From: Tubulanus polymorphus | Taxonomy: Eukaryota; Animalia; Nemertea | Reading direction: 5' to 3' | Assembly: GCF_964204645.1 (NCBI RefSeq) | Contig: NC_134032.1 | Location: forward strand, 6,870,275-6,934,274 | DNA length: 64,000 nt | The notes under the pieces: model-generated | Seen by the model: the letters and a program-made list of their open reading frames with translations, nothing else | What the model was told of the DNA's origin: nothing | Databases searched by the model: none | Position numbers and translations under genes: made by a program | Shown here: positions 1 to 64,000 of the stretch, piece after piece | Layout of the letters: every line of letters starts with the position of its first letter | Position numbering within the stretch: the first letter of the stretch is position 1

Positions 1-3000
1 TAAATTAGATGAATTAAAGAATGAAAAAGAAACATACAAATGTGATACATGTAATCAATCATTCAGTGATAAAAGATATTATAAAGAACATTTAAAATCT
101 AAAAGTCATATTAGAAATAAGAATAATGATATTTTAGGTGAAGATTATTTTGATGAAGATAATGATAAGAAACAGAAGACAATTAAAAGCATAAAAAATA
201 AATTAAACAATAAAAGACCATACATGGAAGATGTAAGAAAATATATTAATTCATTAGATAATAAAAAAGATATAGAGATAACCGAAGCATTTAAAAGTGA
301 TATTGGTCCAGCAGCTATCGAGTTTAAATTTCATAAAGGAAAAACATTAGAAGAAAATAAAAAACATTTAGAAAATATGAAAGAAATAATAAAAATAATA
401 ACTGATGTTGAATACCCTAAAATTAGTATATCTTCTAAAGTTAAATTCATAAAATCTGAAGATAAACCAATATATAATATAAATTCTCATTCACAACATA
501 TTATATCTAAACAACATATAGATGATAAATTAGATAAATGTTATAATGAAGTAAAAACTAAAATAGAAGAGAAATATTTTGAAGGGTCTGGTTTAATATT
601 TGATGAGATAATATTTATGACTTTACATGTTTATAACACAAAATATAATAAGATAACTAAATCGAAACCAATTTATGAAAATAATGTATCATATTATAAA
701 GATGATAGTATAAATGGATCAAGTTATATCAAATTACCATTTAAAACTAATGCTGTAATAAATGAACAAAATTTTGATGATAAATGTTTTCTATGGACAA
801 TTATAAGTTGCTTACATCCAACAGAAGATATTACACATAGTTTTAGATTAACAAATTATAAACGATTTGAGAATAATTATAAGATAGATAAGTATCCTGT
901 TATAATTAAAAACATCCCAAAGATAGAAAGAGATAATAATTTAAGAATAAATGTATTTGATTTAATCAAATTACCAAATACAAAAGGTAACAACATAAAA
1001 CATTATACATTAGAACCTTTATATCTATCAAAAGATTATGATTCAAATGATGTTATAGATATACTATATTATGAGAATCATTATATGTGGATTAAACAAA
1101 TAGATTTATTCTTTAGAACAGAAAGTGATCACCATAATAAAATATATCTATGTAGAAAATGTTTACATAGATTCAGTAATGAAAGTACATTATTAAATCA
1201 TAAACAATTATGTGAAAATCATGATTATTGCAAACTAGTTTTACCAAATGAAAAAGATAAAATATTAGAATTCAAAAAATATGATTACAAAAATAAAGTT
1301 CCATTTGTTATATATGGAGATTTTGAATCATTAAATAAAGAATTAACTGATCAAGATAGAAAAGAAATATATTATTAAAGAAAGAAATTAAATTCTAATG
1401 TTAATGATTTTTCAGATGAACCACCAAAAACAAATACTATTAAAAAGATTCATCAATCAGCTGCTGCTTTCGGGTTATATATAAAATCTGATTATCCAGA
1501 ACTAATTGAAAGTGAATATTATAATTACAGAAATGAAAATGTTATCAATCATTTTTGTGACTTATTAATTGAATATGAAATAAGATTTAGTAAATTATTG
1601 AATACAAATAAAGAAATTATAATGACAGAAGAAGATAAAGAAGAATTTGCGTTTGCAGATAAATGTTATTATTGTGAAAAGATATTTAATTATAAAGATA
1701 AAAAAGTAAGAGACCATGATCATTTGAATGGAAAGTTTAGAGGCGCTGCACATGAGAATTGTAACTTACAAGCTAAGAAAATTAATTTTGTACCAGTTAT
1801 ATTTCATAATCTATCAGGATATGATGCACATTTATTCATCAAACAGTTATGCCATAAAATAGAAGAAATTAATAATGAAATAGAAAGATTAAATTCAAAT
1901 AGATCAAAAGATAAAATACCAACTTATAAATTTAGAATGTTAGCTAAAACATCTGAGAATTATATATCATTCCAATTTGGTTGCCTAAGATTTATAGATT
2001 CATATAGATTTTTAAATAGTTCATTAGATAACTTATCAAAATCATTATTTGATGATGAATTAAAGATATTAAAGCAACACTATCCAAATAATGATGATTT
2101 TCAATTAATGAGATATAAAGGCGCAATTCCATATTCATTTTATAAATCACATAATGATTTTAACATAACTGAATTATTAAAAGAACAATTCTATGATGAA
2201 TTAAAAAATGAATATGTTAAAGATGAAGTATATAATAGAACATTGAATATTTGGAATCATTTTAGAATGAAAAATCATGGGCAATTAGTAGATTTATATC
2301 TAAAATCAGATGTATTATTATTAAGCGATATATTCGAAAGGTTTAGAGATGTAAACCTAAAATATTTTAATATTGATCCATGTCATTGTTATTCATCACC
2401 AGGATTAACATGGGATTGTGGATTAAAATTTACAGATATAAAAATGGATTTGTTAACAAATATAGATCAATTATAATTATTTGAAAAATCTATAAGAGGA
2501 GGTGTTTCGGGTGTATTAGGGGATAGATATTTCAATGTAAATGATAACCCTGGATATAAGTTATTATATATAGATGCAAATAATCTATATGGTTGGGCAA
2601 TGATGGAACCACAACCTTATGGAGTATTTGAATTAACTGAAGTTTTACAACGTGAAAATAATGATAAATATGATTGGAAGAAAAGAATTCTAGATATTGC
2701 AGATGATTCAGATACTGGTTACTTCTTTGTTGTAGATTTAGAATATCCTGAAGATAAGAAATTTAAATCTAGAAATCTAGCTTACTGTCCCGAACATAAA
2801 ACTGTAACTCATGAAGAATTATCAAATTACCAAAAAAAATTAAACCCGAAAATCATATTCATACAGGAAAGTTAATGGTAACTCAAGAAGATAAATATAA
2901 TTATGTAGTACATTATAGAATGTTAATGTTTTATCTAAAACAAGGAATGGTTCTAAAAAAAAGTACATAGATATATTTCATTTAGTCAATCTAAATGGTT

Positions 3001-3905
3001 AGAAAAATATATAGATTTTAACACCAAACAGAGAACTGAAGCTAAAACTGATTTTGAGAAAGATTTCTTCAAGTTAATGAACAATGCATTCTATGGTAAG
3101 ACTTGTGAAAATATTAGAAATAGAAATGATATTGAGTTAGTTAGTAATGGTAAAAGAATTAGACATTTACAAACATATCCTAAGTTCATTGGTGACAGAA
3201 TATTTGATGAAAATTTAGCTGCAGTTAAAATGAGAAGAACATCAATGAAATTTAATAAACCAATCTATGTTGGCGCTTCAGTTTTAGAATTATCAAAATT
3301 ACTAATGTATGAATTCTATTGTAATGTATTACAACCACTTTTTGGAGAAAAAAATTGAAATATTATATTTTGATACTGACAGTTACATATTAAAGATAAA
3401 AACTGATAACATAACTGATGATTTAAAAACATTAAAACATCATTTTGATTTTAGTAATTATCCTAAAGATCATGAATTGTTTAGCAATGATAATTAAAAA
3501 GTTCCCGGTAAATTCAAAGATGAATTAGGCGGTGAAGAAATGATTGAATTCATTGGTATTAGATCTAAAATGTATTCATATAAAACTAAAGAACATGAAA
3601 CTAAAAAGTTAAAAGGAATAACAAAAAGTGTAGTAGAAAAGAATATTCATTTCAAAGATTACATCAATTGTATATTCAATGAAGAAGTTAGAAAACATAA
3701 AATGAGATGTTTAAGATCTGAAGATCATGAAATGTTTATTGAAGAAATTGAAAAGATAAGTCTAAACCCATTTGATGATAAAAGATATATTTTAGATGAT
3801 GGAATTCATACAGTTGCTTATGGTTGTAATTTAGATGAATACTTAAAATTTAAAAGAAAAGAAACAAAAGAGAACGAGATAATGAAAACAATTCTAACGT
3901 GTTAA
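1..3905 (+). pseudogene. Polinton/Maverick protein-primed family B DNA polymerase, disrupted (N-terminal C2H2 zinc finger and endonuclease VII-like insert)
   Basis: Frame open from position 2 (YKCDTCNQSF...HLKSKSH zinc finger). Motifs: DDKCFLW, ExoI YGDFES, endoVII-like CYYC..VRDHDHLNGKFRGAAHENCN, ExoII FHNLSGYDAH, RFIDS, YLKSDVLLL, IRGG, DANNLYGWAM, KLMNNAFYGK, YFDTDS. In-frame stops at 2474 and 3495; frameshifts near 1375, 2835, 2958 and 3350. Confidence 0.95.
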
Positions 3906-3934
3906 TCAAATTTTAATAAAAATATGTATTATAA

Positions 3935-4342
3935 ATGGAGAGTAAACAAACACACAGTGAGAACAACAAATTATTTCTAGATAGAATAAAAGATACTTCA
4001 AATGTCAAATCAGTAGATTATAAATTTAAGAAGTTAAAAGAATTAATAATCCATAAGAAATATCTAATTACAAATATTGATACAGTTACTAACAAATATG
4101 GAGATAAATTAGTTATACACTTAGAATATGAAGGATTAAAAGGAAATACATATAAATTCAGAACATATTTACCGGATAGATTTCATAGATTATCAAGTGA
4201 AGATCTAGAAGAATTATGTTCTGGAGATTTCTATTTCGTATACAAAGGTAAGAATGAAAAAGGGCACCATGAAATAGATAATAAGAAAATATGTAAAATA
4301 AATGGTGGAATTAAAAGAATACAGAATATTTGTAGATTCTAG
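3935..4342 (+). CDS. Small Polinton-associated protein (possibly OB-fold/ssDNA-binding-like)
   Basis: ATG-initiated ORF directly after PolB with the same very AT-rich codon style; TNKYG...YLPDRF pattern seen in small Polinton ORFs. Function is inference. Confidence 0.55.
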   Translation: MESKQTHSENNKLFLDRIKDTSNVKSVDYKFKKLKELIIHKKYLITNIDTVTNKYGDKLVIHLEYEGLKGNTYKFRTYLPDRFHRLSSEDLEELCSGDFYFVYKGKNEKGHHEIDNKKICKINGGIKRIQNICRF

Positions 4343-4750
4343 AAGACTTACAAATTATAAATCTCATAATTTAATAGTACAATTAGATAGAGAATTTAAG
4401 AATTGTGTAGATTTAAAATTAGTAAATATAAGTTTATGTAATTCTTTTTATAATATATCGAATAAAACTATCGAACATAGAGCCTTTTTAGTTTTTAATA
4501 GACACATAGATTCATGGGTATATATATATTTAAAACCGGGGTTATATAATTTAGATACATTAGCACAAGAAATTATTAGAAAAGCCTGGCACAAATTAGG
4601 TAGTAGTTCTGGGTTTAGTATTAGATTTTTAAAAAGTGACAGTTCTGATAGAATAAAGATAAGGTTGTCTAATAGTGAAAAACATAAATTTTTAAAAAGT
4701 GACAGTTCTGATAGAATAAAGATAAGGTTGTCTAATATTGAAAAACATAA
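4302..4750 (+). pseudogene. Polinton minor capsid (penton-like) protein, N-terminal part, interrupted by DIRS
   Basis: IFVDSR...IVQLDREF..LKLVNISLCNSFYNI and L.PGLYNL..L resemble single jelly-roll minor capsid N-termini; the ORF runs into the DIRS terminus at 4751. Confidence 0.7.
4625..4750 (+). repeat. 63-bp in-frame tandem duplication (2 copies)
   Basis: 4625-4687 and 4688-4750 differ by one base (FLKSDSSDRIKIRLSN(S/I)EKH twice). Confidence 0.95.
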
Positions 4751-4892
4751 TTCTATTTCGTTTCGGTTATGGGTTTTGGAGATCCAATGAGATATGCCTC
4801 GCGCATGCGCCATCAGTTGCCTCTTGACGCCATTGCGAGAGTCACGGCGTGAGAGTTCACGCTCGTAAAATTTTTCGGATTTTACGTTCCAC

Positions 4893-6224
4893 TTGCGGGT
4901 TTTTCAAGATTTGAGATCGATTATGCAAGAAGGAACGGTACCGGAACCTGGAGATGGGAGCGTGGCTCCTGTTAGTGTTAGTATTTCCCAGGAAAAACAC
5001 TCGAAGAAGCCCTCGACCAGGTCGGGTGGAAATTCCGAGAAAAACAAAATGGCGGCGGCGAGCTCCGCTACGTCAATTTTGCCTTCCACAGCGGCGATTT
5101 CTGGTTCTAACGCGTCGCGTTGTCGAACTGCCGGGCCTTCGAAGGTAAAAGAAAAGAAAGATGGTAATAATAATAACGCTTCGGAATTTCAACGCATCGA
5201 GAAACTTTTGACTGAAGTAATCCAGTCCCAGGTCGAGATGAAGGAAAAAGTGAGTGTTATGTGGGAAGCCGGGTGCGTCGACGAGGTCGGCAGTGATTCG
5301 GTTTCGATTTCCGATTTCGACCAACAATGCACAAAACGGCATGATATTTCGGACGATGAGGACTATGAGGGGCCTCCACCAGCAAAAAAGAGCAAACCAA
5401 GTTCTGCCGAGGGAAGTGCTCAAGCCGCTGGCTCGAGTAGGCCTAATAGCATTTTTTCAGCAATGCTGAATAAATGGCAAACTGAAGAAACCACAGGAGT
5501 TTCTGTGGATGGAGACCTTGCCAATATTGTGCATGGGCTATTCCAAGAAGGGATTAGCGAGGAATCGTATAAAGACCTTTGTAAAAAATATGAGAGACCG
5601 GACAATTGTGAGAGTCTCGTGCCTGTGAAAATTGACCAACTGGTTTGGGATTTTATTTCGACGAAGTCACAGGCGATGGATGCAAAGTTACAAGTCACTC
5701 AGACTTGCATCGCAAAGGCAGCGGTCTGTCTTACTTATCGGGCGGATAAGTTTAATATTTGCGAATCGGCCGAGAAGCCGAGTAACGACATCGAGGAATA
5801 TTCTTCTGCCTTAGCGCTGCTAGGTCATGGATACCATAACTTATGTTTGCGACGAAGAGAACTGTTAAAACCGGATTTGAAAAATCAGTATACTCATTTG
5901 TTTTCCTCGTCTGTTCCTCATACCGATAAACTTTTCGGAGGAAATGTGGAAAAAACAATTAAAGATATTACTGATGTGAACCGTGTTGGGTCTAAGTTAA
6001 AACCACCGACTTCAGGCTTCAGAAACAGGGCTTGGAATTGGAGACCGTGGAAAGGGCGCGGCGCATCTACATCATACAGCCCTTATAGCCATATGCACAA
6101 ACATTTCGGCTCAAAACAGAATAGTTGTTTAAACTACCAGCAGGCCCGTTTGCACGGTGGAAGCGGGCCGAGCCACAGCAAATACAAGAAAGGAAGGAGT
6201 CTGAAACAAGTCAAACAAGACTAA
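4893..6224 (+). CDS. DIRS ORF1 (Gag-like)
   Basis: Intact 443-codon frame (first ATG 4922); YERPDNC..L...IDQLVW, D.KLQ..Q, LRRRELLKP, LFG pattern of DIRS ORF1; located before RT. Confidence 0.85.
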   Translation: MRVFQDLRSIMQEGTVPEPGDGSVAPVSVSISQEKHSKKPSTRSGGNSEKNKMAAASSATSILPSTAAISGSNASRCRTAGPSKVKEKKDGNNNNASEFQRIEKLLTEVIQSQVEMKEKVSVMWEAGCVDEVGSDSVSISDFDQQCTKRHDISDDEDYEGPPPAKKSKPSSAEGSAQAAGSSRPNSIFSAMLNKWQTEETTGVSVDGDLANIVHGLFQEGISEESYKDLCKKYERPDNCESLVPVKIDQLVWDFISTKSQAMDAKLQVTQTCIAKAAVCLTYRADKFNICESAEKPSNDIEEYSSALALLGHGYHNLCLRRRELLKPDLKNQYTHLFSSSVPHTDKLFGGNVEKTIKDITDVNRVGSKLKPPTSGFRNRAWNWRPWKGRGASTSYSPYSHMHKHFGSKQNSCLNYQQARLHGGSGPSHSKYKKGRSLKQVKQD

Positions 6225-7140
6225 GTCAGGTTAGTAGAAAGTCAGATTTTACTATTAAAACTGCTGGAAGTCTACAGTTTCATTTGGAAAACTGGAAAAA
6301 GATCACATCAGATGTAACCATCTTGAGAGATGTTTCTGGCCACAGGCTTGAATTTATTGATGGTAAGGTACCAGTTCAGCATTGGGTACCCAAGCCGTTG
6401 AGATTTAATGATACAGAAACTGCAATTATTCAGGTGCAGCTTGATAGATTCTGGAATCAGGTGTTATTGAAATGACGGAGCATAGCTATCCAGAATTTAT
6501 ATCGAATATTTTCATTCGCCCGAAAAAAGAAGAGGGGGCATATCGAGTTATTCTGAATTTGAAAAATTTGAATAAATTTCTGGAATACCATCACTTCAAG
6601 ATGGACACTTTTGAAGCTGTTCTCAAGCTGGTTACACCTGGGTGTTTTATGCAGTCTATTGATGTTAAAGATGCGTATTATTGTATATCAGTCCACCCTG
6701 AAGACCGGAGATGGCTTAGGTTTATGTTCAATGGAAAATTGTATCAGTATACATGCATACCAAATGGCCTTGCATCAGGACCTCGGACTTACACGAAATT
6801 GTGTAAGCCAGTTTTATCTTCCTTAAGGAAGATGGGGATAACAATAAGTGGTTACATTGATGATGAAATTATCATCTCAGACACTGAATCACAATCCCAG
6901 CAGGAAAAGGTTGACACGATTGAGTTGCAAGAAGAATTAGGGTATATAATTAATTATAAGAAGACTACTAAAGACGGGTCTCAAATTATTACACATTTGG
7001 GTTTCGTTATAAACTCCAATGAAATGATAGTCACTCTGACTGAAAAGAAAAAAGAGTACATCTTAACTGAATGCTCTAATTTATTACAGAAGGACAGACT
7101 GACATTAGTTGCTTGTCTAGTTTCTGGAGTTCAGGAGAAA
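6125..7140 (+). pseudogene. DIRS reverse transcriptase, frameshifted near 6455, RNase H and methyltransferase region missing
   Basis: AGSLQFHLENW, FISNIFIRPKK..YRVILNLK.LN, IDVKDAY, IPNGLASGP, GYIDD, HLGF; jumps at about 7105 to the C-terminal LVACLVSG motif. Confidence 0.9.
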
Positions 7141-8138
7141 AACAGACGTTTTCAACAAGGACTAGAGAGATATTGTTGGCCTCATGGAAAAAGGGCACAC
7201 ATCAACAGTATGAGGTTTTTCTCAGGAAATGGAAACGGTTTTGTAATAAATGGAAAGTTTATCCAATTCATCCCTCTGTAGAGCAGTATCTCGAATTTTT
7301 AGTTTATCTTGTTGATGTAGAAACCTTAAGTTACAGTGCAGTGAACACAGCGAGGTCTGCTGTTGCTCAGATTGTAGAAGTTGATGGGAGATATAATTCA
7401 ATGAGTATAGGGGCTCGTCCTTTGGTCTCTAGATTTATGAAAGGATTGTACAATTTGAGACCGCCTCAGGTTAGATATACTTATATATGGGATGTTTCTC
7501 TTGTTTTAAATTGGGCGGAGAGTTTATCGCCTGTAAGATTTTTAAGTTTGAAACAGTTGACTTTGAAACTTGTGATGTTATTATCGTTGATTATGGCTGC
7601 CAGACCAGCGCAGTCATTGAGTTTGTTACGATTAGATCAGATGATTAAAGAGAACGAGACTTATAAGTTTTATTTTAGGAGAACCGATTTAAAACAGTCA
7701 CGAAGGGGATATATTCCCCCAGATGTTTGTATTAAAAAGTATTATGTAAAAAGGTTAATTTGTGCTCATCTTGCATTGTCGGAATATATTAGGAGAACTA
7801 AGGATATTCGGGAATCTGAACCTAGATTGTTTGTTAGTTACGTAAAACCATACAAAGCAGTTTCGAGAGATACAATAAGCAGATGGGTAAAAACTGAGAT
7901 GTCGCAGGCTGGAATTGATACAAAAGTATTTAAGCCTCATAGTGTAAGGGCGGCAGCTACCTCGAAAGCTAAGCTGAACGATGTGCCTTTGGAAGATATT
8001 TTGAAAACGGCTGGTTGGTCTAACGTAGCTACTTTTGCTAAGTATTATGGAAAACCAATTGTACATGATTCGCAGAAATTTGTGGATGGAAGAAGTGATT
8101 ATATGTTAATAAATTTTCGCAATACTACGTACATTTGA
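7113..8138 (+). CDS. DIRS tyrosine recombinase
   Basis: N-terminal SAM-like region (LSYSAVNTARSAV); catalytic R (MAAR), HSVR, AGWS and Y (FAKYY). Confidence 0.92.
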   Translation: MSSFWSSGEKQTFSTRTREILLASWKKGTHQQYEVFLRKWKRFCNKWKVYPIHPSVEQYLEFLVYLVDVETLSYSAVNTARSAVAQIVEVDGRYNSMSIGARPLVSRFMKGLYNLRPPQVRYTYIWDVSLVLNWAESLSPVRFLSLKQLTLKLVMLLSLIMAARPAQSLSLLRLDQMIKENETYKFYFRRTDLKQSRRGYIPPDVCIKKYYVKRLICAHLALSEYIRRTKDIRESEPRLFVSYVKPYKAVSRDTISRWVKTEMSQAGIDTKVFKPHSVRAAATSKAKLNDVPLEDILKTAGWSNVATFAKYYGKPIVHDSQKFVDGRSDYMLINFRNTTYI

Positions 8139-9409
8139 GTTGTTACTGTTTTGTCGCTTCTTTGAAGTCTCATTGGATCTCGAAAACCCATAACCGAAAC
8201 GAAATAGAATTTGAAAGTTAAACGAGCCTTACCTGAAAGGTGAAGTTTGACTGGAATTCTATAGAGTGAGGTTATGGGTTGGAGATCAAAAAAACCTATA
8301 GCTAAACTGTTAGGAATTCTTCCAGATAGATCTTTTACAAATGAAAGGCTGAATCCAAGAACATGTCTATCGCACTTTTGAGCCCAAACGTCTACTTTTA
8401 CTTAGTAGCCACTTGAGAACAATAAATAATTAACGATATCAGCCACTTTTCCAGTAGTATACATTTCAAAACAGTCACTCTGGAATAGTATTCCTTTCAA
8501 TTCGGTTGGTTTTCTATAGTGGCTGTTTCGAAGAGTCTACTATTGAAAAGTGACCATTTTGAAACATCTGGTTTCGATAGTGCACACTAGCAGTAGAGGT
8601 GACTGTAAAACCACCCGCCTGTTAACAGTGACTTTGTGATAGTAACTCCTACCATAGCAGCTACTCTCAAAACACATCGTTTCTAAAAGTCAACTATTGA
8701 AAAGTGACCATTTTGAGATCGCTTGCCAGATTCCCTGTTATAAATACACTGTAGCAACATATGCTTCAGATTTGCAGTGATACGTGACAATATAAACATC
8801 CTGAGAAACTCTACTCACGCTATAGTTTGGGGTATAGTTCTATTAAAGAGTGACTCAGTTGAGATCTATAGATATTGTAGATACTATCTTTGAGGATGTG
8901 AAATGTAATGAGCGATTCCCAACTCTCAATTGGAGTTAAATTTGTTTACAAATTGTCAATAGTTATGTAGTTTTAAGATAAATCAAAATTTCCTTCTTTT
9001 CATGGCGATGTAATTGAATAAAGAATTCAATTTGAACAAATGCAGCTATTTTCAAGCATAGGTCTGCATTTATTTTTGATTTTAAATTCTTAGATTAAAA
9101 GCGCAAAAATTCAGGCTAACCTCTCATGATTGAAATGGTGGTTTATCTACAACGGGGGCCTGGATGTCTTTGCATCTTGAATTAAGATGTGCATTTCGGA
9201 GTGTTCGAATTTCCCTGAATTCTAATTTTGCGAAATCATTGATTTTTTCAAACAAAATATGCTATATCCATGTGGATTTTTAACATTCTAAAGAAATCAT
9301 CTAAATTGTGCCCATATTTGATCGAATTTAATAGAAGAAACTTTGTATGGTATTCAAGATTTCATTTGGATTACGGTAACAGCCTTTGGTGATCGTCCCT
9401 GGGGTCATG

Positions 9410-9626
9410 AATGAAGAAATCCCGTAATAGAATTTTAAATATGATAAAATTTGTTAAGGTGAAACCGCAGCGTTTTGACTGTAGACTAACAGCCATCATC
9501 AGGTGGAATGTAGACATTCCTAGTGATATGGGCTTTTAGTAAGATGGCTGTCAGTCAACAGCTGAAACGTTGTGGTTTAACTAATAAATTTCATGAAACA
9601 AAATTCTATTGTGGAATCTCTTCATT
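9410..9626. repeat. Inverted pair of degenerate Penelope-like terminal repeats with hammerhead-ribozyme-like cores
   Basis: 9410-9503 and 9537-9626 are imperfect inverted repeats. Minus arm: CTGATGA-TGGCTGT-tagtct-ACAGTC-AAAAC. Plus arm: GTAAGA-TGGCTG..CAGCT-GAAACG. Confidence 0.6.
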
Positions 9627-10633
9627 TATCTACAGTTAACACGCTTTAGAGTATTTTATTCGAATTCTTCGGGTCCTGTAGCCGTTTTGATCGAAAATTA
9701 TTTACTAATCGGCAAAGAAGGGATATAAAACCGTGTTGGTCGCTATGAGAGGGATTCCCTGTATATCTGCACCTTAAACCGGTACCTTTGTTAGTTCTAG
9801 CTCACATTCACTTCCAAATTCAAGTATTGGTAACGTTGGTTTACGATAATTTGAGAAAAAGAGTTTAGTTGGAGAAAACTGATAATTCAGTTAATGAGTT
9901 AACTGATAATCTTATAATTCAGCGATCATTGGTTCATCGATTCAGCGAAGTTCAAACACCGTACATTTTGGCATGTTATTGTATTGGCACCTTGAAATAA
10001 AGTTTCATAGAGATATTGCGGTGCTAAGTTTATCAATATTAAGAGGTAATTACTTTTGGTTTGTGGTCTGTTGGTGGCCAATACAGCTTGTTCATTCGTT
10101 CATCAATCACTGTTTAGTTAGCCAGTGTAATTTACCTGCTGACCGATAGCTGCTGCTGGGTTTTTGATTACCTATATAAACAATTTACTCAACAAAGTGG
10201 GAAAGTATGTGAAACTAGAATTACAGCATATTGCATTTCTTTCACATCTTAAGCCAAAAGAAGTTTTCTCTATCAAATGAAATTGCTGACTTCAAAATTA
10301 CGTGAACATCTCAACACTGCACTTTTATACGCTAATCGTTTGATCTTTTATAATAAGTTGGTAATTTCATTTCAACCAAACTGTATAACTACGAAATAAG
10401 ATTTTGATTATGGTTTCATTTCTAGCAAGCGATAAAATGATTCAATATTCATTAACGAACAAGCAGAGAACAGCGTGACAAAGTGAACATCACATGGATT
10501 ATTTAAAAATCGTTTGTATCGAAATAAACAATTAATTCAAGGTTAATTCTAAGTATTTTAGATACATTTTTTTCGTAATTCATTTTTTGAACATATGATT
10601 TTATTTGTATATTCCTCTCTCATATACCCTTAA

Positions 10634-10987
10634 AAACAAATTAAGCCTAAAAGACAAATTTATTTTTTTGTCTTGTCTTTCTTTTCTACACCAAACTTAA
10701 TACCTTACACGCATTTTTATATTTATTGCAATTTAATCGATCCTACAAAAACATTCGAAGCAACTAAAGATATAACTTGTAATTCTGGTTTACTAAACAT
10801 TTTACCATTGAAGAATGTTAAAGAATTTGGAACGCAAATAAATTATAATTTAACAGAATGTGATTTCAAACCATGCATTCCTCGTTTTAATAATTTTAGA
10901 TTAGAAATTAGAAATCATAATTGGCACTTAATTGATTTAAATAATTTCCCTGTAATTTATGAATTAGTTATAAGATGTAGAGAGTAA
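10634..10987 (+). pseudogene. Polinton minor capsid (penton-like) protein, C-terminal part
   Basis: FYIYCNLI...LLNILP...GTQINY...FRLEIRNHNWHLIDLNNFPVIYELVI matches the typical minor-capsid C-terminus; no start codon of its own. Confidence 0.7.
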
Positions 10988-11004
10988 TTTTTTTCACTGT
11001 ATAA

Positions 11005-11190
11005 ATGAATATAACTGTTGGACCGAGTATATGTTTAGGGTTTGATTTTAAACATGGTAAAGGAATGAGAATTAAACTAAATGATGTAATTACTGATATA
11101 AAAAGTAAATCATTTAACAATGCATCAATGATTAATAAAGAAAATTATAATATAGAAAAAGTAATTGATTTAAGAATTAAGAATGGATTT
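11005..11190 (+). pseudogene. Probable Polinton ORF truncated by the Helitron
   Basis: ATG 17 bp after the capsid-like stop, in the same ataaATG context as 3935 and 4302; composition changes near 11190. Confidence 0.4.
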
Positions 11191-14100
11191 TTCAGTCAAC
11201 TTCAACGAATTTTTCGTTGCATTTGAGAGTAAAATCTTATCTGTCTACAGACCAATTCTCCAAGAATGTTGTCAAGTAATCTGAAAACTATACGTGCGCT
11301 GTATGCGAAGCGTCAAATTAGTGTAGATCACAGCTATCACCGTGAAATAGCACCACCAAGAAGCCCAACAAGAAGACCAGGTTCAGGTAATGTGGTATCA
11401 CTAGATTACCTGATTGATCACGGCTATTGCAAAAAAGTAACGGGTTCAGGCACCATCGGCATCGCTGTTGAAAAACAATTGCCACGAAATCCTAATAAGG
11501 ATCCTAATTCTATCGTCAAACTCCCAATGAAAAGAACGTACGCCGAGGTTGTTAGAGGAAGATCCCTGCCCAGACCCAGTCATCTTCCAGAACTTGAAAC
11601 ACAAGCTGGTCCAACAGCATTGCCAGCTAAAGTAATCACCCAATTTCCTCGGCCTATGATTTCCTTAAATGAGCGAAATTATTGTATTACTAATGTTCCA
11701 GGTGATGGCAATTGTTTTTTCCATTGCCTAAGTATGGCACTTTTTGCAAATACTGAGTTCACTCAGACCTTAAGGCAATTTATTTGTCATCACATAGTAG
11801 ATAATTTTCCTATCTACAAGTCTGATGTCGTGGCAGACCATAACCTTCCTTCTGACTCCAAGGAATCATACACTTCTGCTATGATAAATGCTAATGGTTG
11901 GGCAACAAGCAGTGAGGTCAAAGCAGCTGCACATATTTTGATGACTGATATCACTACATGGGTGTATGGGAAGCACTTTCCTGTTAAGTATTTTTCTGGG
12001 GAAAATAACAGTTCCCAAATACATTTATTATTGAAAAATAGCCACTATACTCTATTAGAATCCAAAAAGGCAGACACATCTTTTTCAACTGAGGGACAGC
12101 AGTTGCCTAGGCCTACAGGTAATAAGTCAGTTACAGCACCAAAAAGAAAAGTATGTAACGAACCATCCCCTGTTTTTCACAAAAAATCAAAGCACGTGGT
12201 TACCTACAAAAAAACAAACAAAGTGGCTGATAGAAAAACTGCTCCAGCCACAAAACCCTACATATTTAGACAAGTGGGGGTATTCAATAAACACAAGGTG
12301 CCAAAAAAGCCCAACAAACAAATTCTGCAGTCCCTGACATTTCCATGCCTCAAATGGAAAAAACTGATTTCAACCAGGCATTAAAAAAAATACATGCCTT
12401 TGAATTGAAGGAAATGTCGTACCAATTTGATAAATGTAATGTTTGCCTGGAACGTCGCCTGGAAATGAAACTGGCGAAAAAAAATAGGTCCATGTGTCAC
12501 CGGTGCTTTGTGGACAAAGAGCGGGTAAAATTGTTCTCTCATGATAATCACATGGACCCATTGGAGGTTCCAAGTGAACTGAGCAATTTAACCTTAGTTG
12601 AGCAGCAATTGATCTGCAGAATTGCTCCGACTATCAATGTTCACTTGCTTAAACATGGAGGCATCGGTTCAAGTGGACATTGTGTAACCTTCCCACAGGA
12701 TATTGATGAACCTGCTCAAATCCTCCCAAAACTTCCCCATGAAATCAATATATTGAGAGTAAGAAGACAAGGTCGCAATGATACCACAAAAGAATTTAAT
12801 GTTCAACGAAAAAAAGTAGAAGCAGCACTTAACTGGCTAAAAAGAAATAATCCAGCATATGCCGACATCAAAATCTCTGCAGAGTGCCTCAATCAGTTAC
12901 CACAAAACGGGGAAATCGATATCCAAACGGTTGAGTACAATTCCGATGTACAACACATCAAAGATCAAGGTCCAGCTCCTGAGCAAATAAATCCAGGTGA
13001 AATTACTGATGGCGAAACAACATCCTCTGTAAATCTGCCGGACTCAGGAGTCGACATCCGCACAGAAGTAGAAAACATAGTTCGGAACATTGTTGGCGAT
13101 GATCATGGCCCAGTCACCGAAAGCAAACGTGGTGTTATAACCATTCCATGGCCCACACGTGACAGTTCTCCAATTCCAGAATTTACGACAAAATATTTTT
13201 TCACACTAGCCTTTCCTGTTTTATTTCCGTATGGCCTAGCTGATTTTTACATCAATCGTCCAAGAACTATATCATCACTTTCAGCATGGGCAGATCATCT
13301 ACTATGGTATCAAGACGGCCAGTTCATTCTTCACCAAAAGCTTGGAGACCCTCATCTCTCAGTTTCTGATCTGAAAAAACAAATTGAACAAGGTGACACT
13401 TCGATAACAAAGAAAATTGCTTACTACAGTTCAAATCTGAGGGGTACATCACAATATTGGGCCCAAAAAGCCAAGGAACTGAGAGCCTTGTCACAGTACC
13501 AAATAAACACTGGAAAAGGTCTACCATGCTTTTTTACTACAGGCAGCTGTGCAGAATATCATTTTAAGCCAGTTCGTCGCTTACTTAAAATGTATATTCA
13601 ACAAACAACTGGACAGGACCTTGACTTTGAAAATCGCAATAATTTATTTAAAGCATTACAAGAGAACTGTCACATTGTTGGACATTATTTTGATTTACGG
13701 ACCCAAAATTATTTCAAGCAGGTAATGGGACCCATCTTTGGAGTTGATACCTACTGGTATCGACAAGAATTTGCAAAATCTTGTGGGATGATTCACTGGC
13801 ACGGATTGTGCTGGCGAGCTGATCGACAGCCACACAACCTATTCCACGAGTCCATTGAAAATGGCCTGAGTGAATCAGAATGCGCTGAAGTTCTGTCTAA
13901 GTGGGCAGAAAGCACATTTAAAATGACGGCACTGCACCCTGGTGGAAAAGATATACATGGAAATCCACGCAAAGATTTATGGGCCCCACCAGAAGGAAAA
14001 GCTCCAGCCCCGCCTGTAGAAAAAAAAACCCCTAGTAAAATTATTAATGGATGCCAGTGACAGTCAAGAATCTATACTTGAAGATTACATCTTACTTTGC

Positions 14101-16986
14101 AATAGAGTCAATTTACATCGATGCACAGATTACTGTCGAAGAACCAAAACGAAAGTGTGCCGCATGCAATTTGGGTCCGAAAAACAGCCAGGAAAACCGG
14201 CAAGAGAAACAGCAGCAATTATTAAAGATCAAAATCAATCAATGCGTATAGAAATGTCACGTGACCATCCCTTCCTTGTTCAAAATTCCCAATACCATAC
14301 ACAAGCTTGGCGTGCAAATGGAGATATTTCGATCATTCTCTCCAAATCTGAGCCAGACAATCCCTCAGTAGAAGAGATAATTGCAACAGAAAAATATATT
14401 TGTGGGTATGCATGCAAAGGGAATGAAGGGACTGGTGCACTGGTTGATTTATTTAATGACACCATCAATGTGACAGATGAAACTGCAGTATCCACACGGT
14501 AACTAAAAAAAAATTGCTGATAGGTACAGTAAAAAGAGACATTTCAGCCATAGAAGCTTCATACGAGTTGTCATCGTTCCCGCTCTATAGATGCTCACAT
14601 CAATTTCAGTCAATGAGCATGATAGGATCAAGAGTTTTAGAAAGAAAAGGAATGACAGCTACGAAAAGTACGGCCCTTGATAAATATTTACAGAGGCACC
14701 AAAATGATACTTCATCATGGTACAATCATGTCTGCAAACAGGGAAAGGTACCAGTAGTCAGTGGAAACCAAACCCGTGCAACATGGCCCCTTACCGAAGA
14801 ATATTGCCGTACGATGCTTCTTTTACATTGGCCCAACTGGCGAAAAATTGAGGACATCAAATCATCTGATTCAAGTTGGGTTGAAACAATGGAAAACTTT
14901 TCTCTCTCTGCTGCATGCCCTAATTTTGTACTGGCAGATATCCAGAGAGCTAAAAACAAATCAACGCAGCCAGATAAACCCAGTGAACTTGAATCAGATG
15001 ATGGCTCAATCGATGAATCCAGCCAACAACAACCAGAATGGATGGATTTAGTACGACCAACCATTGATTACAATCCTGCCATGAATGAATTTCAATTCGA
15101 CGATGGCGGTCCAGAGCATGATTGGAGTTGGGCCAATCTGCAATATCCACTTGACTATGGATCGACGTGGGTAGAATCACTTGGCTGTGATAAAACTAAT
15201 ATAAACAATGAGTTAGAATTGCCGAATGTAGACTTTTCCACCCTAAACAGTGATCAACGGTTTGCGTTTAAACTGGTAATGCAAACTTTGAACAACTACA
15301 ACAATGGGTCTCAAGATTTTGAACCATTGCGCCTTATTGTAGCAGGTACAGCAGGCTGTGGGAAATCCTATTTAATTAATTGTATCGTCAGAGCAGCCCG
15401 TACATTTTTACATAAAAACGAAGCTGTCCAGGTAGTCTGCCCAACAGGTAATAGTGCCAATCTTATTGGAGGTGTTACTCTACATAGTTTCTTCAAAATT
15501 CCAATTAACGCTAGAGGCAGCAAAGAGATGACACCACCGCAAGGATTAACTGGCCAACAGCTACAATCCAATTGCGAACATCTATTAGTCCTTTTAGTTG
15601 ACGAAAGATCTTTCATAGGCTGCACAACTCTAGGATGGATGGAGTATTTTTGTTCCCATGGAGTCAACAACGGCAGAACATCAAATGAACCCGGGGGGGG
15701 GGATACCTGTCATTGTATTTTTAGGTGACGGCATTCAACTGCCGCCAGTTTGCGACAGTCCCGTATACCTATGCAAATCAACAATTCCTGCTGCAATGCA
15801 TGGCTCAATGGTTTGGAAGCAATTCAACACAGCCATTATACTTGAAAAAGTGATTCGCCAAAAAGCTGATCAGCAGCAGTTAATAAGTGTCCTTTCTGCT
15901 TTGCGCGAGTATAGACTTACCAGCAATCAAGCTTTATGGCTCAAAAAATTTCAATGGGGCAACCTAGAAAAAACAAACGGTTCAGATTTATTAAATCGAA
16001 TGACTAACAACGGCCTCTTTGTTTTTCCAACACATGACCTTGAATGCAGCCACAATATAAATGAATTGAAAAAATTAAATGCAAGTCATCCAGTTGCTTA
16101 AGTAGAAGCTGAAATGCAAGGACCCCACGCAAGCAAATGCAATGACGATAAATCCGGAGGTCTCAGTCGGTGCATCCACATATGTAATAATGCGAAAGTG
16201 ATGCTAACAACCAATCTTAATATGGATTATATAATGGGTCTACTGGAATTATTAAGGACATCATCTATCTAAGTGGAAGGAGTCCAATTGAATCACAACC
16301 AGATGTAGCCATGATTGACTTTCCAAAATATACAGGGCCTCCATTCATGAAGGATCATCCGACCATCATACCAATTGTGCCAATAACCAGAAAAGTGGAC
16401 TGCCACTGCTACAACTGCAAAAGGAAACGACTACTACTGAGACTCGGCTGGGGTACTACACTTCACCGTTGTCAAGGTATGACAATAAGGAACAACGAAA
16501 TGAATCGGTACATTGTAATTCATCCAGGCACTCGAAGTTTTGAAAGTCGAAATCCGGGTGCCTCATTTGTTGTTAAAGACAGCTGGAAGCATAACGGAAG
16601 ATCCTGGCATCCGCATGTGCTAGTTAATGAGGATAGGCTATGCCACAAAGTTAACACACCTACAACTTGTGCTAGGGACTTAGAAGTAAGGCGCATTGAA
16701 ACCCTTAGGGTACAAACTTGTGAAAAATACAAACAACTCAGAAATGAGGAAACATTCATTGAAATTTGCAGAAAAATTGCCCAGGAAAAAGAGAAATAAT
16801 CATCTATTAGCTAATTGTTAAATAGTTCCTCAGTTTTCTAAACATAAACAAAAGTGTCTTTGAATTTTGATCTCTTACTATTGTATACTGTTATTACTAT
16901 TGTTTCAGTCTGTGAATACTTTGAACAAATGTTTATCTAATGATTATACATAGGTTACACATAGTAGTAGCGCGCACACGTGCTAG
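11190..16986 (+). mobile_element. Autonomous-type Helitron, decayed (5' end approximate)
   Basis: OTU-Rep-helicase coding region; 3' hairpin TAGCGCG-caca-CGTGCTA (16968-16985) ending in CTAG|T at 16983-16987. Confidence 0.85.
11266..16799 (+). pseudogene. Helitron RepHel polyprotein (OTU protease, DUF6570-like region, HUH Rep, PIF1 helicase), disrupted
   Basis: OTU VPGDGNCFFHCL...NSHY; LTLVEQQLI; AFPVLFPYG; Rep EFAKSCGMIHWHGL and KYICGYACK; helicase GTAGCGKS, VDERSF, GDGIQLPPV, IRQ, TLHRCQGMT. At least five frameshifts or stops. Confidence 0.93.
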
Positions 16987-17125
16987 TGTTAATTGTAATA
17001 GATAACATCATGAATAGCGCCACTGCACAGGTATACGTGAACTATACGCACGAAGTGAAGGATAAATAAACGACTAAATTACGGCTAATAAGATATTCTT
17101 ATTCAATCAGACAGACCTTAGGTTG

Positions 17126-17272
<147 letters not shown>

Positions 17273-17328
17273 TAAATTTCTTCTCATTAAGGAATTGCGG
17301 AAAGCACAATTTTGAATGCATTTGCCAA

Positions 17329-19845
17329 CCCTAGAGTTTTTCCAAAATTTTGGCCCTGTAGCAAATTTGCTACGAAAAAACGCACAAAATTTCACTGTTT
17401 GATTTTGTCTCATTTAATCATTCATTCACAGTAGTATAACACTCTATGCCTTGTGCCATGCAAGAAAACAATTTTTTTTGCTGGTTAAACAAAGATAAAC
17501 ATCACATTTCATGCAACGCAAGTGCGTGAAAATTTTTTGAGATGCGCATAATTTGCATCGCGAGCGTTTTTCCATGTGAAATGGAAAGTGATCTTTACAA
17601 TCATATCTGATGTCATCAGTGACCACCTGATTTGCCACTCTATTACGTTTAGCTGGGGGCTGAACTGCCAGTATCTGGACTTCTTCCAGCGAAGGACGCC
17701 CTCTCCTACCCACTGTGCTATTGGCCCTCATAAGGGAAGCTGCACACAGTGACTGAAACATTTGTAATTGCATGACGTCTTTTTTTGGGGTTCCAATTTC
17801 TTTGCTATATCTAATATATACACGCCATGCATTTACTAATGCAACAGTCACTGTGTGCCAAAATACATACATATACCACCTTCTAGACCGGAGAGGATAC
17901 TTGTACTTGTTTGAACACATGTTGAGGAGGTCTATGCCTCCCATGAATTTGTTGTATTCTTTTACAATCTGGGGCATGGGATATTTGTTATATTGTTTGT
18001 CCTTTTTACTGTATCTCTGACACTCCTCTATGGGTTCCACACCAACATATGAAGATATAAGGCTGACTACTTTGTTGTCAAACCATCTGAGACACAGAAC
18101 CCCTGTTTTTTCTTCGGTCTTATAGTCATAACTACCGCGTTCTTTTTTCTTCATTTCTTTGTCCGTTGGCAATACACAGTTTTTAACCCTATCCATTCGC
18201 ACAGTTCCCAAATAACAAATCTTTCTTCTTTTCAATGTCTCTGCTAATCTAACCGAAGAAAAATAATTATCCCCAAATACTTTGAAGTTTTGATCATCGG
18301 GCAGTGATCTGGACAGGTCATCAACAACAGCTGCGGATCTCCCTAGCAGGGGCGCTTTTTCTCCCTCCTTCAACGGTTGGTAGAAATCGAAATCGTACAT
18401 GTACCCATCTACGCCTGCCCTGCCCCACAATTTGAACCCCCATTTGTGGGGTTTTTTGGGCATGTAGACTCTAAGTGACGAACGTCCCTTGAAAGGAACG
18501 ATTATTTCATCCACAGACTGATGCTCGGTCGGTGGAATCAATAGGAATCGAGAACGTAATCCGGTAAACCACGGACGTAATTTCCACAGCCTATCCCGTT
18601 TTGTTTCTGCCGAGGCGGTATTGTTATCAGTAAAATGTATATGTTTCATGTAACTTAGAAATCGGTCTCTCGGCATCACATCTGCAACTTTTTGGTATCT
18701 TATCTCATTCTGCCAGTAACTTCTAATATTAGGCATCTTTGCCAGTCCCATGTACATGTACATGCCCAAAACCTGTTCTATCTCTTTGGCAGTAGCATTG
18801 AACGAACGTCCACGCTGTTCTACATGATATTTGTTAGTTTCTTCCGCAACCGTATTCAACAACTCGTCCGTTACAAAATATTTGAAGAGAGTATATGGAG
18901 AAATACCACCGCTCGACGTCTGTGGTAATGGTGGCAAGTTTGTGTCACGCGTAAATTGGACATCAACATTATCCAGATTTTTATGGACCCATTTGTAATT
19001 ATCAGGACTAGTGAGGCCTGCATAATTGGCGAGAGGCTCGTCGTCTTCTGAGTCCCATTCACTATTATCATCGTCACCGACACCATCATCGCGGGGCACA
19101 GGCTGATCATCTAATTCTGCGACATAATCATCTTCTTCATCTGATTCTGATGCTAATTCTTCCACCTCTGATTCATTAGAGTCCTCCACGAGGTTGATGA
19201 CATCAGAGAGAGTGAAGCGACGTGGGCGTGACTGAGCCATGATGACTGATGGTGGTATGAACCTGAAAATATATATATGGAAAATTCTAAATATACTAAT
19301 ATATAACATCCTATAACATCAGCTAAATGGGTGTCAAGGAGCTGCCAACAGTGTATAGACACAGAAGGGTGTAAATAATTGATCAATAAGATAAGTAGTG
19401 ACAACATGCCATTACATGAAAATTACAGTATTTCACGGAAATACACTAAGCACAACCTATAGTAGCGTATTTGCTACTATAAACTAATTGACGACTCAAC
19501 ACATTATGAATTGATTTTATTAGCAAAACACACATTCTACTTATTCTCTATATTTTATTTCATAAGATAAATTAAACAATTTTGATATAACTTACCTATT
19601 TCATGAAAAAAATTGCTTGAATTGTAAGAGGAAAAACCGGTTTTCACATTTTCAATGGGGGCTGCCATATTGGTTCAATAGTGTAAAACTGAACATCGAT
19701 GGCAGCACCGTCAAGTAGCTAAAAAGCTACTATCGGTATTAGAGAAAAAGAACAGATTAGACTCTAGTATCAATTATCAATTGTTTATATAATTAATTAG
19801 GGATAATTATCGAGTAGCTGATTTGCTACTATAGGCGCTCTAGGG
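17329..19845 (-). mobile_element. piggyBac DNA transposon
   Basis: CTCTAGGG|TTAA at 19838-19849 and CCCTAGAG at 17329-17336 (flanked by CCAA, not TTAA); subterminal GTAGC-N5-GCTAC palindromes near both ends; transposase ORF. Confidence 0.85.
17444..19240 (-). CDS. piggyBac transposase (PGBD3-like), intact 598 aa from MAQSRP
   Basis: SVDEIIVPFKGR, PKKPHKWG, GDNYFSS and YNKFMGGID catalytic aspartates; C-terminal Cys-rich RCKLC...CMKCDVYLC...NCFLAWH; no stops. Confidence 0.95.
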   Translation of the reverse strand: MAQSRPRRFTLSDVINLVEDSNESEVEELASESDEEDDYVAELDDQPVPRDDGVGDDDNSEWDSEDDEPLANYAGLTSPDNYKWVHKNLDNVDVQFTRDTNLPPLPQTSSGGISPYTLFKYFVTDELLNTVAEETNKYHVEQRGRSFNATAKEIEQVLGMYMYMGLAKMPNIRSYWQNEIRYQKVADVMPRDRFLSYMKHIHFTDNNTASAETKRDRLWKLRPWFTGLRSRFLLIPPTEHQSVDEIIVPFKGRSSLRVYMPKKPHKWGFKLWGRAGVDGYMYDFDFYQPLKEGEKAPLLGRSAAVVDDLSRSLPDDQNFKVFGDNYFSSVRLAETLKRRKICYLGTVRMDRVKNCVLPTDKEMKKKERGSYDYKTEEKTGVLCLRWFDNKVVSLISSYVGVEPIEECQRYSKKDKQYNKYPMPQIVKEYNKFMGGIDLLNMCSNKYKYPLRSRRWYMYVFWHTVTVALVNAWRVYIRYSKEIGTPKKDVMQLQMFQSLCAASLMRANSTVGRRGRPSLEEVQILAVQPPAKRNRVANQVVTDDIRYDCKDHFPFHMEKRSRCKLCASQKIFTHLRCMKCDVYLCLTSKKNCFLAWHKA

Positions 19846-20251
19846 TTAAGAAACAAAATCATAGATAGGAGTGGACTAGAGGCTTTTGTAATAGTATCTT
19901 TATTCGAGTGCCTGGATGAATTTGCGTGTGTCTATACTCAAAGAAAGGATCATAAAAGTTTTTATTAGCAATGATAATTAAGTATCCTCCTCCGTGACAG
20001 GTATTCGAACCTGATGGTAGCACAAGCTTCTGCTGCATTAGAGCCTTGTGAGGCTTTCGGATTCGAATCTCTACTAGGGAGGTTCAGGCTTTGATTGTCT
20101 CATATACTGTTTTAATTACCATACTTATTTTCTACAGTTAGAAATAATTTTACAATCGCATTACACAGGTAGTCAGTACAATGGCGGTTACCAGCATAGG
20201 TCATATGCAAGATTACGACCTTCTTGGTACGCCAAAATACAAATATTGAAC

Positions 20252-20549
20252 GAATCCGGGTCATAATACCTCCGCCCAAAATACCTCCAACCAAATATCC
20301 CACAACCAGAATACCCTCATATGTTTCCAAAATACCTCCAGGCCCTAGATCTAATGGGTTTATGCCTGAAGGACAAAAATTAGGAACCTATAAGTAATAT
20401 AATTTTTTAGAATTTGTCCCCCAACCCAAGTTTGAATTTACAGGGGTGGAGGTATTTTGGACACATATGAGGGTATTCTGGGTGGAGGGATTCTGGGTGT
20501 GGGATTTTGGACGGAGGTATTTTGGGCGGAGGTATTATGGGCGTATCCC
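20252..20549. mobile_element. Mutator-type MITE
   Basis: Long TIRs built from AATACCTCC repeats; perfect 9-bp TSD ATATTGAAC (20243-20251 and 20550-20558). Confidence 0.85.
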
Positions 20550-20870
20550 ATATTGAACAGTTTCAAGTTTCATAATGGCGTATACATTAGAATAAGTTTC
20601 ATGAAATAATTGACGAATAACCTACATCTCTTGTCTATTAAAAATGAATGTACAGGAAGGTTTTAAAGCAATTACATGGATTTCAAGATCGAGATATCAT
20701 ATTTTCTAGCTGTAGAAAATCTTTCTTTTCAGATGGAATTCATGGTTTCTATCTGCCGAATATACCCACATTTTCCTTTGTTGTGTAGGGAAATATACAC
20801 ATCTACAAATATACTATCATAACACTGAACAATATATTGTGAAATACTCTACAGCTTGTCCCACAAAATC

Positions 20871-21385
20871 AAAAGTATACCAAACTTAACTGTCCCTGGT
20901 TTATTACTGACAATCGTTTTGTGGACTTATGCATTCCAAATTGAAGGTATGACATTAATCATTGAATTTGCAATGAGCTAAATGTTAATTCCCTTGGGCA
21001 GCTGAGTATAGCTTTAAAGAAAAGCCGCAAATTTCTATTTCCTACATGTTTCAAATTCTACTATTCATACTTTACATGAAATGGTTTTTTTTTTCATTAT
21101 AAAAACTCTCCTAGTTTAGAATCCCCAACATGAAATCTAGCCGCTGTGGCAGCCATTCCTGCCTTGCTGACTTGAAATGGGTATGAATAGCAGAATTAAT
21201 ATTTAACATTTGAAGCAAGGGGAAATCAAAGGGTTTTCTTTAATGCCACGATACTCAGAAATCATGAAGGGAATTTAACAAACAATAGCTCATTTGAAAG
21301 ATAGATATTTTACCTTCAATCTGCAATGGATAAAACTACAAAAATGTATTATTAATGAAATCGGCTAAAGTTTGGTCTACTTTTT
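20871..21385. repeat. Old degenerate inverted-repeat (MITE-like) element
   Basis: AAAAGTATACCAAACTT...TTGAAGGTA is mirrored by TACCTTCAA...AAGTTTGGTCTACTTTT; many mismatches. Confidence 0.45.
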
Positions 21386-21614
21386 GCTTGTAATAGCATA
21401 TGCAACAAACTGTTTTGGAATATGATAGTATGAGTATTCAACAGATAGAAACAAACATGAATTCTTAGATTTTACTCATTACTTCTGAATGTAACTGCTG
21501 CTGATCAAAGCTTTACAACCTGTACCTATCAGCTCATTCAAAATTTATGCATCAGTGACGACACAAGTCTACTTAAAGTGCACCGGTGACACGTATAACA
21601 ACAATGATTAAATG

Positions 21615-22262
21615 AAAAGTATTAAATGGTGTATTTCTAAGAGAGTAATTGCAGGTATGGAATTAACCATTACAGATCCCGGATGTCGTACCAGTTATTC
21701 TGGTCGTCCTGGACGCCTGTTTTATTACCTCACAAAAATACACACAATTTAAACTTTCATTCTACTCATCAAAATCAATAGCTAGAAAGTATTAAATGAC
21801 ATATTTTAAAGGAGTAATTGCAGGTATGGAATTAACCATTACAGATCCCGGATGTCGTACCAGTTATTCTGGTCGTCCTGGACGCCTGTTTTATTACCTC
21901 ACAAAAATACACACAATTTAAACTTTCATTCTACTCATCAAAATCAATAGCTAGAAAGTATTAAATGACATATTTTAATGGAGTAATTGCAGGTATGGAA
22001 TTAACCATTACAGATCCCGGATGTCGTACCAGTTATTCTGGTCGTCCTGGACGCCTGTTTTATTACCTCACAAAAATACTCACAATTTAAACTTTCATTC
22101 TACTCATCAAAATCAATAGCTTGAAAGTATTAAATGACATATTTTAAGGGAGTAATTGCAGATATGGAATTAACCATTACAGATCCCGGATGTCGTACCA
22201 GTTATTCTGGTCGTCCTGGACGCCTGTTTTATTACTTCACAAAAATACACACAATTTAAACT
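21615..22262 (+). repeat. 169-bp tandem repeat, 4 copies, containing a ~70-bp conserved core
   Basis: GCAG(G/A)TATGG starts at 21651, 21820, 21989 and 22158. Confidence 0.95.
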
Positions 22263-22849
22263 ACTTTCACATAATTTACTAGTTAACTGATGGAAAATGC
22301 AGCATTAATCAAGTAAACATGCTCTTTCAGTCATTCAATAATGTCATAATAAGCTAGACCTCACTGCTCAACCCTTTTTATTTATCCCAAATAAGGAGAT
22401 GCGTACATGTTTATCCATTCAGGATACTTTTAACTTTATCACTGCAATTATCTATTATATCATTTTGGTACTGCTTTATTTACATTCGCGAATGTGAGCT
22501 TAAAGGTCGAATGTCCTCTAAAATATTTTGTAAGCGCTCCTTTTTGAAAGAAATTATAGCCTCTATACTGAAGTTATCTAAGTGGTACTGTTGCTACCAT
22601 CATAAGTGATGCAATCATCATAGGTCTATAATGTGTAGTACATTCAGTAGCCGTGAATATATTTAAAAAATGTAGTTTTTTATAGAATCTGAGATCAGTG
22701 TTGTTGAGGAAGATGATTTCATAATTTTGGGCTGTAGTCGCCTATATCTAAACTATGATCACTGTGTGTAGGTAGAACGCGTATTGTCAACTGATTTGAC
22801 AACCTATTGATTTTATCAGGCTGATTTCTAGAAAGCAGAGATGGCATTT

Positions 22850-23095
22850 GACCTTTAATGTTTAAACTGGCAATACTTCAAACTTCCTTAAAATGCTTAC
22901 ATCTGTGCACACACATGAAAAGTGAACATGATAGCCTGCTGCTGGGGCCTATACTAAGTGTGCTAAAATTACTGCACCTGCAATTGATGGTCATGGAATT
23001 GCAATCGAATAGCCTGTGGTGGACAAGCAAAACCCATTCACCATGCACTTGTCCAAAAATCAAATTTCTAAGGGCTGTTACCAACAATTGTATCA
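22850..23095 (-). pseudogene. Decayed G2E3-like HECT E3 ligase C-lobe remnant
   Basis: Manual minus-strand translation across frameshifts: LIF/FWTSAW*MGFACPPQAIRLQFHD...GPSSRLSCSLFMCVH..KHFKEV*SIASLNIKG, resembling the HECT consensus IF.TGA..PP.GF..P.I.F.H..P.A.TC..L..H..FKE..AI.N..G. Confidence 0.45.
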
Positions 23096-24055
23096 CTTCA
23101 ATTGCATAATTTTTTTCTGAAATATGAAGGTTTCAATTTGATTATGGTTGATTTGAAAAAAATGTTTCTTAGGAAGCGGCAGCAATTTCACTTATCTTTT
23201 TTCCACTATTTTCCCACATTTTCTATTTTCCCATATATCCACATGTGAACCGCAACCAGGATATGAACCTTAAAGAATGGTACTATATGATGATTAATCA
23301 AACTCTTTGAATCCGACCCTGAAAAAAAACTAACAATCAATATGTCATAAGTGAATGCAATAGCTGCCAAAGCTACATTTCCAGGGAGATTTCAACATTC
23401 TCTTTAGAGTAGAATGTGTTTTTTAGTCAGTGAATACAATAGCCGCTTTAGTGAACTTAGAAAAAAGTAAGGGATCAGTTGATCTTTCAAGGTCATCGAA
23501 TGTAGAATACATTCATGTTTCGAGTATTCTGTGCATTCATTTGGTAATTCACAGAAACTCCTTGAAGGCAGAATATTTGGTTATTTTTGGGAAAAGGATT
23601 CATCTTTTGTTGATAACAGTTCATAGGAAAAAGTAAATAACTTATCTGCTTGGATTCTTATGATCTAATGAATCTGATCTTGCATTTCTTGAAAATGAAT
23701 CTTGCCAGATTCCATCAATCCCGGCAACATTACACTCTTATTTTTTCCTCTATTATTTTCCTAAATGGAGACGTCACATTTCATCTGAAATTCAAACTTC
23801 CCAGTTACAATCAATTTCGTTTAATTTGAATAAAAGGTTTCCCTTAGGAATCGGCAGCAATTTCACTTATCTTTTTTCACCACTTTCCAAAATTTTGTAT
23901 ACATTTGCAATGAACCGCAACCAGGATCTGAACCTGAAAGAATGGTACTTTATGATGATTAATCAAACTCTTTGAATCCGACCCTGAAATAAAACTAACA
24001 ATCAATACCTCATAAGTGAATGCAATAGCTGCCAGAGCTACATTTCCAAGGATAA

Positions 24056-26117
24056 CTGCATTCATTTAGCAACTGACGTTTTGGTCCCTTTTAGGTTCTG
24101 GACGGCAGAATATCTTAATTTTTTGAGGAGAAAACTGCATTCATTTTGCAACACCCAGTTATAAGGTTCTGGATGGCAGAATATCTTGATTTTTTTTGAG
24201 GAGAAAACTGCATTCATTTAGCAACTCCCAGTTATAAGGTTCTGGATGGCAGAATATCTTAATTTTTTTGAGGAGAAAACTGCATTCATTTAGCAACTCC
24301 CAGTTATATGGTTCTGGATGGCAGAATATCTTAAATTTTTATAGGAGAAAACTGCATTCATTTAGCAACTCCCAGTTATATGGTTCTGGGTGGCAGAATA
24401 TCTTAAATTTTTTAGGAGAAAACTGCATTCATTTAGCAACTCTCAGTTATATGGTTCTGGATGGCAGAATGTCTTAAATTTTTTTAGGAGAAAACTGCAT
24501 TCATTTAGCGACTCCCAGTTATAAGGCTCTGGACGGCAGAATATCTTAATTTTTTTAGGAGAAAACTGAACTCATTTAGCAACTCCCAGTTATAAGGTTC
24601 TGGATGGCAGAATATCTTAATTTTTTTTTAGGAGAAAAGTGAGCTCATTTAGCAACTCCCAGTTATAAGGTTCTGGATGGCAGAATATCTTATTTTTTTT
24701 GAGGAGAAAAGTGAGCTCATTTAGCAACTCCCAGTTATAAGGCTCTGGACGGCAGAATATCTAAATTTTTTTTAAGGAGAACACTGAATTCATTTATCAA
24801 CTCCCAGTTACAAGGTTCTGGATGGCAGAATATCTTAATTTTTTTTTAGGAGAAAAGTGAGCTCATTTAGCAACTCCCAGTTATAAGGTTCTGGATGGCA
24901 GAATATCTTAATTTTTTTTTAGGAGAAAACTGCATTCATTTAGCAACTGCCAATTATAAGGTTCTGGACGGCAGAATATCTTAATTTTTTTTTTTGAGGA
25001 GAAAAGTGAGCTCATTTAGCAACTCCCAGTTATAAGGTTCTGGATGGCAGAATATCTTAATTTTTTTTAGGAGAAAACTGAATTTCGTTTAATTTGAATA
25101 AAAGGTTTCCCTTAGGAATCGGCAGCAATTTCACTTATCTTATTTCACCACTTTCCAAAATTTTGTATACGTTTGCAATGAACCGCAACCAGGATCTGAA
25201 CCTGAAAGAATGGTACTATATGATGATTAATCAAACTCTTTGAATCCGACCCTGAAATAAAACTAACAATCAATACCTCATAAGTGAATGCAATAGCTGC
25301 CAGAGCTACATTTCCAAGGATAACTGCATTCATTTAGCAACTGACGTTTTGGTCCATTTTAGGTTCTGGACAGCAGAATATCTTAATTTTTTGTGGAGAA
25401 AACTGAATTCATTTAGCAACTCCCAGTTGTAAGGTTCTGGATGGCAGAATATCTTGATTTTTTTTAGGAGAAAACTGCATTCATGTAGCAACTCCCAGTT
25501 ATAAGGTTCTGGATGGCAGAATATCTTGATTTTTTTTAGGAGAAAACTGCATTCATTTAGCAACTCCCAGTTATAAGGTTCTGGATGGCAGAATATCTTG
25601 ATTATTTTTAGGAGAAAACTGCATTCATTTAGCTACTCCCAATTATAAGGCTCTGGACGGCAGAATATCTTGATTTTTTTAAGGAGAAAACTGCATTCAT
25701 TTAGCGATCCCAGTTATAAGGTTCTGGATGGCAGAATATCTTGATTTTTTTAAAGTAAAAAACTGCATTCATTTAGCAACTCCCAGTTATAAGGTTCTGG
25801 ACGGCAGACTATCTTAATTTTTTTAAGGAGAAAACAGCATTCATTTAGCTACTCCCAATTATAAGGCTCTGGACGGCAGAATATCTTAATTTTTTTAAGG
25901 AGAAAACTGCATTCATTTAGAAACTCCCAGTTATAAGGTTCTGGATGGCAGAATATCTTAATTTGTTTTTAGGAGAAAACTGCTTTCATTTAGCAACTCC
26001 CAGTTATAAGGTTCTGGACGGCAGAATATCTTGATTTTTTTTAAGGAGAAAACTGCATTCATTTAGCGATCCCAGTTATAAGGTTCTGGACGGCAGAATG
26101 TCTTGATTTTTTGAGGA
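24056..26117. repeat. ~61-bp satellite, roughly 30 monomers in two blocks
   Basis: Unit AGGAGAAAACTGCATTCATTTAGCAACTCCCAGTTATAAGGTTCTGGATGGCAGAATATCTTAAT(T)n; blocks at about 24056-25081 and 25324-26117, each preceded by the same ~240-bp non-satellite segment (1268-bp offset). Confidence 0.97.
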
Positions 26118-26622
26118 GCGCGTGTATAGGCCAATTAAATCAATCCATTATCGTACAGGTTGACTAACACTGACAACTTCAGATACAAATAGCAATAAAC
26201 TTGAAGATATAAGATAAAAAGCAAATCTTATATTCAACAAATTCGATAATATAGGCCGACGTCAAGTTTATTTAAGTTTTAGTTTAAGAATCTAATTATG
26301 AATATTGAGGGTCAAACTAAGTTCTTGGGATTGGATTTACTGAATAGGTCTGGTGACATCATTTTCATGTCCATTATGATTTTCTAATCTTTTCCTTATG
26401 CCATTCATTCATTGAAAATAAACCTTTTGAGCAACCCCCTTTCTTGATGTAGTATAATAGTGAATGCAATTATATTTTAGATTGAGTGACAAATTTGTAG
26501 GCCTAAAAACAACAGTTAGATAGAGTAATAAAATTCAGATTTCAATCTATATTTATGGCAAAATTAGTTTGACCCTCATAATTATATAGAAACCTATTAT
26601 GATTAGCTGATTACTCAAAAAT

Positions 26623-27780
26623 CAAGGCGTCAAGGACGACCAGCGTAAATGGTACGACATCCGGGATCTGAAATGGTTTATTCCATACCTTGAAAAAGTA
26701 ATGATACCTAACACTTCCAAAAATCAAACAGCACTCCTCCAGTAAATCAAGGCGTCCAGGACGACCAGTGTAGCTGGTACGACATCCGGGATCTGAAATG
26801 GTTTATTCCATACCTTGAAAAATAATACCTTACTCACTATTCCAATACTAGAAGTCAACTCCAACAAGGGTATGAGGATCAATCACTGGCTAAGATAACT
26901 TTGTTAGTCATGCTTTCTTAGAATGTCAATATAACCATGGGAACCAGAAGAAAAAAGTTTATTAATAGGTCATTGATCAATAAATAGATTACATTACAAA
27001 ATGTATAGGCAACTCAGTTGACCTGCACTTGATCTAAAACATTGAAACAAAATGTGTTGTCCTGTTGAAATTGTTGTGAATTCTGTTTTATCTGACCTGC
27101 TGCCTATATCTTTTAGTTTGCTCATCCTACAAAAATAAAACAAGATGCAATTTCCTACCATCTATAATTTGAGTAAATTTAAATCACTTGAGAAGCTTCT
27201 TAGCCACCACATCGTAAAAAGGCCTGTAGATTTATGTAAATAATTCAATCCATCGAAAAGAATTTCAAATTTGATTTTCTAGACCTACCTGTTGACAAAA
27301 TGACAAATTATGTTTTTAAAAATAATTCAAAGCAAAAGATTTGATTTCGTGGAATTTATCTTTTTTTAAATATGCAAAACCAATTCGAAGCAATTTTCGT
27401 AATTTAAACTTAGAACGGAGAGATAGGCTTAAGATTAGTTGACCGAACACCCACCTTCCTTGGCTTGGCTTTAAAAACTTTGTACCCTCTCAATAGGCCT
27501 AATGAATAGACCTGTCGTAGAAAATATTTGATTAAAAAAAAATCGAGGCGTCCAGGACGACCAGTGTAAATGGTACGACATCCGGGATCTGAAATGGTTT
27601 ATTCCATACCTTGAAAAAGTAATGATACCTAACAATTCCAAAAGTCAAACAGCGCCCCTCATTTTTAATCAAGGCGTCCAGGACGACCAGTGTAAATGGT
27701 ACGACATCCGGGATCTGAAATGGTTTATTCCATACCTTGAAAGAGTAATGATACCTATAACAATTCCAAAAGTCAAACAG
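26623..27780 (-). repeat. Four inverted copies (two 125-bp-period pairs) of the ~70-bp core of the 169-bp repeat
   Basis: AGGCGTC(C/A)AGGACGACCAG-N5-(A/C)TGGTACGACATCCGGGATCTGAAATGGTTTATTCCATACCTT at about 26623, 26748, 27545 and 27670. Confidence 0.93.
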
Positions 27781-28518
27781 AGCCTTAAGGCTCTTGTTTT
27801 ATGGATGTATCACTGTCTCGTAGAATCGTATTAATGTTTTCGTAAAAAAAGCCAATATGGCAACCAGAAAAAAGTAAGCCACGGTTTGAAACAATGATTT
27901 ACACTGTCCTAGGTATACTAGGTTGGATCATATTCATAAACATACAATTTACTAGGGATCCAGGGGCACCATGCCTACTTGGGATGTGGTTTTAAATGCT
28001 AAACAATCTAACACTTAAATATTCAACATCCCCTGGTGATCTTATACTGAAATCGGGTGTCAGTGTTATGAAATAAAGAATCAAGTGATCCCACGTTTGA
28101 GATGTATCCTAGGCCAGTATTAATGTAATTCAAATATCTAGACTATAATTCAAAAACTCTTGATATTTTCCTGAAAAATTCTAGTTTCTCCACCTACCAA
28201 TGAGTACTAATGACACGATGATGGTTGCCAATTGCGTGATAATTGGCTTATCGAAAATACATGTCTGATCTATTTTAAACGTTTTTTTTCATAGAATACC
28301 CACCGCAAATTTCAATGAAAAATGACAAATCTGTAGGAAGCTACAGGTCTCAGAATTCAGGCCAAAACCGTAATTTTTGTGCCATCTTGAGTCCATTCGG
28401 CCCAATTTTTTCTCATGCTGATGGATCCTTGGGGAATACAAATACAAGTAAAAGATCACTAATATGTCAAAGTCGAAACTTGGTGAAGCGCACAGCCAGA
28501 GTTTTAATGAATAAATAC

Positions 28519-30731
28519 TAGAGGCGAGTGCCCTTTCGGCAACATTGTAAAAAACATAGGTTTTTGCGGGGGCAACTGTGTTCGGTGTGGTCCGTGACCA
28601 AAGTAAATCACCCAAAATGTCGAAGATCTATTCAGAGCGAAGATTTGCCGTGGTCAAATAAATACATGCTTAGAAAAGGAATTCATTTTTGCGAAAAAAA
28701 CAAGGTGCTTTGAGAGTTTTGATTACAAATTGAAAGCCTTGTATGTTTTATCTTTCATACGACGATTAATCTTTCTGTATTGTCAGATATGTTCTACGAA
28801 CGGCTTTAACAGTTTATGTTTTACACAAGAAATTTGTTCCCAAGTTCTACATTGTAAAAAATGTAGGTTTTGCTGAAGGAAGGAACCCGGTGGCGTGACC
28901 AAAGAAAATCACCCAAAATATGATAGACCTTCGAGCGAATTAAGGTACCCCATTTTTTTTAAAAATCATTTTCTGCGAAAAACTACGTGGGAGTCTTGGG
29001 AATGTTGATTACATATTGAGAGTCTTTATTATCGATTACACGAGAATAAAATTTTCTGTAGTTAAAAATCGTCAGATTTCTACCTAAGTCTCATAGCTTC
29101 AATAGTTTTATATGTTTTACACTAAAAATTTGTTCCTAAGCCGGGGTAAAACAACGGGTTGCATGGGTTTGGAATTAATGGAACAACGGTATTTTAAATA
29201 CGGATTATAGCGTACGAATTTTACTCGACACAGAAAATGGGAATAACGTTTGAAAAGACACATATAAGATATGTTAAAAAACGCACGGCATTATACTCCA
29301 GGGATTGGCAAAATTTTGAGTTAATTATTCAGTACTTGTGTGTAACGGGACGGTCTTTTTGTAACACGCGGACCGCGCGCGCGCCTTATTCTCCGGATGC
29401 TGTGAAACCGGCGCTCCGGAGAAATACGAACTAAAAATAACATTTTTTGACAATATTTTGTGAATATTCTTTGTAAATATTCTGAAAATTACACAAAATC
29501 ATTTTGTAATCCTTCATTGACGTATTTAAACTACCCGCGAGACGCGGCCCGCAAGTTTCGACGAAAGTCCGTCCGTGACCGTCATTTTCGTTGCCGCGAT
29601 TTAGCCAATGCCCATGTGTCCCGGATGTAAACTACACTTTTTGAGAAGGACGGTATGGAGAAATATAGAAAATTTGAATTTGCCTCATACGCGTGATTAA
29701 CTTAAGGAGCTTCCAGCTCGCGCCTTCTAGAGGCGAGTGCCCTTTCGGCAACTAATATAGATCTACATTGTAAAAAACATAGGTTTTGCGGGGGCAACTG
29801 TGTTCGGTGTGGTCCGTGACCAAAGAAAATCACCCAAAATGTCGAAGATCTATTCACAGCGAAGATTTGCCGTGGTCAAATAAATACATGTTTAGAAAAG
29901 GAATTCATTTTTGCGAAAAAAACATGCTTTGGGAGTGTTGATTGCAAATTGAAAGCCTTGTTTGTTTTACGACAATAAATCTTCCTGTATCGTCAGATAT
30001 GTTCTACGAACGGCTTTAACAGTTTTATATGTTTTACACAAGAAATTTGAAGATTAAAAAAGAAAAAAATCATTTTTTGCGAAAAACAACGTGGGAGTTT
30101 GGCAATGTTGATTACGTATTGAGAGCCTATGGTTTTATCGATTATACGAAAATAAATTTTTCTGTAGTTTAAAAAATGTAAAATTTCTACAATAAATCTC
30201 ATGGCTTCAATAGTTTTATATGTTTTACACTAAAGATTTGTTCCTAAGTATTACAACGGGTTGCATGGGTACGGAATTAATGGAACAACGCTATTTTAAA
30301 TACGGTACGGATTATAGCGAATTTTACTCGAAACGGAAAAGGGGAATAACGTTTGAAAAACGGGAGTAAAAAACACATTAAGATACGATATGTTAAAAAA
30401 CGCACGGCATTTTACTCCCAGGGATTGGCAAAATTCTGAGTTAATTATTCAGTACTTGTGTGGAGCGGGACGGTCATTTTGTAACACGCGGACCGCGCGC
30501 GCGCGTTATTCTCCGGGACTCGACCCTTAGTGATGCTGTGAAACCGGCGCTCTTGTTATTCTAAAGAAATTCGACCCGTTGCTAAGGGACTGTGCTTTTT
30601 GTGGGATTCGAATCCAGTCTTCCAATCGGTTTCTACGGAGAAATACGAACTAAAAATGACATTTCTTTGACAATATTCGTGAATATTCTTTGTAAATATT
30701 CTGAAAATTACACTTTTTGAGAAGGACGGTA
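28519..30731 (-). mobile_element. Tandem non-autonomous Helitron-like units A (28519-29726) and B (29727-30731, interrupted)
   Basis: Repeated ~1.2-kb unit; minus-strand end TGCC-GAAA-GGGCA hairpin followed by CTCTAG; no coding capacity. Confidence 0.7.
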
Positions 30732-32214
30732 CACTGTAAAAAATATTTCCGTATAATAACGGTGAAAATCTATGCAGCAGTGTAACACGGAAATTCTACC
30801 GTTTTAGTTCCGTTTTTATGCGGTATCCCTCACCGTTTTAAGACGGCAGATTTCGGACAAATAACGGGCACTTTGACCGTTTAAAAAGGTCGTGCAGCCG
30901 TCTTAAGACGGTATACTAACCGATAAATAGCGACAGAAATCCATTTTAAAACGGTAGCAACCGTTTGATGACGGCGATTTCCTGTTTCCTCCGACAAAAT
31001 TCCGTCGAATGACGATCGGACCCGTTCATATACGGCGTGGGCAGCCATCTCGAAACAGAAAACCTGGCGATAAATTACGGCAGAATCCGTTTTTCTACGG
31101 CAACCATATTGGTCATCCGTATAAAAACGCACACTTCCGCGTCCTCAATTTTGCCTCCTAAATCCTTCATAAATAAGTCAGTTTTCAATTTTTATTACAA
31201 ACTGGAATGTATTTTTAACGATTTACACTAAATTGATTAATAAAACTGATTAACAAAAAGAATATCATTATCGCATATAATATAATGTATATAGGAAAAG
31301 TACGTTTTTTCAAATCATGATGTATTTGCTACGTCCACTAATTGACCAGATCTACAGGTCATGGAAAAATTAAGAAATACAACTGTATGGCGATTTACGT
31401 TTAAAATGTGGGACCCCATTCCATTCAAACTAACACAGTTTCACAAGGTAGTATTCTATATGTTAAGGTTAGTCACACCTTAAACTGGATGAGCGTAATT
31501 TCATTGATGATTAGATCTAAGAATATCTCAGAATATCAATCATAAGTGAGGTAATACGTATTATCATCCCTGATTTGCTTGGCTTTACAAAGGTTAGGGA
31601 TGACATTCCATAAAAATAATTATAACTATACTACATGAGACAGATTATTCTCTGAAAATTGAATGAAACTAGAAAATTAATTACGGATACATTTACGATT
31701 AAATGATAAAACCCTTGGTACAAAATTACATGTACATGTATAACTTAACTACATGGACTTAGAGCAATACTCTCTAAGAATAGCCTTGTACCATCAAAAA
31801 TGCTGTAGAAAATAATGATTAAGTAAAACTTTAAAAAAGAGCACTGATTTAACATCATAACACATAGTAATTACAGAATGAAAAAATAAATTTCATACAA
31901 ATTAGGCTCACTTCCCAAACTAAAAACATAACATCTAAATGCCAAGTTGACAGGTCATGATGTGATATGCAAACTAGGCTTAATTCTTAGCCAGTAGTCC
32001 TAACACATAACGTAGTCATTAGAATGACACTAAGAACATATAATCCATCAATTGGTTGCCTCGAAAGTCTTGGAACTTCAAAATCAGCGCTAAATATTAT
32101 TTACTATCTAGTATACGAACCAAAGCAATATATACTATCACATGTGATTACATGGCCATAATACCGTATACAGGATTGTAAATAATATCATTTAACACAA
32201 TCAATTACTGTTTA

Positions 32215-33245
32215 TCAATATTGCTGAATAAGAAATTTTCCCAAATTGTCGGCTAATTTAACAGCTTTGGGTTTTGCACGGCCCGGTGGGTCAAACTTGA
32301 TCAGAAATCTCTGAAAGAATTCAAGCGTATTTTCAGCAGTTTTAGGATATCTTTTGTGGAACACAAAATATGTTGCAAACAACAACTCTAAGGCCAACAG
32401 CCGATCGCTGACTTTGAAGAGAACAACTCCATCCATTGTTATAACATATTGAGTTGCATCGACATTTGCTGAAAAACAAAAGATTAAAAAGTAGAATTCA
32501 CTGAAATCAGATTTAAGTGCTCAGTGTTCTCCAAAACTGGTTTCAGATGGGTGGCCAATTATTTATTTTACATCCACCCCTCTATCATTGTGCTAATGTG
32601 ATGATTGAAGAAATATTAATTCAAAATTAAGCTTTAGCGTTTGTATTTTTGGGGGATCGAGTCTTGCTACTTCACTTAACAATGAATGCAGCACCTTTGA
32701 AATTCCAGCATATGGAGAACACTGGCTGATTCGGGACACTTCAAAAAATAAAAGAAAAAATGACATTCGATTTCCACCAACATTTTTTTCATTTTAACTA
32801 CGTTAAAACAAGTAGTTCGTTTAACTGCATCGTTAAGACCAGTTTTCAAATTAGGTTTTAATTGAAAAACTGGTTTTAACGGGGCGTTAAAACGGTAAAG
32901 ACCATGTTAAAACGAAAAACTTGTTTCAGAAGGAATGACAGTAGCCGTAGAAAAAACCGTTAAAAGTAAGGGCATTATCATAAGGAGAGAAAACATTGAT
33001 TATTAGCATCTAGAGCAGACCAATCTAATTAATTCAATTTCTATCTCCTCACAAACCCCTTAAAAATGAATGTAGATTATCACAAGAAGAGTAAACAGAC
33101 AACGAAGAATGGTCTATTCAGATACAATTATTCAATTTTACACTGACACTTACCGAAAACGATGATGAGAGGCACAGGTGGGTATGCTGCCATATCTGGT
33201 TCCTGCTCTTCGTTATGTTTTATTTCAACATTCCCAGCGTCTTCT
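32215..33245 (-). pseudogene. SAMD3-like EnSpm accessory gene, last two exons
   Basis: Spliced ...YPPVPLIIVF|A NVDATQYVITMDGVVLF...ALELLFATYFVFHKRYPKTAENTLEFFQRF (donor near 33151, acceptor near 32469), the C-terminal motif of SAMD3-like proteins carried by animal EnSpm elements. Confidence 0.6.
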
Positions 33246-35415
33246 ACTGATGCAGGGGTTCGTGCCGTGGCTGAGTGTAGCGATGCCATCAGGTTCGAGT
33301 CCCTGCAGAGGGAGGATGAAAGACCTGTCACACATGTCACACAGTCAGGGCTGGACTGAGAATTCAACACTGGCCCTACTCCATTTCGTAGCACAGTCCT
33401 CGGTGATACTTAATGCGACCCAGTAGGCAGTGGATTTGTAAAGTTTTGATTGAATTGAGTTTGTAAGGTCCTTCATTCGTTATGCGCTTTACTTGTGCCG
33501 GGTGACTACAAATCAGTCGATGAGCACATGATACAGCAAAGTACTTGCCAAAAATAACTGCTGCGCCCAAATAAAAAAATGAATGACAAATTACCACAAC
33601 TTACCCGTACATTACTTGTAGCGTCTTGAATGCTTCCTAGGGCCCCTACACCTTCATCCGCCGCCATGTTGGATCGCGATTGCTAATTTCCGATTAATAC
33701 CGCCATTATACGGTTGCTTGGCCGCATCTGACGGAGCGTTACCGTTTCTAAACGCCTTCTCCCGATTCCTCGCAAGGAACGCCGTTTATTTGCGGTTTTA
33801 GACCTATTTCTACTGTTTTGTTCCGTATTTAATCGATCCGCGAAAAAATGACATGCCAATTTGCGGAGCAAAACGTTTGTCGACGGATTATGCCGTAGCA
33901 AATCGGATCACTATTGGCCGATTTCAGACGTCGGTAAATGAGCGGTTGTTAAAATCGGTTTTTTAGCGGTTAATTCGTGATAAAACGTCGGAAAATGAGC
34001 GGTTTAGCCGTCGGTAAATCGTCGAAATATTGCATCGTTTACCGACGTTTTATCGTCATTTTTACCATCTTTAATTCGTCGGAAGTTCGTCGATAAATTT
34101 TGCGACGAAAAACCGACGATTAACCGCGGCTGGTGGCGCCACGGTTATGACGTCATGAATATGACGTCATTGAGCCTCGAAGTAGAAAATCGATCTACCA
34201 GCGACCTCATCGAACCTAAGCGCGCGAGTTCATTGGAAAAACCAGAAATAAGTTTTACTCACACACGCAGCGCATCGTTCTTTTATCTGTTTTATGATGC
34301 AATATCATTGGTGATGTTAGGTGACATTACTGCTATCCGGAATCCTGTTATCCGGTACAATACTTCGTTCATGGATGAGATATTGAAGATCCACTTTTCC
34401 AGACTAGTTTCGCGGTTTCTTTCATTCCTTGCTTGCTAGGCCCAAAGTAGTAGGCCCAAAGCTGAAAAAGTTGTAATGTTTAGTGCTGCCGTTGGCGTTG
34501 TGGGTGTAGTTAGTAGGCGGACCTACGTGCTGAAGTAAGTATTTAGCTTTTTTAAATCTTGCAACTGAACATAAAGCAGGCCTAAACTTTTTTTCGAGTT
34601 ATAGAACTTTTCGATCAATGCAAAGCAGCGTTACTTAGGCATATTGATTTTTAATTTTATCATGGACACTTGATCAATTCAGTGCATAGTATTAGGCCTA
34701 AAACGTAAGAGATTCTACTGCCAGTCTTTAATCTAGTATGACCTGTTAACATTAACACCAGAATACTAGGCCTAGATTTGGGGCATCTGAGTATATGCAG
34801 CTCACTGCTCTGTTTAGGTCATATCTTATTTCATTTAGTTGAGAGCATTCTATTATAAAATGAAACTCATCTTCAATGGCATTGCAGTGTTGGCACAGTC
34901 TATTCTCTCTCATCTTCCTCGCTCTATCAGGAGACGATGATTACTTATCCTAAATTTACATGTTGGTTCTAAACAGTTTTGGTAGTATAGGATCCATTAA
35001 GAATGGCGTCATGGTAAATTCAGGATTTAGATTTTTGGAGCAGTCTAGTTTTGGGGAATTTGATATCCATTTGTGCCAAAAAATTTCTCTCTTGTAGTGT
35101 AATTTAGCTCGGGTAAAAGATTTAAAATTAGATGGATTCTCTATCAGTTCAGAATGGTTAAGGATCAGGTAAGTGATCAGGTCTATTCACACAAGTGTCA
35201 TGCATTGATATCTAGGTGTAATCTTTGTAAGCACATAAGGCATTTTGTTAGATGTTGTAGATTTAGGAATATGTGAATAGATAATAAATGCTCCTCTTAA
35301 AAAACAAATAAACATGATATCCTGAAATCACTGATAAAAATCCATTGATTTTCGATCATTACCAAATTAACTTGAATATAAATGATTAAATAAAACATGA
35401 TTGAATATTATTTTA

Positions 35416-36448
35416 TTAAGTTAAATTATAATTATTATCGACGAGAACCGACAATCCTTTGCGCCATGTTGGTTTAATCAGTTGACCCAGATTTGTGATC
35501 TTTGTTAATATGACCAATTTTTTGCCGTCTAGAAAATGTAAATAATTATACAATGGCATAAATGACTTACATGGGCTTAGAATAAACCAATTTAATTTCA
35601 TTGGTCTACTGCACTGATGAAATTACCTTCTTTTTCTTCTTTTAGATACCCTTCAAAAAAAAGGTGCCCATCTATCGATTTGATTGCTTGTATGGCTATA
35701 TTCTTCGTTTTCTTAGATTTCCTATACCGATATGTAATTGTTGTAGGTCCTATTGGCATGTTTAAACTAAATTCCATAAATCAATCCCTTATCAAAATTT
35801 ACCTCGCTTTTGTATCTCTCTGGTTTTTGAGATAACTTTTCACCTCTTTCAAAATAATGACGGGGCTGATGTCAACAGCGTGAGCTTTTAGTTGAGTTTC
35901 AATCTGTAAAAATGAAGAATTTATCAGAAATATATTGTCACTTATTGAAAAATCGAAACTCAGCATAGTAAGGCAGAGTATATAGGCCTATTGTTAAAGT
36001 TTCATTTCTTTACCTCATTCGTTGCTTTCGCAACATCTCCATTATTTAGTAATATGCATGTTTTTACCAGGTCCTACAATTAAAGATTAATTGTTTTATT
36101 TGTTGAAAAAGATACCTATATTGATTTAACCTAACAAAACCATTAGCCTACTCTAAACATTCTCCGTTCTTTTGTCATCTTCGTTCCTTTTTGCTTCCTC
36201 ACTTTCGTTAACATTAATTCAGCTGAATATAAATGTATGTTATTACATGATTATATTGAAATTATAATTACATTGCTTTGTATAGTTTTTAGAAGATTTT
36301 GACAAGTTTAATAGCTTTTGAATTACCTTTGTTTATCAAGCTCCATTCTGAAATTGAAAAAAATGTTATTAATAATTAATAAGATGAACTAAAAATGATT
36401 AGAATTTAAGATATTTATGATACCTTCTTCGGTCATTTGAAATTCCAT
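35416..36448 (-). CDS. CACTA-1 accessory gene, 7 exons, ~160 aa, unknown function
   Basis: Manual GT-AG assembly gives an open frame MEFQMTEEEWSLINKAELMLTK...WRKGLSVLVDNNYNLT*; homologous exon by exon to 45722-46932. Confidence 0.8.
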
Positions 36449-36880
36449 TTTGACTTTTTGTGTCGCTATAGCAGACGCTTGATTATTGGTCACAAGATGG
36501 CAGCACTTATCGGTGGCATTTATTTTGCAGAATAAAATCTTAAAATTGGTATTGGACTTTGAAAAGCTACTAAAAGTTTTCAAAGTTAGCAACAACTGAA
36601 TAGAAATGGGATGCCGATTTAGAAAACAAGAAAAGTTGGCAAGGAATTTCTTCAAGGTTTGAATTATGAAGTTTATTGTATATACATGAAATGATTGTAT
36701 GAACATTGTCGAATACTATACTGTATATCCTTGAAATAATTTAAAATACGCGCGGGGTGCATCTCTCCGTTCTGGTTGTTTTGTTAGTGGTAGACGTAGT
36801 AGTACTATTGATCAATACTACTATACTACTCCTATGCCATAAATTCAATAAATCTTATATCAATGTCAATGCCCAAATTT

Positions 36881-39800
36881 TATAGCCTTCCTTGGCTATC
36901 ATCAGCTGACATTTCCTTTAATGTTCGATTGGAATAACGCAAGGTGGATATGTCGCCTCTCGAACATCGGTCCACCAGAAACCAGTTTCCTCGTCCAGTC
37001 GCGGCCTGCTGAGGCAGGTGATTAAGGCCAATTCCTTTTAAAATGAATAAATATGTAAAATTGTTTTTTCTTTAATAGAATACATCAATGTTTTATAGAA
37101 TGTTAGATGGAAATGGAAGGGAACGCGTACCTGCTCTTGGCACCTGAAGAGACCATCTATCTTCGATATGTACGTATAGCGTATATCATTTTCATCGAAT
37201 ACTACTTCGTTTCTACGATATTGATGTTCATCTTCACGAAATTCTACTTGCACATATGAGCTGCATGATTTGCTTCCTATATTTTCTTCGTAACTGAAAT
37301 ATTTTTCCTTAGATCAATAATATAACTAAATTACAGTTTTTAAGTAGTTGTTTTAAAATGCTTAATTACCTTGCAGTTCTAAAATGGTATAACATCTCAA
37401 TATCGTGATCTGGTATGGTGGCCATATTAAAAGCTTCGATGGCCTCGATATTATTTTCACTGTAATAAAAAGCTATAAAGTTATATCTTATTAATGCAGT
37501 TACTTTTTTCAAATTTAAGGGCTACCCTAATTTTCAAATTTTAGGATTTTTAGATTTGTATTTTTAAATTTCTCTAATATCTACCCTTCGAAGTATTCCA
37601 TTATTGCTTGTCGTATCTGATTTTCTGGGATGACTAAAGTCGATTTCCCATGAAGATAATCCTGTATATTCCTCGCTCTATAATCTCTATAGGTGATGTT
37701 TGCTTGCATCTGTTGTTGATGTTGTATTTCCTGGTTAAGAATATATGCAAATACAAACATTAGGCCTAACATGCTAAGATTAGTGTGTTGACATCTAATC
37801 CATTACTTACATTAGGTAATAGTAATTGAAGCGGTAAAGGCAGATTTTCATTTCCCATATGTCTTGCGGAATTGTATAGAAGAATTGCCTAGAGAAATAT
37901 ATCATCCTTTACTGTCATTTACTGTAATCATTTTTCTGGCTTGAAAATATTTACAAACATTTATCTGAACAAATACCCTGTGTTTTTTTATGAGACTTTT
38001 CTCAACTTTCATATTTGCTGTATTGATTGATTTTAGACGATGAATTGTGGATTCCATTGGAAACATGTCTACGGCGTGGGCTGTTCCAAAACTTCTGATG
38101 GTATGAATAATGTGGTGATGTAGGTGAAAATGAGCTGTTAACAGAGAAGCAGGTAGACATTTTTCCATCTCTACTAAAGTTGAACTAAGTTCTACTGCAA
38201 TTGTATCCCATTCCGCATTTGTATTTGATGCATATATCTCTGAAAAGTTAAGAACAAATCTTTTTTGTACAACAGTCGATTCACTGTACTCGTTTACCAG
38301 CAATTATTATTTATACCTACTTTCAATGATTTTACAGTATTTGAAGATGGTCGACCTCTGCGAGTTACCCAGCATCCCTCTGAGACAATAAATAAATGGA
38401 CCATTTTTAGCTGCCTGTGGAAGGAAAAAGGGAAATTGATAGATTGTTGAGCATTTCAAAAACCAATTCCTAAGTCAGCATGGTGTCCCTAGACCCCTAG
38501 TTAAAATCATGATCAAGCTAATCGTAGCAGACCTGGCAGTTATCAAATTGTAACGAATACTTCTTCAAGCAAATTTAAACAGTTAACATCATTGTATGAA
38601 GGCATCTTTTACCTCGATGTAATCATACGATTTTGTTTGACTAGTTTCTGTGAAGATGTTGTTGTTCTGTCGATGGGAACATCCTAGTGGCGCTTTTATG
38701 CCGTCCCATCTCTCTTGAATGATATTCTTTTCCCTGACAGTTAAGTTCCAATTAGTCAGTGGGATGTCTTCGTCTATTAACTGAATTGAATATGAGTGTA
38801 TAGATCAATAGAATACATCATATTTTGAAATTTAAAAAAAAAGTGTCAGTTAACCTTTTAATTTGATGATTTTTGCAGAATCTTGGGAGGCTGATGCGTA
38901 CTCCATGTAATTAAAAAACAGGCCTTAGATATACAAACCCAACATTGTTCATTCCTTCCAATTATTTCTTCATACTGACGTACACGAGCACCATCTCTCA
39001 CTTCCGTTTTATTCAGTATTTCTATGAGTTTTTTTAGTAAGCCACTTATCGTATGCATTGGGTCGATTACGATATCAGTGAAGGTGTTGAATTCTTGTAT
39101 ATTAAACAGTATCGATTTATCCCTGAGGCCATTCTCTTGTATCACAATTCCTAAAATGTCAACACAGAACTATGATCAATCTACATGCGTATTATATTTT
39201 GCTCATTTTGTAAATTGCAATATACATTTAATTGGTAATCAGTTGATTTCTATAGTCAGGTCTGTTATGGTTAGCATGATTAGGATTTTTTTGTGGATAC
39301 AGTAGAATCCTTTTGATTCGGGTCAATTGGGATCAACAAAATTCATGTGGTTTACCATCATTTATTCTATTGGCGCTCCTGAGCAGTAGATCATGTGATT
39401 TGGAATCAAATGGTTGGCGATTTTCAACGTCATTTGTTGTTGAGATACCATTGTCGTTCAAAAATGGTCCTGGTCTACGATTAGGATGGTCATTAGGTAA
39501 ATATCTGAAATGTGGGTGTACATATCAGGGGCCGGTTGCTCAAAGGTTGGTTACGATAACCGGTTGATAAGTTACCGGTTGATAAGTTCTTAACTAACAG
39601 TTAATCTTGAGCAACCAGCCCCTGACATTTATCTTCGAGGCCATTTAATTCATATGAAAATATGTATGTATTTGAGAACTTATTCTTGCCTTCGATTTTG
39701 ATGGTAAATCATACGATTCAATGGTTGGGGTCGTATTGCTGGATGAATACATTTTATACATCCATTATATCCTGCTGCTGTTTGATGGTTTAAGGTCAAA

Positions 39801-42357
39801 CAGTGGCTTTCGTAGTCACCTTTCATCATTATCAGTTTACCCTAGAAACAGTGATTCATATACCAGAATTATCTAAAATATTGACCGATTAGAATGTGGC
39901 GAATCTTTGAATTGGGACCCCAAGCTATCGTGACAAGTCCCTGTAGGGCTATTGCGTTTACTTTTCATCTGTTGGGGAACTTACCTTTAATTGAAAGATC
40001 TCCCCATTTCTCCCGTCGATAGCGTCGATGCCATTGTTAAGACGATTTAATTCGGCCACAAGAGGTTCAAGAAAACCATTGATTGATCGTTTGTTTTTGG
40101 ATGGTATGATGCCGTATACGAAAGTATTTTCGTACAATTTGCTTTCCGATAGCCTGAAATTTGAAAAATATTGAGAAATGAATTACACACTCTGAACGAG
40201 AATAGTTCATTACTAGATCTATGAAACTTCGCAACTCCTAATTTAATCCACTTTGAACTTATATATATATTCACCTTAGATTCAGGAAATTGATCAAAAT
40301 TGGCCATATAGAATGTTTTTTCTTATGGAAGACATTTGTCCCATCTAGAGTCAAGGAGAGGGATATTCCTCGTCTATCTCCGACAAAAAAACCATTTTCA
40401 GAATACAATTCTGTCCATTTTTCTGTTTCATGAAGATTGAATATTCTGAAAGGTGATAAGAAAAAGAAATCTCACATATTAACATTAAGTAATGAAATTA
40501 CAGCTTAAATTAGGCTTCACTTCCTATTGACCTTTCGCCATCATTTTGTCGTGCATACTGCGTCGCTCTTTCTCCCATATTGAAATATCTGAACTGCCCT
40601 GCAATTCAATTTACGTAGCTAGATTAGAAACATAGTAAATTCAATAGGCTATTGTGTAGCTATACACAATAAAATCCCTGCTCAATGCTCAATAGCGATC
40701 TCATTTTTAGCATACCTTTTAGATAAGGGATCAAAGGCATCCATGTAAAATCAACGGTTTCCTCTGAACCGCATTTTTGACAATTTTGTCTGTCTCTATT
40801 TTCATACCAATACATCGTGCATCCGTTTACACAAACTTTCTCTTTGCGAAATTTACCAAATATTTGCCTCTCTATGGTTTCAAGCTGTTTCACTGTTGTT
40901 GGCGTAATGTTTGGTTGCGGTAAGATGTGATGAATAAAATACAGTAATTTATTCATTGCAGTTTTTGACATTTTCTGTCCTTTTGCGTGAAAAGAAGATA
41001 CCATTCCGACAAACTGTATTAATTTTACATCGGAACCTTCGTAAATCATTTGTTCAAATCTTTCATGCTGTCCATAATCCCCTTCATCATTATCACCATC
41101 TTCTACATCATCCCAATCATCACCGTCGTCTCCATCTCCACCATCATCACCGTCATCTCCATCTCCACCATCATCACCGTCATCTCCACCATCATCACCG
41201 TCGTCTCCATCTCCACCATCATCTCCACCATCACCGTCCTCTCCATCTCCACCATCATCTCCATCATCACCGTCCTCTCCATCTCCGCCATCATCTCCAT
41301 CATCACCGTCATCACTGGCATGATCACCATCTCCACCATCATCATTTACATTATCGTCATTGTATCCGTCATAATTCTTGTTGTGCTGATCTTCGTGAAT
41401 CTGTTCAAGAATGATAAGCTTAATGCTTCATAAATAATCAAAAATTCATATACATGTAGTCTTTATATAGTTTTGATATGATTACATACTACAGCATTTG
41501 TACCCCCCCCCCTGCCACTAATGATATGACGCAATATCAGGGTTCTTTTGATTGAATTCATAATATATTGAGTTTTGAGGTCATTGGTTTCAGTGGTATA
41601 CGGAAAAAATGTCCCCAGAAAAAATGTCCCAGTCTATCATTACTAACTTGGTAAATGTAGTTAATTTCACATCATAATAACACCAGAAAACAAACTTGGT
41701 ATTATATTTTAATTAAAATTTTAACATTTGATAACAAATAATGGCTCTACTTTGCGATTAATTATTTGTATTATAAATTTAGAATCTTACATTTGACTTA
41801 TTATTTGAAGTAACTGTGCATTCACTTAATAACTTTTCATAATTTTCTCCATTAATGATATGTAATTAAGTAACTGCACATTCAATTCAATAGTAAAATC
41901 TCCTTAAATTTGAAACTAGGGAGCGTTGAATATTGAATTGTTAGATTGTTGAGCATTTTTAACCACATCCCAAGTGGGTATGATGTCTCTGGTTTCCTAG
42001 ACCTAACTCAGTTTCGTTTTACGTGCATTAAAATGTTAGATAAATGAACTATGTATTTACTTGAAGGTCTGCAATATTACATGTAGTTGAATTTTCAGAA
42101 CTCTCATTGTACTCGCATGTCACGTCTAACTGTAATGTGCAATACATAATTTAAGTTATATCATATCATAACTCCTAAAGTCCAGAGAACTACAGTCAGA
42201 AATGCTAAGAAAATGTTCTCGCATCAATACATACCTTTACATTCTTGATTCGTGCTTCCTGGTCATCGAACATGTACTTTCGCTTATGTCTATACCGGGT
42301 GACACGATTGACATATTTTCCTTTGCACTTCTGGCACGGGCAATAAACCGTCGACAT
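36881..42357 (-). CDS. CACTA-1 TnpD-like (Transposase_21) DDE transposase, multi-exon
   Basis: Exons MSTVYCPCQKC; D/G-rich tract; KVCVNGC..CQKCG; LSLTLDGTN..SIWP; FLEPLVAEL; GDYES..GCIKC; IDPMH; HLHHHI..FG..DMFPMES; short GT-AG introns. The exons I checked are in frame; not all were checked. Confidence 0.85.
39528..39622. mobile_element. Small PIF/Harbinger-like MITE in a transposase intron
   Basis: GGGGCCGGTTGCTCAA ... TTGAGCAACCAGCCCC TIRs; flanks TCA/TGA. Confidence 0.65.
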
Positions 42358-42755
42358 TGCTAAATTGAAAAAGAAATTATGAATACTCTGTGTCCACTGA
42401 TTTTGTTAATTTTTGGCGAACCGTAGGTTTGCCTATGCAAACGGTCTTGTGAAACAGTTTTCATTGAAAATGAATAGAGTACCGGTGTGTCAACAAGGCA
42501 TAAACATTGGCCATTGAATCAATAGTGTTGATTTTTGGTGTCATGGTTTAGCTTAATGAGTTCTCGAGCCCACAAAAAATTCATTGTGATCGAGTTATTT
42601 TTAAGGGACTTATTCTTGAAAAACACGTAAAAACCCTGCTTTTTAGCACTAAGTAATGTCACGTTTTTACGTATGACAATTATATATAACGAGAGAAATC
42701 CCACAATAAGTAGTGCCAAAACGAGAAACTTGAATAGAAGAGTTATATATATTTG

Positions 42756-42795
42756 CGCAACGTTTCGGCTAAAGACTATTAGCCATCATCAGGCG
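42756..42795 (-). ncRNA. Minimal type I hammerhead ribozyme (Penelope-like element type)
   Basis: Minus strand CGC-CTGATGA-T-GGCTAA-tagtct-TTAGCC-GAA-ACGT-T-GCG: CUGANGA and GAAA cores, stem II, 3-bp stem I, palindromic ACGT stem III and GUU cleavage triplet. Confidence 0.75.
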
Positions 42796-43223
42796 TTCTC
42801 AGTACTCGTCTCAACAATCGCCTTTTTTTATGAACCGTGGTGCTCTACTCTATATTCAATTTTCAGGTTCGAATCCCTGCTGCAGAGGGAGGATGTGTTA
42901 GATGGCGAACACCGGGGGAGATGCATCTAACAGTAAAGTATACGCAGCCTCTCAGAATGGCACTGGGGGCTGATGCATAGTTTACAAGGTTCAGTTACCT
43001 GAACTGAACGTTCGTCAGAAATAAAGAGTAAGACAAGAAAGAAACGATTGAGAGTTTCATGTGTACGTGTACATTCAATTTAGAACTTTATTTTTGACGT
43101 GGAAATATTAAACATCAATACATATCAATACATATAAGTTATTTTATTTACACAAACTCGAGAAATCGTAGAATATGGTCAGTAGTAGACCATTTTGGTC
43201 TAAATCCGGCTTGTGATTCACTA

Positions 43224-43723
43224 CTGTCTGTCACACCTACTCTCCGTGCGACGTTTTGGTCCGTAATTTCGTTAATAATCGGTTTATCTACCTTTATTAT
43301 GCATCAATTTGTTCAGTGAGGAATTTGCATTCAGAAATAAACAACAATTTTCACTTAATTGGTTTTTGTTTTCATTTATGAGCGATAGTTTACTCAGCAT
43401 ACGCTCGCGTAATGCTGAAAAATCCGCTCCGCGGACGCTCGGAAACGTTACAGTGACGTCATCACCTGCTCATTAGCATATCAAAATAAAGTAGGTGGCG
43501 CCACGTGACGGGCCATAAAAGCCGTTTTTCAGCATTACGCGAGCGTATGCTAGGTAAACTATCGCTGATAGAAGAAAACACAAACAAATTTCTGCCAGTT
43601 CATGATTTATTTCTGAATGCAAATTCCTTACTGAACAAATTGATGCATAATATTTACAGATCAACCGATTATTAACGAAATTACGGACCAAAACGTCGCA
43701 CGAAGAGCATGTGTGACAGACAG
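43224..43723. mobile_element. Palindromic MITE with TA TSD (Tc1/mariner-type)
   Basis: TA|CTGTCTGTCACAC ... GTGTGACAGACAG|TA, with inverted arms of about 200 bp. Confidence 0.8.
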
Positions 43724-45721
43724 TAGTTATATTGTTTGTAGATTTGGGAATAAACACAGGTCGTGGTCACGGACGGACGTATTTTCGGCACGCTCCGGTA
43801 CAGCGCGATTAACGATATCGATGTGAAGCAACGAGGTTAGTTAGAAACTTTTGTAAGACGATATAGTTTGTAGAGCCTCTGTTGGTGCTGCCATCTATAA
43901 TTTAGTTTCGAAATTATTGTATCCGAAATTTCGCTTATCTTAACAAAAAGATATGTATACAGTAATAAATCAGCGTCGGGAGTTTGTCGTCGTTATTTTG
44001 TTAATCGTTTGGAGGTTATGAAATTTGCTCTTCGTATCGCGCTTTTGTTTTATCGCATCCACCACACCTTCGACGCCGTTTTCACTCATGTGCACTCACG
44101 CACACCGATCAGTTTGGTCTGTAAATAAATCATTTAAAGAAAACATTACTCACGTTACTCTTCGTGTTTGTTTCTATATTTCTTTTGTCTAAGAGGAGAT
44201 ATTTGTAGGACTTATGGTTGAAAATCGTGATTGGAAATGGAATTTGAACATTATTATATAACTACGTGTACTGTTGCTACCATGGTGATAAAAACCGACG
44301 ATCTTCCGACGATTTCAATTCTGTCGGAAAATCGTCGTTAATCCTATCCGTCGTTAATTAGTCTGTAAATAACCGCTAGATAACCGACGATATTAATCTG
44401 ACAATTTACCGCTTAATTTCCGTCGATTTACCGACATTTAATCTACCAAATAACCGCTCATTTACCGCAAGGGCCAATAGTGGATTTTGACCAAATTTCA
44501 AGTGAAAGGGCCGATTTTTCAGGAATAGACCGCATATGCACGGGAAAATCAGCGTGAAATTTCGGTTATGGCCGAACAGTTTTTTACAGTGTAGGCATCA
44601 GACCACAATTAGGTTAGTAGCTCGAAGATGCGTAGGGCCGGACCCCAAAAATAGTACCTAAAGTGAACGGGTCCCCCATAAATGTTGCCATAATTTCTGC
44701 AAATGGGATAGGTACACTATTGGCCGATTTTGGCCGTCGGTAAATGAGCGGTTCTCTTAATCGGTTATTGAGCGGTTTTCCGGTGGTAAATCGTCGGTAA
44801 ATGAGTGATTTTGTTGTCGGAAAATTGTCGGAAAACTGTCCACCTTTCCGACAATTAACCGACGCTTCACGGAGTCGAAAGATCGTCGGTTATTCGTCGA
44901 TAAGCGCAACCGTCATATTTCCGACAGTTTTCGACGCTCCACATCGGTGACGTCATTAAATAGATTTCTACCGGGTAACGCTCCTTTCGCACCCGGAACT
45001 ACGTTACTGCGTGGTGAACTAGGTCATCGCGTATATACACACACCAGTTCGACTTAATACACGGATTTTCATTAGACACATACGCAAGGCTCATGAGCTC
45101 GTTTTTACTGCAATAACAGCTGCTCTTCAACAGTTCAAGGCATTAATATTCAATAAATTTCTCCGCGTTTGGTAAGTACCGGCATGAAATATTTGTTTTG
45201 TGAATGTTTCATGTCACTAGGCTATGTAAGTTTTTTTGCTGGCGGATTTTTTAGCCGTTAGCCGAGCGTACTACGTGCACGACGTAGTCGTAGAGTTCAT
45301 CAGTTAGAGGCCTATGATGGCCTAGTTTTATCGTGGTGGATCCACTACGTAGAAAATGATACTATGACCTGATGACTGGTAGATTATATGTATGGTGACC
45401 TCAGGCCAAGTTGACCATTTGTTGGCATGGGCATGGAATATGCTTTATTACTGCTTTGCTCAAGTACTGCTAGGCAAATAGTTTTTTTTCGAATTTTTTT
45501 TTCAATCCCCCGACACGTGTTACTCAAACTGTCAATGTATTGGAAAACCCAAAAGACGTCACTTTGTAGTGATGAGAAATGATTTGGAAATAGCTACATA
45601 CACCCAAAGAAGCTAAAAGGTAAGCATAACTTCAATAAATATAACATTTTATATTTAATCATTCAAAAGTATAAAATTATGAATTTAATAACGAAACAAG
45701 TATACTAGTAGGTATTTGAAA

Positions 45722-46932
45722 TTAATTTAATAATAATTTGAAATTGTTTGTAACGATAACTGTAACGCCTTTTTTCCATTTGGGTCGTATCAATTTGCCA
45801 AGATTTGTCATACATTTTATAACCACCAGATAGTTTCCATCTGAATAGAAATGTGACATTTCAGTTATAGAGTCTTTTTTTTATAAGATGTTTTGTGCAA
45901 AAATAATAAAGCTTACCTTCTTTCTGTTTTTTCAATACGCATTGCCCAATTACATTATCCTCCGGGCAAGTTATGTCGAAAGTCTTTTCTGTTGATTGTT
46001 GTTGCTTCTTCTTTCTAAGATTATTGAAATTAGAAGAAAATGATATATCGTATATGTTCCCGGAGATGACTTTTGATGTGCATTCATCTGGGAAGATACT
46101 TAACTCAGTGATGAATACATCTTAGTGAAATTAAATTTTTTTAAAGCCAATGCTGTTTTTTTTTTAATGATTGAAGTTCTATACAAATTTAGACTACCGT
46201 AATGACGTAAACTATATTTTATAGCCAACATCCTTTTCTTGTAATTTGCTCTTATCTGTGTATTGTATTCAACTTAGCTTCTTCAAACCTGTACATACCT
46301 TGCTTCTGTATCTCTTCTGTTCTTCTTATACGATTTTATTTCTTTATTGATAGTATTTAGACTCATATGAGTGCCAATTTTATTCAATTCTTCTTGTATC
46401 TGCAAAGTAGAATTTCATTCTCTGCTGTAGTGAAAATAAGGATTCTTTATAAATTGCACAAGCAATTTGATAACAATGTATCATTTTCGTCGCTTTCATC
46501 AAGTTTTGTTCAATATTACACACCACTTTTACTAAATCCTAGAGATAAAAAACTACTTTCATTTTTATATTTTCATCAGTAGTAGAATGAGGATTTGAGA
46601 TTAAAATTTTAATCTAACTTTTTACCCTTAATAGTTTTCTTTCTGCCGTCATTGTTGTACCTTTTTCTTTCTTTTTCTTTGTCATCATTAATTCTCCTAC
46701 AGATACGAATAATTTATTATTAAGTTTCCAATTATTATTTATTTTCATACAACTTGAATATACTCAAATACATCTTGTTCAGTTGCTACCTTTGTTTATC
46801 AGGCTCCAATCTGCAAGAAAGAGAAAGCAATTAAAGATTTAACAAAATTTAGTCATGAATTATTGAATATCGATCTCATAAAATTATATGAACGATACCT
46901 TGGTCTGTTAGTCCTATGTCTGCCAATGCCAT
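45722..46932 (-). CDS. CACTA-2 accessory gene, 7 exons, ~165 aa (exon-4 donor appears mutated GT to AT)
   Basis: MALADIGLTDQDWSLINKGELMMTK...TNLGKLIRPKWKKGVTVIVTNNFKLLLN*; same intron phases as 35416-36448. Confidence 0.75.
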
Positions 46933-48053
46933 ATTTTTGTAAAAGTTGTATTTTCCTTGAAAAATAATAGCCTACACTGAAAATTGAATGTTTTGGATCT
47001 CTCATTTCTTATCTTTATTGTGTTTTGTTAAGAAATGCCTTTAAAGGCATTTCTTAACAAAACACAATAATCATAAGAAATGTAGGCCCCTATAAGAAAT
47101 GTATAAGAATTGTATAAGAAACTAAATAGTTTATTTTTACAGAAACAAACGTACCTGGAATTGCAATGTGTCAAATTTGTCTGAGCAGAAGACAATTGCT
47201 TGTAGGTGGCAGCACCTTTCAGCATATATTTTTCAAAAGTCAAATGTTCAAGAACGATTTTTTTATGATCAACAAATTGTTTTTAATTCATTATCTTCTA
47301 TGTTCTATTTTATATTGTTATAAAATCAAATTAAATTCAGATAAAATATAGTAAAGCGATCTAGCTTTTTAGGTAGCATTAGCGGTACATGAAAATCGTA
47401 ACAGCACTCGTCAGCAGCATGCAGTCTGAAGTGAAGTTGGAAGCTACAACCAATCTGTATTCTCAGCCACGTTCGTTCATCTAAAACCCAAAGGTAAGTT
47501 ATCAAATATGATGTTTCAAGGGGCCCATGGATTTAAAATGTCAGCATGACGTGATCCCGTGTGAAAATATTAATTATCTTTAACGTTAGTTATTTATGTT
47601 ACAACAATCATCAACATCCTAAAACTGAATATAATGCACAAAAAATATAAAGTCATCGATAAAACGGTTTCTTAATCAATATTTGATATCTTGACTGCCA
47701 TTAAAAATTCGGATTGCAATGTTAAAGTTTGGAAATTAAGGGATTATTATAGGAACGTGACTGCCTTGTCGGCTATCTAACTAATATTTTGAAAGCTGAG
47801 CTACTACTAGCGCCATCTATCGGACTCCAATTGAAGCTGTTCATTGTTTGCAAATTTTTGAAATAACTGAAAATAATGAAACTGAAAATAATGGATAATC
47901 GAAAAACCTCAAGTTTTCAGGTGACAGTAAACTGATATCTAACTTAGGCTTTAGACTTTCTATCATGTTATACGAAATCAGAATAGAAAGGAAATGAGAT
48001 GAAGATTTTTTTGTTACATAAAATTTTCATACTTGCCTGTGTATTTGTTATAT

Positions 48054-51000
48054 TTATACCAATGATAAAGCCCATATCCTGGGATATTCTTCTGCCGTGA
48101 TGATTTGGCATTTCAGAAGATGTCGCAAGGGTACTAGACATGGATCGTACATGTCTTCTCTTAAGTCACTCCACCAAAAGCCAGTTTCATTATCAATGTG
48201 TGGCCTGCTTAAGCATGCTATTAATGCTAGTTCCTTTAATTGATAGGTAGGCTACTTATTATTAATTTGGATTAAATCATTATTATTTAATTCAAACCGA
48301 TAAAATTCCAGTACACATACCTCCCCATTGCATTTTATAAATTTCAATATTTTTGAAATGTACGTATATTGGACTTGACCCTCAACAATGACTTCATTTC
48401 TATGCCCTCTGTTTTCAGCTTCTTCAAACTCAATTTGTAAGTACGAACTGCATGTTTTTATTCGGTGATTTTCTTCATAGCTGCCATGTACAAAATTTCA
48501 CAGTGCATGTTAACTTATCAAACCAGATGTAAAAATCTCCGAATCATGGTCTGGTAATACGGCCATGTCGTATACTTCGACTGGACCGAAGTTATTGCTG
48601 AAAAAGGAAGAATTAGCGATACACTTTCATATATAATCAGTCATGACTATTTTGTTAATATTGGTAAAGATTTCTTTTTATTTGTTTGTACCCGTCGAAA
48701 TATTGAATCAAAGCCTCTAAAACTTGATGTGCGGGAAGAATGATTTCGGAATACCCATACAGATTTGAATGTATGTTCCTGTGACAATAATTTCTGTATG
48801 TAGTTGAAGTGGTCATTGGCTGGTGGTCATCAACATGCTCGAAATCCTGTTGATTATAAAAAAGAAAGAAAGAGGTTTCATTTCAAAGGGGATCATTTCT
48901 TTAATACTTATTTTCGATTATGATTTCATGTCATTTGGAATCTTACATTGGGTAGCAGTGATCGAAGCGCATTAGGTAGATCGTCCATATTAAGTAAATG
49001 CCTCGCTGAGTTAAACGTGAGTAGTGCCTGAAATAATTGTCATTATCATTTCATGTCCATATTATCTTGAAATATTGAAAACTGATGGCTCTTACCTTAT
49101 GTTTTTTCATCAAACTCTTTTCAACATTTTGCTTTGCAGTATTCATTTGTTTCAGTTTATGGATGCATGACTCGGAGGAAAACATATGAATGGAATGAGC
49201 CGTGCCAAACTTACTAATCGAGTCAATTATGTGGTGATGAAGGTGACAATGAAGGGTGAGTAAAGACGCAGGGTAAAATTTTTCTATGTCAACCAAGATT
49301 GCAGAAATCTGTGTGGTCAGTTCTTGCCATTCGGCATTTGTATTTGAATTGTAGATATCTGAAATAGAATAGAAAGATAGTCATTTTATATTTTCAAATG
49401 TTACATTTTGTGCCTATGATTGACACTTACTTCCTACTAGTTTACAATACTTGAAGAATGTCCTTCTCTGATGCACTCCAAGCATACCTCGCAAACAGAA
49501 AATTAATGGAGAATGAATTGCACCCTAAAATGAAGATGATAAGTATGAAGACACGGTAATATGTTTTTCTCTTTAAAAAAAAGTAATTCTATTTATTTTA
49601 TTGAATATTTACTTCAATGTAGTCGTACGATTTCATGTTGCTACTAGGATCGAATGGATTTCCCTCTGTTCTGAATGAACATCCTAATGGCGCCTTAATA
49701 CATGCCCATCTCCCTTTCATAAGTTCTTTTTCTTGGGCTGATAGGTTCCATTCAGCTGGTGGCAGATTTTCATCGATGAGCTGAAAAAGAATTAATGAAA
49801 TAAGCTTAAGACTCAAGTGCCATGATTATCTTACAGAATAGCACTATATAAACAAATAAATTATTATCATAAGGGATAATTTATTTATTTTATTTTTATT
49901 TATTTATTTTACCTACGCACTAGGGGAGGGGTAACTGTAAATGCGTACTGTAATGCTTAATGTATATTAAAAAAATGGCTTATTTTGTGTACAAGGGGAG
50001 GGGTTTAAACAGTAAAATTTTATGCAATAAATGAATGATCCCTAATTATTAAAAGGAGCTGAAATTAGTTAATGAAAATTTATTGTAGAAAATGTAATAG
50101 TGCTACAAACCCAACATTGTTCATTTTGCAATAGCATTTCTTCGTACTGTCTTACTCTTGCACCATCTCTCACTTCGTTGCCATTGAATGCTTCGATAAA
50201 TTTCTTTATCATACCACTGATGGTATGCATAGGATCCAATGCAATGATAACATTGACATTTGTTTCATCTAAATCAAACAGAATCGACCGCCCTTTGAAG
50301 CCGAGTTCCTGCCTAACTATTCCTAAGATTTCAAATGAACATATTATAACGCATTTTATAAATTTTTCTTTAAGTTGATGGTAATTCTTGATTGATGTAC
50401 CGTTATTAACTCTGTTTGCACTTCTCAACATAATGCCATGGGTTTTTTCTTCAGGCGGATGTCGTACCTCGATATTTCTAGTCGTTGAATTTCCATCATC
50501 GCTGATTAATGGTGCATCTACTTCAATTCGCTGCACATGATTAACTGGTAAGTATCTGATACGAAAATCAGAAGCAATGTTTCTAAGAATATATCTTAAC
50601 ATACAATTGGTATTCAAATGTAGAATTTTTTCTTGCCTCCGATTCTGATGGTAGATCATTCTATTCAACGGTTGTGGGTGAATACCATGTTGGCAACATT
50701 TTATGCACCCATCAAAGCCAGCTGCTGTCTGATGCATCAATGTCAAACAGTGACTCTCGTAATCACCCCGATCATTAACAACTTGCCCTGATTGATAAAA
50801 TATACTTATGGCGAATGCACTACATTTATTTTTAGAGTACATCTTTTTCAAGTCGAGGATAAATAATTTTGACTGGGGTATTCTGATATGAATTATTTAC
50901 CTTTAATTCGAAGTGTTCAAGATTACGACTTCCGTCTATTGTTGGTACGCCTTGCAATAATTCATTGATTTCAGTAATTAATGGCTCTAAAAAGCCGTTT

Positions 51001-52446
51001 ACGCTTTTTCGTTTGTTCATTTTCATTAATCCATATATGAAAGTATTTTCATATGCCTTCCCTTCTGATGGTCTTAAATTGATAAAACCAGTTCTTATTA
51101 TTCCTCAGACTTCTATCAATTAATATTATGATATGTTGTATATCGGAGACATCAATTTCACTACATGTACCTTAGATTTAAAAAGTTGATCATGATCGGC
51201 CACACTGTATATTTCTTGTGTCTGAATGCGTTAGTGCCGTCCATCGTTAGGGCCAATCCTAGGCATCGCCTATCACCTTGGAACAGTCCATTCTCATAAA
51301 AGAGACGTTGCCATGTTTCCGTTTGATGCAGGTTGAATATTCTATTAAAATAATGTGTAGATATATTTTAGTAAGCTGATGATGACGTCAGTAATAGGGA
51401 TAATAGGCTTTCAGATCAAAGGTCGAAGGGTCGAGTGAGTAAAAAATGAAAATGACTATAATTTACAGTTGAATCTAACTCATACAAATATGAATATTGA
51501 AATAATGTTGTAAATATATCTATATATCTATTATATAAGAGCTTACACTTTTATATTGAATAATGTATCAATTTAAATGTTATTCATTTACATGATTATT
51601 TTAAGAGTAATAGGGATAATAGGCTTTCAGGTTAAAGGTTGAAGGGGCGAGTGAGTAAAAAATGAAAATAACAATAATTAACAGTTGAATTAGGAGTGTG
51701 CGCGACTAATTCAACTGTAAATTATAGTTATTTTCATTTTTTACTCGACCCTTCGACCTTTGATCTGAAAGCCTATTATCCCTATTACTGACGTCATCAC
51801 AACCCCCCATTATGTAGAATAGTAGCTACCTACCTTTCACCATCATTTGGTCTTAAATATTCAGTGACCCTACGCGCCATGTTGAAGTGTTCATATTGTC
51901 CTAGAGAGAGATCAAAGAGATGTATTTTAACACTTCTAAACAGAATCTAGTTTTATTCATACCTAGATAAAATCAAATAATTAACCATTATGCAGATATC
52001 ATGTATCTTAGATGGTTTACCTTTCAGATATGGGATTAGTGGCATCCACGTGAATATAGTAGTCTCAGTAGACCCACATTTGTCACATCGTTCAAGATGG
52101 CGATTGTTCCTCCAAAACATCATACAACCATTTGTACACACTTTTTCGCTACGCATATTCCCGAATATATATTTTTCTAACGTCTCTAGCTGTTTTACAG
52201 AGCGTGGTGTTATATTCGGTTGGGGTAAAATGTGGTGTATCATATTCAGTGTTCTTGTCATTTCTGTTTTCGATATGCCAGTGGTTGCTCTCGCATATAG
52301 TGATGTAACAATGCCGATATACTGTATGAGATTGATATCCGAACCTTCATAAATAGGTTGTTGAAAAATCTCGTGGTCACCATAGTTACCTACATCAGCC
52401 TCTCCATCGTCATCACCACCATCATCCCCTCCATCACCATCATCCT

Positions 52447-52488
<42 letters not shown>

Positions 52489-53060
52489 CTCCATCATCAT
52501 CATCATCACCATCATCGTCCCCTTCTTCATCATCACCATTATCATCACCATCATCATCCCGTCCATCTCCCTCATCTGCTCCATCTCCAATTGCTCCATC
52601 TTCATCATTCGCTCCATCTTCATCCTCTCTATAATCATCTCCATCACCATCCCCTCCATCATCTTCAAATCTTCTATTGTTATTTCCACCATCGTATTCG
52701 GCATGATTTCCTGCACCTTCAACTGTATTTTCGATGATACCACATTCCACGCTAATCTATGTAAATAAGCATGATTTATAAAGCAATAACTTATTACTCT
52801 ACATAACATTTAGCCAGATGAAAAGGATATTTGTGGGCGAGTTGGTAAGTAAATTTATTTCGAGGTCATTAATGAGGTAGTAAATGGTTTTGCTAAATTT
52901 TATTATTATTATTTGAGTCCCAGCCATTAGGACTTGCCTTTAATTCTTTTGTACTTTCGTTAATTAGAACATCTTCAAATTTTCTCTTGTGCCTTTTCCG
53001 GGTTCTGCGGCACACCATATTGCCATGACATTTTGCACAAAAGCAGATCACCTTTGACAT
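48054..53060 (-). CDS. CACTA-2 TnpD-like transposase, multi-exon
   Basis: MSKVICFCAKC; poly-D/G tract; KVCTNGC..CDKCG; LALTMDGTN..TVWP; FLEPLITEI; GDYES..GCIKC; LDPMH; HLHHHI..FG..HMFSSES. Confidence 0.85.
51380..51799. mobile_element. Palindromic MITE-like insertion in a transposase intron
   Basis: TGATGACGTCAGTAATAGGGATAATAGGC... arm of about 95 bp, inverted at 51709-51799; extra direct partial copy at 51607-51690. Confidence 0.7.
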
Positions 53061-53412
53061 TGCAACTGAAACTATATACAATTTTAAAACTAGAATATAT
53101 TGAATATTCTTGAATGGGCTTTTGGTTGATCGCATCTACCCCGTACGTAGTTCCTTTTCGTGGGTTGAAATATTTTTTGTTTGCATTTTAAGATGGACTG
53201 GAACAAAACAAAATGATTTGAAATTCGTTTTTTATTTGATTATTTTCAACTTTGATGAAAACCTCGATGGGCTGCTGAAGAAAATAAAAACTGAAAATTG
53301 TATCCTGAACAGTTAATTGCGTGGGTTATCAGATAGATGGCGTATGGGGTAGAGACGTTCTTGGGAAAGTTGAGGCTTTTCAAAATCGACGCAGCTGGTT
53401 TTTCCTATGTTA

Positions 53413-54301
53413 GGCCAGATAAACAAATACCTAGTTTCTCAAGAAAGTCAAATGCCGCCCGCGTCATTAAGAGTGCCCAATAAACATTGAAAAGTAAAAT
53501 GTGCCCTCATCGCCAAAGCATCTATCGTGTTTTTTTTATCACAAACGCCGCTCGTCTGCATCTGTAAATTGTAACACAGTCGTTTTTTTCCTACACGCTA
53601 TGCGTCTATCATGTCAACACGCCGAACTGGTCATTGAGTTGTTAAGTCGAGGAAAATGATTGTGGCCGGATGATCGCCTCCGTTTCGATGCCGTAATAAG
53701 ACGATATCGTTTAATCTCATAAGTTTAGCGTTAATAAGCATTTGCCATATCTTCTTGTAAGTATTTGTCTTTGAGGCACCGTCTTTGGCATTGGTCTGGA
53801 ATGGTGAGCGGAAATTAACGATTGAGAAACTTTGGAGAAATATTTGGTTGTTATCAGTAGAAGTCAAATAATACTATTAGTCTGCCTGCTGGTGCTGGTA
53901 AGTCATTAAATAGCCACCGGGCAGTTCTAAAATCTTGAAATCTGCTTTTTTAAATAAATATTACAGATAGGATAAGTTACAGTGGTTTATTTGTTCAATT
54001 CGTGGATTTGATGTCACATCGCATTTTAAGGATCTCGAGCCTCCACTTAACCGTGGGTTGTGATTCGAGTTGGTTCTTTAGGCTAAAAAATTGATACCTT
54101 GTTTCTCTGCTCCGCTGAGATTAAAACCTGGCCGTGCTGGCCGCCTATCTACCCTATACATATTTTTTTAATCGTGTTCAATTTTACCTTAACAGACCCG
54201 GCAGCTATAGAAATGAACTGTTTAATTATAAAATAGGCCAATGATATTTTCCAAAATGACCCGGCCCATGCGAAGAAACTAGGTATTGTTTGTGTTTAGC
54301 C
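53413..54301. mobile_element. PIF/Harbinger-like non-autonomous element
   Basis: TTA|GGCCAGATAAACAAATACCTAGTTTC ... GAAACTAGGTATTGTTTGTGTTTAGCC|TTA; same family as 59515-60103. Confidence 0.7.
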
Positions 54302-55350
54302 TTAGACTTTTTGTTAGAAATAAGAATAACACAAGTCAACTGAAAATTTCATTTTAATTCAATTTTGAACTTTATTTGACACGTGGACCTATTCAACATC
54401 GTACATTTTCATTAATACCTGGAACCATTTTCATAAGAATATTTTAGCGTTCTGTTGGTGCTGCCATCTGTAATTCAGTTTCGAAATTATGTTATCTTAT
54501 AATTCGCATATCTTCATGAAAAGCGCCGCGAGTACGTCATCATTATTTTGTTTTAATGTCATTTTTGTTTGCCATTTGGCGAGTATGACATGCACAAATC
54601 GCGCTTTTGGTTGATCGCATCTACCGTCGGTACCTCTTTCGTATGTGCCGCTCTCCCGGTACACACCGAGCAGAATGTTCGTATAGTGCTGTAAATAAGA
54701 CAATGATAGATAATGGAGAAACTTACATACAATTTTCGTCTATATTTAGTCAAATCTGCTGATCTGGGTATAGCTGTTAACGGTGCTGCGTTGACTTACG
54801 AAGTGAATTTTGAACATCGTTAGAAACTGATTGCACTGTTGGGAGTATCATGGCAACTCGCAAAAACCGACGATTTTCCGCTAGTACTCAGTCTATCGGA
54901 AATTCGTCGGAAAATCTTCGATAATCCATTTCGTCGGAAAATTATCGGTTAATAACCGCTAAAAATCCGTTACGTAACGAATTTCGGTTATATGTATGAA
55001 ATCCATTGATCCTGAGAGACAGCTTGATGATGAAATAAGGGATTCCCTGGACTTTTTTTTGCTTGGAGTAAGGGTACCAAACACGGTGGGGGATTCCCTT
55101 AGATATTTGGCTCGGATGTACTGGCATACCTGTACTGGGATACCCCTCCTTTCTAAAGGTTTGATTATTTCAAAAGTTAGGTTGGGTATGTGGGGCGAAA
55201 ACCACTTCAATGCGTAGCTAAGATGCTGGCCTATGAGCCATAAGCAGGATTTCCCCTGAATTTACGCCCTTATATATGAACTGAACTCTCGAATTTCTTG
55301 TTTTTACTATAGGATATAGAAGATTTTGGAATAGTGGTCTGAGCTCGGTA

Positions 55351-58300
55351 TGGAGAAATATAGACAATTTGAATTTGCCTCATATGCGCGATTAACTTAA
55401 GGAGCTTCCATATATATGCGCTTAATATGTCAAAGTCGAAACTTGGTGAAGCGCACAGCCAGTCTTAAGTTTTAATGAATAAATAGAGGCGAGTGCCCTT
55501 TCGGCAAACTTATATAGAATTCTACATTGTAAAAAATAGGTTTTGCGGGGGCACCTGTGACGTGTTCGACGTGGTCCGTGGCCAAAGAAAATCACCCAAA
55601 ATGTCGAAGATCTATTCGAGCGAAGATTCGCCGTGATCAAATACATGTATAGAAAAGGAATTCATTTTTGCGAAAAAAAACATGCTTTGGGAGTGTTGAT
55701 TGCAAATTGAAAGCCTTGTTTGTATTACGACAATAAATCTTCTGTATCGTCAGATATGTTCTACGAACGGCTTTAACAGTTTTATATGTTTTACACAAGA
55801 AATTTGAAGATTAAAAAAGAAAGAAATCATTTTTTGCGAAAAACAACGTGGGAGTTGAATGTTGATTACGTATTGAGAGCCTATGGTTTTATCGATTATA
55901 CGAAAATAAATTTTTCTGTAGTTTAAAAAATGTAAGATTTCTACATTAAATCTCATGGCTTCAATAGTTTTATATGTTTTACACTAAACATTTCTTCCTA
56001 AGTATTACAACGGGTTGCATGGGTGCGGAATTAACGGAACAACGGTATTTTAAATACGGTACGGATTATAGCGAATTTTACTCGTAACGGAAAAGGGGAA
56101 TATCGTTTGAAAAACGGGAGTAAAAAACACATAAAGATACGATATGTTAAAAAGCGCACGGCATTTTACTCCCAGGGATTGGCAAAATTTCAAGTTAATT
56201 ATTCAGTACTTGTGTGGAGCGGGACGGTCATTTTGTAACACGCGGACCGCGCGCGCGCGTTATTCTCCGGGACTCGACCCTTAGTTTTTTTTTTTCAGTT
56301 ATAAAGATGTTTATTCCGAATATTGATATACATTATAATATAAGTTCCAGTGCCAAGGTACAAGTACATTATAGGCAAAATGGTTAAGTTAAACATTTAC
56401 AAGTTACAAATTCGGCGTAAACCAGACATAAATTAAGAAATGTTACACGATGGTTTATATGAGATGGCTAACAGAGCAGGTACTGTACAGTGTAGGTGTC
56501 TAATGTTGGAATTGTTGGTAGTTACTAAGAATAAATTTTGAAACATTTTTTAGCATTTGAGTGTTAGTGCGAAGGTCGAAAAGGGAGATGTTGCCGTTAA
56601 GTAGGAAGTTTATCTTATTGGTTTCAGTGAGATTTGAGATGTGATCAGTTATTTTGTTGTCGAATGAGGAAAACAGCGCGTCGATTTTTGTTTTGTGACC
56701 AGGTGACTGGCATTTAAGCATAAAGTGTTTAGTGTTAGCTGGTTTGTTACACAAGTTGCATGTTGGATTACGGACATTAATAAAGTTGTGAACATGAAGT
56801 TGAGATTTTAAAAGGAGGTCGGCGCGTAATCGGTTAAGTGAAATTTCTTCATCTCGGTTTATGTCCTTAATCAAGTAGGTTGGAACAGCAGTCGAAACTT
56901 GATGTTTGATACGAGACTTGAATAGGGAAAGCGTAGTCAGCGAGCGAAGATTATTGTCGGTGTTGTTCCAGGTGTCCATGAGTAAAAAGGAGGGAGACGA
57001 ACGAATTTTCGCACTAGTGCCGGCTGGTATGGTAAAGGGTCGATGATTTCTGATGAAGCGAGGTCGAACCGATTTGTATGTATTAAAGATAGTAGAGACG
57101 TAAGTGGGAATATTTCCTGATGAGACTCGGTACATATATGTTTGAAGTCGTTCTTTCCTACGAGTATCGAGTGTTTTCCAGTTTAGACAAGAAAGGACTT
57201 TGCTAGAATTCGAGCCACGGATACACCCGGAAACGCAAAGAGCTGCTGAGTAGTGGACTCGGTCCAGTTTTGCGAGGGAGGCTTTACTTGCACTGTTGTA
57301 CAATATGTCTCCATAGTCGAAATGAGGGCTAATGAAGGACGAGTAAATATTATTGAGATGACGGGATGTAACAAACCGGGATAAGTGCTTCAGTGGATTT
57401 ATTAATTTTTGTACCTTATTTGCTAGAGACTCCACATGGTCATTAAACGAGAGATTCTCGTCAAAGATGAATCCTAAATGTTTGTGAGTTTTTTTGCTCG
57501 GAATGACTTCGTTTCCCAACTTCAGCGCGGCAAACTTTTTAGAGCCTTTCTTACTAAAAATCATATCGACGCTTTTCGAGGGTTTAAAGGATAGGCACCA
57601 TGTTTGCGACCACTCAAAGATCTTGTTTAGGTCCGATTGCAATATAGAGTTTCCAGCTGCGGGGTTTTCTGGGTCAATTGGGATATAAAGAGAGGTGTCG
57701 TCTGCATAAAGGAACGTTTTAGAAATGAGTTTATCTGGGAGATCATTAATGTAGAGTAGGAATAAAAGAGGCCAAGATCGAACCCTGGGGCACACCAGTG
57801 TTGATATAGCCATCCGGAGATACGTCCGAGCAAGTTGAGTCGACTTTAATGCATATCCGGCGGTTATCGAGGTAGCTTGAAATCAAAGACAGCGCATTTC
57901 CAGTAATACCGTAGGATTTTAGCTTGTGGATGAGGAGATAATGAGGAAGAGTGTCAAACGCAGCAGAAATGTCCAGGAAGACCGAGCGAGTATATTTGTT
58001 GCGATTAAAATTATCGAATAAGAAGGAGGTAATAGCCAAATGTTGGTCCGCTGTCTACCCTTAGTGATGCTGTGAAACCGGCGCGCTTGTTATTCTAAAA
58101 AAAATTCGACCCGTTGCTAAGGGACTGTGCTTTTTGTGGGATTCGAATCCAGTCTTCCAATCGGTTTCTACGGAGAAATACGAACTAAAAATGATATTTC
58201 GTGAATATTCTTTGTAAATATTCTGAAAATTACACAAAATCGTTTTGTTATCCTTCATTCACGTATTTAAACTACCCGCGCGACGCGGCCCGCAAGTTTC

Positions 58301-58480
58301 GACGAAAGTTTGTCCGTGACCGTCATTTTCGTCGCCGCGATTTAGCCAATGCCCATGTGTCCCGGATGTAAACTACACTTTTTGAGAAGGACGGTATGGA
58401 GAAATATAGAAAATTTGAATTTGCCTCATACGCGCGATTAACTTAAGGAGCTTCCAGCTCGCGCCTTCGGCGCTCGCTGT
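55351..58480 (-). mobile_element. Remainder of Helitron-like unit B (55351-55410) and unit C (about 55484-58480, split by a LINE)
   Basis: Resumes TGGAGAAATATAG exactly where unit B broke at 30731; unit C is near-identical to units A and B. Confidence 0.75.
56285..58056 (-). mobile_element. 5'-truncated CR1-group LINE (C-terminal half of RT), frameshifted near 57775
   Basis: FLDISAAFDTL, GVPQGSIL, YADD, KHLG and a C-terminal CCHC-like region; AATAAA plus poly(A) at 56285-56295 (minus strand); TSD ACCCTTAG at 56277-56284 and 58057-58064. Confidence 0.93.
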
Positions 58481-58960
58481 GCGCTTATGAAGACGATCCA
58501 TAGATGCATCTTCAAAAATCAGGCAAATGTAATGTAACGATGTTCAGTTCATACTCGGACCAATTGATAATTCACTTAAAAATAAATAAAGTACGTTTAC
58601 ATAGATCGATATGATAATCAAAGACAATAATCAAGATGATAATGATTATGGTCTATCATTTAGTTAGTCAACATTTACATATTCAGTCGAGCCGACAGAC
58701 CAGTTGAGTCGAACCTGTGAGTAGTGAAATACTATTCCAAGGTACTAATTAGGCCTTTATGAAAAAACAGTTTAGAGTCCCTATAACTTCCAATTAGATA
58801 GGCCTAATCTTTAGGATAAATACTAACCAATTCAGTGGTGTAGTAAGAAAAAGAGCCAGAATTAATGCATCCTAACACAAGTATGACTCTCAAGTATAAA
58901 AAATTAGGCCTCAACCGCTTTCCATTAGGCTTACGTTAGCTACACTGTCATCACCAGGCA

Positions 58961-59190
58961 CATAGGCCTATAAACTTTGGGTGAAAATACATAGTGTCAA
59001 CATCAGGAACATAGGCCTATAACTTTGGGTGAAAATATGTAGTGTCAACATCAGGAACATAGGCCTATAACTTTGGGTGAAAATACGTAGTGTCAACATC
59101 AGGAACATAGGCCTATAACTTTGGGTGAAAATACGTAGTGTCAACGACAGGGCCATAGGCCTATAAACTTTGGGTGAAAATTCGTAGTGT
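58961..59190. repeat. 48-bp minisatellite, about 5 copies
   Basis: CATAGGCCTATAACTTTGGGTGAAAATACGTAGTGTCAACATCAGGAA repeated. Confidence 0.95.
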
Positions 59191-59514
59191 GAACAATCTA
59201 TAATCGTACACTTAATGCAATTTCTATTCCAGAATTTGTACTTTATGAAATAGTTGAATCACTTGGAATATTTCTTCAGCATAGACTATGTTGGTATGTA
59301 ATACAATGAGATGGATTGGGTAAAAACAGGTTGACAGTGTATTGAGATATAGCAAAAAATAGAATAGGCCTAACACACTGTAAAAATGATATGAGTAACG
59401 AGAAATCTAACTTTTGAAGTTCAGAAATGCCTTGAAAAATTAAACATGTAGGCCTAATGCATACTAATATTGTCAACAATCAATGACAATATGATATAAT
59501 TCATATCGGCCTAA

Positions 59515-60103
59515 GGCCACGCAAAGAAATAGCCTAGTTTCTCATCAGATTATTTTCTGGAAAGTAACAAGGGCGGGCGAATTTTATTCTTATTGCTTAG
59601 AAAAAAAAGTTTAAACAAAAAGCTCAATCCGTGACAGAAGATACGCAGGAGGGATGCTTTTTTCCAATGCCACACCAATACCAGTAATGCAAGTAGAACA
59701 TATGCAAAACACTATATTTAGAATTTAGAAGCTCCCAAAACCTTTAACATCAAACCATATCGTCACATGTAATTGAAACTGAGATAATAATTTTCGCTAT
59801 TTTCACGCTTCTTCGAAATGGTGTAAGATGAAACGAACCCTGCCACTGTTGTCATCACTGTAAAATGTGGATTACCAGTACGTAGAGGATGAGCATATAA
59901 ACGCCCGCAGAAAAAACCATACACTGCCATACATTATACAGTTATGCTGGCGAGCGGGTTAATTTTTGTTTGAAAAAAAAAGACGATTGATGCTTTGCTG
60001 ATGCGGGTGTACATTTGGTTTTTTAGTTTTTATTAGGGACTTTCTTTATGACGCAGGTGGCATTTGACTTTCTTGAGAAACTAGGGCATTTCTTTGTGTG
60101 GCC
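59515..60103. mobile_element. PIF/Harbinger-like MITE
   Basis: TAA|GGCCACGCAAAGAAATAGCCTAGTTTCTCA ... TGAGAAACTAGGGCATTTCTTTGTGTGGCC|TAA. Confidence 0.8.
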
Positions 60104-60436
60104 TAATATGAAGGATCAAGAATGAAGCTCTTTTGGATTAGAAAATTGATAATTGAATTGACCGACAACCAGTCTAGCCCCGATAATATAGTGCACATGC
60201 TCTCAAAAAATATTTAAGATTCAAAAATAAAATAAGAGTTATAAAAGTATATATACCGGCAATTACAAGAGCAATGTCAAAACTCATAGGCCTAGTTTTT
60301 ATTTTGAAACGCCAATATTGATGACGTTGTGCACATCGACTCATACAGAACCCCTCATATAACACTATACTAGGTATTGATGTAAACATAATTGTAGCAG
60401 TTTTTATACGGAGTCAAACGAAAATTACCTGTTGAT

Positions 60437-61300
60437 TTATAATTCGAAATTATATAGCTTAGAAGCATTGGTTGTAGTTATCTTTGCAACGTGGTCAATA
60501 TTGCACCCGTGCAGCTGCGCAATTGTTTGAGCAGGAAATAATATATGACCCGGATGATTGGAAGAAATATCGCGAGACACACTGCGTGGAACCAAATACG
60601 GGCTATCTGTCCATAGCAAAAGCCGATCCAATGGCAAAGACTTTGCAAAATCAGAGACATTAGGTACTGACTCTACGTGACCAGTGATACCAAAATAAGA
60701 ATTTGTGAAATGCTTTGAATAAACACGCGCCCAATGCAATCCACCAGTAAAACAATTAAAATGGATTGGCCATGTACTCGGTAGATTGTGCTTCAAAATC
60801 TCAAAGCATGCCGCAATGGATAACGATTGGTAACTTGGAATCGGTCGCTATGCGACATTGAGAAACCAAGACCCTACCTTGGGCTTCACGTGAAGCCTGG
60901 GGAGGCACTCTACTCGAGAAATCCATCCCACACTCACCCACTGCAACAACACTACGGTGTTGGAGCATCTCCGAAACCTGCTTCAAATTCAATTGAGTCG
61001 CTGAAGAAAGGGTAGCCCGTTTAGGGTGCAAACCCACCGCACTGAAAATACGAACGGTACAGGAGATACCGGTTCTACAATGTTATTGAAATTAGTAATG
61101 ACCGCCTTTAACTGGGGCGGTACCAGAGAAGGGGTCAATGATAGACCCGAAGTTGGAAAAAGTTTGTCTAAATGACAGTGACTTTCAATAATCGATGATT
61201 TAAAGTGTAAATGCTTAAATCTAGAGCACTTTACCTTACACTTTCCATGCGCTGACTTTACTGACTCGCAGATGCCCTTCGGAACTCGGAAAATATCCAT
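60437..61300 (-). pseudogene. Intronless TatD-family (TATDN2-like) DNase, frameshifted
   Basis: IIESHCHLD, GLHP, AVGECGMDF, LPIVIHC, HFNCFTG, YFGITG, LPLDRLLLWTDSPYL and NHPG spread over three frames; canonical ETD reads WTD. Confidence 0.88.
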
Positions 61301-63656
61301 TCGGCCTCTTTAAATCTTCCAATTAAATCTGGAAATTCAAAATAATCAAAAGAAGATGGCGGGAAGTGGTAATGGCTTAATGCAACTCCTCAAAACCACT
61401 ATATTGAATTGAATTGGACAACCACAATTAGGGTCGAATCCCAACGCGAGTAACAATTTTATTGGACATGTATCGAGTTGGGTTACGCTATGCAATGATT
61501 TTAAGGTAACTAGAAGATAAATCACATTCTTAACTGAGTGGAAATAATTAGTCTCTTAACATGAGAAAGGAAAAGCAAGAACCTTTTTTAAAAAGCTTTG
61601 GACAATCTTCTCACTGACCAATCCAGGCTCGTATATTATAATGATGGCCCCAGGCCTGTGTTGGAAATTACGAAGATGGCAGCGTTAGTTTTGAAGTTTT
61701 TACAATTTCGAAGGCAATTATTATAGGCGCCTATATCAAATTATAAATCATTTTCTATAAAGGCCTTCTTTAAAAGGCCTAAACCGTCACAGACTAAGCT
61801 TCAAAGTGACTTACCAATAGTTATTTTTCGTTGCTGCCACATCATTCTCTCTGTGGGAGCCACGTAGACCTATGAAAATTATTGAAAGTGATGGTCCTGC
61901 TTATAAAATGACAACTCAACCATACACGACAAAAGTTGGAGGTCAACAAAAACTAACAAAGACTGGATTCGCCTCACTGTCGAATGAATCGCGGTTAGAT
62001 TTTATGTTGCAAATCACGCGTTTGGGCCATTCTTCTCAATTTCTCCCAGGAAACCTATTAATTGTGTATGTGTGTGTGTGAATAAAAAAATGAATCTTTC
62101 GAACTTTCGAATTTGAAAAACGCCAAACACGATTAACTTCATTTTATCAAAATTAAAATTTATTATCATAAAATCACACAAGTAGCTGTGACGAGGCAGT
62201 CAAATATATATTGAATGCAAAGTCATTTTAAGAAGACACTTTCTAGAATCCACATATACGCGTTTATCAAAGGGACGTCCTCCGAGATTTCAGAATGTAT
62301 TTATTTCGTGAAATTTCGACCAAGATTGGGTCGTTGAATAGTTTAACAATGAACCGCGTCGATCGAACGAGTTCAAAATAGCTGAAATTCCCTTAGCAAC
62401 GGGAGCGAATTCATGATAAACAAACCACGCGCCGGGGCCCGGTTCAGCCATCGCAGGCTCGAATCCCGGAGAATTACGCTCTCGCGCGCGCGTGCGACAG
62501 TCAACCCCAGCCGCAGCGCTGGAATATGTAATCATTTATCAAATCTAATGACCCTAAAACTGCGATGAGTCGCGATGCCGTACGATTTGCTTAAAATTTC
62601 ACGGCAGCTCGGCGGCCGGCGGATGGATCGGCACGGTCTCGCTCCGAGGAGCAGCGACATCGCTGTCGGCAAAAACATTAGTCTCCGCCCCCTTCTTTCA
62701 CCAAATAAGGAATTCGGTACCGCTGGCCACGTGCACTATTAATTTTGAGCCGTAGATTCCCGGTACTCGACATTCCCCGAGAATTAGAAACAAATAAATA
62801 TTTTTCGCGAGAGAAATCAATTTTTGTATTTGACATTTCAATTTTACTGCTGATAATTTATTCGATTTTTTTTCTGGCAGAAAAAAATTATGCGATTGAT
62901 GCGTTTCAACGTGTCATTCATTTTTTCTCGTCTTCCTTTACTTTTCAAATGGAGCTCATTTCTAAATTAACACCAGGTCAAATTCTTCAATATTGCAAAC
63001 CGTCTCAGTTTCACCATAATGTCGGTTTTTACATTTCGGGTTTTACAAAGTGGTTTAAACCATTAAAAAATTCCTGATACAATCTAAATCGAAATAGTAA
63101 TCTTTTTAGCAGTGGTAAACCGACCTGCCCCGGGTAGCGAAAGACCAGTTTATATTTAGTTAAGAAATGGGTCAAGTTTTTTTCATAGAAAATTGAATTT
63201 CATTTGATCTACAGATCAAATGAACAGGTTCGTCATAATTTTCCTAATCAAAATATACGCCAAAATTTTCAATATCCAGAAATTAATCGAACCTTAAAGT
63301 TGAAGTTTCATCTTCTTTCTCCCACCACTTATGGCATTAGTTTTCATTTTTCCAAGCTTAACAATAAGAATTGATTTAATTTCTTCAATAATTTAATGCT
63401 CGGGGCCCAAATCTACAGAACAATTTCAATATCGAAATAAAATTCATAGTCTTCAAGAGTTTCTTTCCAGTTTCATTGACAAAAATTAATTATATCGGTG
63501 TTCCTTTAGTCAGTGACACTATTTTGAGTGTTTTTGTTACACTCCATACGTGAACGAGGTTGTTTTCGAATCGTTATGATTTCTTAATCTTAGTATGAAA
63601 AATTAAATCAAGCTGCAGTGACGAAGCGTCCGTCACTTAGATTTCATCTATTACAT

Positions 63657-63658
<2 letters not shown>

Positions 63659-63710
<52 letters not shown>

Positions 63711-63760
63711 CAACAGAATTACAATAGGGTTTCTACAATACAGCAGGAACCCTAAATATC
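63659..63760 (-). repeat. (AAT)n microsatellite with adjacent hairpin, resembling the 5' end of a Helentron-associated (HINE/DINE-like) element
   Basis: About 17 AAT units followed by TAGGGTTTC-N13-GGAACCCTA. Confidence 0.5.
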
Positions 63761-64000
63761 AGACTAGAGGGGAAACATTTACCTATGGAGCAGTTTTCAC
63801 TGTTGTTAATCAAAATCTACCAATTATTGCAAGATTAAACTTATTGAAATATATAAAATCGTCTTAATTGTCAAAATTACTAGGACAAAATCAAAATCTA
63901 TTAATTATTGTTATATAAAACTAGAAGAAACATTAACATACCTTCTTACTAGGACAAAATCGAAATCTTATCAATTACATTCTACGCCAGCAGGGATTCG

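Follow-up and report, generated by a model that had tools for sequence, protein, structure and literature searches.

Do the CACTA transposons of animals carry a second gene beside the transposase gene, and if so, what might its product do? Plant CACTA elements carry a second protein, ORF2 or TnpA (PMC4158355), and it is just in plants that such proteins have been well studied. The single case described in animals is SmTRC1, a CACTA element of Schistosoma mansoni, in which short spliced transcripts encode non-transposase proteins from 3′ exons (DeMarco et al. 2006; PMC1636069). These second products (the SmTRC-PrA ORF is 681 bp long and PrA2 has 299 aa) are non-conserved and were proposed to be a fast-evolving analogue of TnpA (PMC1636069); no sequence shared with plant TnpA, or with the elements of other animals, can be detected in them. 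Here we analyse a 64,000-nt stretch of the genome of the palaeonemertean ribbon worm Tubulanus polymorphus (hereafter the window), which offers a compact, intact example in two families; the ends and repeats are defined, a gene model exists and candidate promoters can be named. These elements allow a direct test of whether animal CACTA transposases need a partner and of what that partner targets.

The first of the two host elements, CACTA-1, is full-length (33909-44482, 10,574 bp), is read from the minus strand and has the features by which CACTA/EnSpm elements are recognised. An 11-bp terminal inverted repeat (TIR), CACTATTGGCC, is found at 33909-33919 and as its reverse complement at 44472-44482, such that the termini open with CACTA and close with TAGTG. 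The element is flanked by a 3-bp target duplication, GAT (33906-33908 and 44483-44485), has short subterminal repeats at both ends and encodes a Transposase_21 (tnp2) domain. The subterminal repeats are matches to CGTCGGWAAAT, at 33929-34118 in the 3′ (left) end and at 44295-44463 in the 5′ (right) end, the latter mostly inverted relative to the former. Allowing up to one mismatch, the window contains 15 such matches against 1.8 expected, all of them inside element ends; the shorter CCGACG occurs 19 times against 5.6 expected.

The transposase gene of CACTA-1 is divided into many exons on the minus strand (36853-41480, the 5′ limit being approximate). When its exons were compared with Pfam one by one, two matched Transposase_21 (PF02992; E=1e-5 and 3.4e-4), each below the whole-protein cut-off, an exon being a mere piece of the domain. 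DUF4218 was also matched (E=1.5e-6, 28.5 bits against a cut-off of 27). A premature TAA at 36920-36918 ends the frame 22 codons short of the corresponding end in CACTA-2, and the codons downstream of it are still conserved. This otherwise complete copy may thus encode a slightly shortened transposase and, because of the premature stop, may be non-autonomous.

The second element, CACTA-2, belongs to a diverged family (44715-54975, minus strand). Its left TIR is the same as the left terminus of CACTA-1; no right terminus was seen in the window, where its subterminal repeats reach approximately 54942. The coding blocks of the two elements are collinear and all lie on the minus strand. In both, the Transposase_21 gene is followed on its strand by a small gene, approximately 1-2.5 kb inside the 3′ end of the element, with approximately 400 nt (CACTA-1) or 1,100 nt (CACTA-2) between the transposase stop and the small-gene ATG. 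The two small genes in the window are referred to below as c1 and c2.

The c1 gene (36448-35416, minus strand) has seven exons of 25, 21, 71, 60, 101, 95 and 113 nt, giving 486 nt, or 161 codons plus a stop. Exon 1 (36424-36448) opens with the ATG at 36448 and is followed by a 21-nt microexon (36327-36347) that is 90% identical in nucleotide sequence to its c2 counterpart. Exon 3 (36152-36222) encodes a basic stretch, exon 5 (35803-35903) gives a tblastn match between c1 and c2, and exon 7 (35416-35528) holds the stop codon and is the most conserved of all; exons 4 (36014-36073) and 6 (35627-35721) complete the model. All six introns are GT-AG, 76-110 nt long, with phases 1,1,0,0,2,1. The exon peptides tile the RefSeq protein XP_074657140.1 (P0001, 161 aa), leaving only the four split-codon residues between peptides, and the hand-spliced model is therefore the RefSeq protein. 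Likewise, the exon peptides of a second copy of the CACTA-2 family, C9, tile XP_074658033.1 (P0002, 166 aa) save for split-codon residues. Both records are labelled "uncharacterized protein". An earlier note on this DNA had claimed a hidden seven-exon gene of about 160 aa. The seven-exon structure is confirmed on sequence grounds as a genuine, spliced gene; as for "hidden", the gene model was already in RefSeq, and what the public record lacked is its connection with a transposon. A number of T. polymorphus loci that RefSeq calls "uncharacterized protein" are thereby relabelled as transposon genes.

The c2 gene (45722-46932, minus strand) is likewise made of seven exons (46932-46899, 46810-46790, 46696-46626, 46538-46482, 46399-46299, 46014-45917 and 45840-45722), and it shares with c1 the intron phases and a microexon of 21 nt, just as had been claimed. 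The accompanying claim of GT-AG splicing holds for all six c1 introns and fails at one c2 donor, that after exon 4 (46480-46481, minus strand), which reads AT. The donor is GT in the 98%-identical C9 twin and in a decayed copy on C10, and the AT is therefore a lesion private to the c2 copy of the window. The RefSeq model of this copy, P0005 (174 aa), matches exon 4 extended to 46458, beyond which GC stands, a gain of 24 nt and 8 residues.

We surveyed the 268-Mb T. polymorphus assembly for further copies of the small gene. Those of the c1 type are found on C8 and C46 (99.6%), plus a deletion derivative on C2, and fragments of the c1 group on C6, C10, C21 and C2. Copies of the c2 type are on C8 and C9, with an internally deleted one on C1 and a decayed one on C10. 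On C9 the full CACTA layout is present, including a TIR approximately 1 kb beyond the small-gene stop, and in the C1 copy a transposase exon lies 2 kb upstream of the small gene. Most of the remaining copies are fragments tied to CACTA sequence, the C21 copy being one that could not be tied to an element. Decayed copies contain frameshifts and stops, like dead transposon copies, and intact copies retain all splice sites. Wherever exon 1 is still present (c1, C46, C2, c2, C9 and C10b), its ATG is preserved. No small-gene match was found at the c2-like transposase copies C12, C9b and C6b, which may reflect truncation. In the C46 copy of CACTA-1, which is rearranged, 424 bp are deleted (window 37176-36752) and an inverted duplication connects 34129 with 36685; even so, RefSeq has a small-gene model at that place (P0004).

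Is the protein encoded by these exons maintained? The small proteins of the two families are 45% identical, and tblastn between c1 and c2 recovers exon 7 (E=9e-11) and exon 5 (E=5e-8). The introns of c1 and c2 align at an identity of 0.44-0.56, a level that shuffled sequences also reach (0.49-0.54), in agreement with the earlier description of them as unalignable. Most differences between exons fall at third codon positions. We counted substitutions by the Nei-Gojobori method, summed over exons with split codons left out. Between c1 and C21, which are 70% identical, exons 3-7 (142 codons) give dN 0.20 and dS 1.63, that is a dN/dS of 0.12, and a pN/pS of 0.27 (bootstrap 0.19-0.37). Between c1 and C9, over all exons (151 codons), dN is 0.435 and pN 0.33; dS is saturated and pN/pS is 0.42. 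With values well below 1 both within and between families, the purifying selection that had been proposed for the small gene is clear from the pattern of substitutions.

No relative of the protein was detected outside T. polymorphus. With P0001, P0002 and P0005 as full-length queries, no Pfam family was matched, P0002 giving merely sub-threshold chance rows, and an exon-wise Pfam search returned nothing for nine exons from both families. Transposase_24 (PF03004), the family of plant TnpA, was unmatched up to E 10 by P0001, P0002 or single exons. No PDB sequence matched (E at least 0.14), and the ESM atlas offered no usable neighbour. A profile of exon 7, built from five copies and searched against 1.84 billion representative proteins, had only two real matches, P0001 and P0002, both from T. 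polymorphus; a third match was a repeat protein sharing a 9-residue motif and was set aside. Across 5.8 billion proteins, word-seeded searches with the protein and with a five-sequence profile found no relative outside T. polymorphus either. Judged from these searches, this is an undescribed family that is for now restricted to a single species, and the earlier statement that it belongs to no recognised family stands. The wider claim of novelty goes too far, given the public RefSeq model and the animal CACTA precedent of SmTRC1 from 2006.

The protein is basic, with a net charge of +13 (P0001) or +16 (P0002) and clusters of lysine and arginine in exons 3 and 6. Two AlphaFold models, resting on five sequences from the two families (mean pLDDT 66 and 70), agree on an overall layout of an N-terminal helix, a confidently modelled three-helix core (approximately residues 33-97 of P0001, block pLDDT 83-92) and 3-4 C-terminal beta strands. 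When these models were compared with known structures, every match was below the noise level of the tools (no Z above 7.0, no Foldseek E under 0.2). Within that limit, the neighbours of the core were for the most part three-helix DNA-binding domains, among them AlpA (Z 7.0), residues 665-734 of the P-element transposase (Z 6.5), homeodomains (Z ~5.5), capicua HMG-C1, TnsB, StbA and Myb/GARP, all sub-threshold. Superposition of the three helices on HTH- and homeodomain-like folds gave a best Z of 6.1-7.0, below the noise guide for helical models. The tail has sub-threshold neighbours in the MTF2 Tudor domain (Z 5.3), a PWWP domain (Z 5.4), Sm barrels and the TDRD1 Tudor domain (Foldseek probability 0.94). 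No sequence motif of the HTH, homeodomain, Myb, Tudor, PWWP or Sm families was detected in the protein. The protein may thus bind DNA or chromatin, to which the only pointers are the basic composition (+13 to +16) and the sub-threshold fold resemblances.

A further feature shared by the two families is a 12-mer, AGATGGCAGCAC, which is found five times in the window where 0.15 would be expected; four of these matches occupy equivalent places in the two elements. In CACTA-1 it is found at 36495-36506 (plus strand), 47 nt upstream of the small-gene ATG, and at 43885-43896 (minus strand), approximately 600 bp inside the 5′ end and upstream of the transposase gene. In CACTA-2 it is found with one mismatch upstream of the small gene (47204-47215, plus strand) and at 54458-54469 (minus strand), approximately 600 bp inside the 5′ end. 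The fifth match, at 19697-19708, lies outside both elements. In each element, therefore, the motif stands upstream of both genes in opposite orientations, amid otherwise unalignable DNA. The copies C46, C2 and C9 likewise have it ahead of exon 1; in C9 a GT follows it after approximately 55 nt and an AG acceptor precedes the ATG by approximately 50 nt, so a 5′ leader exon and intron are likely in the small gene of the c2 family. Read in gene orientation the 12-mer is GCCATCTT, which we take to resemble a YY1-type initiator. It could be either a protein-binding site or a core-promoter element, probably the latter, and suggests that the small gene may have a promoter of its own, unlike the arrangement in En/Spm.

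What, then, is the small gene for? On balance we favour, with modest confidence, the reading that it encodes the second, TnpA/ORF2-type protein of an autonomous CACTA/EnSpm element and probably binds element DNA. In this scheme the basic protein of 161-166 residues would probably enter the nucleus by means of its lysine/arginine clusters and then bind the DNA of the element, most plausibly at the CGTCGGWAAAT subterminal repeats. Once bound, it would aid assembly of the transposase on the element ends or regulate the element. The gene may be driven by its own promoter, which the 12-mer present in both families would mark. The proposal of the earlier note that the protein may bind the CCGACG-type subterminal repeats is plausible. 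Counting against this reading are the sub-threshold fold matches, the lack of similarity to plant TnpA, the c2-like transposase copies with no small-gene match and the premature stop in the CACTA-1 transposase.

This reading has to be weighed against several others. That no gene exists, and that the frame arose by chance in AT-rich DNA, draws some support from the freedom in splice-site choice that short exons and AT-rich sequence leave. However, the exons agree exactly with independently made public gene models, three lineages keep the splice sites and phases, and the differences follow codon positions; the results already contradict a chance frame, and we give it practically no credence. A real gene might instead be a captured host gene or gene fragment, transduplicated and carried as a passive passenger with no role in transposition. 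Plant CACTA elements are known to capture host sequences, and for the C21 copy no element could be identified in the surrounding sequence. Yet the gene occupies the same position in two families whose proteins have diverged to 45% identity and whose introns are randomised, its dN/dS is well below 1, no copy was placed outside CACTA sequence (the C21 context being unassigned), and 5.8 billion proteins contain no homologue outside T. polymorphus. We consider host capture very improbable.

The exons might also not be a gene of their own and instead belong to the transposase transcript as an alternative 3′ module, comparable to the splicing of tnpA and tnpD in En/Spm, with the ATG of exon 1 incidental. 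They do follow the transposase on its own strand, as in En/Spm and in SmTRC1, for which dicistronic and alternatively spliced forms are known. Four observations make such a module improbable: the transposase frame stops 400-1,100 nt upstream, the ATG is retained in every copy that has exon 1, RefSeq treats the small gene as its own locus, and the 12-mer is conserved just upstream of it. Better placed, although still unlikely, is a regulator, either a repressor of its own element or an anti-silencing factor, for which binding to the subterminal repeats would not be needed. The possible Tudor/PWWP/Sm-like C-terminal barrel would suit binding in chromatin or RNA pathways equally well, an apparently separate promoter motif would permit independent dosage, and maize TnpA also regulates (PMC1636069). 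However, the fold matches are sub-threshold, and the present data do not separate a regulator from a transposition cofactor.

Comparison with known systems is in keeping with a TnpA/ORF2-type role. Like maize En/Spm tnpA, the small gene has many small exons and follows the transposase ORF, both being read from one strand; like plant CACTA elements, CACTA-1 has CACTA TIRs, a 3-bp target duplication and short subterminal repeats, in which CCGAC forms the core. Unlike plant TnpA, with its Transposase_24 domain, the protein shows no sequence similarity to that family, and at 161 aa it contrasts with the much larger TnpA of approximately 620 aa. In maize En/Spm, moreover, tnpA and the transposase belong to a single transcription unit, whereas the T. 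polymorphus gene may have its own promoter. SmTRC-PrA and PrB are another parallel, as short products of an animal CACTA element spliced from exons 3′ of a Transposase_21 ORF, and neither they nor the T. polymorphus protein resemble plant TnpA or proteins of other animals. SmTRC1 differs in its phylum and in product size (a 681-bp ORF and 299 aa, against 161-166 aa), and is here compared by description alone. The similar predicted layout shared with HTH, homeodomain and Myb domains and with Tudor, PWWP and Sm barrels scores below a meaningful level. Taken together, the small gene is probably a lineage-restricted analogue of TnpA/ORF2.

Lastly, we describe a pattern within the c1 group for which no tested explanation accounts. 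In the small gene (window 35416-36235), introns 4-6 are more identical than exons in six of six pairs, and the 3′ non-coding DNA, too, is more conserved than the exons. Between c1 and C10a, exons are 75% and introns 94% identical (Fisher p 5e-10), with 3′ non-coding DNA at 88-89%; between c1 and C21 the values are 73% and 84% (Fisher p 2e-4). In a three-taxon comparison, lineage-unique sites make up 10.1% (c1), 10.1% (C10a) and 11.5% (C21) of exon positions, compared with 1.9%, 4.2% and 13.9% of intron positions. The exon changes unique to c1 comprise 9 synonymous and 7 non-synonymous ones, as against 3 changes in 170 intron sites. Two other comparisons lack the pattern: exons and introns of the c2-group small gene behave normally, and in the transposase non-coding DNA is unalignable at 72% coding identity and about as identical as coding DNA at 92-96%.

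Several causes were considered and rejected. CpG decay is at odds with the finding that just 2-4 of the approximately 35 changes per branch are at CpG sites. Base composition (GC 35% in exons, 29% in introns) was likewise set aside, as was an alignment artefact, the level reached by shuffled introns being 47%. A reverse-strand coding sequence is discounted by stops in all three frames of intron 6, as read by eye. This leaves two readings: tighter constraint on the introns than on amino-acid sites, or divergence or exchange confined to the exons. The former fits poorly because the c1 and c2 introns are random with respect to one another, and constraint on all three introns exceeding that on amino-acid sites would be unusual as well. 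In the c1 group, exon divergence exceeds that of introns and 3′ non-coding DNA several-fold, chiefly at synonymous sites, under continued purifying selection on the protein; that a process acting on the spliced message alone lies behind this is improbable. A candidate for such a process would be selection on co-resident transposon lineages to diverge in their mRNA and so evade piRNA/siRNA cross-silencing; another would be exon-only conversion templated by cDNA. If upheld, the pattern would bear on the evolution of transposon lineages under host silencing.

The elements and their surroundings show other features. Two distinct CACTA families stand only 232 bp apart (44483-44714) in the same orientation, which suggests a preferred landing site or a local insertion bias. 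Within the 5′ part of CACTA-1, a 508-bp unit (43220-43727) with 122-nt inverted arms (92%) is preceded by a C at 43219, so that it reads CACTAC, and looks like a nested MITE-like insertion. An interspersed repeat of approximately 75-80 bp occupies ~38786-38867 in the transposase region of CACTA-1; a first look at the genome gave 832 candidates at 91-96% identity, and a genome search with transposase DNA was swamped by this repeat. The N-terminal coding exon of both transposases contains an array of 9-bp repeats (41060-41395 and 52359-52604), which yields a low-complexity tripeptide repeat.

The window is also rich in other transposons, at 1-20000 and 56500-57813. These include a protein-primed polymerase B with an Endonuclease VII fragment (1598-2476), a reverse transcriptase with a tyrosine recombinase (6472-8138), a Helitron-type gene set of OTU, Helitron_like_N and PIF1 (11266-15728), an intact piggyBac-type transposase ORF of 621 aa (17444-19309) and another reverse transcriptase ORF (56500-57813). 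Elsewhere in the window, tandem units of approximately 72 bp form two blocks, and a 169-bp repeat is present three times (24080-26185 and 21635-22262). The arrays are flanked by inverted repeats of 66-85 nt (21653-22244 against 26625-27737), and together they may represent the ends of another large element.
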